From Myxococcota bacterium (GTDB taxonomy: Bacteria > Myxococcota > XYA12-FULL-58-9 > JABJBS01): a stretch of 64,000 bases of DNA. The DNA is taken from contig JAYZAY010000021.1 in NCBI GenBank assembly GCA_036339465.1, positions 1 through 64,000 on the forward strand, in the 5' to 3' direction. The stretch's first letter is position 1, and every line of letters starts with the position of its first letter. The notes under the pieces are model-generated. The model worked only from the letters and a program-made list of their open reading frames with translations, was not told where the DNA came from and did not search any database. The translations under genes were made by a program, and so were the position numbers. Shown here piece after piece: positions 1 through 64,000 of this stretch.

Positions 1-1
1 T

Positions 2-637
2 GGTTCGGGAAAAACCACCCTCATTAAACTTCTCACCCGACTCTACGAGCCATCTTCAGGTACAATCCTTTTGGATGGAACCGATGTTCGAAACTGGGAT
101 CGCACCAAACTTCATCAGAGAATCGGTGTCATTTTCCAAGATTTTGTGCGCTACCAACTTTCCGTGGGTGAGAATGTCGGCGTTGGAGATATTGATGTGC
201 TAGAACCCGAAACAGAATGGGAATCAGCCTCAGAGAAAGGTATGGCACTTCCCTTTATTAGAGAAATGCCAAAGCAATTTCATACCCAGCTGGGGCGATG
301 GTTTGAAGATGGGCAAGAACTCTCCCTTGGACAATGGCAGAAAATCGCCCTCTCTCGGGCTTTCATGCGAAAACGTGCCCAAGTTCTGGTCCTCGACGAA
401 CCCACCGCGTCCATGGATGCTGAAGCCGAAGCCACCGTTTTTGAGCGCTTCCAAGAACTCACCCAAAATCAAATGGTCATTCTCATCTCCCATCGATTTT
501 CCACCGTCCGAATGGCCGACCATATCATGGTCCTCCATCAAGGAGAGTTGATTGAACGGGGCACCCATCCGGAACTTCTAGAATTAGGCGGTCGCTATGC
601 GCGCCTCTTTACCCTTCAAGCCGAAGGCTATCGGTGA
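2..637 (+). CDS. ABC transporter ATP-binding domain (C-terminal part, 5' truncated by window edge)
   Basis: Frame open from base 2: Walker A end GSGKTT, Q-loop IFQD, signature LSLGQWQK, Walker B VLVLDEPT, H-switch ISHR. Confidence 0.95.
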   Translation, partial: GSGKTTLIKLLTRLYEPSSGTILLDGTDVRNWDRTKLHQRIGVIFQDFVRYQLSVGENVGVGDIDVLEPETEWESASEKGMALPFIREMPKQFHTQLGRWFEDGQELSLGQWQKIALSRAFMRKRAQVLVLDEPTASMDAEAEATVFERFQELTQNQMVILISHRFSTVRMADHIMVLHQGELIERGTHPELLELGGRYARLFTLQAEGYR

Positions 638-1008
638 TGGCGGGTTATATTTTCACTATGAGCCCCTGAAAAGAGACGGACATCCCCCATGACGCAAGTT
701 TGTTTCATAAAGGTTAAATACAGACCTCTTCGCGCACAATGTCGGTACCGATATAAAAGGAGTTCAAGATAAAGGCCCGCGTAACCAAAAAAACTCCATC
801 GCTCAAAAGCCTGGTGTAGGGATAGCGGGGGCCATCATCGGAGCACTAGCGGCCCATCAACATCGAGGATATTTTCACGGTTTCTTTATTTCCAGATGGC
901 TCACAAATCCGGGAGATAATGAATGGGATATAGAAGCAGGAGCCTTCATCCCTCCCTAAAAAACCTCTAACCCATCAAAAAAAAAATTCTTTTTTCCTTT
1001 AAATCCGC

Positions 1009-1014
1009 TATAAT
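1009..1014 (+). promoter_or_regulatory. Possible sigma-70 -10 element for the small secreted-protein gene
   Basis: Perfect TATAAT after an A/T-rich tract, about 70 bp upstream of ATG 1086. No clear -35. Confidence 0.4.
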
Positions 1015-1034
1015 GTGAGGGGATTTGCACAATG

Positions 1035-1050
1035 CGAGAACCCTTAAAGA
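1035..1050 (-). promoter_or_regulatory. Single iteron-like site (inverted)
   Basis: Reverse complement TCTTTAAGGGTTCTCG matches the origin iteron TCTTTAATGGTTCTCG at 15/16. Confidence 0.65.
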
Positions 1051-1085
1051 ACAAGAGACTCTTAACCCATTCAAAGGACCTTCCC

Positions 1086-1283
1086 ATGCAATTCTTAGCC
1101 GCGACCCTCTTTGCCCTAGCTCTCACCTTCGGCTTTTCTCATTCAGCCCTAGCGAACACCAGCGCTAAGGGCGAACCCACAGAAAAGACTTGCGACGACA
1201 AGTGCAAAGACGACAAAGACAAAGACGCCTGCAAGAAAAAGTGCGAAGAAAACAAGAAAAAGGATAAACCCGAAGGTCAATAA
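1086..1283 (+). CDS. Small secreted, highly charged Cys-hairpin protein (CX3C-X8-CX3C)
   Basis: AAAGGA RBS before ATG 1086, signal peptide ending ALA, mature part K/D/E-rich with four Cys. Confidence 0.75.
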   Translation: MQFLAATLFALALTFGFSHSALANTSAKGEPTEKTCDDKCKDDKDKDACKKKCEENKKKDKPEGQ

Positions 1284-1321
1284 GGATTTTCACCCACCAT
1301 TGAGGCTTTGAATTGGAGAAA

Positions 1322-1421
1322 AGTAGAGCACCCTTATTGATCAATAAGGGTGCTCTACTGATCAATAAGAGTTCTCTATTGATCAATAAGAGTTCTCTAT
1401 TGATCAATAAGGGTTCTCAAG
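1322..1421. repeat. Perfect 38-bp palindrome plus four 21-bp direct repeats (distal iteron-like cluster)
   Basis: AGTAGAGCACCCTTATTGA|TCAATAAGGGTGCTCTACT at 1322-1359. Units TGATCAATAAGRGTKCTC start at 1338, 1359, 1380 and 1401. Confidence 0.95.
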
Positions 1422-1731
1422 CCCCCCCCCATAGCGCACCTTCCACAAACCTACCCATCCGTTCTTTCTCCTAGGCTTTCCCTGAACAGATGGCCATTCA
1501 TCTTTAATCTCATCGACGCCGATACCTGCTCTGACAAATATCAAGGGACCGAAATTCACACTATTGGACCACCAAACACATGCGATTCATCAAACATGAG
1601 TTATCGGAACGTAGAGAAACTTTCCGGCGCGTGTTTACCTGATGATGAGTGAGCGCTGGGGTAAACTTTCAAAAAATCAATCGGCCCTTGAAGTATTCTC
1701 ATTGCAAAAACCCCAAGGGTGCTCAAAGCCA

Positions 1732-2868
1732 CTACTTCATATAAGATGAAACATCCCAAATCTTGGGATGGTCACCGCCACCTGTCACAATGGTTTCACT
1801 GTCAGGGCTGAAAGCAACCCCCTGAGTAGAGCTTGGATGTGCCGCAAAGCCAACAATTACTTGGCCATAGGTATTCGAATCTGGATCTGCGTCCCAAAGT
1901 TTACAATTGCTATTTCCCGTGTCCCCCGACAGGACTTTCTTACCATCTGGACTAAAAACAACAGTGGTGAAACTACCCGAATTCGCTCTAAAGGTAGCTA
2001 AATACCATCCATAATTCTGAGACTGAGGGTTAACGTCCCAGAACTTCAAAGTCCCATCATCACTACCAGATACCAATTTTACCCCATCTGGGCTAAGAGC
2101 AATACTCGTGACCGAGGAGGTATGGCCCTCTAGAACAGCGACCGATTCGTCGCACACATTAGCATCATCTGCCTCACAACGTAGATCCCAAATCCGAATA
2201 TTGGAATCCTTACTACCACTAATCACGCCCGTGCCGGTTTTGCTGAAAGCAACCGACCACACCGCACTTCTATGACCCATCATGGTCCTAAGGGGTGTTG
2301 AGCAGATGTTTCCCTGCCCACGACAATTCAGGTCCCAGACCATCACTAGATTGTCCCAACCACCCGAAGCAATCTTAGAGCCATCTTCGCTAAATGCAAC
2401 AGCGTAAACGTAATGTTGATGCCCCTGAAAAACCTTAAGTGTTTGCCCAAAAGTCGCAGATTCTGGATCAACATCCCAAAGGCGAACCGTTTGATCCCAA
2501 CTTCCTGAAATCACCCGTTTTCCGTCTGGGCTAAAAGCAACCGAGCGTACATCGCTGGTATGTCCACTCAATGTCGCAAAAGGCACTGCCTCAGAAACAT
2601 CACTGGGCTCCACTTGCCATAATTTCAAATTATTTTCTGGCCCCATGGAACCAGAAACCACCGCCTTACCATCGCCACGAATCGCCAAAGCAATTAAGGG
2701 GTACTGATGCTTTGCCACCATCACCACTGTCGCTTCTTCGACTTCTGTATTTCCTTGTTTGTCTGTGTTGGTCGCGCTAGAGGACGCCGTCTCAACTTGG
2801 TTCGACTCTGGCCCCCCACACCCAATCATCAAAACCAAACAACACAAAATTCTCATCCGCTGTGTCAT
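1732..2868 (-). CDS. WD40 beta-propeller lipoprotein
   Basis: Lipobox-like LMIGC; about seven GH...SVAFS.DG..SGS.D...WD repeats. Confidence 0.92.
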   Translation of the reverse strand: MTQRMRILCCLVLMIGCGGPESNQVETASSSATNTDKQGNTEVEEATVVMVAKHQYPLIALAIRGDGKAVVSGSMGPENNLKLWQVEPSDVSEAVPFATLSGHTSDVRSVAFSPDGKRVISGSWDQTVRLWDVDPESATFGQTLKVFQGHQHYVYAVAFSEDGSKIASGGWDNLVMVWDLNCRGQGNICSTPLRTMMGHRSAVWSVAFSKTGTGVISGSKDSNIRIWDLRCEADDANVCDESVAVLEGHTSSVTSIALSPDGVKLVSGSDDGTLKFWDVNPQSQNYGWYLATFRANSGSFTTVVFSPDGKKVLSGDTGNSNCKLWDADPDSNTYGQVIVGFAAHPSSTQGVAFSPDSETIVTGGGDHPKIWDVSSYMK

Positions 2869-3388
2869 CTCTCACTCCGATTTAAGCCTTCCGAGGCGCC
2901 CTAACGATCCACAAACCATCTGCCAAGGTCAAAAAGAGCGAAAACATAAGCTCAACCGCAACAATAGTGCCAATTATCCGTAACAATAGTGACGAGCATC
3001 ACCCCCACCAACCCTTCCCCCCAAGGAATATATCCCCATGAAGCCCGAAATAACCCCAAGCTGGAAGGCTTTGATAACCGCCACATAAGCTCAACAAGTT
3101 CCTCCCATAAGGACAAAGATTGGCCACATAAAATTGCCGCGTCTGAGAAGAAACGTCGCACAGAGATCGGTCACAAAGTGTATTCTAGAGAGAAAAATAA
3201 GAATAGTTTTGCCTTTTCTTACTCTACCCCTGTATCTGAAGCCCAGAAAAGACACATTGTCGTACCATTTTTTTCTTGTCCTTCGTCAACAATAACAAGC
3301 AAGTTGCTTGTTTCCCTACCTCCCCACCAAATTGATTACATTGCCAAATCCGATTCTGGCCTTTCTAATAGAGAGAGGTATATAACGA

Positions 3389-4513
3389 ATGTTTCAAACA
3401 ATACCATATTCCGTTTTCAGGTTGGCCATATGCACAATGATGGTCTGCTCGCTGTCTTGTCGTGGGGAACATACACCAACCGACATGAGTGAAAGCACGT
3501 CTGAGAATGTCGCCGTGCCCTCGCCCCCCCCCGAATCTAGGGAAATCACCACCTCAAACAAATGCAACACGCAGTTTAGGGCGAGCCGGGAATTGGCGAT
3601 TTACAACAACTCCACTGAATATGGACCAATCGTCAGAGCGGCTTTAATTCAAGAAAGAGAAAAATACTTCGATGCCATCTTCGTAGACAGCTACCTTGCC
3701 CTAGGTGGACCGAAACAACCCGGAACCTATCAACTAACCCCTGAATCTTGCGAGCATGGACTCTGCATTGCCACATTCACCGACTGCTCAGACATCAATA
3801 ACTTTCCCAATTCTTGTGCCAATTTGTTTCTCGCGTCTGGGGGCTCCATCACCATCCATGAAATAACGTCGCAACAAGATACAATATTTTCCGCAACCCT
3901 CAATAAGATAACCTCGACTGCACGAAAAGGCTCTAGTACTTGGTGCATTGAAGAACTAGGCTTTGAAATCGAACTTAAACTTCCCACCCAAACAACCGTA
4001 GAAGTTGGAATAAATCTCGGTGAAAAACTTACCACAGACTATACCCTAACTAACTGTAATGGTGATGAAATAACCCTTCAATCTCTAAAAGGAAAAACGA
4101 AAGCAATTTGGCTTTTAGCTATCACGGAGTGGTGTCCTAATTGTCCCAGTTCCGTAGAAAAAATGTATCAATACCTAGAAACCGCAGATGACGATGTGGA
4201 AGCTTTTGTCATACTGGGAGAAAGCCAGCAGCGCGACGTTCCAGCAACTCGAGAAAGCTGCAAACGCTACCAAGAAAAGATGCAAAGTCTCAATATAGAC
4301 CTGGATCTAGATAGGGTTCTTTTGGATGGAAATTTTGTCGACCTCTACAAGCATTTAAATCCATATTTCTATCAGGCAAGTAACGGGAGACTTTCGTGGG
4401 CTGTACCATGGCATGGTATCCTCGACGGATTAGAACTGGAATATATCTATGCCCTAACCGCCCCCGGCACCAACCAAACTCCCGAGCAGAGCTTAGAGCA
4501 AACCCGCAAATAG
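3389..4513 (+). CDS. Lipoprotein with C-terminal thioredoxin-like (redoxin) domain
   Basis: Signal ending SLSC; 'DYTLTNCNGDEITLQSLKGK...EWCPNC' is a TlpA/AhpC-like CxxC context. Confidence 0.7.
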   Translation: MFQTIPYSVFRLAICTMMVCSLSCRGEHTPTDMSESTSENVAVPSPPPESREITTSNKCNTQFRASRELAIYNNSTEYGPIVRAALIQEREKYFDAIFVDSYLALGGPKQPGTYQLTPESCEHGLCIATFTDCSDINNFPNSCANLFLASGGSITIHEITSQQDTIFSATLNKITSTARKGSSTWCIEELGFEIELKLPTQTTVEVGINLGEKLTTDYTLTNCNGDEITLQSLKGKTKAIWLLAITEWCPNCPSSVEKMYQYLETADDDVEAFVILGESQQRDVPATRESCKRYQEKMQSLNIDLDLDRVLLDGNFVDLYKHLNPYFYQASNGRLSWAVPWHGILDGLELEYIYALTAPGTNQTPEQSLEQTRK

Positions 4514-4514
4514 G

Positions 4515-5921
4515 CTAACCAATACCCAGCTTCTTCGCTCGACTGATCAAGGTGGTTCGCGGAATCGCGAGAGCCCTCGCCGCCCGGGTCCAATTTCCTC
4601 CACTAACTCGAAGCGCACGTCGAATCGATTCTGATTCAGGGCTTTGAATACCCCAAGCTTCGTTCATTCGTTGCACCAAGCGAAAATTAAAGGTAAAGGC
4701 ATCCAAATCTAGCTTTTTCACATCTTGATTCAACACCAGTGCCCGCTGAACGATGTTCTCTAGCTCACGTACATTTCCCGGCCACTCATAGTGAATGAGT
4801 GCATCTGCCGAGGCCTCTGTCAACGTTGGAGACTCCTTGCCTTTCGGTGAATATTTCCGGATAAAGAAGTTTGCCAATTCGAGAATGTCGCCAGATCGTT
4901 TCCTGAGGGGCGGAATTTCCAGATCAACAACGTTCAATCGAAAATATAGATCTTCTCGAAAATCGCCACTCGCCACTCGCGCTTCCAGGTCTCTATGGGT
5001 CGCTGCAAGCACTCGAACATTCAATGGAATGGACTGGTGCCCTCCCAATCTCTCAATCGTCTTTTCCTGCAAAACCCGCAAAAGAGCAACTTGAACCCCT
5101 TGGCTAATATCGCCAATCTCATCGAGAAAAATTGTGCCCCCATTGGCTAATTCAAAGCGCCCCCTCCGCATGGAATTGGCACCGGTAAATGCGCCCTTTT
5201 CATGCCCAAAAAGCTCACTTTGCAGCAGGTTGTCTGCGATGGCCGCACAATTTAGGGCGATAAATGGACCGTCATTCCGCGGACTAGACTCATGAAGGAA
5301 ACGAGCCAGAAGCTCTTTCCCAGTGCCTGTCTCACCCCGAATCAAAATCGAAGATTCGCTCTTCGCTGCCCTACGGGTTTGCTCCAATAATTCAGCTAAG
5401 CCGCCCTCTTCCCCCACCATCTCAAAAGCTCGGTGGGCCACCTCTTGATCGCGGCGCATAGCCGCTTCCCGTTCAGCCTTAAGACTCAATTCCAGGCGAT
5501 GCTCAGCCTTCTTACAGGCATGGTCTAAACGCAACCGAAGTTCTTCTGCGCGCCATGGCTTCAGAATATATTCCTCCGCCTGACCCTCATTAATCGCATT
5601 CATCAAGATGTCTGAATCGCTGTATGCAGAGAGAACCAAGCGACCTATTTCAGGCCACTTATTTGCCACCACGGCTAAGAATTCCACACCTGTCATCCCT
5701 GGCATGCGAATGTCGGTGATCACAACTGCGATGCTCAGTTCTTCCAAAAGTCGCAATCCTTCATCGGCAGAATTGGCGACAAAAACCCGAAAGAATCGAC
5801 CAAATTGTAGCTTAAACATCTCCGTATTACTGGATTCATCATCCACATACAAAACACCGGGACTACACACCTTGGCCATTGGGGTAAACTTATTTCTTGT
5901 ATTTTCAGACTCAAAAGACAT
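4515..5921 (-). CDS. Sigma-54-dependent response regulator (NtrC family: REC-AAA+-HTH)
   Basis: REC (VDDE, TDIRMP, KP), GETGTGKE, GAFTGA, FLDEI, WPGNVRELEN, C-terminal HTH. Start uncertain (5879/5921/5939; track ORF extends to 6065). Confidence 0.95.
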   Translation of the reverse strand: MSFESENTRNKFTPMAKVCSPGVLYVDDESSNTEMFKLQFGRFFRVFVANSADEGLRLLEELSIAVVITDIRMPGMTGVEFLAVVANKWPEIGRLVLSAYSDSDILMNAINEGQAEEYILKPWRAEELRLRLDHACKKAEHRLELSLKAEREAAMRRDQEVAHRAFEMVGEEGGLAELLEQTRRAAKSESSILIRGETGTGKELLARFLHESSPRNDGPFIALNCAAIADNLLQSELFGHEKGAFTGANSMRRGRFELANGGTIFLDEIGDISQGVQVALLRVLQEKTIERLGGHQSIPLNVRVLAATHRDLEARVASGDFREDLYFRLNVVDLEIPPLRKRSGDILELANFFIRKYSPKGKESPTLTEASADALIHYEWPGNVRELENIVQRALVLNQDVKKLDLDAFTFNFRLVQRMNEAWGIQSPESESIRRALRVSGGNWTRAARALAIPRTTLISRAKKLGIG

Positions 5922-6255
5922 CCTCGGCGTAAATACCATTCTCCGTTTTTCCGCAAGTAGACAGAAACCAACGGCACGATAATCACCGAATCCAAGCTTG
6001 AGCTTCATCACACCCAGCCCCCTAAAGGTACGTTGTGCCTTGACACTTACCGAAGACCCAGCCATTCGCCTGCCAGAGTGTCGAATTTAGAGAGATTGGC
6101 CCGTCAGTCACGCCGAATGTGGTTCAGCCCAACACAAACACAGACACGAGCGGCATTCGAACCTACTCAGGGAAAAGACAAACTCGCAGGCAGAACAGGA
6201 AGATAGAGTCTGTCTCAAGCTCGCTGAATCAGAGACTCAAGGCGATAGGATAGAA

Positions 6256-9200
6256 ATGATTAACATGAAAGCAAGATTAACGCGTTGTTCAAACCAATTC
6301 GGCAGCTGCTTGTTCTTTGTGCTCCTGGTCTCCACCACCCCCGCCCAAGCCACCGAACCTACCCAAGACGCATCAAAAGGAATACTAGATCTCCGCCAAG
6401 CCAACCTCGATGACGCCACTGAAATCCGGTTAGGAGGAGAATGGAGAGTCTTTTGGAAACAGCTCGTTTCCGAATTTCTTCCAAACAGTCCCTCCGCCGA
6501 ATACGTTGCAGTTCCTCGCCTTTGGAATCGACCTTCCAATACCCAAAATTTTATCCGACCAGAACAAGGTGTAACCACCCTTCAGCTCACAGTTTTCCTT
6601 CCGGAGTCTTTGCCAAAATCGTGGCACAACGGGATCCATGTCAACAATGGACAGGTCATCAGTGCCAGTCAACTTACAATCTACGATGATGCAACACATG
6701 AAGTATTGGGTCGCCTTAAAAGCGGCAAAGTTTCTGCAGATCCAAACTTGCACCAAGCTGGCTTCGTTCGAGAATCCCTTCAGCTTCTAAATCCCCCCAG
6801 AAAACTTCGATTCGTTTTAGAGATCAGCAACTATGATTCCTTCTGGTGGGGAGTCTGGCGAACCCCAACCATAGGTTCCCTAAGAAATCTACCAAAACTC
6901 ACGGCGAAACGTGAGCACCTCGACTTTTTCGTCACCGGTATCGGGCTAATCATGGCACTCTACCATCTGATTCTCTACCTGCTTCGTCGCCGGGAAAAAA
7001 CCCCCCTTTGGTTCGCCTTGATCTGTATTACCCTTACTTTTCGAACTCTCTACATCCAAGGATACCTCCCCACCAATCCTTGGTGGCTTCATTACAAGCT
7101 TTGGTCGCTCGCACTTTATGGCGTCTTTGTCGCCTTCATCTTGTTCATCCAATCTCTTTTTCCAAACGACTTACCTGCCAAAGCAACAAAGCACCTCTTG
7201 AATGTATTTAGAATCCTACTCCTAACCACTTTGGTGCTCCCTGCTACCCTCCACGGTTGTACCCTGCCCATATTCGACCTAACGATGCTCGCTACCGTGA
7301 TTCTCATTTTGACCACACTCGGAAAAATCGCCTTCCAGCAACGCACACTTATTCCCATCACTATCTTTGTTGGCTGTTCCGTTTTAGCCGCAACGTCATT
7401 AAACGACCTTCTCTATGCCTGGCATATCATCGACACTTTCTGGATGAGTAAATACGGCCTTGTTTTCTTCATAAGCACTCACGCACTGGTTATTGCCTAT
7501 CGCAATCAAAGCATACGCAATGACAATGAACTCTTGGTCCTCCTCGACGAACGCAAGACTCATTTCTTCCGATCAGTATCACATGAATTAAGAACCCCAC
7601 TCACCTTACTCCTCGGACCCTTGGAAAACCTCGCCAAACAATCCCCGAATGATACATCCCTAAACCTAGCCCTTCGCAATGGACGCAAGCTCCTTCAACT
7701 CGTTAACCAGCTTCTCGATTTTCATAAATTATCACAAAAAGAAAAAGCAGTAAGCCTACAGCCAGTTCAACTGGAACTCTTTACCAAATCTATTTTGAGT
7801 CAATTTCTCCCAGCCTTTGAAGATAAAGACATCCAACTGAGCCTAAATGGACATCCCGCTCAATACCCAACAATTCAGACCAAATCCCCCGCCCCCATCA
7901 TCCTAGCTGACGTAGATTTTCTTGATAAATCCATTACCAATCTAGTTTCGAATGCGCTTAAGTTCACCTCGTGTGGTGGATCTGTCGACCTGCGGATCGA
8001 GCAGGTTTACATTCATGGCAAACAGTGCTTCAAATTCACCATCAGCGATACCGGCTGCGGCATCAGTACCGAGGATCAAGAGCGACTCTTTCAACTATTT
8101 TCCCGCGTTGGAGAAAATTCCAACCAAATTATAGGCACTGGCCTCGGGTTGGCTCTCGTTAAAGAGTGGGTCACCGCCATGAACGGTGAAGTCGGTGTCG
8201 AAAGTGAAATATCAAAGGGAAGCAATTTTTGGTTTATACTACCGAAAGCGCAAAAAGCGAGTCTCGTTGACCTTATTACTCAGCCTCTTCTTGAATCCGC
8301 GCCTACCCCAATTAGCACTCCCCCTCACGAACTACAGTCCCCTGACCACTCCCATATTCAAAATATTGCCGGTCCCAACATCTTAGTCGTCGACGACACA
8401 CCCGATATGCATCGCTTCCTTCAAACGGTATTAAAAGGACACGGATATCGCGTCACAAGCGCAAGCAATGGTCAAGAAGCACTCAATCAAATCAAGCTAA
8501 AACAGCCTCAATTAATCATTTCTGATTGGATGATGCCGGGAATGCACGGGCCAAAGCTCATTCAATTACTCAAAGAAAATCCCAATACCACCACAATTCC
8601 AACTTTAATGCTTACCGCAAGATCCGATGCGCAGAGTCGAGCTCAAAGCGCTGAGTCGGGGGCTGACGCCTTTCTCGGAAAACCATTCGAAGTGCGCGAA
8701 CTTCTGGCAATTATTAGAAACCTACTTGCCCTTAAATCGAAAGAGCATGAATTGAGTAACACCCTCCAAAATCTTCAAAACACTCAAGAAAAACTAGAAG
8801 CACAAGCACGCATGGCGGCACTTGGAAATCTAATCACAGGGGTTACCCATGAAATCGGCAACCCACTCAATATTATGCGCAACGGCCTATCTGAACTAAA
8901 TTTACGATTCGAATTTCTGATTGCTGAACTCCAAGCTCCCCAAAAGAAGATACCTCCCAATGCGGATGTTTTTAATGAAACTCAAAATCTACTGCAGCTC
9001 GTTACAGAAGCCACATCTCGGGTCGATAGAATCGTCATGGACCTGCGCGCCTACACAAAACAAAAATCGGACTCTGAGTATTTTCACCTTCGAAACTCTG
9101 TCAACACAACCCTAAATCTCTTCGGTAGAAACTTTGCAGCAGAAAATATTAAAATAGGTGTTTCCATTCCCACATCGCTCAAAATAAAATTCCCACGGGG

Positions 9201-9525
9201 TAAGTTCGACCAAGTGCTAACGAACCTACTTCTAAATAGCCAGGAAGCAATGCCCGAGGGTGGCAAAATAGAAATCAGCACAAAAACAATGAACCGCTCT
9301 ATCGAATTGCATATTATCGATTCTGGTCCTGGGATCCCTTTCGAAATAAAAGACGAAATCTTTGACCCATTTTTCTCCACAAAAAACCTCTCTAAATCCA
9401 CCGGACTCGGCCTTGCTATCAGTCGTGAAATCATGCTGCAGCACGGTGGAAATCTATCGATACTCCCCTGTGAAACAGGAGCTCACTTTTCTATAGGGTT
9501 CCCCACAATGGCTCAACCCATCTAA
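6256..9525 (+). CDS. Hybrid sensor histidine kinase (7TM-DISM-like sensor, HisKA-HATPase, REC, second HisKA-HATPase)
   Basis: Signal peptide, about seven TM segments, SHELRTPL, NALKF/DTGCG/GTGLGL, REC VVDD..DWMMP..KP, THEIGNPL, DSGPG/FFSTK/TGLGL. Confidence 0.93.
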   Translation: MINMKARLTRCSNQFGSCLFFVLLVSTTPAQATEPTQDASKGILDLRQANLDDATEIRLGGEWRVFWKQLVSEFLPNSPSAEYVAVPRLWNRPSNTQNFIRPEQGVTTLQLTVFLPESLPKSWHNGIHVNNGQVISASQLTIYDDATHEVLGRLKSGKVSADPNLHQAGFVRESLQLLNPPRKLRFVLEISNYDSFWWGVWRTPTIGSLRNLPKLTAKREHLDFFVTGIGLIMALYHLILYLLRRREKTPLWFALICITLTFRTLYIQGYLPTNPWWLHYKLWSLALYGVFVAFILFIQSLFPNDLPAKATKHLLNVFRILLLTTLVLPATLHGCTLPIFDLTMLATVILILTTLGKIAFQQRTLIPITIFVGCSVLAATSLNDLLYAWHIIDTFWMSKYGLVFFISTHALVIAYRNQSIRNDNELLVLLDERKTHFFRSVSHELRTPLTLLLGPLENLAKQSPNDTSLNLALRNGRKLLQLVNQLLDFHKLSQKEKAVSLQPVQLELFTKSILSQFLPAFEDKDIQLSLNGHPAQYPTIQTKSPAPIILADVDFLDKSITNLVSNALKFTSCGGSVDLRIEQVYIHGKQCFKFTISDTGCGISTEDQERLFQLFSRVGENSNQIIGTGLGLALVKEWVTAMNGEVGVESEISKGSNFWFILPKAQKASLVDLITQPLLESAPTPISTPPHELQSPDHSHIQNIAGPNILVVDDTPDMHRFLQTVLKGHGYRVTSASNGQEALNQIKLKQPQLIISDWMMPGMHGPKLIQLLKENPNTTTIPTLMLTARSDAQSRAQSAESGADAFLGKPFEVRELLAIIRNLLALKSKEHELSNTLQNLQNTQEKLEAQARMAALGNLITGVTHEIGNPLNIMRNGLSELNLRFEFLIAELQAPQKKIPPNADVFNETQNLLQLVTEATSRVDRIVMDLRAYTKQKSDSEYFHLRNSVNTTLNLFGRNFAAENIKIGVSIPTSLKIKFPRGKFDQVLTNLLLNSQEAMPEGGKIEISTKTMNRSIELHIIDSGPGIPFEIKDEIFDPFFSTKNLSKSTGLGLAISREIMLQHGGNLSILPCETGAHFSIGFPTMAQPI

Positions 9526-9829
9526 AACACAAGCTTTGGCCACTTCAATCCAACATTTTATATAGCCTCTAAAATCTCCCTCCAAACGCAGACAGCCATC
9601 AAGTATGGAGCAACTTCCATGGTGCGTATGGTCACGGATTACCGCTAAATTCGCGTTACATGAACCATTGCCATAGGAGTCGCGAAATTAGAAGTTGCCG
9701 ATAAACCAGAAGCCATATGCAATCGCGCAAATAACGCGAGGTCTGCTCACAAGCGTTTGGAGAATTTTCTCGGTCGTAATTTCAAAACAAAAAGTGGGTG
9801 TGCGCTAAATCACCTTTAAAGATATCTGG

Positions 9830-9977
9830 CTGTCTAAGTCCGTCAGTTCTGTCGACAATCGACAGTCATCCTGGACTTCTAAATCACACCACTTCGTTCA
9901 ACCACAAAAACCCTTCTCATATTTCAGACACTTAGGCGATCCGTCTGCAGCATCACGCACTTGGCACAACATTTGAA
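9830..9977 (+). promoter_or_regulatory. Sigma-54 promoter with upstream activator palindrome and IHF-like site
   Basis: TGGCAC-AACAT-TTGAA at 9962-9977 (GA rather than GC at -12); palindrome CTGTCGA-caa-TCGACAG 9849-9865 with a degenerate copy at 9830-9846; TTTCAGACACTTA at 9922-9934. Confidence 0.65.
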
Positions 9978-10057
9978 ATAGCTATCTCGTCACGGGCTGC
10001 GGTCACCAAATCAAATAGGGACCAAAACTCTCGACATAATCATCATCTTAATTTGAT

Positions 10058-12085
10058 TTGGAGCAACCAATGAAGAGAGCAAAAACCTCGCAGGTTCGGA
10101 ATCAATCCTGCCTAGGTCACCCCCAAGAAACATCCAGCGATTCCCCACTCCAAAGGATTCGAAGGCTCCTAAAAGTAGGGATCTACGTAGGGCTCATTGC
10201 CGGGGTAATGGTTCCTACATCCTCTACGGCAGCCTCGAAAGTGCCATCAAGAAACAAGAGCAACACAACGAGCGTTGTTGCTAATCGGGCGGTGGTCGAG
10301 AAACCGACTCAAGCCATGACATCGGTCAAAAACGGTCCTTGGATCCGAAAGACTTTTCGTGACCATGAGGGTGGAATTTCCCGTGTTTTGGCTGAAATTG
10401 CTCCACTCGAGGTCTCGACAGACCTAGAGACCTTCGCCCCCATCTGGGCTCAAGATTCAAGGCTAATCGTTAGAATCAACAACGATGCTTCTGGCATCAC
10501 CGAAACCGTTTTGCCCGAAGTCGCCGACGAAACCGGAATTGAACACATAACCTTTCCGGATCAAACGGTCGTCCACGACTACGCTCCAAGCTGGCTCACC
10601 GGAACATTAAAAAGATGTTTTCGGAACAAAAAATTCAAATTAGCAATTGAGGATATCGAGGCAGACGCCCCCATCAAAAGCGATTCCCTTATTGCTGAGT
10701 TCCGAAACAACAAAAAACTACGGACAGATATAGATCTCTCCGGTTTTTCTCTGGATGCGAAACTTGTTTTTACTTGGAATCACCGCGACACATGGTGGTG
10801 TAATACATTCGCCAATGACTATAATCTTAGTGCCAACGTCAATGCCTACGATGTCGGTGGCGAACTAGACGTACAGTTCTCCACTTCCGATTCCCGCATT
10901 AATATTAGCTCCATCGATAAGTTTAACCTGAATGTTGATAATATTTCCTTCGATTCCAACTTCCTTAATTCGGTGGTTAATTTGGGATTAACCGTGGTCG
11001 ATATGTTCGCAGATGTTGGATGTTCAAGCCTAACCTCCTGTGTAAACATGGTCATCGACGATTTGGTAGAAGATAATGCCAAACTACAAGATAATCTCGT
11101 CGCCGCGCTAAACGATGCCATAGAGGCACCTGCGGTTGTTTCTGGTGGCATCAGTCAAGACGGTTTCGAGATCGACTACACCGCATCTCTAGATGAGCTC
11201 AGCACTTCCAAATCTAAAGACCGATTGTCAAGCTATTGGAATATCGAAATCGATAGTGATGCAACTGTAGATAGCTGTGCCAATGCATTAAGGAAAACAT
11301 CCTATCAACTCGACCCCTCAAGCTACACCACAAACAGCGACGGAGAAGTTGTCATTCCATATTCATTACTGAGTCAGGTCATCTATAAAATTGGAAAACA
11401 AGGCGTATTTTGCAGTGATTTCGAGTGGGAGATCGACGGCCGAACTCTGAACGCAAGTATCGTCCCCGATGGCGCCTTCAATATTTCCTCTGGCGCGGAT
11501 TCATCCAGCCTAGACGAGACTAACATGGTATTGACCTTTCCAATCAAAGTTACGTTGACCGGCTCTCGGGATATCTCCGGAGAAATTACCGGCGAACTAG
11601 AAATCACCACCACTCTTTCGGTGGATGAGGACGCTTTGGTCCTTAACGTTGATTCAGCAACCTTAGAAGACCTCTCTGGTGCAATTGACATTGACCTCGG
11701 AATCACAACCATTAGCGTTGACCCATCCGACCTCGATTTTGAAATCCAAGATGCGATCGAGGGTGAGCTAGAAGCAAGAATAACATCCTTTGCACTCCTT
11801 CCCAAATTGACCGACGTTTCTGACCTCGGTGACCTTTGCCTGGAAATAGATAGCGTTGATTCGGATGGCGTTTCTGTGGCGGTTGGCTTTGGTTTTGAAC
11901 GAAACAGCAGCTGCTCCACTTCCAGTGGCGGTGGCGGAGGTGGCGGAGGTGGCGGAGGTGGCGGTTGGAAGCGTCCCCTCCCACATGTTTTTGACCTCTT
12001 TCTTCCTGGTGACGACGACGAAAGCGATGACGACGATCTAGAAGGTGGTTTCGGTGCCGAGGCAGAAGAAGCCATAGCGCCTTAG
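10058..12085 (+). CDS. Secreted or anchored acidic beta-rich protein with poly-Gly linker, function unknown
   Basis: 675-aa ORF, hydrophobic N-terminal segment, alternating beta-strand pattern, 13 Gly, acidic tail. Confidence 0.8.
   Translation: MEQPMKRAKTSQVRNQSCLGHPQETSSDSPLQRIRRLLKVGIYVGLIAGVMVPTSSTAASKVPSRNKSNTTSVVANRAVVEKPTQAMTSVKNGPWIRKTFRDHEGGISRVLAEIAPLEVSTDLETFAPIWAQDSRLIVRINNDASGITETVLPEVADETGIEHITFPDQTVVHDYAPSWLTGTLKRCFRNKKFKLAIEDIEADAPIKSDSLIAEFRNNKKLRTDIDLSGFSLDAKLVFTWNHRDTWWCNTFANDYNLSANVNAYDVGGELDVQFSTSDSRINISSIDKFNLNVDNISFDSNFLNSVVNLGLTVVDMFADVGCSSLTSCVNMVIDDLVEDNAKLQDNLVAALNDAIEAPAVVSGGISQDGFEIDYTASLDELSTSKSKDRLSSYWNIEIDSDATVDSCANALRKTSYQLDPSSYTTNSDGEVVIPYSLLSQVIYKIGKQGVFCSDFEWEIDGRTLNASIVPDGAFNISSGADSSSLDETNMVLTFPIKVTLTGSRDISGEITGELEITTTLSVDEDALVLNVDSATLEDLSGAIDIDLGITTISVDPSDLDFEIQDAIEGELEARITSFALLPKLTDVSDLGDLCLEIDSVDSDGVSVAVGFGFERNSSCSTSSGGGGGGGGGGGGGWKRPLPHVFDLFLPGDDDESDDDDLEGGFGAEAEEAIAP
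11927..11965 (+). repeat. (GGTGGCGGA)n coding repeat giving 13 glycines
   Basis: Directly visible 9-bp tandem repeat within the CDS. Confidence 0.9.
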
Positions 12086-12145
12086 AAAACTTCGGTAAAA
12101 GAAAGCACTTCGTAAACACATGCAAATGCATGAATCAAAATAAAA

Positions 12146-12883
12146 ATGGATGAACAACACATAAAGGAAATGAACATGTTAATACCCAAGAATATCTTTT
12201 CAACTCCAAAACTCACCAGTGGACTTATCACTGTAGCATTGATGTTCAATGTCGGATGCGGCGAAGAGCTTCAGGTTTCAGAAAAAGACATGGAACCAGA
12301 AGAAATCAACAGTTCCTCAGAAGAACAATCCCTTTACTTTAATGAAGAGGTAGCACAATTTATCTTCGAAGGCTTGGAAGGGCATCGAGATCTCGATGAA
12401 ACCATCCAATACACAATTCAGATTCCCCAAGAAGACGGAACAATTCGAGAAGATACCATCATTCTTGGATTTGAAGAAGTCATCCAAAAGAAGGGGCAAG
12501 AAGGTGTGCCTACCGGAAGCTTGGCCTTTGGAATGGACTACAGTCTATCCTATTGTGTTTCTGACCGAGAGCATTACGTCTCCAAAACAATTTGGGCCAC
12601 CTCTTGTAGCAAGTCCTCAGCTCGTAGCTCGTCGGATTACTGGTCGGGCTACTATGCCAATAATGCATGTGACAGTGTCCTAGACGTCAGTGATTACGAT
12701 GATGAATGTGACCCACACAGGTTCACAAATAACATCTGTGTCGACGAAACCTATGACGACACCATCTCTGAATATCGTTATGGTAGCAAGGTGTGCGGAG
12801 TTTGGCCTTTCCGCTCCAAGAAGTGGAAAGTGACTCACAAAACTTCGGGTTATTGTGGCTTCAGTTGCAGAGCATCCCTCTAA
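12146..12883 (+). CDS. Cys-rich lipoprotein, function unknown
   Basis: Lipobox NVGC; eight Cys in the C-terminal half; start may be 12170 or 12176 (AAGGA upstream). Confidence 0.8.
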   Translation: MDEQHIKEMNMLIPKNIFSTPKLTSGLITVALMFNVGCGEELQVSEKDMEPEEINSSSEEQSLYFNEEVAQFIFEGLEGHRDLDETIQYTIQIPQEDGTIREDTIILGFEEVIQKKGQEGVPTGSLAFGMDYSLSYCVSDREHYVSKTIWATSCSKSSARSSSDYWSGYYANNACDSVLDVSDYDDECDPHRFTNNICVDETYDDTISEYRYGSKVCGVWPFRSKKWKVTHKTSGYCGFSCRASL

Positions 12884-12894
12884 TTAATAAGCAC

Positions 12895-12914
12895 GGGGTC
12901 GATGATTCGGCCCC
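12895..12914 (+). terminator. Possible terminator hairpin
   Basis: GGGGTCGA-tgat-TCGGCCCC 11 bp after the stop; no U-tract. Confidence 0.4.
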
Positions 12915-13478
12915 ATACCGCCATCTCTCCTTCCCTGGTCCATCCCAATTCCAAATACCGACCTAAAAACTTTCATTTTGGCACGTCGCTCAAACCGCAA
13001 AGTAACGCATTGAAACAAAGACCGATTCAACATTCATGCATTTCTCTTTAGATTTTCTCATGCCAATTCAGAACGGCCGATGACCCGAAACAATCAATGA
13101 ACCGAACCAGTAGGGTTTTATACCGAAAAACGAGGCCTGCATCTCAATGTAATTCCGCTTTCTGCCGAAAGTGATAGAGGTAAACAACTGCATTGGCTCT
13201 CTTTAAAATGAGGAAATGGGCGAGGCCGCAGCTGTGGCATGCACTGCTTCCTCCTCACTACAGAAAAGAGTGAAACCGTTCGTAATTCTTTAGACAGTAA
13301 TTCCCATTCCACCCGGCTTCATCAGCCCGTCAAAAAGATCTGCTATCCCATGGTGGTTCCCAAGTCTCACAAGCCCTGAGCAACCCCACGGCCATACCGC
13401 AAGACAATCACAACAATATCCACCCCTTAAGCCTGCAGGTACTGATAAATCTGCTGCTAAATTAGCGTCCATTTCCAC

Positions 13479-13505
13479 TCAAGCCACCGCCCAATTCGTC
13501 GATAT
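13479..13505 (+). promoter_or_regulatory. Sigma-28 (FliA)-like promoter
   Basis: TCAA-N15-GTCGATAT versus consensus TAAA-N15-GCCGATAA, upstream of the methyltransferase operon. Confidence 0.5.
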
Positions 13506-13591
13506 CTCTCCGACGAGACTCAGACACCCATGGAAGAAGCTCAGCGGTTAATTTCTGCCCCCAAGCTTCAACCCAACGGAGAGGATTATCC

Positions 13592-15037
13592 TTGCCAAAG
13601 ATTTCACCACCTCTCTCGAACCAAGTTTCGAATGAGCAAGAGTCAGAGGTTCGTCGCCAATATGAAGACTATCCCTTCCCCAGGGTCGTGCCCGATGACG
13701 AAAAACGTCGGTTGGTCGTAACGCCTCAGGATACACTCTCAAAGATCTCTCATTTTTGCTTTGAAGGAAAAGCCAACTTCAATGACAATTTTAGAGTCCT
13801 AGTCGCTGGTGGTGGCACAGGACACGCATTGATTTTCCTCGCCGAGCAACTAAGCGCAACATCCGCCGAAATCGTCTACCTGGATCTGAGCGCACAATCG
13901 ATGCAAATTGCACAAGAGAGGGCCAAGATCCGCAAATTAAGAAACATTCAATGGCACCGCGGTTCTATTCTACAAGCACCCGACTTAAACCTTGGACAAT
14001 TCGACTACATTAATTGTACCGGTGTACTTCACCATCTCCCAGACCCCACTGCTGGTTTACAAGCCCTTAAAAATTGCCTCAAACCCAGCGGTGCCATGGG
14101 GCTCATGGTTTATGGAAAGTATGGTCGAACTGGCATTTATCAAATTCAAGAACTCATGCGGCTAGTTAACAGTGGCCTTACCGACAATTCGAGCAAAGTC
14201 GAAAATACCATAAATATTCTAAAGGATCTTCCAGTCTCCCACTGGCAGCTTAGAGGAAAAGACAAAGAACAATTCCTCGACTCTCATCTCCAAGACCACC
14301 ATGACATCTTTGACCTCTTTCTCCACAGCAAAGATCAAGCCTACAGTGTGCCTGAAGTTTACGACTATATTGAAACATGTGGCCTCAAAGTAAACGCCTT
14401 CACCCATTTTCACCCAGATCCAACCGAATTACTCAAATACGAACCAAGAACCTTCATTAAGGATAAGCCCCTCTTAGAAAGAATACGTTCGTTTCCTAAG
14501 CGCAATCAGATGGCTGTGGCCGAATTACTTAGTGCCGATATCTCCTTACACACCTTCTATGTATCCTTCCGCCACACAGCCACAGCCTGCATCAATAACC
14601 TCGACAACATTCCTTATTTGATTCATGCAACAAGTGACTCTTCCCCAGTCTTCTCCACTGAAAGCTTTGACGATTTATCGAAGAGCGTGGCTCAAAACCC
14701 CAATAAACCCTTGATCATTCGAAACCCAATCGCTCCAAGTATACTCGTACCTTACACGAAATATCTGGCTTCGATTCTACAACACCTCGGTGGTGAAAAT
14801 ACCATCGAAGAAATAATTCAAATGGTACAACGCGAATTTGATGCCCAAAACCGAGAGGCCCACCACCCAACAGACATTCATCGAGAAATTAAACAGCTCT
14901 ATCACGCTCTCCATTCAATTGGCTGGATGTTTCTACGGCACCGAAGTATGCCAGGACCTCCTTGTTTGAGGAAGTTGAACAAGATCAAAACCTCTTCCTT
15001 TGGCCACACCCCTCTCAATTCTCAGGAAATCGTATGA
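13592..15037 (+). CDS. Class I SAM-dependent methyltransferase
   Basis: VRRQYEDYPFP, VLVAGGGTG, YLDLS, FDYINCTGVLHHL, LKPSG; GGAGAGG RBS before TTG. Confidence 0.92.
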   Translation: MPKISPPLSNQVSNEQESEVRRQYEDYPFPRVVPDDEKRRLVVTPQDTLSKISHFCFEGKANFNDNFRVLVAGGGTGHALIFLAEQLSATSAEIVYLDLSAQSMQIAQERAKIRKLRNIQWHRGSILQAPDLNLGQFDYINCTGVLHHLPDPTAGLQALKNCLKPSGAMGLMVYGKYGRTGIYQIQELMRLVNSGLTDNSSKVENTINILKDLPVSHWQLRGKDKEQFLDSHLQDHHDIFDLFLHSKDQAYSVPEVYDYIETCGLKVNAFTHFHPDPTELLKYEPRTFIKDKPLLERIRSFPKRNQMAVAELLSADISLHTFYVSFRHTATACINNLDNIPYLIHATSDSSPVFSTESFDDLSKSVAQNPNKPLIIRNPIAPSILVPYTKYLASILQHLGGENTIEEIIQMVQREFDAQNREAHHPTDIHREIKQLYHALHSIGWMFLRHRSMPGPPCLRKLNKIKTSSFGHTPLNSQEIV

Positions 15038-15948
15038 ATCTCAAAGACATATTCAAAGAGGTTAAACCGTATCAAACAAAAAAAGATTGGCCCTCACTTT
15101 ACGAGTATACCTCGAATCTAAAAAGCGCCGACCTAGCAGGAAACGACATCACCATTTCATTCGCCCATTATTTTCGTTCTCTTGCGGCCTACAATCTAGG
15201 ACAACTAGATGAATCATGGTCCGAAATAAAATTATCCATTCAAGCCATGCCCATCAATCGATATAGCCAGAGACTCCGTGACCGAATCCAAAATGACTAC
15301 GTAGCGAAGGATCCACCCAAGTTGTTTGGAATCGTTTACAGTTGCCAAAAATACCTAGACAGAGCAAAAATTGTTCACGAGAAAATTCGCTCAAGCATTA
15401 CCTCCAAAATCATTGTCGGTAATCCAGATCAACAAGAATTATTCGTAGAAGATGGTGATATTACCTACCTCAAAGTATCCGATAATTACGAATCACTTCC
15501 GCTGAAAACGACTGCAGCATTGGAATATGCATTCTTGCGCTATCCACAGTCAGCTTGTATCAAAATAGATGACGATCTAGACATCCAAAACCCTGATCAA
15601 TTATTTAACAGCGTACAACAAAGCATCGAGAGCAAAAAACATTATTTTGGCCACCTCATGGGAGAAGATCTGCACTGTAAATCGTGGCATTTCGGTAAAT
15701 GTGAAACCCTGAAATTTAACCGACAGCTCTATGGTCGCCCCTATCTCGGACAATGGTGCAATGGCCCATTCTATACACTTTCACGCGAAGCCATTGAAGC
15801 CTTCAATTACTTCAACACCAGGTACCCATCCTATATATCAGGGGAGCTCTTCGAGGATAAGTATGTGGGCGACGTCTTGCGTAATCAAGGCATCATGCCC
15901 ACCCACATAAGTTTTTCTCAACACATCGAATCAAACCAACATGTCTAA
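15034..15948 (+). CDS. GT31-like (beta-1,3-galactosyltransferase type) glycosyltransferase with N-terminal TPR-like helices
   Basis: DNYESLPLKT, KIDDD, NGPFYTLS, EDKYVG; ATGA overlap with the upstream stop sets the start at 15034. Confidence 0.8.
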   Translation: MNLKDIFKEVKPYQTKKDWPSLYEYTSNLKSADLAGNDITISFAHYFRSLAAYNLGQLDESWSEIKLSIQAMPINRYSQRLRDRIQNDYVAKDPPKLFGIVYSCQKYLDRAKIVHEKIRSSITSKIIVGNPDQQELFVEDGDITYLKVSDNYESLPLKTTAALEYAFLRYPQSACIKIDDDLDIQNPDQLFNSVQQSIESKKHYFGHLMGEDLHCKSWHFGKCETLKFNRQLYGRPYLGQWCNGPFYTLSREAIEAFNYFNTRYPSYISGELFEDKYVGDVLRNQGIMPTHISFSQHIESNQHV

Positions 15949-15983
15949 TATCACAAATTGAAACTTATTGCCGGAGAAATGAA

Positions 15984-16931
15984 ATGAATAACAGTCTGCT
16001 GAAAGTTCCATTGGTCACGGTGCTACCAACCGACCGAATCGAAATAGGTATTCCTTCCCGAGGTCGAAATCTGAATCTCGTTTCTCTGCTTCAAGCTCTC
16101 CGGACCCAAACGTTTCAAAACTGGGATTTAACAATCGTCGATGATAATCCCGATGATTCGATGAAAAACTGCTTCTCATTGCATACCACTATCAAATTGC
16201 TCGAAATAGAAGGCCATCGAGTAAGAGTTCTGGAAGGACCCCACACCGGACTCATTTTCGCTCAAAATATCTTACTTACAGCCTGTCGCAAGAAAGTGAT
16301 GGCACGATTGGATGACGATATAATTCCTCAACCAGACTTCATCGAGAAGTTAATGCATCATTTTTATCACGATACCGACCAACGCTTAATTGCCGTTGGC
16401 GGTTCAATTCCCCAAATCGCAACCAACCAAGCAAAAGACTACCAACTGCCACCACAATCCGAACTCCTAGGCTACGCTCCATTTGAATACCCTGAGTTCA
16501 GATACGTTCACCCAACCGGAGCCCAACCAAAACGTGTAAATTCCTTATATTCAAGTTTCTGCTATAAAACGGAAGTATTCAAATATGCGGGTGGTTTCTC
16601 CCACAGTTACTCCCCCATCGCCGAGAAAGAGGATACCGACATTTGTTTACGTTCGGCTTCTCTTGGCGGGCGACTCATCTTCGAACCCAGGGCTTTAGCA
16701 TGGCATCTCAAGGCACCTATGGGTGGTATTCGGAATGTCACAACCGAACAACGTCAAGTATTCTTTCATGAAGATACCTTGAATTTTCGCAAACGTGCCA
16801 ACCAGATCAGACTTAGAGTCTTTGATTATGCCCTAGAGCGAAAAACCAACCTTGAAAATTACGTCAATTGGTTGGGGCTTGAAGACCATCAAAGTGGCTA
16901 CATTCCCCCCCCCATTTCATCCGCTGCCTAA
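15984..16931 (+). CDS. GT2 family glycosyltransferase
   Basis: IGIPSRGR, QTFQNWDLTIVDD, LDDD, GGF...EDTDICLR. Confidence 0.9.
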   Translation: MNNSLLKVPLVTVLPTDRIEIGIPSRGRNLNLVSLLQALRTQTFQNWDLTIVDDNPDDSMKNCFSLHTTIKLLEIEGHRVRVLEGPHTGLIFAQNILLTACRKKVMARLDDDIIPQPDFIEKLMHHFYHDTDQRLIAVGGSIPQIATNQAKDYQLPPQSELLGYAPFEYPEFRYVHPTGAQPKRVNSLYSSFCYKTEVFKYAGGFSHSYSPIAEKEDTDICLRSASLGGRLIFEPRALAWHLKAPMGGIRNVTTEQRQVFFHEDTLNFRKRANQIRLRVFDYALERKTNLENYVNWLGLEDHQSGYIPPPISSAA

Positions 16932-17076
16932 TTCTAACCCCGTCTTCAAATACCCAAGCATCGCATGTGCCCTTCAAATACGAGCCCATCAATGTTCTAA
17001 GCTTCCCTAGACCGTATATCGACATCATCCGATAAATCCTCTAGGTTGGCACTCATTCACAAGCAGAGAGACACCT

Positions 17077-17814
17077 ATGACGATTCTCATCACCCTCCTC
17101 ACCTTCAGCTACCTCACAACTCCTTCGAATCCTCATCCAGACGACGTTCTCAAGAATCTTAACTCAAAAGATGCAATAATCAGAAGCAAAGCCGCATCCA
17201 TCTATGCAAAAAATTGTCGCTCCGGGCGCTCGCGCCACCTCTTCCGGAGACACCGAGCCATGAATGCTGCCTTCGCCAAAACCCTCGGGGATCCGGATTC
17301 TACGGTTCGGCTCAATGGCATTGAAATGTCTGTTTGCCTTCAACCGAACAAAGCAATCGAAAAATTAAACCCCAAAGTCAGTGACCACGCGGCACAAGTG
17401 AGCCTCGCGGCAATGACTCGGCTCGCCCACTTAGAAAACCCCCTCGGAAGCGCGGCCGTCATCCTATGGCTTACAAAACACCAAACCCCCTGCCTGAATG
17501 GGCAATCTGACCTTCTAGAAAGGTGTATTTTTGCGGCCTATACCCTTGGCCAAACTTCGCAACACGAACCCCCAGGCGCCGCCACACGATTAAAGGTAAG
17601 CCAAACTCTCAGAAGATTCATAGCAGCTCCATCCGCGAAATTAAGAGAAGTAAGTGTGGTTGCACTTTCTCTCGCTGGGCACCGAAACGACACCGAATCC
17701 ATTTTAAGATTAATCGCTCAAGAAAAAGCAGGCGTCTTCAAAAACCAAAACTCACCAGCGACGATTTCCCAGTTTGAGTCCATTGCTCGACAATTGAAAC
17801 AATCGAAGGAGTAG
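17077..17814 (+). CDS. Secreted HEAT-repeat-like protein
   Basis: Signal-like N-terminus; L.D.D..VR-type helical repeats. Confidence 0.65.
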   Translation: MTILITLLTFSYLTTPSNPHPDDVLKNLNSKDAIIRSKAASIYAKNCRSGRSRHLFRRHRAMNAAFAKTLGDPDSTVRLNGIEMSVCLQPNKAIEKLNPKVSDHAAQVSLAAMTRLAHLENPLGSAAVILWLTKHQTPCLNGQSDLLERCIFAAYTLGQTSQHEPPGAATRLKVSQTLRRFIAAPSAKLREVSVVALSLAGHRNDTESILRLIAQEKAGVFKNQNSPATISQFESIARQLKQSKE

Positions 17815-17890
17815 ATTTCCAAACCACCTCTAAACCTCAGCCACGAGACGAGAAAGCCTCCGTTATGGGCACGAACACCATCCTCCTGCA

Positions 17891-20800
17891 TCAAGCCTCA
17901 CCCAACACTTTAGAACTGGCGCTCAACAGAGAGCTGAAGCAACGATAATTTTCTATCACGCCCCGATCTAAATCAAAATCACTCATCTTCCATTCATGGG
18001 CTTCTAGTTCTTCACTCATTTTTCGAAGTTCATCTATTTTTTCGTGAACTCCATTTTTCTTAGGCAAACGCTTAGGGGTTTTCTCCAAGTCAGCGTAAAG
18101 GGCTAGAATTAAGGGCTCCACATATCTTTCCCGAATCACCGACAAGGTCTTTGGATTGATCCCGTGCACATAAACCAAACATTCAAAGGACCGCAATTTC
18201 CCCGAACTTACCTTCCAATAAATCGGTCGTCTCTTATACTTCTGGAGATGGTCCTTATAAAATCCATTCTCCTGAGTGAAATAGCGTTGTATCGTTCTCT
18301 GGGGAGATTCTCCTCCTCTTGGTCCCAGAATTCCTGCAATGAAACTCAAGCACGAAAGGGTGTTCGTATGGCCCCATACAAGGGAGATAAAACCTTCGAG
18401 TCTGGACGCGGCCTCATCTGGAAATTGGCCCTGGCTAAGAGGGATAATCCCATCTTGAACCGAATATCCTAAATCATTACCAGCAAGGTGATCTGGCCCA
18501 ACACCATCACCCACAATCATTAACCCTGGTCGCTTCAACGAGTAGCGCCCCATGAAACAACCAATAGCATACGAAATGAAATCTTTAATTGCATCCTGCA
18601 GAAATAGCGCCTTATACTCTTTTTTCTGAAGCCCACGACCATAGCGATAAACCGGATTCATCATGAGCGTAATTTCAGCGAGGGAGACCTCCGTGCCCAC
18701 TTCACCCTTCAAACCATAATGCTCCACTAAAGCACAATTATTGGCTATTTCTAAAACACGCAAACGTTCGGTTGTTTCCAAATTATATTGATATTGATGG
18801 TGTAATGAAGATTCGATGTCTACACCCGCGACTCCATCAACGCCCCGAGGCAACCACGGTAATGTCTCGAAATCCCAGCTTAGCTCCGAGCTGTTCCAGT
18901 CCTCTCGAGCAATGGCAACCATACTCTTCAAGCGTTCATGACCATCCACATGCAGCCTGCCAACCGGTAGCTTCGAAATCGCACCCTGCTCGAAATTAAG
19001 AGTCTGAGAAAACACCTGAATACATTCCTGAGCAACACTTGAATTTAGATACCCCAAAAGCCCAAGCAACTGTGACTCATCCTCGTGGAGAATAAACATT
19101 CCTGCCTCGCTAGGAATAGAACCTTCATCGCAAATCCGTACGGCAAAATAGCTCGAAGAAATCTTCGTCCAAGTCAGACCTTGCTTGAAATACACACGCT
19201 CGTTTTGTGGGCGAGATTTTCGACGACCAGAATCATCACGATAACTCTTAACCCGACACCCATTGTCCTCCCAATCCACAACAAAAAGGTGATTTCCGTA
19301 CCATTTGCGATAATCACCTCCCTTTAAATACGGAAACCATCGCGCCGTTTTAGGCCCTGGCTTTCTCCCTGGCCTGTAAATTTTTCGAGAATCCACCTCA
19401 AACCAATATCGGACAAACTTTGGAGTATCTCCCGTTATAAGACCCTGCTTAACTTCAAAGCCATCACTCAAATGTTTTCGCGTTTCGAAAAGAGACTGTA
19501 GACCTTTGCCCAAAAAATACCCGAGACTTTTTTGCGGAAAGCTATTGAAGAAGGATGATTTCCTCCGGAATAGCCAGCCACAATTGGGATTCACAATCGC
19601 CTCAAGGGTTCTCGGGCCTTGTTGATCCACACCTTTAAATCCAGAAAGCCGGACATAGCCTGCTTGATAATGGCTGTCGTGCTTATTTTGGAATGTAAAA
19701 CAACAAATAGGGACAGTCGCCCCGGCAAAAGCCGAATACTCCAATTGCACCACACTTGTAATTGTGGCGGAATCTAGGAGCTGATACCGCAATGCCGCAT
19801 AGGACCCAATAAACATCCAAACAAAGGGTGTCATAAAACCCAAATGGCCTTCTTCTTTTACAAGCTTTCGACAACGAACAATAAAGGCAGAAAAAAGATC
19901 TGCCTGGTAACCGGAAAAATATTCCGTTAAGTACCGACGCACGACATCCGGTTGGTGTTTGCGTCCCATAAACGGGGGGTTGGCAATGATAACATCGTGC
20001 TCACGACACAGAACCTGAGCAACCTCGAGAAGAGTCAGAAGCTTCGGGTTTGCTCGCCCAAAAAAGGCCAATTTCCCTTTCTCACATGATTCCCGTAGTT
20101 CGGGCAAACACCGCTGTAATTTCTGCGGAACTTCAATAAGAGAGCCCAATAATGGCGCGGCCTCAAACACCGCTGCAAGCTCTCCCAACAAAACACCCTC
20201 TCGCCCTAGTGGTGCAAGCATCGACTCTACCACGAGAGTCGATGTATCGGGATAGGCCCACAAACTCAGGCTAGGCTGCCGCTCAAGGATCCCTGGATCA
20301 TCGAGGTTGGCACGCAACAAAAGAACCGTCTCGGCCAATCTAATTGCACGCTCATCGATATCGAGACCGACTAAATTGTTTTCAAGTATGAGGGACGCTG
20401 CCTCGATCAAATCATAGCCTGCTTTTAAGTAAGCCTCCCTCATCACCTCATAAGCATCCAACAACAAATGGCCTGTGCCGGCAGCGGGGTCCAAAATTGT
20501 CATTTCGGTAAGGTCAAGCTGTCCACACCCAAAGGTATCTGAAGGTGACGGTAAAAGATAATTAAGCCTAAGGCCATCTCTACTAGACGCGACTCTCGTT
20601 TTGAGATATCTCCCCAGGCTATTGTGCACCAGGTATCTCGAGACCCACTTGGGAGTAAAAAGTTGGGTAACCACAGCCAATTCACGCGCACTCGAAACCC
20701 TGCCCGAGACTTGTTTTTTGTCATAATCAACAAAGCCTTGAAAGCACCAACCCAAAATCTCACAATTTCTCCAGAGTTCCTCCGGAAGACCAAAACAAAA

Positions 20801-21160
20801 GTGGTTAGCCACCTCTAAATTCATCAGACTTTCGACCGTGGACTCTGACTCAAGCTCCTCTAAATGCCGAAACAACGCCGGAAAAACCTGGGAAACCCAA
20901 CGAAGAGATTTGCGCAAAGAACTCAAGCACGATTTTGGTGACTCCAAACAAGCATTTTGAAGTCCGGCAATTCTGGCGGGCAATAAGGCATTCACTTCCA
21001 TGAACCGAAGCACACATAGAAAGAGAAAACAATCACATGATAGTTCTCTCCAAAAGCACATTTCCTGGGACCGGCTGAACTGGTTTCCTATAGAGAGACC
21101 CGAGCACGAAAGTAGTTCTCTCCCCTTCTTACTAAAAAGAATAATGCGCGCATGCTCCAT
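17891..21160 (-). CDS. pglX: BREX-1 adenine DNA methyltransferase PglX homolog (copy 2)
   Basis: TQLFTPKW, ILDPAAGTGHLL, IANPPF, FMTPFVWMF, KGG..RKWYGN, YKRRPIYW, DLDRGVIENY. Start placed at ATG 21160 (MEHARIILFS), 7 bp after the upstream stop. Confidence 0.9.
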   Translation of the reverse strand: MEHARIILFSKKGRELLSCSGLSIGNQFSRSQEMCFWRELSCDCFLFLCVLRFMEVNALLPARIAGLQNACLESPKSCLSSLRKSLRWVSQVFPALFRHLEELESESTVESLMNLEVANHFCFGLPEELWRNCEILGWCFQGFVDYDKKQVSGRVSSARELAVVTQLFTPKWVSRYLVHNSLGRYLKTRVASSRDGLRLNYLLPSPSDTFGCGQLDLTEMTILDPAAGTGHLLLDAYEVMREAYLKAGYDLIEAASLILENNLVGLDIDERAIRLAETVLLLRANLDDPGILERQPSLSLWAYPDTSTLVVESMLAPLGREGVLLGELAAVFEAAPLLGSLIEVPQKLQRCLPELRESCEKGKLAFFGRANPKLLTLLEVAQVLCREHDVIIANPPFMGRKHQPDVVRRYLTEYFSGYQADLFSAFIVRCRKLVKEEGHLGFMTPFVWMFIGSYAALRYQLLDSATITSVVQLEYSAFAGATVPICCFTFQNKHDSHYQAGYVRLSGFKGVDQQGPRTLEAIVNPNCGWLFRRKSSFFNSFPQKSLGYFLGKGLQSLFETRKHLSDGFEVKQGLITGDTPKFVRYWFEVDSRKIYRPGRKPGPKTARWFPYLKGGDYRKWYGNHLFVVDWEDNGCRVKSYRDDSGRRKSRPQNERVYFKQGLTWTKISSSYFAVRICDEGSIPSEAGMFILHEDESQLLGLLGYLNSSVAQECIQVFSQTLNFEQGAISKLPVGRLHVDGHERLKSMVAIAREDWNSSELSWDFETLPWLPRGVDGVAGVDIESSLHHQYQYNLETTERLRVLEIANNCALVEHYGLKGEVGTEVSLAEITLMMNPVYRYGRGLQKKEYKALFLQDAIKDFISYAIGCFMGRYSLKRPGLMIVGDGVGPDHLAGNDLGYSVQDGIIPLSQGQFPDEAASRLEGFISLVWGHTNTLSCLSFIAGILGPRGGESPQRTIQRYFTQENGFYKDHLQKYKRRPIYWKVSSGKLRSFECLVYVHGINPKTLSVIRERYVEPLILALYADLEKTPKRLPKKNGVHEKIDELRKMSEELEAHEWKMSDFDLDRGVIENYRCFSSLLSASSKVLGEA

Positions 21161-21167
21161 CGGCAGT

Positions 21168-24100
21168 TCACCGCTTCCCCAAAACAATTTTTCGATCAGA
21201 CGCCAAGGTGCCAAAGAAATCGTAATTTTTCTTCACCCCGTCACCTAGATCCAGTTGAAATGCATCTTCGGACAAAACTTTAAGACTTTGCTCGAACTCT
21301 CGAAGTTCATTCAGGCGTCCATGGAGTTTTGTCTTTTCGGCCGGAAACTTCGGATCCGGAATCGATGAAGCCGCCTTTGCATATTCTTGTTCAAGGGTGG
21401 AGATATAAGGGATTACGTAGGATTGTCGTATCATATCCAAGGTTTCAGAATGGAATCGATGAAGGTAAATAAGGCACTCAAACGTTCTATACTTCCCGGA
21501 ACTTATTTTCCAATAAATCGGTCGTCGTTTGTATTGAATCAAGTGGTCTCGGTAATACCCGCCAGGCCGGGTTAAATAGGATTGGACCTTTTCCAAGGCA
21601 TTCTTGCCTCCTTTAAGCCCGAGACACTTAGCGACAAAATCAATATTTTCCTCCAAGGATTCCGGGGGCCACACTTCCTTGAGAAATCGCTCAAATCTCT
21701 TGGCCGCCTCATCGGGAAAAACACCCCAAGTAAGTGGGAGGACCCCATGGAGTGCTGTACCAAATTGGCCATAAAGACTGGGGTTGAAATTGTCATTACG
21801 ATGACCCGCATAAACCAACCCCGGCTGCTCCAACGAATATCGCCCGAGAGTGCAACCGATCATATAGGAGATGAGTTCCTTCATGCTTTCCGCTCTGAAA
21901 CGTTTTTCATATTCATCATCGGAAAGATTTGGAGCAAATCGATATCGCGGGTTGGTCTTCAAACTCACATCTTCGAGACCAACATCTATCTTGATTTGGT
22001 TCTCTATACCAAACAAAACCGCGACGTTCGCATTATTCTGCCGTTCCAATTCCTGGAGTTTCTCCGATTGTTTCTTAACATAGCTACGCCAAACACTAAA
22101 GCTCTCTGATAGAGATATCCGCGGTTGATTATGGTCCGCCAGGAAAGGAAGCCTCTGAAAATCCCAACTGGATTCGAAAGAAGCCCAATCCTCACGAGAA
22201 ATCCGAATACACTCGTCAACGACTTCTGAACCTACCTCTTTCGGGCATGGAAGATTTGCCAAAGTTCCCGCTTCAAAATTCAAGGTGGGTGAAATCGCTC
22301 CTAGAACGACCTGGCAGAGCTTTGAGTTAAGTAATCCCAAAAGCGGTTTCATTTTCCCATTGGAGATTGGAAAGAGAGAAATACCCGCATCTGCGAAAAT
22401 AAATCCCTCTGGGAAATAACGTGCTGAAAATTCTCCAGAACTAATTTTTGACCAACTCAAGCTGGGTTTGAAATAGTAAGACTGATTCTTTACCACATAG
22501 CTTGGTGATGTCAGATATGGGTATTTAGCTAGAACCGTTTTTTTAATTTGGTCTCCATCGCTCTCCCAATCCACAATGTATTCTTGATGCCCATACCACT
22601 TACGATAACGCCCACCCTTATTGAGTGGAAACCACCTTTGGCGGCTGTCTTTCGCGCTTTGCGCATCTTTACAATGAAAAGCGATATCGTCTATTGAAAC
22701 CTCGTGCCAATAACGCAGGAAGCGTTCATTATCGGAAGTCGCTAAGCCTTGTTTGACATCGCCAAACTGTGAGAGTCGCCCCGGATGCGAGAAAATGTGT
22801 TGTAAAACCCCCTTCGTCCAAAATGCAATGGGTTGCCCCGGGATCTGCTTCAAGTCATCGGGCTTCATCAAATAAAACCATTCGCATTTGGGGACATGGA
22901 TCGCTTCTAGGACTTTAGGGGCTTGGTTTTCGGCGCCTCGAAAATCCGACAGTTTTATAAACGCTCCGGTAAAATTCGGTATGTATCGATTCTGGAAAGT
23001 AAACGCGCAAATCGGGACGGTGGCATCAGAGAAACCGGAGTATTCCAATTGTACCAGAGTCATAAGAGTCGCTGTTTCTAAAAGATTGAGACGCAGAGGG
23101 GTATAAGAACCTATAAACATCCAAACAAAGGGAGTCATAAAACCAAGAACCCCATCACACTTAGCAAAATCTCGACTCCGAACAATAAAGGAAGAGAAGA
23201 GGTCAGTACGATAATCGTAGTAATTGGAATATAGAAAATCCTTTAATATCTTTGGTTGGTTTTTTTTCCCAAGGTATGGGGGATTAGCGATAACAACGTC
23301 GTATTTCTTTAGGAGAAGGCGCGCGACATCAACGAGCCTTAGAATGGCGCGTCTGAAGGTCGGTATTTGTTCGGTAGATTCATTGCGGCACCATTTTTCA
23401 ATCTCCACTAGTTTATTAGCCACGTTGTCCGGTATCTTAAGTAGCGAGCCAAAAATCGATGCCGAATGAAAAATGTGGCATAATTCAGTCACCGCTTCAG
23501 GAAGCGCCTTAATCTCGGTGAAACCCCGTGGACTATCAGGAATACAGTAAACCTTTGGGGAAATCCCCTTTTCCATGAAAGTCGCGTCGTCAGATCGGGC
23601 TTTCATAATGAGAGCAAAGTTTGCAACTTGTACCGCTCGTGGCTCGATATCCACGCCAAACAAATGGTTTTCAAGTATACGTTTTGGAATCGTGCTGGCC
23701 GCGTGTCCGAGGGAGAGATAAATATTCCTTAAGGTATCGTAGGCTTCGAGTAGTAGGTGTCCTGTGCCCGCTGCGGGGTCCAAATCCGTTGGCACACCGC
23801 GCTTCGTTTCCGCGCTATTGCGGGTGAGCATTGTCGTATCAATATGATACTTGAAATTATCCGTGAGGGCTGAATCCGATTCACCGTCCATCCAGCGGGT
23901 AACAATGCTATTATGACATAAGTATTGAGCAATCCATTTTGGTGTAAAAAGTTGGGTTGAAACGGCAAGTTCATGGACCTCAAAGGCCCGACCCGTGGAC
24001 CTCCGTTTCTCGGGAGCAACATAGAATTGATACAACCATCCGAGGATTTCCGTTTCAGAACAAGACTCTGCCGTTAGGGTCGAACTTAAATCGGTTAAGA

Positions 24101-24440
24101 AAGAGTGTTCCGCGGCGATTCGGTCTAAGACGCTTAGGAGATGAGAAGTGGGTTCTGGAAAAACTGAGGGTATCATCCGTTGATATTTTCGATATAGAAA
24201 TGAGAGAGAAGCGCTGGAAGACGCCAGTTTATGTGTGGATGTGACGCCCTCAGAAGAATCGAGATAGCTTTGGACTTCCATGTAGCGAAGAGCGCACAAA
24301 AAGCCAAAAACCTTATAGGCGATATCTCTGACTAATTCGCGGTCGGTTGCAGCCCCTAGGGATACCAGAACATCGGTTGTAAGTTCCTCTAAGAACTTTC
24401 GAGTGCGTAACGCAAAGTTTGTCAGTTGCTGCTTAGTCAC
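21168..24440 (-). CDS. pglX: BREX-1 adenine DNA methyltransferase PglX homolog (copy 1)
   Basis: N-terminus MTKQQLTNFA..R, EILGWLYQFY, TQLFTPKWI, LDPAAGTGHLL, IANPPY, KGG..RKWYG, YKRRPIYW, DLGDGVKKNY..F. Confidence 0.92.
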   Translation of the reverse strand: MTKQQLTNFALRTRKFLEELTTDVLVSLGAATDRELVRDIAYKVFGFLCALRYMEVQSYLDSSEGVTSTHKLASSSASLSFLYRKYQRMIPSVFPEPTSHLLSVLDRIAAEHSFLTDLSSTLTAESCSETEILGWLYQFYVAPEKRRSTGRAFEVHELAVSTQLFTPKWIAQYLCHNSIVTRWMDGESDSALTDNFKYHIDTTMLTRNSAETKRGVPTDLDPAAGTGHLLLEAYDTLRNIYLSLGHAASTIPKRILENHLFGVDIEPRAVQVANFALIMKARSDDATFMEKGISPKVYCIPDSPRGFTEIKALPEAVTELCHIFHSASIFGSLLKIPDNVANKLVEIEKWCRNESTEQIPTFRRAILRLVDVARLLLKKYDVVIANPPYLGKKNQPKILKDFLYSNYYDYRTDLFSSFIVRSRDFAKCDGVLGFMTPFVWMFIGSYTPLRLNLLETATLMTLVQLEYSGFSDATVPICAFTFQNRYIPNFTGAFIKLSDFRGAENQAPKVLEAIHVPKCEWFYLMKPDDLKQIPGQPIAFWTKGVLQHIFSHPGRLSQFGDVKQGLATSDNERFLRYWHEVSIDDIAFHCKDAQSAKDSRQRWFPLNKGGRYRKWYGHQEYIVDWESDGDQIKKTVLAKYPYLTSPSYVVKNQSYYFKPSLSWSKISSGEFSARYFPEGFIFADAGISLFPISNGKMKPLLGLLNSKLCQVVLGAISPTLNFEAGTLANLPCPKEVGSEVVDECIRISREDWASFESSWDFQRLPFLADHNQPRISLSESFSVWRSYVKKQSEKLQELERQNNANVAVLFGIENQIKIDVGLEDVSLKTNPRYRFAPNLSDDEYEKRFRAESMKELISYMIGCTLGRYSLEQPGLVYAGHRNDNFNPSLYGQFGTALHGVLPLTWGVFPDEAAKRFERFLKEVWPPESLEENIDFVAKCLGLKGGKNALEKVQSYLTRPGGYYRDHLIQYKRRPIYWKISSGKYRTFECLIYLHRFHSETLDMIRQSYVIPYISTLEQEYAKAASSIPDPKFPAEKTKLHGRLNELREFEQSLKVLSEDAFQLDLGDGVKKNYDFFGTLASDRKIVLGKR

Positions 24441-24498
24441 AAATTACTCGACCAGTGTGATATTTTTTGTTCGGGCGGCGCGGTGATAACCTCGCGAT

Positions 24499-26097
24499 TT
24501 AGGATTGAAGGGTGATTTCGCCCGCGAGGTATTTTTCTTTGAACAACTCCTCGCCCATGGCGGCGACCCTCTTCAACAACGCCTCTTCCAAAAAGGCCGA
24601 AACAAATGCTTTGTTGGGTCGCCCTGCCCTTCCGAGGGAGTGTTTGGCCTGCTCCTTGGCTTCCGCTTCTAGGTTTTTATAATCTCGGTGGGTCAACTCG
24701 TCTTCCGCCTTGGAGATCATCGTGGTCCTATATTCCTGCCATAAGGTCTCAAGGTCTAGAAGTTCGGTCTCTTGTTTTTTCGGATGTCGGGACCGGTTGA
24801 CGGCACTTCGTGCCCCATTTTCAAATCCCTTAAGATAAAAGAAACTCTGTATCTCATCTTCGGATTTGAATTTCCTCGCCTGTTCAATTGCATGGTTCAG
24901 CATTTCAAGGGCACTGGGTTCACCGTGTTTGTCAATCCATGCCAAGGCGAGGTCGTGTTCCTTTCGAGTAATCGTGATTCCTTCTGAAGAGCCATGAAGC
25001 AGTTCATAAAACTTCTCCACCAGGGTATCGGCTGGATCGATTATTTTTGTTCTTGCTTGTTTGGGTACACGTTCGAAAATATACCGAAAATCGTCACGGG
25101 ATTTATCGACAGTAAGACTTATCTTTAAGCCGCGAGCTTGTAATCGAATCATGGAAGCCTCCACCTGATCGGTGACATAGCTTGAAGCGGTCCGACCGCC
25201 TCGGATAATTTTTTCGCTGTCCATGGCCAATTTGTATTTAGCGAATCGGCGACAGCTTTTGACTGTTTCCTTGCGTTTGCGAGCCAATTGTCGATCGAGC
25301 CAACGAAAGAGTCTTATGTCGATGGGTCTTTCCAAGCTGAGAAGAAATTTCATATCAAGTCGTTTGGTATAATTCTCCTTAATGGATTGATAAAATAATT
25401 CACCCCAGCGAATCTCATACACTTTCTTGCGACGGCGACCGCCCCGCTTCTGCGCTTGGATAACCTCATTTTCGATAAAACTGGTTTGGTCGGGTTCTTC
25501 TTCATCGTCATCGCGTTCCGTGAGATCGACAATGTAATCAATAATGGAGAAATTCGCAGGTCGGTGTGTTTTCAGGGAAGGAACCCACCATTTGTCGTGA
25601 ATGATTCTGGTTGCTGCAATGCGTTCCAACTCGCAGGTTGCGCGTTTCAGCTCTTTGCCTGCACGCCGGCTTTTAGAGTGGGGATACATATAATCATCCA
25701 CAAGTTCTCGAATCGCAAATTGAAACTTTGGTGACTGAAATGAGTTTTGTTTATTGTGCATCCAAAGAAGGGCTAGAAGAGTTCGCTCTGCATATGCCGA
25801 TGGGAGCCCGCTACCTGAACCGGCTTCTAAGCGATAGCTCTTGTCTTCGGATAAATAGATGATATTGGATTGTCGATTTGGCTTTTTACCACGACCGGGG
25901 CGATTGTCTGTAAGTCGACAAAAGGGAATTTCAACAAGGTTCATTTCATCGATAGCGCGTTCGCCATCGAGAGCGTTGAAAGGCAGGTTAAGTTGATTTT
26001 TGGAATCGTAATCAATGATGGGTTCGAGATCTTGGAGTTCGCCGTCTTGGTCTTCGGGATTGCCACTGGGTTCTCGGTTGGCGAATTTTTTTTTGAT
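24499..26097 (-). CDS. Plasmid/chromid replication initiator protein (replication initiator protein A-like)
   Basis: DEMNLVEIPF, GLPS, FSIID, W...F.QSI...Y.K.LD, P...RLFRWLD pattern; adjacent to iterons and parA. First ATG is 25944, but the frame stays open to 26154 and AAGGAGG lies 6 nt before ATC 26097. Confidence 0.82.
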   Translation of the reverse strand: MKKKFANREPSGNPEDQDGELQDLEPIIDYDSKNQLNLPFNALDGERAIDEMNLVEIPFCRLTDNRPGRGKKPNRQSNIIYLSEDKSYRLEAGSGSGLPSAYAERTLLALLWMHNKQNSFQSPKFQFAIRELVDDYMYPHSKSRRAGKELKRATCELERIAATRIIHDKWWVPSLKTHRPANFSIIDYIVDLTERDDDEEEPDQTSFIENEVIQAQKRGGRRRKKVYEIRWGELFYQSIKENYTKRLDMKFLLSLERPIDIRLFRWLDRQLARKRKETVKSCRRFAKYKLAMDSEKIIRGGRTASSYVTDQVEASMIRLQARGLKISLTVDKSRDDFRYIFERVPKQARTKIIDPADTLVEKFYELLHGSSEGITITRKEHDLALAWIDKHGEPSALEMLNHAIEQARKFKSEDEIQSFFYLKGFENGARSAVNRSRHPKKQETELLDLETLWQEYRTTMISKAEDELTHRDYKNLEAEAKEQAKHSLGRAGRPNKAFVSAFLEEALLKRVAAMGEELFKEKYLAGEITLQS

Positions 26098-26139
26098 GAC
26101 TCCCCTCCTTGTGGTCGTGCCCGTTCGAAGAATGATCCT

Positions 26140-26640
26140 CTTCTTTATTCTTATTTATATATTTAAGAGCTAAAAAGAGAACTAAAATCAAATATTTAGA
26201 AAGGAATTTTGCTTTAATGGTTCTCGCTATTTCCTTTAATGGTTCTCGCCTTTTGTTATAAGAGTTCTTGCTTTTCTTTAATGGTTCTCGAGTTTTCTTT
26301 AACGGTTCTCAAGTGCGCAGGAGGTGGACGGTACTTTGGTCGGTTTCTCTAAGTCATTGAGAATACAGGTGTTGTGTTTCGTTGGACGGGTGTCAAGAGA
26401 AGTTTTAGTCATTAATGGTTCTCGCTTTTGCTTTAAGCATTCTCGAAGTTTCTTTAATGGTTCTCGAAGTTTCTTTAATGGTTCTCGGATTTTCGGTGGG
26501 GAGTTGTTCGCGTCGGACTCTCCGAATGGTTGGGGTAAGTCATGGATATAGCTTTAGAAAACACAGGGTTTTAGAAGGAACCGGTGGGTGTAATGGGCCG
26601 GTCCGCATGGCTTGGGTGTTTTCCTTGAGAACCCTTATAG
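26140..26640. other. Putative iteron-type replication origin
   Basis: AT-rich tract 26140-26210; five iterons 26207-26312 (20-22 bp spacing); four iterons 26405-26488 (21 bp spacing), consensus CTTTAATGGTTCTCG; IHF-like TAAGTCATTGA at 26350 between clusters; inverted copy 26624-26638. Confidence 0.85.
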
Positions 26641-26689
26641 AAAAAGGATCTCTAGGCGATCGTTCTCGGAGGCTAGCGATGGATGGGAG

Positions 26690-27040
26690 TTACCGGGTGG
26701 GTTCGAGACGAAGTGCGTGTTCCTTGAATTCCTCTTCGTCGAGACTCTTAAGGGCGTGGATCGCGAGTCGGAAGAGATCGTTGTTTGATAGGCGTAGCCT
26801 TAGATCGAAGGTTGTATCAATAATCTCTTCAAAGAGTACCTGCTCTTTGTGTGGCAGGGCTATATTGTGTCGGGTTTTTGGGCCCTTGGATGGACGTCCT
26901 GGCTTTTTCGGTGTGGTCGATGTGGGTTGTTCCACTACTTGAAGAGCTTTAGAGGCGGATTCTAGCGGGGTGTCTGGGGATTGAATCCTTTGACTGGGTG
27001 TTTTTACTTGGAGGTCTTTTAGGTTAAGTTTACGCGACAT
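26690..27040 (-). CDS. Small ParA partner, probable type Ib centromere-binding ribbon-helix-helix protein
   Basis: Overlaps parA 3' end by 11 bp; disordered N-terminal tail then beta-helix-helix pattern (RHNIAL...SNNDLFRLAI). Confidence 0.65.
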   Translation of the reverse strand: MSRKLNLKDLQVKTPSQRIQSPDTPLESASKALQVVEQPTSTTPKKPGRPSKGPKTRHNIALPHKEQVLFEEIIDTTFDLRLRLSNNDLFRLAIHALKSLDEEEFKEHALRLEPTR

Positions 27041-27851
27041 GTTTCACCTCGTTGGTTTCTTGTTCGTGTATGAATAGTGCGGTTATTTCTTCGGCTGCGT
27101 CCCGATAGGCTGCGCACACTGGCCGGGATGGTTCAATATCGAAAAGGGTCGCCCCCAAAAGGGCCGATTGGTTGATGCGTTCGTCTCTACCTATTCTTGC
27201 ATCTAGTAAAGTGAGCCCCATGCCTAGGATGGCTTCTTTGATAGCAGCATTGGTTTTTTTGGTTCGCCCGTCATATTTGGTTTGTAAGCCAACGATGGCG
27301 GTGGGGGCTTCGGTAAATTCGTTAAGTTCCTGAATGGTGCCGTAGAGATCCTGCCATCCTTGAAGAGCCCCATTTTCCGCCGGCATTGGAGCGATGACGA
27401 GATCACTCGCATAGATTGCGGCTTCGGTATAGGCGCCAATATGCGGTGGGGTATCGATCACGACAAAGTCCCAATGCTCTTGGGCTTTGCGGATTGCGCC
27501 GTCTAGGAAATAAAGGCGTTGTCCTTGGAGGTAGAGCTCGCGTTCTTTGCGCGCCATCCCGATATGTCCGGGAGCGACTTGTAGATTGTTACGGTTGGTT
27601 GGTTGCACAATATCTGGAAGTGAAAATTGTGCTTTGGGCGTTAAGACCTCGGCAATGGAAGCCAGTTTTGCTTGTTCTTCGCTGACTCCCAAAATGGAGG
27701 TTGCGTTGCCCTGGGGATCGAGATCGATCAACAGGGTTTGGTGTCCGGTTTCTGCAAGGGCCGCGGCTAGGTGGCAGGCGGTGGCTGTCTTCCCTACTCC
27801 GCCTTTTATTTGAGAGATACAAATGGTTTTTGGTTTCATTGTTTCCTCCAC
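27030..27851 (-). CDS. parA: ParA family partition ATPase
   Basis: Deviant Walker A KGGVGKT, LLIDLDPQGN, Walker B FVVIDTPP; no N-terminal HTH. Start GTG 27851 or ATG 27839. Confidence 0.95.
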   Translation of the reverse strand: MEETMKPKTICISQIKGGVGKTATACHLAAALAETGHQTLLIDLDPQGNATSILGVSEEQAKLASIAEVLTPKAQFSLPDIVQPTNRNNLQVAPGHIGMARKERELYLQGQRLYFLDGAIRKAQEHWDFVVIDTPPHIGAYTEAAIYASDLVIAPMPAENGALQGWQDLYGTIQELNEFTEAPTAIVGLQTKYDGRTKKTNAAIKEAILGMGLTLLDARIGRDERINQSALLGATLFDIEPSRPVCAAYRDAAEEITALFIHEQETNEVKHVA

Positions 27852-27868
27852 ACAGGGAAAATGTGTGT

Positions 27869-27898
27869 ATTGCGCATAACCCCAAAGTTAAGTTGGAT
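27869..27898 (+). other. Xer (dif/cer)-like site
   Basis: ATTGCGCATAA-CCCCAAAG-TTAAGTTGGAT; 9/11 and 8/11 identity to the E. coli dif arms with an 8-bp spacer. Confidence 0.35.
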
Positions 27899-27936
27899 AC
27901 ATATTTAACAGGCAACACGGAAGATGCAAAGTTTCT

Positions 27937-28323
27937 GCTAGAAATGCAGAAAATGGTGAGTAGGCGTAATCTGTTGGCTCTGTTGTATCTGGGCTTTATG
28001 GTGAAGCTGTTTGGTATGTGGAGAGCAGGGAAAATGGTGAATGCGGTAGATGTGTTAGAGGTGTCGGTTATGGGTAATGCGGTGAATCTGGGTTATAGGG
28101 TGAATATGCAGTAATCCCTAAACACAGAGGCAGTGTAGGAGATGTAATGAATGTAGCGGCTGTGGCCTCTGCTGGATGTGTTGGATAAGTAGGACGCGTT
28201 GGGTGTGTATGAGAAGTGGAAGAAGCAGGATAGGGTAGATGAGTTGGCTCTGTTGGATGTGTAAGACTTGGGTGGTATGTTGAAACTGTTTTCTGTGTCA
28301 GGTACGGGCGATGCGTGAGCCGC
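27937..28323. repeat. Degenerate in-phase 9-bp repeat array (about 43 units) upstream of parA
   Basis: Units such as GTTGGATGT, GTTGGCTCT, GGTGAATGC, GTAGGAGAT hold one phase; nearly all start with G. Confidence 0.75.
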
Positions 28324-28984
28324 AGGAGAAACCTAGTTGACAGGCTCAATGTGGGATATGGTTGAAGCACTATAAATGCAATAGGTGTGAGTGATGTTTA
28401 ATCTGTGGACTGCGCGACGCATGCAGGCTCTGCGAGCCCAGGGTAAAACGCGCGGACTGTGATACCTGTTGAGTCTGTGGAATATGTGGTTTGCGGGTTG
28501 TCTGTTTAATGCGCACGAAATGTTTGTTCTGTTCCAGGGCTTGGTGTGACCGCTTTTGAGTGCGTCTAGTTCCGAATGGCGCACGCGCCATTGACCAAGG
28601 CCCTGGTGCATATTACGGGGCCAAATGAAGGGCCTGAGAAGCAAACCGTCCCCATTGGTCGCAGTTGTTTGATCGACTCATTGGATTGTGGCTGCCAAGC
28701 CGCGAGATTTGGGTTATTTCGTGGTTTCACCCGCCAAAACCAACGATGCTCACCTAAGGGCCAAGGGATACAATGTCTGATAATGAACTTAATGAAAAAG
28801 GTACTTGTTTTGATTTGGCCAGACGCCGGCCGTGAGGATTGCCCTGACTGGGGCCCATCAAGAATCCTCCAAGTTGTTTGCGCTCTCTGAACTTTCTAAA
28901 ATACGACCCATCCTTACGAATGAAAATCCCGTTTACGATGAATGCTTCGAGGGCGGCTGAAATCCCAAACCAACCACGGCTGTC

Positions 28985-29635
28985 TCATTTCTGAGAACTG
29001 CGCGGGACATCCCGGAATTGGCGAATGGATTTATCTCTTCCAGAGCCCCTGCGGTAACGCTCGTAATGTTGAGGCTTTTTTGTGTAGTAACTCTGATGGT
29101 AGGGCTCCGCAGGGTAGAAGTGGCCGGCTTTTAGGATTTCGACCACCACCGGCTTTTGAAAGCGCCTGGAATCGTTGAGTTGCTTTTTAGAGGAGATGGC
29201 GTCTGTGCGTTGCACTTCGGTGACCCAGAAGATACCAGGTCGGTATTGGGGGCCCCTGTCCACAAATTGACCCTTCCCGTCGGTTGGATCTATGTTTTTC
29301 CAGAAAATTTCGAGAATCTCTTTGTATTTTACGATATTTGAATCGAACACCACCCTGATCGCTTCCGTATGTCCGGTTTTGCCCATTGCCACCGCTCTAT
29401 AGTTGGGGTTCTTTTCCAAGCCACCGGTATATCCGACCGTCGTCTTAATGACGCCTTTAACTTGATCGAAGGTCGATTGCATGCACCAGAAACAGCCCCC
29501 CGCAAGGATCGCAGTTTCTTGCTTAGGGAAAGCCTCGGATGTCGCGGGCGCTAGGGAGAATACCCATATAAATGTTGCCGGCATTCTTAAGAAGAGGAGC
29601 TTCAACGTATTCTTCATGGTTAATGATGTTTCCAA
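28985..29635 (-). CDS. msrA: Peptide methionine sulfoxide reductase MsrA, exported
   Basis: AGGCFWC, GYTGG, GHTEA, DRGPQYR, FYPAEPYHQ; signal peptide. Confidence 0.97.
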   Translation of the reverse strand: METSLTMKNTLKLLFLRMPATFIWVFSLAPATSEAFPKQETAILAGGCFWCMQSTFDQVKGVIKTTVGYTGGLEKNPNYRAVAMGKTGHTEAIRVVFDSNIVKYKEILEIFWKNIDPTDGKGQFVDRGPQYRPGIFWVTEVQRTDAISSKKQLNDSRRFQKPVVVEILKAGHFYPAEPYHQSYYTKKPQHYERYRRGSGRDKSIRQFRDVPRSSQK

Positions 29636-30084
29636 TGAATGTTGTTAATTCGGGGCCTATCGCAAGACAGAGCCTATGGTGATTTAGCCAAATGGCAAGC
29701 TCAAGACACGATTTGTGAAGGAGGAGGTGATTGAGTAATGAAGAGAAACCCTATTCATACTCAGGTGCGACGATGAATAGGGCGTGGATGCCCGTGAACT
29801 ACGACCTCTTGTTGACGAGGCTTATAATTGGACCCGCCCCTGGTTTTGGGTTGGTACCTCCAACCACCGAGAAGACTCTGAATCCTATGAAGTTCAAAAA
29901 AGTATTGCCCACTGGAAGCCAATCTTAAGCCCAGAACAATTCGCAAATCCTAAGCGCTAACCCCACTGAGCGTGGATTGTGCGGTAGGTCTTGGCAGTAA
30001 AAGTCGCTGGCGCATTATCACGCTTCCATGGAGCGACTCATTCTCCAGTTGTATCTGCCTCCACTGGATTGTTTGTGATTTCTG

Positions 30085-30291
30085 TGTCTTTCCTGTCGTT
30101 TGTCTTTCCTGTCGTTTGTCTTTCCTGTCGTTTGTCTTTCCTGTCGTTTGTCTTTCCTGTCGTTTGTCTTTCCTGTCGTTTGTGTTTTCTTTGTTTTCTT
30201 TGTTTTCTTTGTTTTCTTTGTTTTCTATGTTTTCTATGTTTTCTATGTTTTCTATGTTTTCTATGTTTTCTGTGTTGGATGTGGTTTATGT
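30085..30291. repeat. Compound tandem repeat: six 16-bp units followed by 9-bp units
   Basis: (TGTCTTTCCTGTCGTT)x6 at 30085-30180; GTTTTCTTT x4, GTTTTCTAT x5, GTTTTCTGT, GTTGGATGT, GGTTTATGT at 30184-30291. Confidence 0.97.
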
Positions 30292-30837
30292 CGCCATTCG
30301 GAAACTCTATTTTCGGCCCAGAATGAAATATTTACCCCATTTGCGATTTAGACTTTCCGGAATCCATGCCCACCTTTCCAATGCCTAAGAGCACCCCCCT
30401 CGTTTGTCTTATTGCATTCCTTCTTTGTTTACTCGTTCCCATTTAAAGCGGATTCCGTGCATCTAACTGGCTCGATTTTGTTTTTGTCTGGGATAAGCGT
30501 TATGTTTTGAGAGAGTGTGGTCCTAGAATTTTTCTTTGGACGGGCATTTCGTTTTGAGGTGGATGACTGGTTTCTCGGGGTGAAGGAATCTTTTGTTTTA
30601 GCGACGTAGTGGCGTGTCAAGGCGGGCTTTCAGGTGGGGCTGCTTGTAACGGGTTTAATAAGGTCGACTTGCATTATGCCAGGCAAGGTTGTTCTTTAAG
30701 TAAGCGATTGAAAATTTGACTTGAAGCCAATGCTGGCGAAGCAGGAACTTGGTACGGACATGACGTGTGGATTTAAATTTTAGGGGTGCTATCTCAAAAG
30801 CAGACCGGACAACTTTTGGAAGTGAGTTAATGAAACC

Positions 30838-32694
30838 ATGAATATATCGACGCGTATCCTAGGAGGTTATGGCCTTATGGTCGTACTGATGCTCGCGGTT
30901 GGGGGAGGGTCTGTAGGGGCACTCAATCAACTCGACGAAAATCTTCGATATCTTTCCGAGAAGGTATCTCACACGGTAGAACTCGTCACCACTACGGTTT
31001 TGGATTTGGGTAAACAGCGTGGACTCGCCACTGGCCTTCAGCAAGGTAGGGCCTCTGAGGGTGAGCTTAAGAGAATCGTGGCTTCCATGGAGACTACTGG
31101 GGAGACGCTAAACAAAATTGCCGCATTTGGAATGATTGAGGGTTCAGAGTTAGAGCAACTCAAGTTGGCATTTAGTAACTACCTAACCGAGCTTGAAGGG
31201 TTGACCCTAGAATTTCGTAGCTTAGAGCCAAAGAAAAATTCATACCTGGAAGTTGCTGCCAAGGCTCGAGCTCTTAGTAGGGCTATGTTGGGAGAGAGTA
31301 GTGCCATAGCGCCAATTATTTCTGAATTGGGCCAACAACGTTACCTCGTTAAAGAGATGGAATTAGGCGGTGAACTTACCGATACACAGGGGAAAATACG
31401 TCGCTCGGTTTCAAACATGGACGACGATCTAGGTGATGTTCTTACCAATTATACTACCGACTCCGCCGACAACTTACGAAGAGCGGTTGAATCCTACGGT
31501 GAACGTCTTAATACCTACCTGGAAGGTTTTAAGGTTTTCTCAGAGAAAACGAACGGCTATTCAGAGCAAGCGGACTCCTTTCGTGAAACGCTCATGCACT
31601 TGGAAACAAACATTGCTGAAGAACAACGCACGGTTTTAAGTGAACTTGATGAATCCAGCAAAAATGCTGTGACGGTCGTGAGTTTTGCGGTTGTCGCTTC
31701 GGTACTTGTTTGCTTGTTTGTGGGCTTTGCGGTGGCCAGATCCATTGTCAATCCCATAAGGGAAATGTTGAGTCGTTTAAGGAATATGGCTGAAGGGGAA
31801 GGGGATTTGACTCAGCGGCTTATGTGTACTTCAAATGATGAAATTGGCGCTACGGCAGAGTGTTTCAATCTTTTTGTGGAGAAAGTTCAGAGGGTTGTTG
31901 CCAAGGTTGGACAAAATTGTGGGGTTTTTGATGGTGCATCCGCAGATATGTCGAAAGTGAGTAGTAGTATGACCAAGAGTGCGGGCCAGACTTCTGATAA
32001 GGCCCGCGCGGTTTCAGGCTCAGCTCGAAATGTGAGCGACAATATTGCCTCCATTGCGAACGCAACCCAAGAAATGGAAACAACGATCAGTGAAATTGCT
32101 AAAACAGTAGCGGAATCGGCCAAAGTGGCGGGGGCATCGGTTACGACTGCGCGGAGTACGTCGTCAATGGTGATGAAGCTTGTAGATAGCAGTGCGCAAA
32201 TTGGGAGCATTGTTCGAATCATTGCTTCTATCGCCGAACAAACCAATCTATTAGCTCTCAATGCGACCATTGAGGCGGCTCGAGCTGGTGAGGCAGGTAA
32301 GGGGTTTGCGATTGTTGCCAATGAGGTGAAGGAATTGGCTAAGGAAACGGCAAAGGCGACTGAGGATATTGAGCGTCAAGCCTTGCTGATTCAGAATGAG
32401 AGTTCAGGGGCCGGTGAGGCAATTGGGGAAATAACCGAGATTGTGAGTAGTCTTGATGGCTACACGACCTTAGTTGCGGTGGCCATTGAGGAACTGAATG
32501 CCACAGTCAATCTTGTGTCCAGAAATCTTGCTTCTAGTTCGACCAGCAGCCATGAGATTGCCGACAATTGTAATGCCTTGGTGGAAGTCGCCGTTAATAC
32601 CACCGAATTTGCAGCCCAAACTCAGAGTTCTGCTGGTGGTGTAACCAATAGCTCGTGTACCTTGAGGGATTTGGTTGGTCAATTTAGGTATTGA
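30838..32694 (+). CDS. Methyl-accepting chemotaxis protein
   Basis: Two TM helices, HAMP (GEGDLTQRL...DEIG), hairpin [30 protein letters not shown]. Confidence 0.97.
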
Positions 32695-32765
32695 GATTGT
32701 ATTTTCTGTTTGTTATGTGAACATTTATTCTCGTAACTAGAAGTTCAAGCCCCCAAAGACGACCC

Positions 32766-34610
32766 TTGCTGATGAAACAGCCCAACAAAGCACCTCAGCC
32801 TAGACCAAAAACACAAAGATCCAAAACCGGGAAAATTCCCGTGGAACCCGCAACAAACGAATCTGTACGCCGAAAACCACGACGTTGCCGTCCTTCTTTT
32901 AATCGGAAACAATCGGTAAGCGCCCGACAAAACTCAGCCACCAAGGAGACTAAGTTGTATAACACGCGCCTTAATGCTGCACCCTCGGTGCCCCCCCAAG
33001 CAACTTCAACCACAGAGCTTTCGTTGGAAAGTGCCAAAATCGAAGCAAACACCAACCCAGACAGCTGGGTCGCACGCTCCAGTGCCGCAGCCAAAACCCT
33101 AGGCTCCGTCAAGCCATTTATTGAGCCCGGTCTAACCTTTCCCGAAGATGGAACCTCAGACGGTATCACCGACGATGCCAAATTTTACCTATCCTATATC
33201 CCCAAACGCGTGGTCGCATTTTTCAAAGCTGCATTGATAAGCCTGGTCATTGGCGGAAAGAGACTTCAAGCCCACTTAACAATGCTCACTCAGGATGGAC
33301 CTAAACCCGTAGAGATTACCACCCATGAAGGGGTGCCAGGCGTTCTAAAGGTCCGTCCGGAAGAAGAAGCCGACTTTCTAAAATATCGTTCACCACTCTA
33401 CACCAGCATCGCCACTACCGGCGTTGCCAAACAAGACGCACTCGACAGTTGTGGACGACAAAAAATCAAAGTGGTCAGTGACGAGACTTTCAGAAAGATG
33501 ATTCTCCACACCCCGCTGAGTCATGCATTACCCTTAGACCCAGAAAACCCAAAATTCTATAAACTCGATCTAAGTGCACAATTCGCCATCGACACAAAAA
33601 ATGGCACCACCTACCAAGTCAAGACCGTGCGGATCCCTGTTAATCCGATCAATGACGAACGTGCCACCATTGAACTCGATACCGGAAAAGTGGTCGAAGC
33701 CCCCGCACCCGATGAAAAGAGCCAGACGTGGGATCTCGCAAAACTCTATTTCCAAATGTCTTGGGCCCATGCCGTGGTTGGACTCTTCCACACTTGGGTT
33801 CACTTCGGTGTACCCGATGTCGCCGCTGCCTCCCTTACCAATGGTGTCCTAGACGGAACCATCAAAGAAGGTTCCACCTTACACAACCTCTTAGCCCCCC
33901 ATCTTCGCTTTACCATGCGAATCAACAATCAAGCTTTAAACGTCGGCCGATTTTCAGCAGAAGAACCTCTTCAAATGGCCCACGAAGCGTTCACCAAAAC
34001 CATCGCCAAGATAGTTGCAAAAGAAGAAATAGTTATACCCCGTGGCCGCCGCTCCGCTTCTCCATATGAGTATTTCTTGCATGAATACAAAAAACCAATT
34101 CGAAAATTCGTTGATACGATTGCCTCTAAGATTGATCCCAACGAATACCAAGCGTGGATCGCCCCCCTTGCCGAACACTATCCTGGCCTAGCCAAACCTT
34201 GCTTCCCCCCATCCATGGAAGAAGTCCTTACCGATCTGATTTGGCAAGTATCCGTCGTTCACTCCTCCGATCACCATGCCGCTTATAAGTTCAGAAACTA
34301 TGGTGTTTCCACTATTCCCAAGAAATTCTCTGATGCGAGCCCTGACGAACTCGCTGACCCAACCTCATTGGTTGATTCAGCCACCACCACCAACTTCAGA
34401 ACCGCCGTGGACATTTTTGCTCAACACCTAGATCTTCACCCAAACCTCGACAACCGCACCGCCTCTGCAAACTATGATTTTCAAGGCAACTCGGAAAAAC
34501 GGGCCGCACAAACTTTAAAATCTGAAATCCAAGCACTCGATACCCGAATGAAAAAAGAAGGCGTGCAGTTCTGTCCAGCCACAACGATGCTTCAGTCCGT
34601 CTGCCTTTAA
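32766..34610 (+). CDS. Divergent lipoxygenase-like protein with disordered N-terminal extension
   Basis: WDLAK, HTWVH, LLAPHLRFTMRIN, SVVHSSDH and C-terminal QSVCL occur in lipoxygenase order. Confidence 0.75.
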   Translation: MLMKQPNKAPQPRPKTQRSKTGKIPVEPATNESVRRKPRRCRPSFNRKQSVSARQNSATKETKLYNTRLNAAPSVPPQATSTTELSLESAKIEANTNPDSWVARSSAAAKTLGSVKPFIEPGLTFPEDGTSDGITDDAKFYLSYIPKRVVAFFKAALISLVIGGKRLQAHLTMLTQDGPKPVEITTHEGVPGVLKVRPEEEADFLKYRSPLYTSIATTGVAKQDALDSCGRQKIKVVSDETFRKMILHTPLSHALPLDPENPKFYKLDLSAQFAIDTKNGTTYQVKTVRIPVNPINDERATIELDTGKVVEAPAPDEKSQTWDLAKLYFQMSWAHAVVGLFHTWVHFGVPDVAAASLTNGVLDGTIKEGSTLHNLLAPHLRFTMRINNQALNVGRFSAEEPLQMAHEAFTKTIAKIVAKEEIVIPRGRRSASPYEYFLHEYKKPIRKFVDTIASKIDPNEYQAWIAPLAEHYPGLAKPCFPPSMEEVLTDLIWQVSVVHSSDHHAAYKFRNYGVSTIPKKFSDASPDELADPTSLVDSATTTNFRTAVDIFAQHLDLHPNLDNRTASANYDFQGNSEKRAAQTLKSEIQALDTRMKKEGVQFCPATTMLQSVCL

Positions 34611-34689
34611 GGTTTGTCTAACGCGGTATTGAAGGTTATCCGGCCTAAACCCTAGTGGCACGAGCTACCCGAGTTCCCTTAATATTCTC

Positions 34690-36026
34690 CTAAAGGCCCC
34701 TAACCCGAAGACGCATGCCGTTTTGCGACATCATCGTAATGATGGTGTGGGGCTTCGGAACAAATCCAGACATCCGCTCCAAGCGACAGACTTCCAAAAC
34801 CTTCGAAATAATAATCATGGCTTCTGCCATGGCCAATCGGTCACCAATGCATTTGCGCGGAACTCCCACGAAGGGAATAAACCGGTAATTATACCCGTTT
34901 TCCTGCATAAGAAAACGCTCCGGGCGATATTCTTCTGGGCAATCCCAATAACGGGGCGAACGGTGCAATCCATAGATAGGACATAAAACAATGCTATTAG
35001 AAGCAACGACATAATCACCCAACAACACGTCTCTGATTGACGTTCTCGCCAACACAGGAATAACGGGATAAATCCTGAGAGCTTCATTAAAAGCCACTTC
35101 CGTATAACGAAGCTCCCGGTATTGACTCGGTTTCATTATCTTATCCGGTGCAACTTCAACAATCTCAACCCTTATCTTTTCCTGAACATCCGGATGCCCC
35201 GCCAGCAAATAGAAAAACCAAGTAAAGGCTGCATTGATGGTATCGTGACCCGCGAGAAAAATCGTAATCAACTCATCACGAAGCTGATGCCGGGACATCC
35301 CCTCGCCGGTTTCTTCATCAACAACGCTAAGAAACATCGAGAGAACATGACTCTTCCTTCCTTGAGCGGTGCCTCGATCAATGAGTTCGTACACAATTCG
35401 GTCTAGAGTCTCCACCGCCTCTCGTTCCGCGCGGTGGGTTTTGGTGGGCACCCACCGGGGTAGGGTTATCGGCGGATAAACTCGCCTTAAAAAGGCATCC
35501 CCCGCTAAGGAGGAACCGCGATGCACTTCCTAAGCAACCTCCTTAGAATCTGTCCCCAAAAAACCTGACTGGCAATCTGAGTCGTGAGGAGTGTGACCGC
35601 GGGTGACACGTCAATTTCGTCCCACTCTAATGTTGCCCAATCATGGACCAACGCATTCGAAAATTTTTCAATATCAGCGCAGTAGCCCTCAATGGCTTTG
35701 ACATGAAAGGAATTATTCACAGACTTCCGTTGCCGACGCCACAACTCTCCTTCACTGGTCACCAACCCATTGCCCATGAGGTATTTCATTTCACGATACT
35801 TATTGCTTTTGCGAAAATCTTGATGGTCGGATCGAAGCATCTTCTCAACTAAAGCGGGGGAATTCACCAAATAGGCATCCATGGGGAAGGGAAGATAACT
35901 CAACTCCCCATAGGTTTCGCAAAGAACTTCAAGCTCTTTTACCGAACCACGACGAAAACACTGTGCCACTCGAATTGCCTGCCACCGATTAGGACCGGCC
36001 GGACGTGGTGACTTTGATGGAAACAT
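34690..36026 (-). pseudogene. Cytochrome P450, frameshifted
   Basis: N-part GNGLVTSEGELWRRQRK (35505-36026); C-part AGHDT, EALR, PERF, PRKCIG (34690-35526) in another frame; heme loop degenerate (FVGVP). Confidence 0.88.
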
Positions 36027-36350
36027 TATTCTTCGCGCGCAGGAAACGCTGATTTAGGAATAAAGCCGACAAAACTGGCACACCCGAATTTTCCTCAATT
36101 ACCACACCTGGCCCCATCTGACACCCAGCCCCTATAAATGAGTTTGCCCCGACCTTGATTGTCTTTAAGTAAAGTATACGCATTTCTCCCTTTTTGCGAA
36201 CCACATGGGGAGAAAGATAAACCTCATTGCCAAAAAACACATTGTCGCCAATATCGATATGACCGCGGTCGGTGACCTTTACCAAGGTCGCCCAAAAAAC
36301 CTTATCTCCTACTTGGCTGCCCCACGCCCTCAACCAAGAGGAGTATAGAT
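35989..36350 (-). pseudogene. Left-handed beta-helix acyltransferase, 5' truncated
   Basis: LRAWGSQVG, IGDNVFFG, VGANSFIGAGC hexapeptide pattern; 5' end abuts the asnB remnant. Confidence 0.7.
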
Positions 36351-37537
36351 GTTTTCAAAAGTCTCTGGGTTCCAATACTTCTCAAAACGTGGGTCGCCGG
36401 AAAAAAAACGCACCCACTCTGCAATGGGAATATAGAGCGGTTGCTTGTGTCGCTTTCTGATAAACTCAGGATTTCTACTTCGGTGCATCTCTTTTAAAAT
36501 ATCTTTTTCGTTCATGCCTCGAAGTCTATCCGTCTCAGGAAGCGACAGCGCCACATCCACAAAACCATCATCCAAATACGGCACCCGAAGCTCCAGCCCA
36601 TGGGCCGAACTCATTCGACCCGCCATCAATAGAACCCAATTGGGCAAGCTAACTGCCAACTCAAAATCGAGATTTTGATGGAGGTGAGAGTAGGGCGCTA
36701 ATTTCGGAACCAAGGAATTCTTAAAATAGTTTTCTTCCTCGTTCTGATATATCGGAAATTCGCCCTTCCAATCATCACCGAAGACATCACTCACATAGGT
36801 GTGTAACAAGCCCCAAGTCGCAATTTTTTGAGGGTAAAAACCGTAGGTCTCACGAATATTATCGGCTTCAGCCTAACGGTGCCCGTCCACATAAAATCGA
36901 ATCAAGGAAAATGCTAAATCAAACCATGAAAATCCTCCGGGTAATTTAAGCGATGGGGAAGGCGACTCAATCCGCCCATTAGTTTCGCGCGTGTCAAAGT
37001 GTTACGACGTTTCATCCAACGAAACCCATCATAACCCGCCAAAAGTTGGTCAGGGCCTTCACCAGAGAGCACCACTCGGTGCCCTGATTCACAGACCCCG
37101 AACGCGAGCAATCCAGAGTTCCTGTTTTCTGGGGTTCCGCAGGGCAAATGCAAACATTCCATGTAATCGCGTAAGAGCATGGAGTCCAAAGCGCAAAAGG
37201 GAAGCCTACAAAACTTGGGTATCACCTTGGGTATCAAAACGGGTCCCATATTCATGGATTTCTTTTCTTAGATTCTTGTAATTATATATCTCACCATTGT
37301 AGACCAATCGCGGTAGCTCTGGATTGCTCACCTTTGGGGGAAACGGCTGATCCGACCGAGGATCTAAATCAATAACCCGAAGGCGATTGTGCCCTAAAGC
37401 AATATTGTTGTGGATCCCATGCGCAGAAAAATCCGACCCCCGGTGCTCTTTTGAGCGCCCAGCATCCGAGCCATCGCATTCTTGAGTTCATCCTTGTGGA
37501 TGATGCTAAGGGGCAGAATGGATGAAATCCCGCACAC
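36330..37537 (-). pseudogene. asnB: Asparagine synthase (glutamine-hydrolysing)-like amidotransferase, fragmented
   Basis: GTG start (M)CGI with GAAGGA RBS, ALGHNRL.VID, VYNGEIYN, VVLSGEG.D.L.AGY, AHGLELRVPYLD, EK.ILK across several frames; far shorter than an intact gene. Confidence 0.85.
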
Positions 37538-37680
37538 ATCTATGTCCTTCAGTCTTTAGCTAAAGCATAGCCCTAGTATCCCAAGATTCAAAATATGAGG
37601 AAAATGACTATGGGTTAGAAAAGAACTGGTACAAATTATTCAATTTAGTCGGATTTTGACACAACCCACCCCCACCTTCT

Positions 37681-37688
37681 GCCGATAA
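37681..37688 (+). promoter_or_regulatory. Sigma-28-like -10 element
   Basis: Perfect GCCGATAA in intergenic DNA upstream of the 37793 ORF; -35 weak (ACAAC). Confidence 0.35.
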
Positions 37689-37792
37689 CCTAGGAAAGAG
37701 CGTGATTTTCGGCGGTTAACTCAAAAGCCCAGAGGGGCACCTGCGGAAGCCATGTTCAGATAATTCGATAGGGACTGTATGTAAGTCCAATA

Positions 37793-38713
37793 TTGATCAC
37801 AATATGCCGGAGACCTAAACCCATGCTGCTAAGAGAAAGTGTTCGAATTCATCACAGGGTTGAACACACGACTACTGTCAGTCACTTAAGTGCCACACCT
37901 ACTCGAAACCATAGAGAAGCCACAGAGAAAGCCACCTCTTCAGTTGTCACCAAATTTACATCTAATATTGAAAGAGTCCAAATTCGAACCATAGAAGCCC
38001 CCGAAAGACGGAATGTCCTCTGCCCCCCCCCGCCCAGTTCGGACTCAATCCTTGGGCGCCGTTCCATTTCCTGCGGAAACTCCGACCTTTTGCGCTATAG
38101 AGCTCCTACTTCCATCGCAGGAGCGCTCAATTGCCCCCCAAAACCAATTCAAGATGGGCCAGCCACAGACAATTCTAATCGTATTAGCGCAATAGAGAAT
38201 AAGCTAGCTACCGATGCGGCTCCACCTGCTCCAAGGATTTTTCAATCCATTAAAGCCACCTTTGAAGGCCTGCAAAAAGCATGGATAAAAAATGACGACG
38301 GTAAGCGGGCCTACGGAAAGTTAGTTCCCGGATTGATCCGTTGTGTTTTGATGTCGCCATTTTGGTTAATCGGCCTCGTTTACGCCGGCCCAAGATCTCT
38401 TGCCGATAATATCCACCAGTGGGCCATAGACGATCTAAAGAGCGATACTCCAAACCATTCAAAACTCTTTTGGGGAGCCTCTTCGTTGTTGTCGGTCCCA
38501 ATCAGACTCACCATACCCATGGCTATCCTTACGTTGCACTTGACCACAGGCATAGGCGGTCTTGCCGTAACTCTTTTTCTAGAAGCCGTGGTCATTAGCG
38601 AAGAAGCTGTAAAATCAACCGAAGGGCGCTTTCAAAAAATGATGATTTATCGAGCTATAGAAGATTTGGTCTATGGGTTTGAGTTGCTTTCCTCCTGCTT
38701 TCCTCGTTCATGA
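37793..38713 (+). CDS. Hypothetical protein, low-complexity N-terminus and two C-terminal hydrophobic stretches
   Basis: 306-aa ORF; GGAG before ATG 37823 suggests the true start. Confidence 0.65.
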   Translation: MITICRRPKPMLLRESVRIHHRVEHTTTVSHLSATPTRNHREATEKATSSVVTKFTSNIERVQIRTIEAPERRNVLCPPPPSSDSILGRRSISCGNSDLLRYRAPTSIAGALNCPPKPIQDGPATDNSNRISAIENKLATDAAPPAPRIFQSIKATFEGLQKAWIKNDDGKRAYGKLVPGLIRCVLMSPFWLIGLVYAGPRSLADNIHQWAIDDLKSDTPNHSKLFWGASSLLSVPIRLTIPMAILTLHLTTGIGGLAVTLFLEAVVISEEAVKSTEGRFQKMMIYRAIEDLVYGFELLSSCFPRS

Positions 38714-38988
38714 AGAAATAGGAAATCCGATTTAAGGAAAAGAGAAGGGTGACCTCAATACCTTAGATAGAAATCAGAGGCCGTAAAACATCGCCTCACA
38801 CAACGGCTTCACAATCTCTATATACCCTCCGGTAATTCAAAGGAACCGGTATTCCTTCAACATTTCTTTTCCCCATACCACGATTGATTTGTGTCGATTT
38901 GGCCAACAGCACTTCGGGTTACCTATCGAGCCACCTTCGCACGAAAGGCAACTCAGCAAGCGAGCAAACATCATTGCCAAAATCGATA

Positions 38989-39546
38989 TTAATCGTAGGT
39001 TTGATCTCCCCGATCCCATTTTTCTTCTAGTTTTCTGAGTTCCTCTAGATCCTGAATAAATCCATACCGCCCAAGTGTACGTGGCTTAAGTAAACGTGGT
39101 GCCTCTAAATTGTCGTACCGAGCAAAAAATAGCCCATCCTTAATGGCGCCGTAGATCGAATGGACATAGCCAGATTCATCGTTCTTATGGGGTAAGAAAA
39201 CATCCAAGCTTTGACCCGCAACCACACTCGCGACAAGTTCCTCTGCCATTTTCCAATTTTGGGGCTTCGAATCATGGTTGCCATTGTCATCTTGAATAAT
39301 TTCGATCTTCAAAAACTTTCCATCCCTCACCTCGATCCGAACAATGGCCATCTCTCGCGCCACAAAACCATGATGTCCGTAATACGAACCACTAAGGATG
39401 TGCTTCAAAAATGAACCATCTTTTAGCATGCCCTCTACCAGCGCTTCATCCCTTTCATAAATCGTGGGTGGCGAAGGCCAAAAAAGAAAATAAGCGACAC
39501 TTCCTATCACCCCAATGATAAACAACACAAAAACAGTTCTGTCCAT
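38989..39546 (-). CDS. Membrane-anchored FMN-binding-domain-like protein
   Basis: N-terminal TM from ATG 39546; SGSYYG...VRIEVRDGKFLKIEII...VVAGQSLDV...IYGAIKDGL; the SGAT motif is absent. Confidence 0.55.
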   Translation of the reverse strand: MDRTVFVLFIIGVIGSVAYFLFWPSPPTIYERDEALVEGMLKDGSFLKHILSGSYYGHHGFVAREMAIVRIEVRDGKFLKIEIIQDDNGNHDSKPQNWKMAEELVASVVAGQSLDVFLPHKNDESGYVHSIYGAIKDGLFFARYDNLEAPRLLKPRTLGRYGFIQDLEELRKLEEKWDRGDQTYD

Positions 39547-39723
39547 AAATCGCCTCAACAACAAGCTATTCAGTAACCAAGCCAAAAGAACCTTCGTGTC
39601 TCTACTTATATTCCTCAAAGATCCAACGCCACCGTGATCTAGAACACGACATCGAATTATTTTGTAAGCCAAACATTCTGGACAGGTGTACAAATCAAAA
39701 CAGCTTGCTATTGATCTCAACAC

Positions 39724-40230
39724 ATGACTGAAAAAACTTTGGTGGGTAACAATACTATGCAGAACAAACCTCAAGAAGACGAAAAATCCAGTAAACTTAC
39801 TAAATTCACCCAATTCGATGTCGACGGTACCGGCTTCGAAGGTGCACAATTTTCGGTAAACCAAGGAAAGGTGGTTTTGGCTGGTGAAAATGTGTTGGTA
39901 CCCGTCAAGGGATACGCTCTAACGGCGCTCTATACAAAATCTGGCCTAAAATCCCTGGAACTAAAACTTTATGTCGACCTCGAAGGCATCGAGCGAATTT
40001 ATGAAGCGTTCGGAATCATCATGGACGTGCTTCGTGCCTCAAGCCCAAATCCCTACGACAAATCTGAAGTTACGTTGGTCATTTCCGAAAGTGTTCTTGC
40101 AAAATGCAAGGATATAGCCGCCACAGGAAACAACCCCGACGACCGACTCCTAGAACTCTTAAAAACAAAGCCAGAATTAATTCAAACCCTCGATTCCTGG
40201 ACCTTTAGTAAAGCCAACCCACTCAACTAA
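39724..40230 (+). CDS. Hypothetical protein, probably co-transcribed with the large downstream gene
   Basis: 168-aa ORF ending 23 bp before ATG 40254. Confidence 0.7.
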   Translation: MTEKTLVGNNTMQNKPQEDEKSSKLTKFTQFDVDGTGFEGAQFSVNQGKVVLAGENVLVPVKGYALTALYTKSGLKSLELKLYVDLEGIERIYEAFGIIMDVLRASSPNPYDKSEVTLVISESVLAKCKDIAATGNNPDDRLLELLKTKPELIQTLDSWTFSKANPLN

Positions 40231-40253
40231 TTAGCTCAAATAGGTGATAAAAG

Positions 40254-43200
40254 ATGTCTAATACCCGCCTCAACCCAACTGGTGACTTTGACGCAAAGCT
40301 TCTTCAAAAACTTGATGCACGAGATTCCAATACCGATGGCGTCATAAAAGACCTAAACTCTTCTGAAGTGAAAGAAACCCTCGCGAAAGCGGGAATTACG
40401 GATACGGCATCACTCGACAAGTGGGATGGGAAGTTTGATGGCCAAATTGACCTCACAAAAATACGAAATCCAGAGGGCGCCAAAGATTGGTTTAGTTCGA
40501 GCAATACACATTTCCAAAATAGGACAAACAAAACCTCTCGAAATCGTGTTTATCAAACGATTGTCGGCGCTCGTGACATGGGTATGGATCGAAGAGGGAG
40601 CGAATTGTCTTCCGAAATCAGTGATTGGAGCAATCTTAGCCGAATCAACTACAATAAATTTTTTAAGAAAGGTCTTGGCTACAATCAAGCCTCCAATCCT
40701 CTCACCAAAAAAGTGGCAGAAATAGACACCGCTCTGCTTGAGATGAAAGACCCTGCGATAAGCGAAGTTCTTAAGAAACAATCGACATTCTTCAAACACA
40801 TCAATAACTCAATTACCAACCGAGCATCGGGACGCACCGACGAAACCGCCAAAGCCATTGAACTTCTTGCTGAAATGAAAACATCAGTATCTAAGCTAGG
40901 ACCAGAACATGCAGCACTGAAGCAGCAACTCACCAAGGACATGGCTGACTTCGAGAATCTACTTCTTAACTTTGCCAATGTTGCCCATTTAGCAGAATCA
41001 AGAATGGGCCAAACCGTCAACAGCGCCGATAATCAACTCGCCCCCTATTTCGTGAAAACCCTTTATCGGTATTCCGCTGATATCCGCCGTTCACGACCGC
41101 ACTTCGGTGCAACAGTGCAAGGCGCCATCGATTCCTACCAAAAAGACATCAAGCTTCATCTTCATTGGATGAAGTCCGTCAATGAAATTCGCGCCAATCG
41201 AGGCGCCTTTTCTTCCCTCAAAGACTATCAGGAAGCTATAAGTGCCAAGCTAAAAGGGGGAGGTAAGGGCCTTGTGGAAGCAGCAGTGAAAATGGCCAAA
41301 GCTGACTGGCAAACAGCCAACGCGGGCATCCACCTCCAAGAAGCCGATAAGGCCATCAAACATGGTAGCGGACAAGTAACCCTCGCCAATGCTGAACTCG
41401 ACAAGACAAAATCCTCCTTGGTGGATGGAGAGACCAACATATGGAAAGCTGACCGCGCACTCAAATCAGGAAAAACAGGACCTGCTCAAGAGTTTATAAA
41501 CCAACTCGGAGTCCAGCTAAAAGACGTCGACAGACAACTTGCTACGGCCCAACAAAAACTCACCAATGCTAAGCAAAGCGCCGATGCTGCTGATGCACAT
41601 CTCAAAGACGCAAGTACTGAGCTAAAGCAAGCTTCAGACATCACCCTATCCGTTAGAAACGGTACGTATGGCAGAAGGCTGAACACCCAACTTTCAAGCA
41701 TCGAATCCGAAATCAAGAGCCTGAGTTCCCTCAAAACCCACCTAACAAATCAACATAAGCGTTTAGTCGAGGATATCAGTGCCACCACAATCCGACATAA
41801 AGACCTAAACCACGGAGTCGCTGCCGCTCGAAGCGAAGGTCAGACAATCTTCACCGCCGCCCAAAAAATAGAAATCGACAAAGCAGAACAAGCTTACCTG
41901 GGTGCACTCGACCGAATGATGGATGGTGATACCCTCAAGTTATCCGAAAAGGGTTTGGCCGCACTTATCAATTCTGCAGCGGATGAAAACGGTGAATACA
42001 GCCGGGTGGACTTTCGGATCGGCGGCGGCGTTGCTGCACGTGGAAATATAGGAATTGTGGGAGGACGTGCTTGGGTACAAGGCATGTTAAGCACTGGTGT
42101 CTCTGTCAAAAGAGGTGACTCCGATGACGTAGAAGTCGCCATCGATTTCGCGGCCCTCATTAATGCTGGTGTGGAAGTTGAAGCACTCTTCGGACTCATC
42201 GGTGCCGGTGTAGAAAGCACTGTGGATTATGAAAAACGAGTTGCATTCCGTTTTGCGAACTCAGAAGATGCGGCTCGATTCTTAATGCAAAAAGTATACG
42301 CGCCAATCCTCCGTCAAGCACGTAACAAAGTTCCCACGAAGGCAAAAGGAAAATTCGACCAAATGGTACAAACTGGCCCCTATTCACTGGAGCCACCTAA
42401 GAACCCCATCTTGCGCGTTAGTAGCCATAAACTCGGTAGCGCTGTGTCGGGTCGGATACGAGGCGGAATCCCGGGAGTGGCATCCGCACGGGCCAAAGGT
42501 GGTGTCAGTGCTTCAAAAACATGGGTCGAACTCACAGACGCTAAAACTGGTCGTAAGGTAAACACTCAGGAAGTCACGAATAAAGCCCTTTTCTTCGAAT
42601 TCGGTGCCGGCAGAGCAAATGCAGGAAGCTTTAACGTCAAAGGCGAAATCGCGTGGCAAGATACCGCAAATCACCCTGACCCAAGCTCTGATGGCCGACA
42701 CCGTGATTGGAACTTAACCGTAACTCTCGGTGGCACCACAGCAACGACCATCGCAAAAGGCGGCAAAGCTGCAATAGCCGACTTCGCCGGTGAGATACTG
42801 GGTGTCCAACCTCCATTTTCGCCAGAGAAGCTCAAAGCCGCTGGTGTGACCAGTCAGGTATTTGAAGGTGTTCAGGGTGCAGTTGCAAGCCAACTCGCTC
42901 GTATTAAAGGTGTGGACTCTGACATCGCTCTAACCATCAATATCCACGAACAGGACGTTGGCGGAAAGAGAAGCGGTGAACCAAAATATCAAGTTCAGTT
43001 TACACGTGCTTCCATCAAATACAGCTCCTTCGCAGGTGTCGGTAGTGGCTCATTGAAAGATGCGGGCGGGAAGCTAGCCCCAGGACCAGGCGCAGTTGGA
43101 ACCCATTTCACAGCTGGATTCGGTTATGAACGAGAAGAGGTCATCGCTGAAATTATCAATGGCGGAAATCAGGCGGCAGAAAATTACATTCTTCAAAATG

Positions 43201-43481
43201 CCGCCAGTTACGAAGAACACGGGAGGTTTGCATCCTGGGCCGGCAGACACAGAACTGCCATCGCTACCACATTTAGAAGCAAAAACTATGATAACAATAT
43301 CCCTGCCAATGCATCCGTTACCATCAACGGTGTCAAATGGGATGCTAAAAAGATCAAGGAATTCCGCCAAGAGTTACCCAAACGGCCTGGCGTCTTAATG
43401 GGTGGCGATAAGTTCTTCACCATGACCAAGATCATGTATCAATTAGAGCACCACAAAGCAGCCCAGAGAAAAGCCAGTTAA
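40254..43481 (+). CDS. Large hypothetical protein (coiled-coil middle, Gly-rich beta C-terminal half)
   Basis: 1075-aa ORF, AGGTGA RBS, no Sec signal, DxxDG motifs at the N-terminus. Confidence 0.88.
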   Translation: MSNTRLNPTGDFDAKLLQKLDARDSNTDGVIKDLNSSEVKETLAKAGITDTASLDKWDGKFDGQIDLTKIRNPEGAKDWFSSSNTHFQNRTNKTSRNRVYQTIVGARDMGMDRRGSELSSEISDWSNLSRINYNKFFKKGLGYNQASNPLTKKVAEIDTALLEMKDPAISEVLKKQSTFFKHINNSITNRASGRTDETAKAIELLAEMKTSVSKLGPEHAALKQQLTKDMADFENLLLNFANVAHLAESRMGQTVNSADNQLAPYFVKTLYRYSADIRRSRPHFGATVQGAIDSYQKDIKLHLHWMKSVNEIRANRGAFSSLKDYQEAISAKLKGGGKGLVEAAVKMAKADWQTANAGIHLQEADKAIKHGSGQVTLANAELDKTKSSLVDGETNIWKADRALKSGKTGPAQEFINQLGVQLKDVDRQLATAQQKLTNAKQSADAADAHLKDASTELKQASDITLSVRNGTYGRRLNTQLSSIESEIKSLSSLKTHLTNQHKRLVEDISATTIRHKDLNHGVAAARSEGQTIFTAAQKIEIDKAEQAYLGALDRMMDGDTLKLSEKGLAALINSAADENGEYSRVDFRIGGGVAARGNIGIVGGRAWVQGMLSTGVSVKRGDSDDVEVAIDFAALINAGVEVEALFGLIGAGVESTVDYEKRVAFRFANSEDAARFLMQKVYAPILRQARNKVPTKAKGKFDQMVQTGPYSLEPPKNPILRVSSHKLGSAVSGRIRGGIPGVASARAKGGVSASKTWVELTDAKTGRKVNTQEVTNKALFFEFGAGRANAGSFNVKGEIAWQDTANHPDPSSDGRHRDWNLTVTLGGTTATTIAKGGKAAIADFAGEILGVQPPFSPEKLKAAGVTSQVFEGVQGAVASQLARIKGVDSDIALTINIHEQDVGGKRSGEPKYQVQFTRASIKYSSFAGVGSGSLKDAGGKLAPGPGAVGTHFTAGFGYEREEVIAEIINGGNQAAENYILQNAASYEEHGRFASWAGRHRTAIATTFRSKNYDNNIPANASVTINGVKWDAKKIKEFRQELPKRPGVLMGGDKFFTMTKIMYQLEHHKAAQRKAS

Positions 43482-43856
43482 TGGAGAGAGATTGTCCGTT
43501 CTGCCTACAAGCTTCCCTGAGACCCGACATTGCGATAACAGGGTTTTAGGTGACGCAACCACCGAATACTACCTCTCAACCCAATACGTCACATCAAAGG
43601 AGCGGGGTCACTCCAAAACAACAACCGGCTACCGGAGGTAATGGGCCGATTCGGAAGGGGATACCCATTTATCTAAGTTGTCCGTTGATTTCGGCACCAT
43701 TGGATTGGCCCGGTGAGGAGGGGCACGCCAAATTGCATTCAATTATAAAAATGGTCTAAAATTCCAAGTATCCGAAGCTAAGAACAGCCGAAGACGTAGA
43801 CTCGAAATCGTGGTCTAGCCCCCACGCTTCCTCAACGGTTACCAAGCGGGGAAACC

Positions 43857-45026
43857 ATGTCGTTTGAAATTAAAAATCCAATCACCACCGTAGACGGGCT
43901 AAAACAAGTATTTGACCAATGCGATTCTGCCGATGAAGCAATCGAGGCCATCGAGCAAGCAACCGCTGAATCAAAAATGGAATTCAACCTAGAAATGGCT
44001 GAATTCATGCAAGCGACCATCGCTAAAAGTAGAACATCAGTGGATCATGGCACCATTGATGCGGTGATCTTATCCCTTGAACCTCAAGCCCCAAAACACC
44101 ATGCACCGCATCCCGTGCAACTTCCCACAGAAGCATCCATTGGCACGATGCGAGACGTCGCCCTGCTACGCCGACCAGCTCCGCGCCCCCCTGAGGTGTC
44201 GACGGTCATCGCTGAAGCCATGGAAATTCGGGCCACCGACAGAAGCACCGGAACCTTTGGCAAAAGGATTGCGGAACTCGAACTTCTTTTCACCCATCCG
44301 GAAAACTTTATTTTCGGCCTGGCCATCAACCACGGGCATGAACAATGCGATAAAGTCTATCAAACCATGATGGCTTCCGGTACCCACACCCCCTCATGCG
44401 GCGACGTCTCAAGCTTTTTATTTAGAACCCTAGCTGATGCCGATTCCGCAACACTTACCAAATACACGAGTGAAGACGACACCAATGGTGGTTCCATTAA
44501 GATTATCAAAGACGAACTGAGCAAAGACGGCGACCAGATCCTGAGGGTAACACTGGGCAGCCACAGCTTTCTGATTGAAAAGCGCGGTAGCTTCGATGAA
44601 GGGACTTGCCGCGTCTTTCAATCCAGCGACAGTGGAGGCGGGCCTGGTGGCTACTCATTTGCGACCGCGTTTCGGCGGGACGGTCCCATGGACACCCCCA
44701 ATTTCCTGCAATATCTGGAAGCGATCCTGCATTCTCCTTATCCAAACGGTGACGCACGCTGGGCAGAGTTTCATGATGGGGCCGAAGCTATTTTTCGCGG
44801 CACTGTGGATCCACTACGACTGCCCTCCAACACATATGGACTCTCAAAATGTATCGAGGTGGAGGTTCCACCAAGGCTCAATAGCCTTGATGAATCTTTG
44901 GCCGCTTTCACTGACCTAGCCCAAGAGCGCGCCAAGGAGTTTCACCAATTTCGTACCAACGACTTGGGTCTCGATGTTCGGACGTATCATCAATCAAAAT
45001 GGCCAAAAAGCTGGGGTGGACACTAG
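43857..45026 (+). CDS. Putative papain-fold Cys-His-Gln enzyme (Cif-like deamidase candidate)
   Basis: SCG (C181), LGSHSFLI (H236), RVFQS (Q255). Confidence 0.55.
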   Translation: MSFEIKNPITTVDGLKQVFDQCDSADEAIEAIEQATAESKMEFNLEMAEFMQATIAKSRTSVDHGTIDAVILSLEPQAPKHHAPHPVQLPTEASIGTMRDVALLRRPAPRPPEVSTVIAEAMEIRATDRSTGTFGKRIAELELLFTHPENFIFGLAINHGHEQCDKVYQTMMASGTHTPSCGDVSSFLFRTLADADSATLTKYTSEDDTNGGSIKIIKDELSKDGDQILRVTLGSHSFLIEKRGSFDEGTCRVFQSSDSGGGPGGYSFATAFRRDGPMDTPNFLQYLEAILHSPYPNGDARWAEFHDGAEAIFRGTVDPLRLPSNTYGLSKCIEVEVPPRLNSLDESLAAFTDLAQERAKEFHQFRTNDLGLDVRTYHQSKWPKSWGGH

Positions 45027-45283
45027 AAGCGTGGATGTCCCTAAATAGGGGTCAAGCAAACGCCCTTCGGCCCCAATGCATCGCGGGGTGGGTATAGTGC
45101 CCAAAGCATAGCCGGAAAATAGCCAGAAAGCACCATTCAGAGATGTGTAACTCACTTCAAAATCTTCAAAATTATGGTCACTTAAAAAAATTTCTGAAAA
45201 ATCCATTGAATTAAACAATTTTCTCTCCACAAAGAGCACCATCGCCGCCCCTACGCCGATATTCCAAGTAGGAGAATTATGCG

Positions 45284-48200
45284 ATGCCAACAACACCTAC
45301 ATTCCTCGCCCCATCCGAACCGCGTGGCCACGCCCCATTAATCGACAACACAATATCACCTACATCCGTAAGCTATGAGAACGGAAAACTCCTTTTTGGA
45401 AAAATTGAAGTTAGCGGTCTAGAGCTTGATAAACTGGCGTCAGCAACGCTCTCGATGACCATTCCGTTGAACGCTGGAAATTATAGCCTACCTGGCGATT
45501 ATGATATCGCACGGCTCAAGGTAGAAAAAGACACCACCGTCAAGATAGATTTCTCCATTGAACAAAATGCGACAACTCAGCCCACCATTCAGATAGCACA
45601 AGTCTCTTTTTCGAAACCATTTATAATTAAGAATCCATCGGCGTCCATGAAACCCACCGCGACCAAATACGCCTGGCTGAATTGGATTCTAGATGTTCTC
45701 AAAGACTTCCTGGCCAACTTTCACATGAACAATATCCGGCTAGAAAAAGATGGGCTTCTTCAGGTTCACGGATATGCAAAAGCGGCGCACATCCTCAAAA
45801 TGGATAAGTCAGAGACGATCACGAAAATCAATCGAACCCTCGCCCTACCCATCAATCCCTCAGAGCGCGTAAATCCATCGAATTCGCCAGAAACACCGCC
45901 CGAGTCCAGCATCCCTGAAACTTCAGCGTCCGCAATTCGGATCTCAGAGATCAATCCATCCACCCCAAAAGCCAATCCTTCACGCAGTAAATCTCATCTC
46001 AAACCCAAACTCCCTGCGCCCACTATGAACGATGTACCGGATCTACTCAGAGAAATTGGTGCGATGACAGGACGCGCAAAATTTCGATTGGAAGGCTGCG
46101 CGAAACCCATGGCATTGAGCTTAAAAGGACAGGGGCTGGAAGTCCAAGGAGATGAAGGACCTATCCAGGTGACACTGAATGGGGATCTCGAGGTCAAAGC
46201 CGATGGTAAAATCAACGTCGCCATAATTCCTGCCTCCGTGCCCCTCATAACCACATCCTTTATCACTGCGGACGGTCTCGGTCACATGGATTTGGAATTC
46301 GATAAGGAGCACGTCCTTAAGGGTTCTGGCGAACTCGCATTCAAAACCAGACTCGAAAATATAACAGGTCGATTTCATCCCCAAAACGCCCTCGAAATCC
46401 CCCTGGACCTCAGTGGAGAAGACACCCTTAGGGGACAAGGCCGAACCGGCATTCGCCTAAGGGAAGGCGACATTAAGCTCAACCATGGTAACTTTAGGAT
46501 TTCCCTTGATAACCGAGTGGCCGAAGACCTCAGGATTAGGGCAGGTAAAACCCATTACGATATTGACACAGGAAGAATCCTCATAACAGCCCATGGCGAC
46601 TTCGATGCCTGCGCTGAAGGTGCCTCGATTTGGAATACAACATTTAAAATGACCATCGACGGTGAAGACGGCCTCATTAGTTACCAAGATTATCGAGCCC
46701 AAATTGATGGTATTTTGAAGACCCAGCTCCGTGCCCACAACATTAGCGCCAGCACGCGCACCGGTGAGGCATCCCTAGGAACTGGAAAGTTGACATACCT
46801 CGTCGATCCACGAGATGAAGACCATAGGGACAAGCTTCCCTTCGCAACCTTTAACGGGGATCTCGAATTTAAGATCAAGCCCGATGGTAAGTTGACCATC
46901 AAACCAGGGAAAAATGCGGTCGCTGATCTCCTAGCACCCATCATCCATCTCAACGGAAGACAAGAGAATATTGTGGACCCAAAAAGCCCTGCGGTGGGCT
47001 CGGTTGGAAGCCCGGAGATGATGCGTCATATCGAGAAAATAACCGGTGCAAAAATCCACTCAAACAATCGAACCGAACTGCTGGTTGATGGGATTCAATC
47101 CTTTCCCAAGCGACTCGAATTATTAAAAAGAGCAAAAGAATCCATTTGCCTCCAGACATTCATCTTCAAAGATGATGAAACGGGAGGACAAATCGCCCGC
47201 CAACTTATAGCAGCCGCAGAGCGGGGCGTTGAGGTACGCGTCATCGTGGACACCTTAGGAAATGTTCAGAGTATTAATGATTTCTTCGAAGAGAAGCCCC
47301 TTTACCTCACCCTGAAAGAAAATGGTGTTAAAGTCGCTCTCTATAATGACCCCCGAAAATCCGGATTGTCCGATCTCATTGATGCGATGAAAGAAATACC
47401 CGCACTGCAGAAAGTGGACGGCCCCCAAGCATTAAAAAAGCCCAAGATGACACTGCAAATCCTTAATCAGATTCTTAGAGTTTCAACCGGTGTCGAAGAT
47501 GTTCCCAGACACGTCCGCGAAAGGGTAACCAAGGCACTCACGAATTTCGGTCTATCTTCGAAAATCCTTTCGGCTACAGAGATACGAGAGATTTCCACAG
47601 GTGCCCTTCTGAATAAGACACATACTGCCATTCTAATGAAACTCGTAGCCGAAATGAATCACCGATGGCATGAGAAATCCATGATCATCGATGGGCACGA
47701 AGCGATCCTAGGGGGCTTAAATCTCTGTGATGAATACATGTTTGGAGGCACCGGACGAACCATTCGCAGTCTAGGAGAGGAGCGTGAAGCTTGGCGAGAC
47801 ACCGACATCTATGTGGCTGGCCCCGCTGTGCAAGAGGCCCATGGCTATTTCGCCCAAAACTGGGAATACCTCACCAGCGAGAGCATAGCCAAACCCAGTA
47901 CCCAGCCCACAGAGATCACCGAAAATCAATCCAAGGTCCAAATCGTCTCCCATCACCCCAGACTTGAAGGCGACCACAACATCACCAATGTGATGATTGA
48001 AAACCTTAAGGCACTCAAATCTGGAGAAATCGCCTATATCGAAAATGCCTATTTCCTCCCAACGGGAGCTCTTCAGGCCTATAAAGAAGCAATTATCGAC
48101 GCCGCCAAACGCGGTGTGGATGTTCGTATCCTCACGAATTCATCCACCACCACCGATTTAGATGAAATCAACGCAGCTGCAGTATTCCCATATAGGGAGA

Positions 48201-48508
48201 TACTAAAATCTGGGGCACGAATCTTTGAACGCACCGGTGAAAGAACCCTTCACAGTAAAATGTGTGTCTTCGGAGACAATACCACAGTGATTGGCTCCTG
48301 GAACGCTGATAACCGCTCCGCGAGTCTCAATTCAGAAATCGTTGCCATTACCTACGGCCAAGATCTGGCAGCACAGCTAAGGGCCGTCATCGAGAAAGAC
48401 ATGGAAAGCAATGTGGCAGTGGAAATCAAGCTCGATAAATTAGAGGCGCTCCCATGGGAAACCGAAATCAGAAACGCCGCTATTTCGGCGCTCAGCTGCT
48501 TTATGTAG
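45284..48508 (+). CDS. Phospholipase D/cardiolipin synthase-like enzyme with ~570-aa N-terminal extension
   Basis: NRTELLVDG, AAERGVEVRVIVD, HEKSMIID...GGLN, WRDTD, HSKMCVFGD...GSWN; AGGAG RBS. Confidence 0.92.
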   Translation: MPTTPTFLAPSEPRGHAPLIDNTISPTSVSYENGKLLFGKIEVSGLELDKLASATLSMTIPLNAGNYSLPGDYDIARLKVEKDTTVKIDFSIEQNATTQPTIQIAQVSFSKPFIIKNPSASMKPTATKYAWLNWILDVLKDFLANFHMNNIRLEKDGLLQVHGYAKAAHILKMDKSETITKINRTLALPINPSERVNPSNSPETPPESSIPETSASAIRISEINPSTPKANPSRSKSHLKPKLPAPTMNDVPDLLREIGAMTGRAKFRLEGCAKPMALSLKGQGLEVQGDEGPIQVTLNGDLEVKADGKINVAIIPASVPLITTSFITADGLGHMDLEFDKEHVLKGSGELAFKTRLENITGRFHPQNALEIPLDLSGEDTLRGQGRTGIRLREGDIKLNHGNFRISLDNRVAEDLRIRAGKTHYDIDTGRILITAHGDFDACAEGASIWNTTFKMTIDGEDGLISYQDYRAQIDGILKTQLRAHNISASTRTGEASLGTGKLTYLVDPRDEDHRDKLPFATFNGDLEFKIKPDGKLTIKPGKNAVADLLAPIIHLNGRQENIVDPKSPAVGSVGSPEMMRHIEKITGAKIHSNNRTELLVDGIQSFPKRLELLKRAKESICLQTFIFKDDETGGQIARQLIAAAERGVEVRVIVDTLGNVQSINDFFEEKPLYLTLKENGVKVALYNDPRKSGLSDLIDAMKEIPALQKVDGPQALKKPKMTLQILNQILRVSTGVEDVPRHVRERVTKALTNFGLSSKILSATEIREISTGALLNKTHTAILMKLVAEMNHRWHEKSMIIDGHEAILGGLNLCDEYMFGGTGRTIRSLGEEREAWRDTDIYVAGPAVQEAHGYFAQNWEYLTSESIAKPSTQPTEITENQSKVQIVSHHPRLEGDHNITNVMIENLKALKSGEIAYIENAYFLPTGALQAYKEAIIDAAKRGVDVRILTNSSTTTDLDEINAAAVFPYREILKSGARIFERTGERTLHSKMCVFGDNTTVIGSWNADNRSASLNSEIVAITYGQDLAAQLRAVIEKDMESNVAVEIKLDKLEALPWETEIRNAAISALSCFM

Positions 48509-49501
48509 AAGGGACTGTCATCAATGGCAACCTGATTTTTTGGATGGATGCCATAAAACACACGAGAAGCCATAGGCCCCAATCTTATGCGCCCTGCTCA
48601 GCGTCGGCGAGGGCGAGGAACCAATGGGAACCAGCTAAGTACCCAGAACGGAATTCAAGCTTCACCTTCCCAATCACAGCCCCCTACTTCCAAAACAGGT
48701 TGCTCAAGATTAGCGTATCTGCCGATATACCGTCGTGATTACTTCCATCGACCGTTACTCTATCGTCGGTCTCGGAGGTACCAGTCTCAAATTCAGTTCC
48801 TAGATGAACTTCATGGGATCAACTTCGTGGGTAGCATCCGAATCGGGGAGGGGAGTTCATAGGTATGAACGTCGGCACCAATTCCCGCATGGATGAACCT
48901 ATCCGTACAAGTACTCGTGTCGGTAAGCAGCCCTGCATCGACAGCAATTTGAATACTAGGGAAACAAGTCGTTGCGCAAATTGGGCCTACCCCTCAGAAT
49001 CAAGTTCTTCAATCTACTCTGCCCCCCTGGGCTTCAATAATAAACTATCCGAAGCGGCGTACTTCTCTCTACTCTTAAACGCCATGCGCAAGAAAATGGT
49101 CGAAAACCGTCTTAGACCCAAGTATCGGCTTTATAGAGAGGACCGCGGCTCCATCGCAACCGGGTAAAGTCTTGGATTCGTAGAATGCAATTCAATTCAA
49201 TTCAAGCATTGAAACTTCCCCCCGCCTGAAAATGCAGAAGGTCCATAAGCTTTCGGCGCTACTATCTTCCAACATCCCAAGTAGGGTGGTTTGTCCGGAA
49301 CCAAGCCTCTCCTCTAGGATGTCTCATGCCCCCACATAACCCTACCGTGCCCCGTGCCTCCCAACTTTCGGCGGTTTCGCGAATGGTTCCTTGATTGCAA
49401 TTGCTCTTGTTCGGCCTGGTATTCAAGTATTCCTTCGTTTAAACTAAATACGTTAAGGACCAACTTTTCAGGGTTATTTATAACCTCTTTAGGAGACAAA
49501 G

Positions 49502-50152
49502 TTGCCCAACACCCTGGACGAAGAAGATGTAGTGTTACACTTCAACCCCGGCGCCACAATTATCGCAGCAGGGGAACCCGGTGATAAAATGTATGTCATT
49601 CAGGAGGGAGAAGTTCGAATCAGTAAGATTGTCCTCGGAGAAATACATCAGCTCGCTGTTCTGTCCTCCGGAGAATTCTTTGGAGAGATGGGGCTCATCA
49701 ACAATAAACCCAGGACCGCGACCGCAACGGCCCTAACTTCCGTGCGCGTCCTCGTCGTCGATTGGAATACCTTCAAGTATCGAATCAACCAATATGGGGC
49801 CGTGGCTATCCATATGATCAAAACCCTGGCCCAACGACTCGACGAAAGTCTCGATGTAGTGAAAAGTCTTCAAAATCCGAGCACTCTTCCCTTCATCTAT
49901 GCCCTCGTTGATCAGATCGAAAGCTACGAAGGCTACGAAGACGAGTGTGACCTAGAACTAACTTTGCCTCGCAATCTGGATAGGATGAGACAAAAAACCG
50001 GCCAAAGCCACGATGCTCTGAAAGCAAACTTGATCAAGCTCAGGAATCTTGGCCTTCTGTCTGTTACCAATCATGACCATATCTACATTCCTTCCTCCGA
50101 CGCAATTTGGAAGTATATGCGAAACTTAGAACGCATCGAAGACGCGGAGTAG
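49502..50152 (+). CDS. Cyclic-nucleotide-binding (Crp/Fnr-like) protein
   Basis: GEPGDKMYVIQEGEV, GEFFGEMGL..PRTATA; AGGAG RBS before TTG. Confidence 0.9.
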   Translation: MPNTLDEEDVVLHFNPGATIIAAGEPGDKMYVIQEGEVRISKIVLGEIHQLAVLSSGEFFGEMGLINNKPRTATATALTSVRVLVVDWNTFKYRINQYGAVAIHMIKTLAQRLDESLDVVKSLQNPSTLPFIYALVDQIESYEGYEDECDLELTLPRNLDRMRQKTGQSHDALKANLIKLRNLGLLSVTNHDHIYIPSSDAIWKYMRNLERIEDAE

Positions 50153-51086
50153 ACGAACCGAACCCTATTGGGGCATTTCCGAAACCCCACTCTCCTTTGA
50201 TGGACGTCAGCAGCCTACACTCGCCCACCCACCAGATAAACGCACCGAGAACCCCACACCACATAAAAAATACCCTTGAGGATATCCTCAACCGTGGTCT
50301 ACTCCTTGGAGGTCACCACCCCAAAACACCCACCACGGGTCAATTTGTCGGGCGTTTTGGGGTAAAATTCACTTGTTGATAACACCCTTGGGACTATTCT
50401 TCCCACGAGCTTTGAGCCACCTGTCGGCAGCCAGCCATATCGAACCACCGCGCCCGAGAGAAACCGCTTTTATGGCAACGGTGGTTGGGCCTTCCACAGG
50501 ATTAAACAAAGCTGGTGCAACTTCAAAGGGATATTTTGGACAAATTATGTGGCACTATTCGTCAACCGAGCACAGGTGGTTGCTACGATTTACAGTCGCT
50601 ATTTCTATGGCGGATGGGTTGACCCATTTCGGGATTCTCGTTCCTTCATACCACCTGCCAACTTTATCCCCGTGGGGGCAGTGGTAGTTTACCTGGACCC
50701 TCAACCGTGGCTATCTTGTAGTTCCTGAACTTTCCCTTAGGGTGCCCCTAATAAATGACGCATGAACAATACCGTTACCTCAAAAGCCGATGTGGTAACC
50801 TTCCCTGAAGGAATTCCGATCGAGAATCGCGTAAAGACGTCCCAGGCTTCATTCTCCATCACTGGACCGCACTGAGACAAAGGTGGGGCCCCGGTAATCA
50901 ACCTAACGTGGAGTCATACCATCAATGTCACTAAGGATCGGCGAGTCACCAATCTTCTTCCTCCCTACACTACGCTCAATCAATCGAATCAGTAGCGTCT
51001 CCTAACAGCCTAGACCTTGGTTAAAAATTTACCAAAGAAAACCTGCTTTCAAAATCCCCAAAATACCGACCACTCAAGGGTATTCG

Positions 51087-51809
51087 TTACGCTGCATCGG
51101 CGTCTGCATTCACAACCACTTCTGAATCGTCAGTCGATGGAGTTTCCGAAGCACTACTCGAAGGTACAACTGAATCGTCAGTCGATGGAGTTTCCGAAGC
51201 ACTACTCGAAGGTGCAACTGAATCGTCAGTCGATGGAGTTTCCGAAGCACTACTCGAAGGTGCAACTGGCATCGGCTCCCTAGCGATAAATTCTTCGGTA
51301 ACCGACTTGAGGTCTGCAAGCGCCTCCAGCACCGCTTTCAAGGTTGATTTTTCAATCCTTTTACCCACGAATGGTACGTTCACTTCAATCGTAAAATCTG
51401 TCCGATACTCTATCTTGGGAATCGCATCGACCACTCGACTTACAGTCACTCGGTTTTCAATACGGCTCCGACCTGCCAAAGGACCAGCTACGGGTTCACT
51501 GGTGGAAATCCCTGCTCCAAGGCGACCCGGCGCAGCGCGGGTGTAGCGAAAGACTTCCCTCATCTTGAAGGCATCAGCCCCAAACACAGTCACCGCTAAA
51601 CGTGGTATCTTGTCTAAGGGTGGGGTCACAATTGCTTCATACTCATACCCATCGACATTGTATTCTTCGCGGATCATTTCTGCCTTGATTCCCAAATGCT
51701 CCCGCGCTACCCGGTAGTATTCGGGGTTGACTGTCACCCTTTCTTCAAACGTTGAAACGGGAGTAGAGCTGGGGACGGAAAATTGATTCACTTTGGTTTC
51801 TTTCATCAA
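51087..51809 (-). CDS. DUF2505/START-like protein with Ser/Thr-rich repeat tail
   Basis: IEVNVPFVGKRIEK motif; tail of three VAPSSSASETPSTDDS units. Confidence 0.7.
   Translation of the reverse strand: MMKETKVNQFSVPSSTPVSTFEERVTVNPEYYRVAREHLGIKAEMIREEYNVDGYEYEAIVTPPLDKIPRLAVTVFGADAFKMREVFRYTRAAPGRLGAGISTSEPVAGPLAGRSRIENRVTVSRVVDAIPKIEYRTDFTIEVNVPFVGKRIEKSTLKAVLEALADLKSVTEEFIAREPMPVAPSSSASETPSTDDSVAPSSSASETPSTDDSVVPSSSASETPSTDDSEVVVNADADAA
51122..51268. repeat. Three 48-bp tandem coding repeats
   Basis: Copies start at 51122, 51170 and 51218 with one mismatch. Confidence 0.97.
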
Positions 51810-52180
51810 AAATTACCTATAGTTGGTTGGCAGGTAACTGGTATTATCGCTTCCAACGCCTAGACGTTGCTCAAAACTAGAGCGACCCAGCTTTAAAAAT
51901 AACGTTGTTTTAAGAGGGGGGGGGACTGGGGTCTAGAATGCCTACAAGACACATACAACATTAGAATAGACTCCCCCTAGGAAGCATCCATCCTTAGCCA
52001 CTGACAAGGATCGAATTGAATATCAAATCAGGATGTCAAAACCTTTGGGCGTCTCAAAAAGCGCCTCGCGATCGAACATGCAAAGCCCACACTAAGAAAA
52101 CAAAGCCGCCGAAAAAAACCATCCCCACCTGTGAGCGCGACGGGAAAAGTAACAATGGCTTCTCACTCAAAGCTTAAAAT

Positions 52181-52292
52181 AAACGCTCGATTATTACCGT
52201 TGCACCAAAAGAAACGACCGTTTATTACCGGTGCACGAACAAAAACCGTCGATTATTATCGGAAGACTCCGGAAAACCATCGTTTATGATGA
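52181..52292. repeat. Four degenerate direct repeats at exact 31-bp period upstream of the fic remnant
   Basis: AAACnnYCGWTTATKAY units start at 52181, 52212, 52243 and 52274. Confidence 0.85.
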
Positions 52293-52305
52293 GAAAGGAG
52301 CCCAC

Positions 52306-52535
52306 ATGACCCGCGTTACCGGCGAATATGAGAGCTCCACCCTCGCTGGTGAATCTGTCCAGGCCCTCATCCCATACCCACTTCCCCAAAAAAACCTGCC
52401 CTTAGAGCTCCACTCGAAACTCAAGGCACTTCTCACCGCGGCGAAGACAAACTCCGCCTCCTAGACCTGGCCGGAGACATGGTACCTTCCATGGATTGGT
52501 TTGTTTACGTTTTTGTCCGAAAAGAAGCGCTGGGA
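52306..52535 (+). pseudogene. Fic family protein, N-terminal remnant
   Basis: AAAGGAG RBS; MTRVTGEY...ALIPYPLP, then a frameshift into LDLAGDMVPSMDWFVYVFVRKEA; the rest is deleted. Confidence 0.75.
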
Positions 52536-52682
52536 ATATGGAGGTGGAAAAAGTAGCTCGATCTGAACCGCCTTCCCATCTTTCGGATATCGCACATGCC
52601 TCTCTTGGGGAGCTTGAGGCAGGTAAGGCGGGGAACGATGCTACCGAGAAAGTCGAATCGATGCCGGAAAAACGGAAAGCAC

Positions 52683-53246
52683 ATGGCTAAACATACGTTC
52701 AAAATATGACGAGGCGATAACAAAGGCCGGCAATTCGAAACCTACGAAGTAATTACGCTCCAGCCGCTCAAATCTTTTCCGGTCATTCGCGATCTGGTGA
52801 CCGACGTCTCGTGGAATTATGGGCAAAACAAGAAACCTGCTCCGTTTAAGCCAAAGTCTTCTCGGCCCGATGGCAAGCCGCGCATGTATCAAGCCGACGT
52901 AGACAGGGCTCAGGAGGATCGGAAATCCATTGAATGCTTTTTGTGCCAGGATGTCTGTCACGTATTGAGAGACCGCGACAGCAAAGAAAAATTCGTGGGA
53001 CCTCGATTTATGCTTCGCCTGGCGGCTTTAGATATGCATCCTCTCGATGACGATGACCACATTCCTGCCATAAAAGAAGAGTTTGGTTCGGGAATGTGCA
53101 ATATTACCCGTTGTTGCACTGAGGTATGTCCATAAAATATAAATATCACAGACAACGGTATCATTCCACTTAAGGAACGTGTGGTGGACCGATATGACGA
53201 ACCGATTATTAAAATAGGACGCGCGATTTTTGGGCCTACATCTTAG
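52683..53246 (+). pseudogene. sdhB: Succinate dehydrogenase/fumarate reductase iron-sulfur subunit, decayed
   Basis: MAKHTFKI*RGD, in-frame loss of the 2Fe-2S domain, PLKSFPVIRDLVTD, IECFLCQDVC, CNITRCCTEVCP*, IIPLKERVVD. About 150 bp upstream may be the 3' end of sdhA. Confidence 0.9.
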
Positions 53247-53274
53247 AAAACAAGCATAAAAGAGAGGAAATATT

Positions 53275-53778
53275 ATGACCACCGAAACCTTTGAATTGAA
53301 GAAAATCTCCCACGATGGAATTGAGCATGCTCTAGAGAAGTCTAGGCACTACCGACTTTTGAACGAACCAGAACAAGCAGAAAGCCTTTGTTTGGACATC
53401 CTGGAGATAGAACCAAACAACCAAGCAGCACTGGTAATCGTTGTTTTGGCGCTTACTGACCAATTTGCAAATGATGGCGCAAGTCGAACAATTCGAAGAG
53501 CCAACGAATACATAGCCAAACTTTCAAATGAATACCATAAACTCTATTATGCTGGTATTGTTTATGAACGGGAGGGGAGAGCCACACTGAGGCGCCACAT
53601 GGCACATGCCGAGGCTTATGCATGCTTCCGAGATGCCATGCATTGTTACGAAAAAGCCAACGAGATTAAGCCCGAACATAACGACGATGCCATTCAACGC
53701 TGGAACAGCTGTGCCCGAACCATTATGAAAGAAAATCTCTGTGCTCCCAAGCAAGAAGAAGAGTCTTTCCTAGAATAG
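53275..53778 (+). CDS. Conserved TPR-like hypothetical protein
   Basis: YRLLNEPEQAESLCLDIL...ALTDQF...YYAGIVYER; GAGG RBS. I recall this family downstream of such sdhB genes. Confidence 0.85.
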   Translation: MTTETFELKKISHDGIEHALEKSRHYRLLNEPEQAESLCLDILEIEPNNQAALVIVVLALTDQFANDGASRTIRRANEYIAKLSNEYHKLYYAGIVYEREGRATLRRHMAHAEAYACFRDAMHCYEKANEIKPEHNDDAIQRWNSCARTIMKENLCAPKQEEESFLE

Positions 53779-54309
53779 ACCCTTGGGCATAATCACTCAC
53801 AACATCCTGGGGATATAGGGATGTGGGAATGTAAGAAGCCAAAGACGGCATCCGTTCCCGTCTTTTTAAAACTCAGAGCCTATGTTAAAACCCATGTAAA
53901 GCGCATCGGTGTCACCGAAATATTGCCCTGTTCCCACCACCAACAACTTCGGTTCCTGCGAATGTGTCAACCATCAGGATTGCACACCCAACAACCTATG
54001 TTCATCCGACTCTTCTAATTTATCTCAGGAACTCACGATTCGCCCGCCACTCACCCTTTACTTCAGCGACACCACCACCCACGATTGTCTCTGCAATCTG
54101 GATAGTCATACCTGTTTCACTGTCCCCTTCATTGGCCGTGATGGTCCCGAAGGTTGTAGCCTTGAGTCTATAAGCCAAACGCAAGCAAGGCGGCATCCAA
54201 ATCACCTAATGGCGTGTGTGATAAAGAGTCGGGTCTCACATAACAAGGTTTGGTCGATGCCGTAGAAATCGCCTAGACATCGCCACCTCGGTACAAGCGC
54301 AGCACCCGC

Positions 54310-54771
54310 CTAAGAGGAAATGCCTTCGCCGTATTTGTAGTCGGGATATCGAGCTGTGGATTGAGTATCTGCCTCACGCATCATTACTCCCACTAGGTGA
54401 CCTCGACTGATTAACCCTACCAGCTCATCATTTTCAACCACCGGAAGCCCTCGGTAGTAATGGGTCAAGAATCGACTGGTCAGCATACTAAGATCCATAT
54501 CCGCATCTACGGTCACCACTTCAGTGGTCATAAAATCACTCACCTTACCGCCAGTCGCATTCCCCATTTGGAAAAGCCATCCAGAAAGCACCTTAAAACA
54601 ATCCTTTTCGGAAAAAACACCAATAAGACGGTTGTGCTCAACCACCGGCGCCCCCATGAGCCCGTTATCGACAATCAACCGCATGGCCTCATAAACATCC
54701 GTATCAGCTCGTAAGGATATAAACTTTTTATCCATAACATCTCGTACCCGCATTTCATGAAAAGCCTTCAT
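54310..54771 (-). CDS. CBS domain pair protein
   Basis: VRDVM...GAPVV..LIGVFSEKD; VSDFMT...GLPVVE..LVGLISR. Confidence 0.92.
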   Translation of the reverse strand: MKAFHEMRVRDVMDKKFISLRADTDVYEAMRLIVDNGLMGAPVVEHNRLIGVFSEKDCFKVLSGWLFQMGNATGGKVSDFMTTEVVTVDADMDLSMLTSRFLTHYYRGLPVVENDELVGLISRGHLVGVMMREADTQSTARYPDYKYGEGISS

Positions 54772-55399
54772 TATCTCCCCCCAAATTCAAGCTAAAAATG
54801 TCCCACTTTTACTAACTATAGCACAAATACCAATCTCTTTCCCATGGCATCAGTCCCGATGGTTATTTCATCCCGTATTCTGGGAAAAATCGAGAAAAAA
54901 TTGATATTCCACAGACTGAGCCCCTTCCGCAAGCTCTTTATCCACCAAAAATAGGTTGAAAACTCACGAAGCAGCGGGCCACAGCCACCACGGTTCTTGG
55001 CCACCAAGCCAAAAAGCTGCCAACCCGATGATTCGAAACCCAGCCACAATCGACTTTCTGTTCTTGGGGATCCCAAGGGGCGTTACGCGTCGATGAAAAT
55101 AAACTTTGTGATTATGCCAAACTCGTCACCTACCTCCAAGACCGGCAAGCTTCCCAATAAGCCTTTTCACGCTCCACCCCATCTCAATTCCTTTGAATCG
55201 CTAAAAGGCTTCCCCTGCCCGGAAAACGGAATCGCGGGTCCCGTAGCTCCGACAAAGAAACATACCACACCGTATTCAGTTATCACGCCCAACTCGATTT
55301 CACTTCCATACAATCGCCCTGAAAATAATTACCCCAAAGCTCCAAGGATTTAGTCACCCCCAGAGGGCGATGGCCCGAATTATCTTTGTCCGCCTAAAT

Positions 55400-58300
55400 C
55401 CTCCCAAAATCGGGAACTTCATTACCCCACCGCAAAAAAGAGCGGAAATTCCCGTCGCCATTTGCAAATTGCATCTTCACGGCTCCTTCGAATCGCGTCC
55501 TTCAAGGTCTGCATAATGTGCATCAAGGCGTTCATGTGCCCCCGCAATACGACAAACAGTTTTTGAATCAGGTTCGCTGCGCCCGTAGCCTAGGTTTTCG
55601 TAGCGCTGCACATTCCCATAAGATATCATCTCCGATAAATTTATCGATGATTCCGCCGCACTCAGAAATAATCTCGTTTATCATGAAAAGATAATCGTTT
55701 AGAAGGTTTGCCCTCGTTTTCGCCCCAATACCCCCTGGAAGCGCCGTAAAACCCTGCCTATCTGCGAATAAAACAGTAAAATCCTCCTCTTTCTCTGATT
55801 CACCAAGAGAGACCTTACCGTAAGCGGTCTCAGAAACGACATCCGGTGCCATATGGAGACTCAAAACGTTCTTGGTGATACAGCTCTTCATGGATTGTGT
55901 GTCCTTCTGGGAATACCTAAGCTTACTCGCTTCCTCTTTCAAGCCAACAGTAAGTCGCTTCAGCGTGCCAAGCGCTTCTTGGTCCTCCGAGTAATCGTGA
56001 TGCTCATCGAGGTAGGCACTGAGTTCACCACCATCATCGACCAACTTCGAACGATTCATATGGGCTGCAAAGTTATTTCTGTCATTCCTCACCGGAGAAA
56101 AATAACTGACTCAAAACGAGTTCCATTTGTCAAAAACAAACCGACCAAAAAAGGCAGTAACAGGGTCTTATTTCGAGACAATATATTCTAAATATTGTCC
56201 CCTCAACAATTCATCCGAGGCTCCAAATAAGGAAATTCCGGAATCATTGACACGACAAATATCCAATTCTTTATTGGGCACGAAGACAGCACCCATCAAA
56301 GAAGTCGGCAATGAGTTTAAAAACGTATTCTCAGAATTCAGTATTGAGAGGTCATCGCCTATCCTAGCCCTTGCCCTACTCGCCAGCCTCACCATGGACT
56401 CTTTACTGGCGCGGGTACCCAAAACATAACCCCATTCAAAAAAGTTCGAATTTGCCATCATATTAACAATGGCCATCCAAAGCGTTGCGAATCTACCGTC
56501 TGACATCATAAAACAAACATGAACACCATCGACCGGAGCTTGACCAGTAACCATTTCGAGACCCAATTGACGAACAAAACCCAATTCACCAATAAAGCCA
56601 TAGACATTATCTCCAATTAAGGAAAAGGATTCGACAGCGAATGCAACAATTCCGGACAACCATCCACAACAAGAACGTCAACCACGGGTCGCGGGTCTGG
56701 GAAGAAATTAAAATCAACCCAAAAGACACTCTCTGTGTCCTCCGGGTCACACACAACACCAACCTCACCCAACATTTCCTCCACCAGCGAATTCACCAAG
56801 GCCAATCCGAGCCCCGTTCCGGCGTGTTTCCGCGTTGCCGAAGATCCGTTCTCACAAAAAATATGAAAGAGTTGGTATTCAACTTTCTTGGGGATGCCGC
56901 GGCCGGTGTCGCGAACAAAGAGGCGTATGCGATCGGCATGATTCGCTAAACACAACTCAATTCCCCCCACCCTCCGGGGTATATTTAAAAGCATTGGCGA
57001 GATAATTGAAAACCACCTTCTCTAGGGAATCAAGTTCACCCATGAACCATATGGGCATTGAGGCGTTGCTAAGCTCACCACCATCAAGGGTTGCGGAGAA
57101 AAAGATATTTTTCGAAACACAGAAAGCGCGAAAATAGTCACCACAGATCCCCACAAAACGACCCAAATCCACGCGGAGAGGCTCCATCCGTTTTTTAGCT
57201 GCTTTCAGGTTCTCGAAATCAAGAAGTTGATTCGCCAATCGTAGCAAGAGAAGGCAATACTTGGTCGCCATTTGGAGGTTACCAGAATCGGGATCCTTTC
57301 GAATGGTTTCTTCCAAAGCAGTTAATCTCAACATAAGAGGCCTTCGAAGCTCATGGGACATGTTGTGAAAAAAGGTTTTTTTCGCGGTCCAACAACTTAA
57401 GCGCAATAGCGCGGTTTTCTGGTTCCTGCTCTAAAGAGGCTACATCGTCTTTTGATTACATGGCCTCCTTCGCCACCTGTTCTGTTAAAGCTCGGTGTCG
57501 TTGAGTTTCCTCGTTGACACCATAGGCCTCCGAAATTGATTTATGGATTTCCAGATCCTAAACGCTTGGTTCCGTAGACCGCGCCCTAGAAACACACGCT
57601 TTTTCTTGTGAGCCGAGCGCCATGACCTCTGGGCAAAATGCGAAAGTCTTCTGCATTTTCGACAGGTTTTCGGGGCATGTTCAAATCCGAGAGAACAGTA
57701 ATCTTTCGTCCTGTCTCATCTTCATGGGCCTCACACGAGGAGAACGTGATACTCACCTTATAAATGAGCTCATTTCCATCTGCTCTCACAAGGAAAACCT
57801 TGCCTGGCTTCTGAGGTGCTCGTAGGAGCTGAGAACCAAAACATGATGAATGTCTGTTTTTCCCCACAATCGTATAAATACTCTTTCCATTCAGAGCATC
57901 GGATGGATAACCGAGATCGTTGTAGAGTGGATCTTTGCCATAAACATTCTCCTAATTCGCATCCAACAGCATCACGGGCATTGGCAACTTATTCAAAGCT
58001 GTCCAGGCGTCACCGAGAGCCTGGTCTGGATGCGCTGTCTGAACCTTGCTCATATTCAGCCTCGTTGCGAATCTGAGCCCATCGTCCAATAAATTGAAGG
58101 GTCGAGGTAAAGTCCCGAACCATGCCCCGGGCTTACCATAACCAGAGATAGCAAAAATGTCCTATTGCCACCTCCAAACCGAGCGAAAAGAGAGTGGTAA
58201 AAAAAGCCCCACCACAACTCATCCAATTTTTTAGGAGTCTGTGAAGTTGTGGAATATAAGTGCAATACACGCCTGAAACGGGCTCCAGGCTCCCTAGGAC

Positions 58301-58408
58301 GCTGCAGCCTGCCTGGCTTCGCAAAAACGCAATACCCCAAGGCCCGATACCCAACAAGGACACTCTTCCCCTTGAATATATCCCGCCCACACCCAAAGAG
58401 GTTTCCAC
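55400..58408 (-). pseudogene. Fragmented membrane sensor histidine kinase fused to or beside a class III nucleotide cyclase
   Basis: Collinear fragments: TM remnants (~57.8-58.4 kb), SHELRRPL..NAFKYTPEGG, DTGRG..GTGLGL, TVLFADRQGFT..GGIIDKFIGD; many frameshifts; boundaries approximate. Confidence 0.8.
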
Positions 58409-58463
58409 CTAAACAACGCCTCTACCTAATCGCCACTTTGACCCTCGTTACAAGTATGTCGCT

Positions 58464-61400
58464 TTAAAGATGAGACTGCTCCCTCGTTGCTCCAGAGCTC
58501 ATAGAGTCCCCGTGGAAACACATCCTCAGTTCTTCCTCCAATCTTTGATAGTTCCGCAGCCTTTCATTGGTGGGGATTAGGTCGAGTTGACCGGCCAAGT
58601 CCTTCAGCTTGAGCCAATTGGCCATGAAACCAGCATCGCAATTTCCATCCTTTTTCAAATCCAACCGACACCGAACCGCTCGAAGACAAATCTCCACTTT
58701 GAGAAAGGTATGATTCGCAAGCAATTCACCTGCTTTCCCAAGGAGTTCTTCGGCTTCCACCTGCCAATCCTGGTCAAGGCAATAAGCAGAAAATCGAGCT
58801 AGATCATAAGCGAGATATTCACGGTCATTCACATCACGATGCAGGTTTATGGCTGTATGAAAGGCTTCACGCACCCGAGGGGCAGGGCGATTTAAGACCC
58901 CCATGGTGGTGGCTCGATACCCAATAGCAACCCCCTGCCAACGACGGTCGCCTATTTGTGTAAAACGCTCAAACGATGCTTCGTAACAATCAAGTGCCTC
59001 CTCGAAATATTGTGACTCAAAATGGATATTACCCAAAACCCCTAAACAATGACCTTCGGTGTCAAGTTGTCTAAATACACGACAAAGATCTAGTGCCCGG
59101 TAGATGAGTTCACGCGCTTGCGAATAGTTCCCAAGCTCTGCTTGAAGATAACCTTGATTGCATAAAGCCAATGATTTGAAGTGGTTTGCATTTGCGTCAA
59201 CTTCAATTTTTGTCACAGCCTCATACTTTTGCAGCGCTTCTTGAATATCACCCTGTTGTTGGACGAAAATTCCTTGTCGATAAAGGAGCTCGATCTGAAG
59301 TGATGGTGTTTTAGCAATGGAAAACGATTGAAGTCGGTCGAGGATCACTCTTCGCTTTTCAAATTGACCATCAATGGCCCGAAGCTTATCCTCCTTAAGT
59401 AAAATCTCACAATAGCGTTCTTGGTTATCGGCGAGACTGTTTCGGCCGTCATGGTTTTGAAGATAGGTTACCCACTCTAAACCTTCTTTGGACTGATGAT
59501 TGTTTACACATTCGTCCAAGGCCTTTTCCGCCCACGGCCTGGCTCGGTTCCAGTCTTTTGCATCTCGCCAATGACGAGCAACATTTTGGGCATGGGATGC
59601 AATAGAAATGATCGGTTCTCGCTCCAGCTCTTCTGCAAAAAGTCTGTGAAGAACCTGGCGATTGTGCTGTAACATGGAGTGGTAGGAAACTTCTCGAACT
59701 AAGGGATGGCTAAACTGATAGACACTTCCAAGTGGAGTTTCTTTTCGTTCACAGATTTGTAGCTCAAGGAGATGTGGCAGCAAGTCTCGATAATGCGATT
59801 TAGAAGAGATCGCGGCGATTAAACAAAACTCGGCCAATGAAAATCTGTCTCCTAAAACAGAGGCAAGTTTAATGGTTTCCCTCACGGCATTGGGAAAACC
59901 ATCAATTCGGGCAAGGATGAGCTCTCGGAGACTTTGGGGTATCCCCAATTCAGTGTCAGACACTTCACAATGCCTAAAGGGACTATCTGAAAACAGTTCT
60001 TCCAAAAGTCGTGAAAACTCTTCTAAATAAAGAGGGAACCCACGGGAACGGTCGATAATAAGTTGTCTACCCGCATCACTAATGGGAATCGAGGACGTCG
60101 TATTTTTTTCTAATAACACATCCAACACATGGAAAGAGTCACCTTGTGAAAGTGGTTCAAGATGAAGGATAAAATTATCAATCGCATTTAGGGATGCCGT
60201 TTTAATGAAACCACGACTCCGGTTGGGTTCTTCCGACGTCGCTAGAAGGAGTAGGGGTTGATCATGTGGCCAGTTTCTAATCACATAGGCCAGAGTATCA
60301 AAAGATGCCGAATCAACATGTTCAAGGGATTCGATCACCAAAAGGAAAAAGCCATTAATCGCCGCCACGCTGAGACAGGCATGGTAGATAGCAAGTGTAT
60401 ATTCACGCCGCCGTATCTCAGGGCTCATGTTATCCACTCGAGGGTGGACTTCACCGAAGATGAGTGCACGTAAAACTTCTTCAGAGTTTCTTAGTTTTCT
60501 TGCTAAAGACGGCGAATCCAGTTGGCCGAGGAGGTGATTGAGCAAAGACGAGTTTATACGAGCGCCCTTCAACCAAGATTCCAGAAATTCACCGAAGATG
60601 CCCGACCATAGATTGAATGGTCGCTTCGCAAATTGGGCCGGTTTTCCCCTGAGCGCAATTCCGGAAGGAGGAACGCACCGAGTTAGGAATTGATTAACTA
60701 AACTCCGCTTACCGATTCCCGCCCCGCCATTAATTTCGATAAAAATTGAGGGTATCTGACGTTCAACAACTGTTTGCTGCCATTTTTCGGTCAGAGCAAC
60801 CAGCTCGTCGCACCGCCCAACAAAGGGCATTTTCTCTTTTACCGAAACATTGGAATCCATCCTTTCGATATTTTTGGAACACGCCAGTAATTCAAAACAA
60901 ACTACAGATTCCTTTTTACCTCGGAGTTTTTGATTTCCCCGTTTCCGCCATTCAAAGCCAACTTGAACCACATCCACAACGCTTGCCGTGGTAAAGATTT
61001 GCCCAAAAGCCGCAAGTTGATACAACCGAGACGCGGTATTGACCACATCCCCCAAGGCTGTGATGTGTCCTAGGGGATCAGGGGCAACCGTGACCGGACC
61101 GTAATTAATACCCGCCCGAACCCTTAACGACCCTGGGGATATTTCCAAAAATCGCTCCACGGTGGAGATAGCCTCCACAATTTCAAGGGTGGATAGAAGG
61201 GCGCGCTCTACATCAGACAAAGTCGTTTGTGAGACACCAAATAAAGCCATGATTGTGCATTTTTCGACCTTGTCGACATAGCCTCCTAACGCCTCAATAA
61301 TATTACATAAAAGAGTCTGAAGCTGATGTTCAAGTTCGCTCTTGAAGTAAGGCGACTTTTGTTGGGCTGCCCATTCAAGCTCTTCTAGCTCGACGAAAAT

Positions 61401-62198
61401 CGCCACCACGTTTCGCCTCTCGCCTTCAATAAGCACGGGTCGTTTTGTGGTGTTGAGCCTAAGGATTTCGCCTAGGCTCCAACAATCTGATTCGAGATGC
61501 GTGCTCTGGGATTGATTTTCTTCGGCCTGGGCCATGAGCGGCTCTGCGAAAAACCCACTCTCGGCGGATTCAGTCCATCTGAAGTCGAGTTTCGTTTCCG
61601 CACGTAGTCTCGCGGAAACGTGCACACGCCCTGGGGCCCCCTTTTCCTGTAAACACCTGGCATTGAAAAGAGCCGTACCTTCGAATGACCTTTCCCCTTC
61701 ACCAGATCGGATCACTTGGATCTTTCCAACATCAATCCCCACCCGAGCCTCAAGACGGATATTCGCTTTTGAGAGGAGTTGGTTCATTTCTTCGAGGTTG
61801 CGTTGTGTTTCAATCCCCGCCCGGATAGCCGCTTGGCCGGTGGATGAAGTGGAAGACTTGGGAGAGAAAAAAGCAATGAGTAAATCGCCCTCAAAGCGCT
61901 CGACCCATCCTCCGAACCGCTGGATTGTGCGTGTCAGAGTGCTCATCACCTGATAGATGATTCGCGTTAGATATTCATGGTCCAATTCCTCTGACAGAGA
62001 GGTAAAACCTCGAAAATCTAGACATAAAACAGCCCCAGGCGCTAAATGACACGAATCGTCGCCTTCTCTAAGATTCGCCGATTCCCAAAGATGCTCAATG
62101 GTTTTGATGCACTCTTTGACATGTCGGATGGTAGAGGGATGTGTAAACGTATTTGATTGGGTCAATACCATATCTTTGTGTGCAACGATTCTAGTCAT
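58464..62198 (-). CDS. Adenylate cyclase with tandem class III domains, STAND-type NTPase and TPRs
   Basis: LDFRGFT..FEGD; VDK..GINYG..TALGDVVNTASR; PFVGR..GGAGIGK; YQFSHPLVREVSY; C-terminal TPRs. Confidence 0.92.
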   Translation of the reverse strand: MTRIVAHKDMVLTQSNTFTHPSTIRHVKECIKTIEHLWESANLREGDDSCHLAPGAVLCLDFRGFTSLSEELDHEYLTRIIYQVMSTLTRTIQRFGGWVERFEGDLLIAFFSPKSSTSSTGQAAIRAGIETQRNLEEMNQLLSKANIRLEARVGIDVGKIQVIRSGEGERSFEGTALFNARCLQEKGAPGRVHVSARLRAETKLDFRWTESAESGFFAEPLMAQAEENQSQSTHLESDCWSLGEILRLNTTKRPVLIEGERRNVVAIFVELEELEWAAQQKSPYFKSELEHQLQTLLCNIIEALGGYVDKVEKCTIMALFGVSQTTLSDVERALLSTLEIVEAISTVERFLEISPGSLRVRAGINYGPVTVAPDPLGHITALGDVVNTASRLYQLAAFGQIFTTASVVDVVQVGFEWRKRGNQKLRGKKESVVCFELLACSKNIERMDSNVSVKEKMPFVGRCDELVALTEKWQQTVVERQIPSIFIEINGGAGIGKRSLVNQFLTRCVPPSGIALRGKPAQFAKRPFNLWSGIFGEFLESWLKGARINSSLLNHLLGQLDSPSLARKLRNSEEVLRALIFGEVHPRVDNMSPEIRRREYTLAIYHACLSVAAINGFFLLVIESLEHVDSASFDTLAYVIRNWPHDQPLLLLATSEEPNRSRGFIKTASLNAIDNFILHLEPLSQGDSFHVLDVLLEKNTTSSIPISDAGRQLIIDRSRGFPLYLEEFSRLLEELFSDSPFRHCEVSDTELGIPQSLRELILARIDGFPNAVRETIKLASVLGDRFSLAEFCLIAAISSKSHYRDLLPHLLELQICERKETPLGSVYQFSHPLVREVSYHSMLQHNRQVLHRLFAEELEREPIISIASHAQNVARHWRDAKDWNRARPWAEKALDECVNNHQSKEGLEWVTYLQNHDGRNSLADNQERYCEILLKEDKLRAIDGQFEKRRVILDRLQSFSIAKTPSLQIELLYRQGIFVQQQGDIQEALQKYEAVTKIEVDANANHFKSLALCNQGYLQAELGNYSQARELIYRALDLCRVFRQLDTEGHCLGVLGNIHFESQYFEEALDCYEASFERFTQIGDRRWQGVAIGYRATTMGVLNRPAPRVREAFHTAINLHRDVNDREYLAYDLARFSAYCLDQDWQVEAEELLGKAGELLANHTFLKVEICLRAVRCRLDLKKDGNCDAGFMANWLKLKDLAGQLDLIPTNERLRNYQRLEEELRMCFHGDSMSSGATREQSHL

Positions 62199-62363
62199 GG
62201 AATGAAATAAATTTGGTAAATCTTATTGAATATTGAAGGTTTTCCATAAGTAACTAAAGTATTTACGGTGAGTAAGATCACATCGCAATCCTGAGAATTT
62301 GTTTTGTGTAAAAGCATTGAGATATACACTGATTTCGAATCCTCCCCAAATTAGGACGGTCAT

Positions 62364-63185
62364 ATGACATTAATTACGAATGATAAAGACTCTGTGACCG
62401 GTTGCGACGTGGTCGAAGAAATGGGACATCTTTTACGAGATTTCGGCGCAAACCAAGACCGTCGGATTGTCTTTTTGCACGCGTACTGGATCATTTCCAA
62501 GCGCGTCATGGAAGCCGTTCGATTACCGCCGGATAAAAATCCATTTCTCGACGCCCAATGGGTTGAAAAATTAATGGTGACCTTTGCCGATCTTTATCTA
62601 CGTACCATCGATGAACGTCAGCTCTCCGTAAGACCCTGGAGCTATATCCACCACTTAGCCCAAAGCTCCAAAACCACAGTACTTCAGGATCTTCTTTTGG
62701 GCATCAACATCCATATTAACTTTGATCTGCCTGTTGCACTGATGACTGTGTTGAAGGGTGAACCATGGCAAGAGCATAGCCACTTGATTCGCCGTCGATT
62801 CGACCATCGGCAGATCAACGTCATCCTTGAATCCGCCATCGATCACATTCAGGATGAGTTGGCCAATTACTACGGCGGGGCAATTGGCGCACTCGACAGG
62901 CTAATGGCGCGAAATGATGAACGAATTGCTTCATTGGCCGTTCGATTCTTCCGTGAAGAAACCTGGGATTATGCCATCTCCTTATGTGCAACATCAGACC
63001 AAAGAGAACAAAAGGTTATCCGACATCGCATGGAAGGCGAAACGATGAGCATCGCCCAATCCTTGGGGGAACCAAAAGGTTTTATTCTCTCAATGTTGCT
63101 AAAGAGTATGCGTGCTTTTCGTCGAAAATACTTTACAGGCCCCTTACTACCGGCCTCAGCACTCAAGAGCGAGGTGTTAAATTAA
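62364..63185 (+). CDS. DUF5995 family protein
   Basis: FLHAY, FLDAQWV...FADLY, LQDLLLGINIHINFDLPVAL. Confidence 0.8.
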   Translation: MTLITNDKDSVTGCDVVEEMGHLLRDFGANQDRRIVFLHAYWIISKRVMEAVRLPPDKNPFLDAQWVEKLMVTFADLYLRTIDERQLSVRPWSYIHHLAQSSKTTVLQDLLLGINIHINFDLPVALMTVLKGEPWQEHSHLIRRRFDHRQINVILESAIDHIQDELANYYGGAIGALDRLMARNDERIASLAVRFFREETWDYAISLCATSDQREQKVIRHRMEGETMSIAQSLGEPKGFILSMLLKSMRAFRRKYFTGPLLPASALKSEVLN

Positions 63186-64000
63186 GCGCGTTTTTTGATG
63201 CGCTTGGCTTGGAACTCAAGGCCTTCCGGTGATTCAAAAAAAGCCTCCAACATTTCATTGGCGCTGCGATAACGGTCATCCACATCCGCTGCCGTCATCT
63301 TATCAATCACTCCTTTTAAACCCGAAGATACATTCAATTCGGGGAGGGCCACTTGCCCAAAAGCAAGGCGTCGAACAATATCCATGGGTGAGTCTCCGGA
63401 AATAGGATGACCTCCGTGAAGCATCGAAACCAACACAAGCCCCAAGGAAAATAGGTCGCTACGAATATCCAATAACTCTCCTCGGGCTTGCTCGGGGGAC
63501 ATGTAGTGGGGCGTTCCGATAAGAACTCCTTCCATGGTGTTAAAGTCTTCTTCCATGTCCCATTTTGCAATACCAAAATCTATCAAAATAGGCTCGCCAT
63601 TTTCATTCAAAATCACGTTATGGGGTTTCAGGTCGAGACGGTACACACCTTTATCTTCGAGATAAACCAATGCCTCAGCAAGCTTTAAGAAAATACTCAT
63701 GGTCAATTCGATTGAAACCACACCGCTCTCGATTAAGTCTGATAGTTTTTCGCCACGCACAAGGTCCATAACAATACCGAGGCGGTCACCATCATGCACG
63801 GTATCGTAAAACCGTACGATATTGGGATGTCGGAGTTGCATCACTAGACCCATCTCGCGCCGAAATCTAGCCACCGCGTTCGAATCGGAATTTGCATGTC
63901 GGTGGCTTATTTTAACCGCCACTTCAGTATTGAGATTTCTATCCCACGCCTCCCAGACAGAACCCATCCCCCCATGACCAACCAACGCACGGAGTTCATA
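63182..64000 (-). CDS. Hanks-type Ser/Thr protein kinase (5' end beyond window)
   Basis: GHGGMGSV, VAVK, RFRRE, DLKPHN, DFGIA, GTPHYMSPEQ, DLFSLG. Confidence 0.95.
   Translation of the reverse strand, partial: YELRALVGHGGMGSVWEAWDRNLNTEVAVKISHRHANSDSNAVARFRREMGLVMQLRHPNIVRFYDTVHDGDRLGIVMDLVRGEKLSDLIESGVVSIELTMSIFLKLAEALVYLEDKGVYRLDLKPHNVILNENGEPILIDFGIAKWDMEEDFNTMEGVLIGTPHYMSPEQARGELLDIRSDLFSLGLVLVSMLHGGHPISGDSPMDIVRRLAFGQVALPELNVSSGLKGVIDKMTAADVDDRYRSANEMLEAFFESPEGLEFQAKRIKKRA

Follow-up and report, generated by a model that had tools for sequence, protein, structure and literature searches.

In the plasmids P1 and F, copy number is lowered via titration and handcuffing by additional arrays (incA and incC, respectively) whose iterons resemble those of the origin but are located beyond its minimal form; both arrays adjoin the rep gene (∼1–2 kb) and match the origin iterons closely. 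Inverted-repeat Rep operators, of which the F repE operator and the pSC101 IR are examples, overlap the rep promoter, and the alpha and beta origins of R6K provide a comparison for a second origin that is activated at a distance. On chromosome 2 (Chr2) of Vibrio cholerae, ori2 contains 12-mer iterons with GATC as well as inhibitory 39-mers. According to a review, the Chr2 initiator RctB additionally binds five iterons and a 39-mer-like site ∼40 kb from ori2, within a 74-kb region; these remote sites titrate RctB and inhibit initiation, and a role like that of E. coli datA has been proposed for them (PMC6090056). Control of copy number by remote initiator-binding loci is thus an established mechanism (PMC6090056).

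The window considered here, 64,000 nt of DNA from a member of the Myxococcota, comprises the first 64 kb of a contig of 78,879 bp (C21) within a draft genome of 102 contigs (4.17 Mb, 92.8 % complete). Very few plasmids are known from this phylum. The plasmid pMF1 has been described as the sole autonomously replicating one found in myxobacteria (PMC3235114). On the reading that we favour, and which we give about an even chance of being right, the Rep protein encoded at 24499–25944 would have an auxiliary place of binding, far from the origin, at positions 1034–1421 of the window, which would act by titration or handcuffing. This locus resembles P1 incA and F incC in being built of direct repeats with a period of about two helical turns, and differs from them in that the distal array is 24.8 kb away and four of its five units have diverged. 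The resemblance to V. cholerae Chr2 extends to an initiator of the same predicted fold class, for which RctB domains 2–3 are the best structural match, to GATC within one class of sites and, on the favoured reading, to several classes of initiator site and to sites tens of kb from the origin on a large DNA. There are nevertheless clear differences, as identity with RctB is ∼12 % over the aligned core and the Rep studied here (481 residues) carries a C-terminal domain that is unmatched; moreover, GATC is found in the origin iterons of V. cholerae, whereas here the origin iterons lack it and the remote units have it. The remote Vibrio sites form, according to the review, a cluster of six within 74 kb (PMC6090056), compared with a tandem array bearing a palindrome in our case. 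Finally, the distal locus shares with inverted-repeat Rep operators, such as that of F repE, a head-to-head arrangement of partial iterons that could accept a Rep dimer; known operators overlap the rep promoter, however, whilst the palindrome described here lies between convergent, unrelated genes. We rejected its assignment as a Rep operator, the inverted units being 25 kb from rep.

The Rep protein (481 aa; 24499–25944, minus strand) itself gave no Pfam match, and 10 of the 23 members of its family matched PF10134 (RPA, ‘Replication initiator protein A’). In fold searches with its predicted model (mean pLDDT 83.2), RctB domains 2–3 were the best match (Foldseek E 2.4e-6), with residues 1–296 aligning at Z 15.9 over 236 residues (rmsd 4.6). 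The same residues reached Z 13.5 with RepE54, 13.9 with a Rep–DUE complex (8ac8) and 12.7 with pi, and the dimeric RepE–operator structure 2z9o was also amongst the fold matches of Rep (Z 8.4), whilst the C-terminal helical domain was without a match in these searches. The fold matches thus describe a WH1–WH2 iteron initiator, with its core in residues 1–296 and an extra C-terminal helical domain, and, as judged from the predicted model, Rep is a genuine iteron-type initiator of the WH1–WH2 class.

Along the minus strand, the order of elements in this module is parA, a small parB-like gene, an inverted iteron, array B, array A, an A/T-rich stretch and rep. The nine origin iterons of the preliminary description were all recovered, five of 21–22 bp in array A (26207–26312, plus strand) and four of 21 bp in array B (26405–26488, plus strand). 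The A/T-rich stretch at 26130–26206, between the rep start and array A, is a candidate unwinding element, and the single inverted iteron (26625–26645, minus strand) sits beside the origin. Within 26100–26700, GATC occurs solely at 26134, 26647 and 26658, and none of these positions is inside an iteron unit. The parA gene (27030–27851, minus strand) has ParA-type Pfam and NCBIfam matches. Its parB-like neighbour (26690–27040, minus strand) has no family match; Atlas searches gave leads, and no more than leads, to small ribbon–helix–helix or partition-associated proteins (best score 0.91). Further along, at 30085–30276, are two sets of tandem repeats (16 bp × 6.4 copies and 9 bp × 10.4 copies).

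The distal locus lies on the same contig as the origin, 24.8 kb off. At its left edge is an A/T-rich stretch (971–1015) with an A10 run, a T run and, at its end, the hexamer TATAAT (1009–1014); it might serve as a promoter, and a consensus scan detected no full sigma-70-type promoter at 971–1015. Directly 3′ of it is a single origin-type iteron, TTGTTCTTTAAGGGTTCTCGC (1034–1054, minus strand), with the full consensus; as described previously, positions 1035–1050, when reverse-complemented, match the origin consensus at 15 of 16 positions. Between this site and the tandem array there is a small ORF of 65 aa (1086–1283, plus strand), for which the ORF list gives a longer start at 1032, the start at 1086 being our own reading. 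Its product has a signal-peptide-like N-terminus and a tail rich in Lys, Asp and Cys. Searches of Pfam and NCBIfam returned no matches for it, nor did a search for paralogues within the genome. A metatranscriptome contig (X17) spans 1066–1262, inside the ORF, with 0 differences, which hints that the ORF is expressed, with DNA carry-over as another possible source of that contig.

The array proper occupies 1337–1420 (plus strand) and consists of four tandem 21-bp variant iteron units of the form TTGATCAATAAG(G/A)GT(G/T)CTC..., delimited by Tandem Repeats Finder (TRF) as 1335–1418 (period 21, 4.0 copies, 92 % matches, score 140). The first of these direct units, together with one inverted unit, forms a perfect 38-bp palindrome at 1322–1359, in which two arms of 19 nt (1322–1340 and 1341–1359) are 100 % complementary with a spacer of 0 nt and TGATCA is at the centre. 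Every tandem unit contains a 12-bp palindrome, TA(T/C)TGATCAATA, three of the four copies being perfect and one near-perfect, at a spacing of 21 bp, and TGATCA recurs at 1338, 1359, 1380 and 1401. A C9 homopolymer run (1422–1430) adjoins the last unit. Both the single iteron and the array, which are 270 bp apart, are outside long genes, and the array is located between two convergent ones, the 65-aa ORF on the plus strand, which ends at 1283, and a minus-strand gene for a WD40 protein, with its end at 1732. The head-to-head palindrome, and the presence of TGATCA in each unit but not in the origin copies, had both been reported in the preliminary description and were found exactly as stated.

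Two runs from other studies, X2 and X5, contain the same region. Unitigs from both cover 1265–1351, 1322–1359, 1330–1388 and 1359–1409 with 0 differences, those from X2 additionally cover 1406–1592, again with 0 differences, and the palindrome forms its own 38-nt unitig in each run. The unitigs traverse its centre from either flank and reproduce the region without differences, so a fold-back artefact of a single assembly, which had been named as a possible refutation, is ruled out; being based on 31-mers, they do not reach as far as the copy number of the units. The position of the palindrome also suggests a role in RNA, namely as a terminator or a 3′ stabilizing hairpin for the convergent 65-aa ORF and WD40 gene. 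The hairpin begins 39 nt past the stop at 1283, the RNA fold of 1270–1450 places a strong hairpin at the palindrome (z −6.97) and a terminator-like site, with a stem followed by TTTT, was called, on the minus strand only. On the plus strand, however, no T run is found 3′ of the hairpin, the two terminator-like sites that the scan yielded for the region compare with 1.5 expected in shuffled sequence, and termination leaves unexplained the three further tandem units, the iteron core and the nearby consensus iteron. We therefore give this possibility, as the main function of the palindrome, only a slim chance, noting that such a role may coexist with protein binding. No Rfam family reached its gathering score in 1–32000.

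In order to relate the distal units to the origin, a matrix of 21 positions (22.8 bits) was derived from the nine origin iterons, which themselves score 20.9–33.1, and scanned over the 8,333,996 positions of the whole assembly. The single site at 1034–1054 scored 27.3, within the origin range, and ranked 6 of 8,333,996, with the inverted iteron at 26625–26645 ranking 8 (26.8). All of the top ten positions are on C21, and are made up of eight origin units plus these two sites; the best match off C21 scored 22.0, the weakest origin unit being at 20.9. The five distal units, one inverted and four direct, obtained 6.6, 6.6, 7.5, 9.2 and 14.1 with the full matrix, and 10.2, 10.2, 12.8, 12.8 and 17.7 with its 13-base core, for which the origin range is 15.2–22.0. 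In order along the array, the core scores of the direct units are 10.2, 12.8, 12.8 and 17.7. Only the last, at 1400–1420, thus attains the origin core range, and the other four distal units fall below every origin iteron with both the full matrix and the core. As the mutual likeness of the distal units is attributable to tandem duplication, they do not represent five independent observations.

What the tandem units do retain is the pattern TAAnnGT(T/G)CTC and a direct-repeat period of 21 bp, which is that of origin array B (array A having 21–22 bp), so the resemblance in core and period pointed out previously was borne out by both TRF and direct reading. The same holds for the 15-nt stretch ATAAGGGTTCTCAAG (1407–1421), which is the exact reverse complement of 26624–26638, in the single inverted iteron beside the origin; since the flanks of the two 15-mers differ, they are not the product of a recent duplication. 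Divergence is seen at defined positions. Both units of the palindrome carry G where all 11 strong sites carry T, the last core position is T in four of the distal units but G or A in the strong sites, and the 5′ flank TGATCAA of the distal units is unlike the T-rich flank of the origin iterons. Taken together, the matrix scores depict the distal locus as one true iteron accompanied by a diverged subclass of iteron-like units. Hence the term ‘origin-type’, applied in the preliminary description to the whole cluster, is fully valid for the single site 1034–1054 alone; the matrix scan proposed there upheld this site and the core of the last unit, and not the other four units. With one of five units in the origin range and an otherwise invariant T changed to G, binding of Rep at the array itself is something that we infer.

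These same departures raise the possibility that the array is the site of a different dimeric DNA-binding protein, which would read the 12-bp palindromes TATTGATCAATA two helical turns apart, for instance as a centromere for the small ParB-like protein or as an operator array, with the likeness to the iteron core being secondary. The perfect 12-bp palindrome based on TGATCAA could be the true recognition element of such a protein: palindromes of this kind at a 21-bp spacing are good dimer sites, they occur at this one place in the genome, which would be expected of a centromere, four of the five units match the origin matrix poorly, and the weak Atlas leads for the ParB-like protein point to ribbon–helix–helix and partition proteins, which bind short repeated sites. 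Against this, the consensus iteron 270 bp away, the 15-mer shared with 26624–26638 and the shared 21-bp period would be left unexplained. A type Ib partition centromere would furthermore be expected next to the parA–parB operon, usually upstream of it, whereas ∼25 kb separate the cluster from parAB (25.6 kb between the array and 27030–27851), and similar palindromes, when sought upstream of parA, were absent there. The 16-bp and 9-bp arrays at 30085–30276, on the other hand, fit the layout of a paralogous module on contig C5, in which 16-bp arrays, parA, iterons and rep follow one another in that order, and these arrays are probably the better candidate for the centromere of the C21 module. 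On balance, we consider it rather unlikely that the array belongs to a different protein.

The genomic distribution of the repeats bears on their relationship to the origin. The motif TAANNGTTCTC has 32 matches in the assembly on both strands, 12 of them on C21, compared with ∼32 genome-wide and ∼0.6 on C21 expected by our own arithmetic under a uniform model. The C21 matches fall in four places: 1036, 1366–1418, 26215–26486 and 26627. More specific patterns, AATAAGRGTTCTC, TATTGATCAATA and the 18-nt unit (≤ 2 mismatches), are confined to 1326–1418 within the 4.17-Mb assembly. In public metagenome contigs, the unit pattern was found in 51 stretches, each with a single match except for five with two loose matches; four of the five are one homologous sequence with its matches 33 bp apart, and in the remaining one they are 1.7 kb apart. 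A 21-bp array was present in none of the 51 stretches, and none encoded a relative of Rep. A dispersed REP- or MITE-like repeat is therefore ruled out, and genome-wide scatter of the motif, which would have counted against the original proposal, was not what we observed; the cluster is instead specifically related to the C21 origin iterons. Two further candidates were dropped. A transposon bounded by 15-bp terminal inverted repeats (1407–1421 and 26624–26638) was discarded because the flanks are without target duplication, and an NtrC-type enhancer for the sigma-54 activator encoded at 4515–6065 was set aside, as inspection by eye revealed no −24/−12 promoter near the array. A keyword search of the open-access literature found no paper on remote iterons in Myxococcota.

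It is also conceivable that the locus has no present function and is a decaying remnant, expanded by slippage, of an origin region of the same Rep type that had undergone duplication or recombination. Consistent with this are the divergence of the units from the origin consensus, a degenerate unit at 1277–1292, which overlaps the stop codon of the 65-aa ORF and suggests that the array was once longer, the signs of rearrangement in the rep block (inverted skew at 22.9–32.7 kb) and the absence of the locus from all other public contigs scanned. In disagreement with decay, however, the perfect 38-bp palindrome and the 92 % identity of the units argue for recent formation or maintenance, the consensus iteron at 1034–1054 equals the origin's own and metagenomes from separate studies and years carry the sequence unchanged. 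A remnant with intact iterons would, moreover, bind Rep anyway. We regard a functionless leftover as unlikely.

Returning to the favoured reading of an auxiliary Rep-binding locus, Rep monomers would bind with high affinity to the consensus site and to the best unit, and with lower affinity to the variant units. The locus would thereby remove free Rep (titration), pair with the origin iterons via Rep–Rep contacts (handcuffing or looping) or do both, and either activity would be expected to damp re-initiation; the head-to-head pair of units could alternatively accept a Rep dimer. The direction of the effect, like Rep binding itself, is proposed here by analogy. The preliminary description had called the region a remote replication-control locus, and this finds backing in the kinship with iterons, a genuine Rep and a known mechanism, and is weakened by the fact that only one of the five units lies in the origin range. 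It had also raised sensitivity to methylation. TGATCA in every unit would let the state of Dam methylation tune binding, and contig C75 encodes an orphan Dam-family methylase that may act on GATC (PF02086, 229 bits; TIGR00571, 301.8 bits against a cut-off of 114.85). A Pfam search found no restriction-enzyme family amongst its neighbours, and no other 4-bp palindrome is as depleted in the genome as GATC (observed/expected 0.64). GATC in each tandem unit is thus paired with a Dam-type methylase in the same host. The presence of such a methylase, the lack of a restriction neighbour and the depletion of GATC make methylation of GATC plausible and, as far as can be judged from the sequence, sensitivity of the distal array to it plausible as well.

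If Rep does bind the locus, nature would offer a second example, beyond Vibrio, in which an RctB-like initiator has several classes of site and a control locus at a distance of tens of kb from its origin. Devices of this kind are familiar from Vibrio and the classic plasmids; what would be new is that variant iterons bearing GATC palindromes are combined with a dimer-type palindrome at 25 kb from the RctB-like origin of a member of the Myxococcota. At ∼400 bp, the locus would also be a compact test object, holding a consensus site, graded variants, a dimer-type palindrome and four GATC sites, and could let titration, handcuffing and methylation control be told apart. Were the array to prove a leftover, or the site of another protein, nothing out of the ordinary would have been found.

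Secondary clusters of iteron-like sites are not restricted to this module. The genome has five Rep paralogues (on contigs C21, C45, C86, C68 and C5), and relatives of Rep were found in 6 of the 41 genomes searched, counting this one; the MAGs from which the related public loci derive bear the labels Myxococcota, Polyangiaceae and Bdellovibrionales. A single close Rep (99 %) was found, encoded on a contig of 3 kb, the next ones being 35–37 % identical. Direct iterons of 21–23 bp are present just upstream of rep in three of the four other in-genome modules (C45, C5 and C86) and upstream of rep in five of eight public loci (L019, L021, L024, L025 and L026), and TRF found no iteron array in C68, L020, L022 or L023. 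Of the 13 modules scanned, four (L024, L026, C86 and C21) contain a cluster of secondary, inverted copies of their own iteron core. In L024 the cluster comprises three inverted 23-bp units 2.5 kb away, in L026 inverted variants at 0.1–0.3 kb that lack the GATC found in the direct units, and in C86 a 41-bp array of 2.5 copies 0.6 kb away. This frequency points to a recurring trait of the Rep family. These three modules share with ours a Rep of the same family (27–35 % identity) and a second cluster that keeps the iteron core of its module, with other flanks and the opposite orientation, and L024 and L026 also have GATC in one class of sites. They differ in that their clusters are 0.1–2.9 kb from rep and none is a perfect palindrome, and they are themselves uncharacterized MAG sequences. 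Only in C21 is the secondary cluster tens of kb from its module, within a survey that covered the flanks of public loci to 10 kb, the iteron cores of C21, C45, C5 and C86 genome-wide and that of C68 on its own contig; for the cores of C45, C5 and C86, the genome-wide scan revealed no cluster beyond 3 kb. L022, L025, L026 and C5 have short repeats with GATC in the interval from the iterons to rep. In a synteny test for a chromosomal location, two flanking proteins were found in a single relative of the same family (75 and 35 % identity), on separate contigs, making synteny uninformative; the second (35 %) has a further match of 22 % in an order-level relative.

GC skew in this genome is strong (median |skew| 0.134 for contigs > 20 kb), and the skew of C21 is negative throughout save for a block at 22,883–32,719, in which it rises in a step at the origin (26.0 kb), going from +0.05 to +0.25, and flips sharply at 32.7 kb. 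The same sign of skew is accordingly seen on both sides of the origin. Two pictures fit these values: an active origin whose rightward fork halts after ∼6.5 kb, or a rep–par block that was inserted or inverted in DNA with a skew set by another origin. None of the four other Rep paralogue modules has opposite skew signs on its two sides; those on C5, C45 and C86 are in DNA of uniform sign, and that on C68 borders the end of its contig, with the skew becoming positive there, which leans towards the inserted or inverted block without settling the matter. If the step at 26.0 kb does mark an active origin, the leftward fork would reach the distal locus, in which GATC palindromes are joined to variant iterons, after ∼25 kb, and the locus might then serve this RctB-like initiator of the Myxococcota as a switch coupled to replication. 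Passage of the fork would duplicate and hemimethylate the locus, altering its affinity for Rep or the use of monomers versus dimers on the palindrome, and the next initiation would thereby be timed or blocked. Such a switch would combine datA-type titration with crtS-type signalling in cis and would have arisen independently of Vibrio; we think it distinctly improbable.

More improbable still, and highly so, is that the distal locus works as another Rep-dependent origin, which the main iteron arrays would activate from afar. The consensus iteron does adjoin the A/T-rich stretch at 971–1015, the array itself is A/T-rich and Rep is of the pi/RepE/RctB fold class; nevertheless, no DnaA-box-like site (TTATCCACA, ≤ 1 mismatch) was found in 800–1800, or in 25900–26750. 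Skew is unreadable at the distal locus because the contig ends 1 kb to its left. The view that the whole window belongs to one Rep-controlled replicon, put forward with the initial observations, is not supported either way by these data. C21 carries no tRNA, and its ends do not overlap each other as those of a circular molecule would. Its right end overlaps contig C55 by 86 nt, and C55 in turn overlaps C40 by 38 nt; these overlaps, which could be repeats, would form a chain of ∼142 kb, and C55 and C40 share the negative skew of C21 throughout. The gene content of C21 is of an accessory type, including signalling functions, glycosyltransferases, two Eco57I-like methylases, P450 fragments and a xanthine-dehydrogenase-type cluster.

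GC skew in the window is positive across a block at 22883-32719, with the rest of the C21-C55-C40 chain (contigs joined by end overlaps, ∼142 kb) uniformly negative. Inside this block the skew steps at the origin, at 26.0 kb, and it flips sharply at 32.7 kb, within a 72-bp intergenic gap. The block is either an origin whose terminus lies close by, or else a rep-par block that was inserted or inverted. Also within these limits, a 1.2-kb non-coding gap holds two near-perfect tandem arrays at 30085-30276, one comprising 6.4 copies of the 16-bp unit TGTCTTTCCTGTCGTT and the other 10.4 copies of the 9-bp unit TGTTTTCTA. Contig C5 of the same draft genome has parallel arrays of 16-bp units at 1375-1933, upstream of its parA gene; the arrays at 30085-30276 are the likely partition centromere.

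Besides the Rep of contig C21, the genome encodes four more Rep paralogues (29-41 % identity), at C45:7648-9000, C86:8925-10313, C68:34654-36024 and C5:4374-5843. Those on C45, C86 and C5 each have upstream iterons of their own, 21-23 bp in length and unrelated. Five RctB/RepE-like modules in a single 4.2-Mb Myxococcota MAG is unusual.

Further iteron-like sequences were observed at three places in the window. At 1277-1292 a degenerate additional unit, TCAATAAGGATTTTCA, overlaps the small ORF that precedes the distal array, at its stop codon, and lies ahead of the first direct unit by 64 bp, a distance of three 21-bp periods and one extra bp; going by this unit, the distal array may once have been longer. 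Opposite the inverted single iteron at 26625-26645, positions 26647-26668 carry the half-iteron GATCGTTCTCGG and two GATC sites, and the resulting head-to-head, degenerate arrangement resembles the distal palindrome. Finally, a weak iteron-like site (score 17.5 with the origin matrix) is present at 40149-40169, upstream of a 1075-aa ORF at 40254; one match of such strength on C21 fits chance expectation.

In several relatives, the stretch that separates the iterons from the start of rep contains short GATC-bearing repeats of 9-11 bp, such as AAATGATCT. They occur in the public loci L025 (3140-3161), L026 (9670-9700) and L022 (3514-3542), as well as in the C5 module (4225-4245), and may act as methylation-sensitive unwinding elements. 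Across the genome GATC is depleted (observed/expected 0.64, the lowest among the 4-bp palindromes tested), and an orphan Dam-family methylase is encoded at C75:12727-13572. Adjoining rep, at window 17891-24440, are two neighbouring genes for proteins of ∼1100 aa each with an Eco57I-type N6-adenine methylase domain, which may be type IIG restriction-modification enzymes.

Elsewhere in the window, a cytochrome P450 at 34690-36809 is broken into two overlapping ORFs (278 and 173 aa) and is followed by a 159-aa asparagine-synthase fragment, all of which are probably pseudogenes. A DUF2505 gene contains a near-perfect 48-bp tandem repeat of 3.1 copies (51122-51268).

What the first reader, a model, noticed from the sequence alone, without database searches (positions are those of the whole stretch)
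17891..26097. Orphan tandem pair of BREX pglX genes placed directly behind a replication initiator
Seen: rep, a 58-bp gap, pglX-1, a 7-bp gap, pglX-2, all on one strand. Both are uninterrupted ~1090-aa ORFs with SAM-binding and catalytic motifs (NPPY, NPPF), but they differ at target-recognition segments (GLATSDN/VVKN/FADAG versus GLITGDT/SRPQN/PSEAG). No brxA, brxB, brxC, pglZ or brxL is recognisable in 64 kb. Known: PglX sets BREX sequence specificity and, in characterised type 1 systems, needs other Brx proteins to methylate in vivo. Inference: a replicon-encoded specificity cassette that either plugs into a host BREX complex in trans (adding two motifs, protecting or addicting the replicon), acts as a decoy anti-BREX, or has become a stand-alone methylase linked to replication control. 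This is the best candidate here for an undescribed system.
Basis: partly seen in the sequence, partly recalled or inferred. Interest (0 to 1): 0.88.

Follow-up and report, generated by a model that had tools for sequence, protein, structure and literature searches.

The report
Core-less tandem PglX methylases behind plasmid rep
Two intact but very diverged copies of the DNA methylase of the BREX phage-defence system sit directly behind a plasmid-type replication gene in a marine bacterium that lacks every other BREX gene, which makes them a natural test of whether this enzyme can work alone.

Summary
On the minus strand lie a rep-like gene (24499-25944), a 58-nt gap, pglX-1 (21168-24440), a 7-nt gap and pglX-2 (17891-21160). 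Both methylases pass NCBI's BREX-1 PglX cut-off and keep the SAM-binding and NPPY/NPPF motifs. A confident model of PglX-1 shows the full BrxX fold. They are sister paralogues at 38% identity, and nothing in 5.8 billion proteins is closer than 40%. Their N-terminal domain is about 65-80 residues shorter than in 77 of 79 operon-embedded PglX examined.

Iterons and parA confirm a plasmid-type replication module. No brxA, brxB, brxC, pglZ or brxL was found in the 92.8%-complete genome.

The arrangement is not unique. I found detached PglX genes in at least eight other genomes or mobile elements. Four of those genomes lack pglZ and three carry a full BREX-1 operon elsewhere. Tandem pglX pairs recur independently, four of them inside BREX operons.

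My best reading, at moderate confidence, is that these are BREX-independent site-specific m6A methylases carried as replicon cargo. The main rivals are trans use of an unseen BREX core and a recently orphaned remnant.

The scan has noted reduced or decayed BREX sets on other DNA, but not this arrangement.

I rate it a new variant of a known kind, of moderate interest.

The parts
17891..21160 (-). pglX-2: 1089-aa BREX-1-family PglX paralogue (NPPF; ATG start 7 nt after the pglX-1 stop)
   Evidence: ORF. NF033452 786.5 bits against cut-off 500. PADLOC PglX E 1.5e-240. Keeps 103 of 122 family-conserved positions. Sister of pglX-1.
21168..24440 (-). pglX-1: 1090-aa BREX-1-family PglX paralogue (NPPY; GTG start)
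   Evidence: ORF. NF033452 923.3 bits. AlphaFold2 model pLDDT 90.8, pTM 0.85. Foldseek to Salmonella PglX 8q56/8c45 TMq 0.89 and to E. coli BrxX 9ewz 0.80. Keeps 105 of 122 conserved positions.
24441..24498 (-). 58-nt rep-pglX-1 spacer, with no terminator-like or sigma-70-like site
   Evidence: Sequence. The consensus scan places no site in it. Contigs of two public runs bridge it.
24499..25944 (-). rep: 481-aa remote homologue of RPA-type replication initiator protein A
   Evidence: tblastn to 4 planctomycete plasmid 'replication initiator protein A' genes, 23.5-24.8% identity, E 3e-7 to 4e-11. Atlas neighbours carry PF10134. Five paralogues in this genome. No Pfam hit even at E 10.
26209..26313 (.). 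iteron array 1 (about 5 units, 21-22-bp period, core TTTAATGGTTCTC)
   Evidence: the repeat finder family D1. Core matches at 26213, 26235, 26277 and 26298.
26407..26490 (.). iteron array 2 (about 4 units, 21-bp period)
   Evidence: the repeat finder family D1. Core matches at 26411, 26453 and 26474. 7 of the 18 genome-wide matches (1 mismatch allowed) cluster in the two arrays.
27030..27851 (-). parA partition ATPase of the same replication/partition module
   Evidence: Pfam AAA_31 E 6.8e-43 and CbiA. NCBIfam ParA_partition E 3.8e-32, below its cut-off.

Best explanation
These are two paralogous, catalytically intact N6-adenine DNA methyltransferases of the BREX-1 PglX (BrxX) family. They came from an old tandem duplication. 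They are carried as the first cargo behind the RPA-type rep gene of an iteron/ParA replicon in a marine bacterium, probably a planctomycete. That taxon is inferred only from who carries the Rep and nearest PglX relatives. The bacterium has no detectable BREX core.

Shown: family membership; the full four-domain fold; intact SAM-binding and catalytic motifs; sisterhood of the two copies; an N-terminal domain about 65-80 residues shorter than in PglX embedded in BREX operons; the replication module; and no brxA, brxB, brxC, pglZ or brxL found in the genome searched (92.78% complete).

Inferred: the two genes are read through from rep, since the gaps are 58 nt and 7 nt and no terminator-like site lies between. 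Each enzyme methylates one strand of its own short asymmetric motif without BrxB/BrxC/PglZ. The trimmed N-terminal domain may have removed the self-inhibition that keeps canonical BrxX inactive on its own.

The payoff I think most likely is epigenetic marking of the replicon and its host's DNA, which camouflages the replicon from methylation-reading defences (BREX or R-M) in cells it enters. This is the role other orphan methylases play on mobile elements.
For: Family and integrity:
- NF033452 scores of 923 and 787 bits against a cut-off of 500.
- Motifs I and IV are present in both.
- 105 and 103 of 122 positions that are at least 90% conserved in 166 other PglX are kept.
- The model has pLDDT 90.8 and TMq 0.89 to Salmonella PglX.

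Old duplication with both copies kept:
- The two are sisters with support 0.997 and 0.998, on a stem of 0.28 and tips of 0.86 and 1.06.
- They are 38% identical and share derived changes (R91F, S315T, D1024E, and a 12-residue deletion).

No core:
- Seven library models gave nothing over their cut-offs. The controls rang for all of them except BrxA.
- Local profiles built from 54-63 BREX loci gave zero BrxA, BrxB, BrxC or PglZ hits at E <= 1.

Short N-terminal domain:
- The TQxFT motif starts at residue 161 (PglX-1) and 164 (PglX-2), against 226-308 in 77 of 79 operon-embedded PglX.
- The model's first ~130 residues are five helices with no beta-sheet.
- The only other full-length PglX this short (L191, motif at 139) is also core-less. 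It sits on a mobile element beside a second methylase.

Core-less PglX exists elsewhere:
- A complete chromosome (G402) and three MAGs (G403, G407, G408) have a full-length PglX and no PglZ.
- Two Caproiciproducens genomes keep theirs at a syntenic housekeeping locus.

Literature:
- Drobiazko et al. 2025 (PMC11842806, passages) propose that the NTD, CTD or MTD insert act as cis-inhibitory elements. They note that S. coelicolor PglX, which lacks the NTD and CTD, methylates in vitro.
- The abstract of Li et al. 2024 (PMC11317158) reports selective in vitro methylation by E. coli BrxX alone.

The contig belongs to this genome: tetranucleotide r = 0.981, rank 74 of 90. Rep paralogues occur on four other contigs and in family-level relatives.
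Against: - Characterised BREX-1 PglX/BrxX do not methylate alone, in vivo or in vitro. They need BrxB, BrxC and PglZ (PMC11842806 and PMC11341690, passages).
- Both window proteins keep the BREX-specific C-terminal domain and most of the MTD insert. Those papers suggest these parts dock BrxC and PglZ.
- The genome is a 102-contig assembly, 92.78% complete. Defence islands and plasmids are easily left out of such bins.
- Three of eight other genomes with a detached PglX do carry a full BREX-1 operon elsewhere (G401, G404, G406). One of them is the genome of the nearest relative, L067.
- The link between a short NTD and the core-less state rests on two independent lineages. Several core-less PglX have an NTD of ordinary length (L083, L097, L136, L140).
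- No methylation, expression or phenotype data exist.
- The population data are too thin to show selection: 6 differences, 4 non-synonymous and 2 synonymous.
Confidence: 0.45

Rival explanations
1. Spare specificity subunits that work in trans. The two PglX dock onto a BrxB/BrxC/PglZ core encoded elsewhere, either on DNA of this organism missing from the bin or in other hosts of the replicon. They add two recognition motifs to that BREX system.
For: - Canonical BrxX needs BrxB, BrxC and PglZ (PMC11842806).
- The C-terminal domain and the overall fold are retained.
- A Neobacillus chromosome (G401) has a tandem PglX pair about 170 kb from a complete BREX-1 operon.
- The genome of the nearest relative L067 (G406) has a BREX-1 operon whose own pglX is in two pieces, plus a separate full-length PglX. 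G404 has a core elsewhere too.
- The window's genome is only 92.78% complete.
Against: - None of five core genes was found with seven library models and four local profiles.
- None of 40 relatives has a close PglX. No genome of the same family in the 401-genome phylum sample has a BREX-1 PglX (f1 0/5).
- The N-terminal domain, a proposed docking surface, is cut down.
- Conserved NTD residues W88 and R91 are replaced in both copies.
Confidence: 0.3
2. Recently orphaned remnant. The pair comes from a BREX-1 operon that had two pglX genes. The core was lost, and the two methylase genes are inert passengers that have not yet decayed.
For: - Tandem full-length pglX pairs inside BREX-1 operons occur in four loci (L104, L172, L184, L188/L189).
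- The same replicon carries decaying genes: a cytochrome P450 split over two ORFs and an asparagine-synthase fragment.
- pglX loss and disruption are common in BREX loci (PMC9716671 and PMC7002104, passages).
Against: - Both 1090-aa frames are open. They keep 105 and 103 of 122 conserved positions and both catalytic motifs.
- The locus is at least 99% identical in contigs of marine metagenomes from four studies, with no frame-breaking insertions or deletions listed.
- The composition is fully that of the host: r = 0.884, 44th percentile of random 6.55-kb segments.
- No remnant of any core gene lies next to the pair.
Confidence: 0.17
3. Replication-linked methylase or anti-BREX decoy. Either the enzymes methylate the iterons to time initiation, or they bind and titrate a host's BREX proteins without methylating.
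For: Only the position directly behind rep and the presence of GAGAAC-containing iterons.
Against: - The rep-pglX linkage is not conserved. The four rep paralogues of this genome carry other cargo, and relatives with the Rep lack the PglX.
- A decoy would not need intact SAM-binding and catalytic motifs in two copies.
- Nothing links any PglX to replication control in the papers read.
Confidence: 0.05

Closest known systems
BREX type 1 PglX/BrxX (E. coli HS BrxX, PDB 9EWZ; Salmonella PglX, PDB 8C45/8Q56; pEFER PglX)
   Same: Same protein family: NF033452 above its cut-off, and phmmer E 2e-172 and 3e-160 to the solved chains. Same four-domain fold, TMq 0.80-0.89. Same gamma-class motifs.
   Different: There is no brxA, brxB, brxC, pglZ or brxL beside it or in the genome. 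The N-terminal domain is about 65-80 residues shorter and lacks the beta-sheet. Identity to any known member is at most 40%. There are two diverged copies in tandem, behind a plasmid rep.
BREX-1 operons with two tandem pglX genes (loci L104 Rhodobacter flavimaris, L172, L184, L188/L189), and the Neobacillus sp. PS3-12 detached tandem pair (L083)
   Same: Full-length pglX duplicated head to tail. Each pair is its own lineage-specific duplication.
   Different: Those pairs are 59-74% identical where measured (L083, L104). They lie inside a BREX-1 operon or in a genome that has one. The window pair is 38% identical and has no core. I found no paper describing such tandem pairs (search).
Streptomyces coelicolor Pgl (BREX type 2) PglX
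   Same: A PglX-type methylase reported to methylate DNA in vitro on its own. It lacks the BrxX-type N- and C-terminal domains (as cited in PMC11842806 and PMC12707154, passages).
   Different: The window proteins score only E 5.7e-6 against the BREX-2 model. They keep the BrxX C-terminal domain. Only the N-terminal domain is reduced.
Type IIL/IIG enzymes (MmeI family) and orphan gamma-class methylases such as CamA
   Same: Homologous methyltransferase and target-recognition domains (Pfam MmeI_Mtase and Eco57I; Foldseek hits to CamA and MmeI). One-strand methylation of asymmetric sites is a property recalled for MmeI and BREX, not tested here.
   Different: There is no nuclease domain. The first ~130 residues are a helical bundle. 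A BrxX-type C-terminal domain is present, which those enzymes lack (TMq only 0.34-0.40).
Orphan DNA methylases on phages and plasmids used as anti-restriction camouflage
   Same: A methylase carried as cargo of a mobile replicon with no cognate restriction partner. L191 shows a similar PglX beside a second orphan methylase, a DNA ligase, a MazF-like toxin and a recombinase.
   Different: That role is known for Dam, Dcm and type II-like methylases (recalled, not from a call). I found no report of a PglX-family enzyme in this role (search).

Membership tests
BREX type 1 system | PglX methyltransferase | tested here: met
   NF033452 scores of 923.3 and 786.5 bits against a cut-off of 500.
BREX type 1 system | PglZ (alkaline-phosphatase-like core protein) | tested here: not met
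   PF08665 and TIGR02687 gave 0 matches in the genome, and the controls rang. A local PglZ profile from 58 loci gave 0 hits at E <= 1. The genome is 92.78% complete.
BREX type 1 system | BrxC ATPase | tested here: not met
   NF033441 gave 0 matches. PF10923 gave one hit of 20 bits, below its cut-off of 22.2, on another contig. The local BrxC profile gave 0 hits.
BREX type 1 system | BrxA, BrxB and BrxL | tested here: not met
   PF08747 gave 0. PF08849 gave 0, but its control rang nowhere. TIGR02688 gave 0. Local BrxA and BrxB profiles gave 0. The local BrxL profile gave only 31-48-bit hits in 825-920-aa frames, which I read as ordinary Lon proteases.
BREX-1 PglX/BrxX protein family | SAM-binding motif I and catalytic NPPY-type motif IV | tested here: met
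   DPAAGTG at residues 221 and 224; NPPY at 386 and NPPF at 394.
BREX-1 PglX/BrxX protein family | Four-domain fold with BrxX-type target-recognition and C-terminal domains | tested here: met
   Model pLDDT 90.8. Foldseek TMq 0.89 to 8q56/8c45 and 0.80-0.87 to E. coli BrxX. Only PglX-1 was modelled.
BREX-1 PglX/BrxX protein family | Full N-terminal domain (about 210-227 residues: helix, three-stranded sheet, helical cluster) | tested here: not met
   The TQxFT motif is at residues 161 and 164, against 226-308 in 77 of 79 operon-embedded PglX. About 80 consensus positions are missing. The modelled NTD has 5 helices and no strand.
BREX-1 PglX/BrxX protein family | Methylation only within a BrxB-BrxC-PglX-PglZ complex | not testable with these tools
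   This needs methylome or biochemical data. The papers disagree on activity of BrxX alone.
Type IIL/IIG restriction-modification enzymes (MmeI-like) | N-terminal nuclease domain fused to the methylase | tested here: not met
   No nuclease family appears in Pfam. The PADLOC type IIG model matches only from its position 430 onward. The modelled N-terminus is a short helical bundle.
DISARM (DrmMI methylase with DrmA/DrmB/DrmC) | DrmA/DrmB (DUF1998/MZB) and DrmC next to the methylase | tested here: not met
   No neighbour hits a Drm model, except a distant PLD protein 21 kb away that scores better as cardiolipin synthase. The only MZB hit in the genome is a MrfA/Hrq1-type helicase with an RNase_H_2 neighbour on contig C33.
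Iteron-type plasmid replicon with RPA-family initiator | Initiator of the RPA (PF10134) family | tested here: inconclusive
   No Pfam hit at E <= 10. tblastn gave E 4e-11 to annotated RPA genes over the first half only. Atlas neighbours carry PF10134 in 27-83% of members.
Iteron-type plasmid replicon with RPA-family initiator | Arrays of directly repeated iterons next to rep, and a partition ATPase | tested here: met
   Two arrays of 21-22-bp repeats at 26209-26313 and 26407-26490. The core is clustered only here in the genome. ParA lies at 27030-27851.
Iteron-type plasmid replicon with RPA-family initiator | Separate closed circular molecule | tested here: inconclusive
   The contig is 78,879 bp and its ends do not overlap. 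Its composition equals that of the chromosome. No read-level data were available.

The most novel reading that the evidence does not exclude
PglX enzymes with a trimmed N-terminal domain, carried on mobile elements, are self-sufficient methylases. By pre-methylating the element at BREX-type motifs they would give it a passport through BREX-armed populations, which would be a natural anti-BREX camouflage. They would also be nature's own deletion experiment, showing that the BrxX N-terminal domain is the cis-inhibitory, partner-dependent switch proposed from the cryo-EM work.
Probability: 0.2. Interest if true: 0.75.

Novelty: new variant of a known kind. Interest (0 to 1): 0.52.

Why it matters
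A central open question about BREX is why its methylase is inert on its own and what the other proteins do to switch it on. Published work is split. Two structural studies found no activity for PglX/BrxX alone and proposed self-inhibition by the N- and C-terminal domains. One biochemical study reports activity.

This locus offers natural enzymes of that family that have persisted in duplicate, with a cut-down N-terminal domain, in a genome where no BREX partner can be found, and on a replicon. If either enzyme methylates alone, the inhibitory element is mapped without any engineering. It would also mean that PglX-type enzymes belong to the repertoire of orphan methylases that mobile elements use against methylation-reading defences.

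If they are inactive alone, the locus joins a recurrent and apparently undescribed class of detached pglX copies that may serve as spare specificity modules.

Tried and rejected
- Expression: no RNA holder was listed among the 21 runs returned.
- Selection from population data: contigs of four marine runs showed only 6 differences in the two pglX genes (4 non-synonymous, 2 synonymous). Depth was 3-8 and several differences lay near contig ends. This is uninformative.
- A 'joint' from 21999 to 23554 with 8 letters between was seen in runs X1 and X6. Its sides are under 30 nt and its flanks are unrelated, so I treat it as a chance match from another organism.
- Close relatives: the scan of JGI metagenome contigs with PglX-1 found none. 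No fused form of 1909-5000 aa was found (the tool calls this weak evidence).
- Shufflon or programmed inversion between the copies: there are only short conserved-motif matches at about 3290-nt spacing and one 22-nt, 77% inverted pair. I rejected this.
- Recent horizontal transfer: no compositional signal.
- Promoter and terminator scan: site counts were no higher than in shuffles (10 against 12.5 +/- 3.1; 16 against 11.9 +/- 3.7). It says only that no site falls in the rep-pglX gap.
- Gap-column measure of two N-terminal segments: 24 of 79 operon-embedded PglX also lacked residues in one or both segments, because the added rows lose unaligned insertions. I dropped it in favour of motif position.
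- DISARM: the genome's single MZB hit is a MrfA-type helicase.
- MANTIS/Gao_RL (abstract read): no ATPase or helicase-nuclease neighbours, and the PADLOC scan of 14 window proteins gave no such hit.
- The BrxA Pfam search is uninformative because its control rang nowhere.
- Earlier notes of this scan by place and by sequence returned nothing.

Full report
WHAT IS THERE

The three genes lie on the minus strand of a 78,879-bp contig (C21) of a 4.17-Mb, 102-contig genome that is 92.78% complete.
- The rep-like ORF is 24499-25944 (481 aa).
- pglX-1 is 21168-24440 (1090 aa, GTG start).
- pglX-2 is 17891-21160 (1089 aa from an ATG).

The gaps are 58 nt and 7 nt. The N-terminus of pglX-1 from the GTG aligns with the family consensus, so the start call is sound. 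The next gene downstream (17077-17814) is convergent, so the unit ends at pglX-2.

THE TWO METHYLASES

Both proteins pass NCBI's BREX-1 PglX model, with 923.3 and 786.5 bits against a cut-off of 500. Their best PADLOC hit is PglX. They carry motif I (DPAAGTG) and motif IV (NPPY, NPPF).

phmmer finds Salmonella PglX (8c45, E 2e-172) and E. coli BrxX (9ewz, E 3.3e-160). An AlphaFold2 model of PglX-1, built on 74 aligned sequences, has pLDDT 90.8 and pTM 0.85. It superposes on Salmonella PglX with TMq 0.89 and on E. coli BrxX with 0.80-0.87. The BrxX-type target-recognition and C-terminal domains are therefore present. Only PglX-1 was modelled.

The two proteins are 38% identical over their whole length. 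Using domain limits taken from E. coli BrxX (PMC11842806) and projected through pEFER PglX, identity is NTD 25%, MTD 43%, TRD 38% and CTD 40%. PglX-1 keeps 105 and PglX-2 keeps 103 of the 122 positions that are at least 90% conserved in 166 other PglX. That is just under the family's 5th percentile of 106.

THEY HAVE NO CLOSE RELATIVES AND ARE EACH OTHER'S SISTERS

In 5.8 billion clustered proteins, the best hit to PglX-1 is 40% identical. The 120 best hits have a median length of 1210 aa. An exhaustive HMMER search with PglX-2 gave a best non-self hit of 658 bits (38-39% identity), lower than its 752 bits to PglX-1.

In a maximum-likelihood tree of 168 PglX the two are sisters with support 0.997, on a stem of 0.28 and tips of 0.86 and 1.06. 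Adding 21 more sequences gave support 0.998. They share derived changes: a 12-residue deletion at pEFER positions 287-299, and R91F, S315T and D1024E.

The pair is therefore an old tandem duplication in which both copies stayed intact. Their nearest neighbours, with support 0.952, are a metagenomic protein (P0191) and L067 from a Planctomycetia MAG.

A SHORTENED N-TERMINAL DOMAIN

Against the family consensus, both copies lack about 80 positions of the N-terminal domain. The conserved TQxFT motif that opens the methylase domain starts at residues 161 and 164. It starts at 226-308 in 77 of 79 distinct full-length PglX that have at least one BREX core gene in the same locus. The two exceptions are a frameshift-split ORF (L077) and a motif variant that my pattern missed (L151). 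My ORF calls take the longest frame, which can overstate the N-terminal length of the comparison set.

The modelled N-terminus of PglX-1 is five helices with no strand. E. coli BrxX has a helix, a three-stranded sheet and eight helices (PMC11842806).

Short-NTD forms are not unique. About 13-15 of the 168 sequences aligned have an N-terminal region of similar size, but I could not retrieve their genomic context. A finer measure based on gap columns proved unreliable, and I dropped it.

THE REPLICATION MODULE IS REAL

The rep-like protein has no Pfam, NCBIfam or PADLOC hit. Its first ~240 residues match annotated 'replication initiator protein A' genes of four planctomycete plasmids at 23.5-24.8% identity, E 3e-7 to 4e-11. 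Its language-model neighbours carry PF10134 in 27-83% of members.

Two arrays of 21-22-bp direct repeats lie 265-545 nt upstream of rep, at 26209-26313 and 26407-26490. Of the 18 places in the genome that match a 13-nt core of the repeat with at most one mismatch, 7 lie in these arrays. parA is at 27030-27851.

The genome holds five paralogues of this Rep, on C21, C45, C86, C68 and C5. Those on C45 and C5 also have a ParA nearby. Homologues occur in 5 of 40 related genomes.

The contig's tetranucleotide profile is typical of the genome (r = 0.981, rank 74 of 90). The pglX pair sits at the 44th percentile of random segments of equal size. The replicon therefore belongs to this organism, and the pair is not a recent import. 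Whether C21 is a closed circle is not shown.

The slot behind rep holds different cargo at the other paralogues: an HD-domain protein on C45, an integrase plus a 2068-aa protein on C86, and an AAA_14/DUF4143 ATPase on C5. The rep-pglX linkage is therefore not a conserved unit.

NO BREX CORE

Pfam scans of 37 window ORFs show no PglZ, BrxA, BrxB, BrxC or BrxL. Whole-genome six-frame searches gave these results:
- PglZ: none with PF08665 or TIGR02687.
- BrxB: none with PF08747.
- BrxC: none with NF033441, and one 20-bit hit below the cut-off with PF10923.
- BrxL: none with TIGR02688.
- BrxA: none with PF08849, but that search is uninformative because its control rang nowhere.

I also built local profiles by iterating from the pEFER proteins over the 80 PglX loci described in the next section. 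They gathered 54-63 members each. Run on all ORFs of 60 aa or more in the genome, they gave no BrxA, BrxB, BrxC or PglZ hit at E <= 1. The BrxL profile gave three weak hits of 31-48 bits, which I read as housekeeping Lon proteases. DISARM partners are also absent.

HOW UNUSUAL IS THIS?

In a sample of 401 genomes of the same phylum, 38 have a match to the PglX model at E <= 1e-30 and 20 pass the cut-off. Both counts include this genome and one unpublished genome, G195. In the five best others, PglZ lies within 4 kb of PglX.

A pattern scan of 185,579 species genomes returned 80 PglX loci. Of these, 46 hold all five core genes, 22 hold at least one and 12 hold none. Five of the 12 have 5 kb or more of flank on both sides of a full-length PglX: L083, L134, L136, L140 and L142. 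All five sit among housekeeping genes. L136 and L142, from two Caproiciproducens genomes, are syntenic (DUF554 - PglX - HAD hydrolase - ... - DUF188).

Whole-genome PglZ searches in eight genomes with such detached copies gave this split:

| Result | Genomes |
|---|---|
| No PglZ | G402 (a complete chromosome), G403, G407, G408 |
| Only a sub-threshold hit | G405 |
| PglZ present elsewhere | G401, G404, G406 |

All three with PglZ elsewhere hold a full BREX-1 operon.
- G401 (Neobacillus sp. PS3-12) has a tandem PglX pair (1177 and 1026 aa, 59% identical) about 170 kb from its operon, and another split pglX behind brxL.
- G406, the genome of the nearest relative L067, has an operon whose own pglX is in two pieces.

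On IMG/VR contigs, 48 PglX loci split into 22 full, 16 partial and 10 with no core. One core-less full-length copy is L191 (1062 aa, motif at 139). It lies between a P22-type antirepressor, a MazF-like toxin, a tyrosine recombinase and a DNA ligase on one side, and a second DNA methylase and a SprT-like protein on the other. Another, L190, lies beside two serine recombinases and a PLD protein.

Tandem full-length pglX pairs inside BREX-1 operons occur in L104, L172, L184 and L188/L189. In the tree each pair, like the window's, is its own duplication, with L172 and L188 sharing one.

WHAT THE PAPERS SAY

I read passages of the following, unless stated otherwise.
- Drobiazko et al. 2025 (PMC11842806) found E. 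coli BrxX inactive alone in vitro and in vivo. Methylation needed BrxB, BrxC and PglZ. The authors propose that the NTD, CTD or MTD insert are cis-inhibitory and dock BrxC and PglZ. They note that S. coelicolor PglX, which lacks those domains, is active alone.
- Went et al. 2024 (PMC11341690) found no activity for Salmonella PglX alone.
- The abstract of Li et al. 2024 (PMC11317158, abstract and outline only) reports selective in vitro methylation by E. coli BrxX.
- A review (PMC12707154) summarises the same points.
- Programmed inversions that use partial pglX copies are described in PMC9881135.
- Four full-text searches turned up no paper describing solitary full-length PglX or tandem full-length pglX pairs. 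Supplements were not examined.

POPULATION DATA

Part or all of the 8.2-kb stretch is held by 19 public DNA runs from 10 studies, all marine or seawater where labelled. The best holder may be the source sample.

Contigs of four runs from four studies are mostly 99% or more identical. No insertions or deletions were listed. Contigs bridge the rep/pglX-1 junction (runs X1 and X2) and the pglX-1/pglX-2 junction (runs X2 and X6).

READING

The identity of the parts is secure. The function is not.

I favour autonomous methylation (0.45), for five reasons:
- Two copies have stayed intact through a long divergence.
- No core gene is detectable.
- The one domain that differs from operon-embedded PglX is a proposed inhibitory and docking element.
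- Core-less PglX exist in a complete genome and at a conserved housekeeping locus elsewhere.
- Two other core-less copies ride on mobile elements, one of them beside another orphan methylase.

Trans use of a core not in the bin, or in other hosts, is the main rival (0.30). Three facts support it: the retained C-terminal domain, the published dependence on BrxB, BrxC and PglZ, and the three genomes in which a detached PglX coexists with a BREX-1 operon, including the nearest relative's. A recently orphaned remnant of a double-pglX operon (0.17) and replication control or a decoy (0.05) complete the list.

VERDICT

The locus belongs to a recurrent, apparently undescribed class of detached PglX genes. 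It is not a new kind of system. Its special features are:
- the deep divergence of the two copies;
- the trimmed N-terminal domain;
- the position as first cargo of a replicon.

I rate it a new variant of a known kind, with interest 0.52.

Noticed in passing
G000 contigs C45, C86, C68, C5 (loci L029-L032) and window 24499-25944: The genome holds five paralogues (29-43% identity) of the RPA-like Rep. Two of the other four also have a ParA nearby, and each has different cargo behind rep. The copy on C86 has an in-frame TAA. This suggests several plasmid-type replicons, or integrated copies, in one 4.2-Mb genome.
   Followed up: partly
window 34690-36026 and 36330-36809: A cytochrome P450 is split over two overlapping ORFs (278 aa and 173 aa). 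A 159-aa fragment of an asparagine synthase stands alone. These look like decaying genes on the same replicon.
   Followed up: no
window 40254-48508: This is a cluster of a 1075-aa protein with no family (only a faint SMC/LmuB-like coiled-coil signal), a 389-aa protein with no family, and a 1074-aa protein with two PLD domains. The PLD protein scores as cardiolipin synthase-like, with weak DrmC-type hits. It could be an uncharacterised nuclease or defence module.
   Followed up: no
L083, L144, L145 (Neobacillus sp. PS3-12 chromosome): One complete genome carries a full BREX-1 operon, a further pglX split into two ORFs directly behind brxL, and a tandem pair of full-length PglX (59% identical) about 170 kb away among housekeeping genes.
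   Followed up: partly
L067 and L196/L197 (Planctomycetia MAG): The nearest relative of the window pair is a full-length PglX among housekeeping genes. The same genome's BREX-1 operon, on another contig, has its pglX in two pieces (858 aa and 295 aa).
   Followed up: partly
L104, L172, L184, L188/L189: These are BREX-1 operons with two full-length pglX genes head to tail between brxC and pglZ. The duplications arose independently. I found no paper describing this.
   Followed up: partly
L191 (IMG/VR contig, 170 kb): A core-less 1062-aa PglX with a very short N-terminal domain lies in a mobile-element gene set: a P22-type antirepressor, a MazF-like toxin, an MrpR-type recombinase, an ATP-dependent DNA ligase, a second N6/N4 DNA methylase and a SprT-like protein.
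   Followed up: partly
L076, L084, L094, L114, L118, L123, L133 (Collinsella and Coriobacteriaceae): These BREX-1 operons have a PglX encoded as two ORFs of about 820-842 aa and 322-328 aa, separated by 0.9-5.5 kb. This recurrent split form of the methylase was also noted earlier in this scan.
   Followed up: no
window 26415-26942: A 175-aa ORF on the plus strand starts inside the second iteron array and has no family hit. It is probably not a gene.
   Followed up: no
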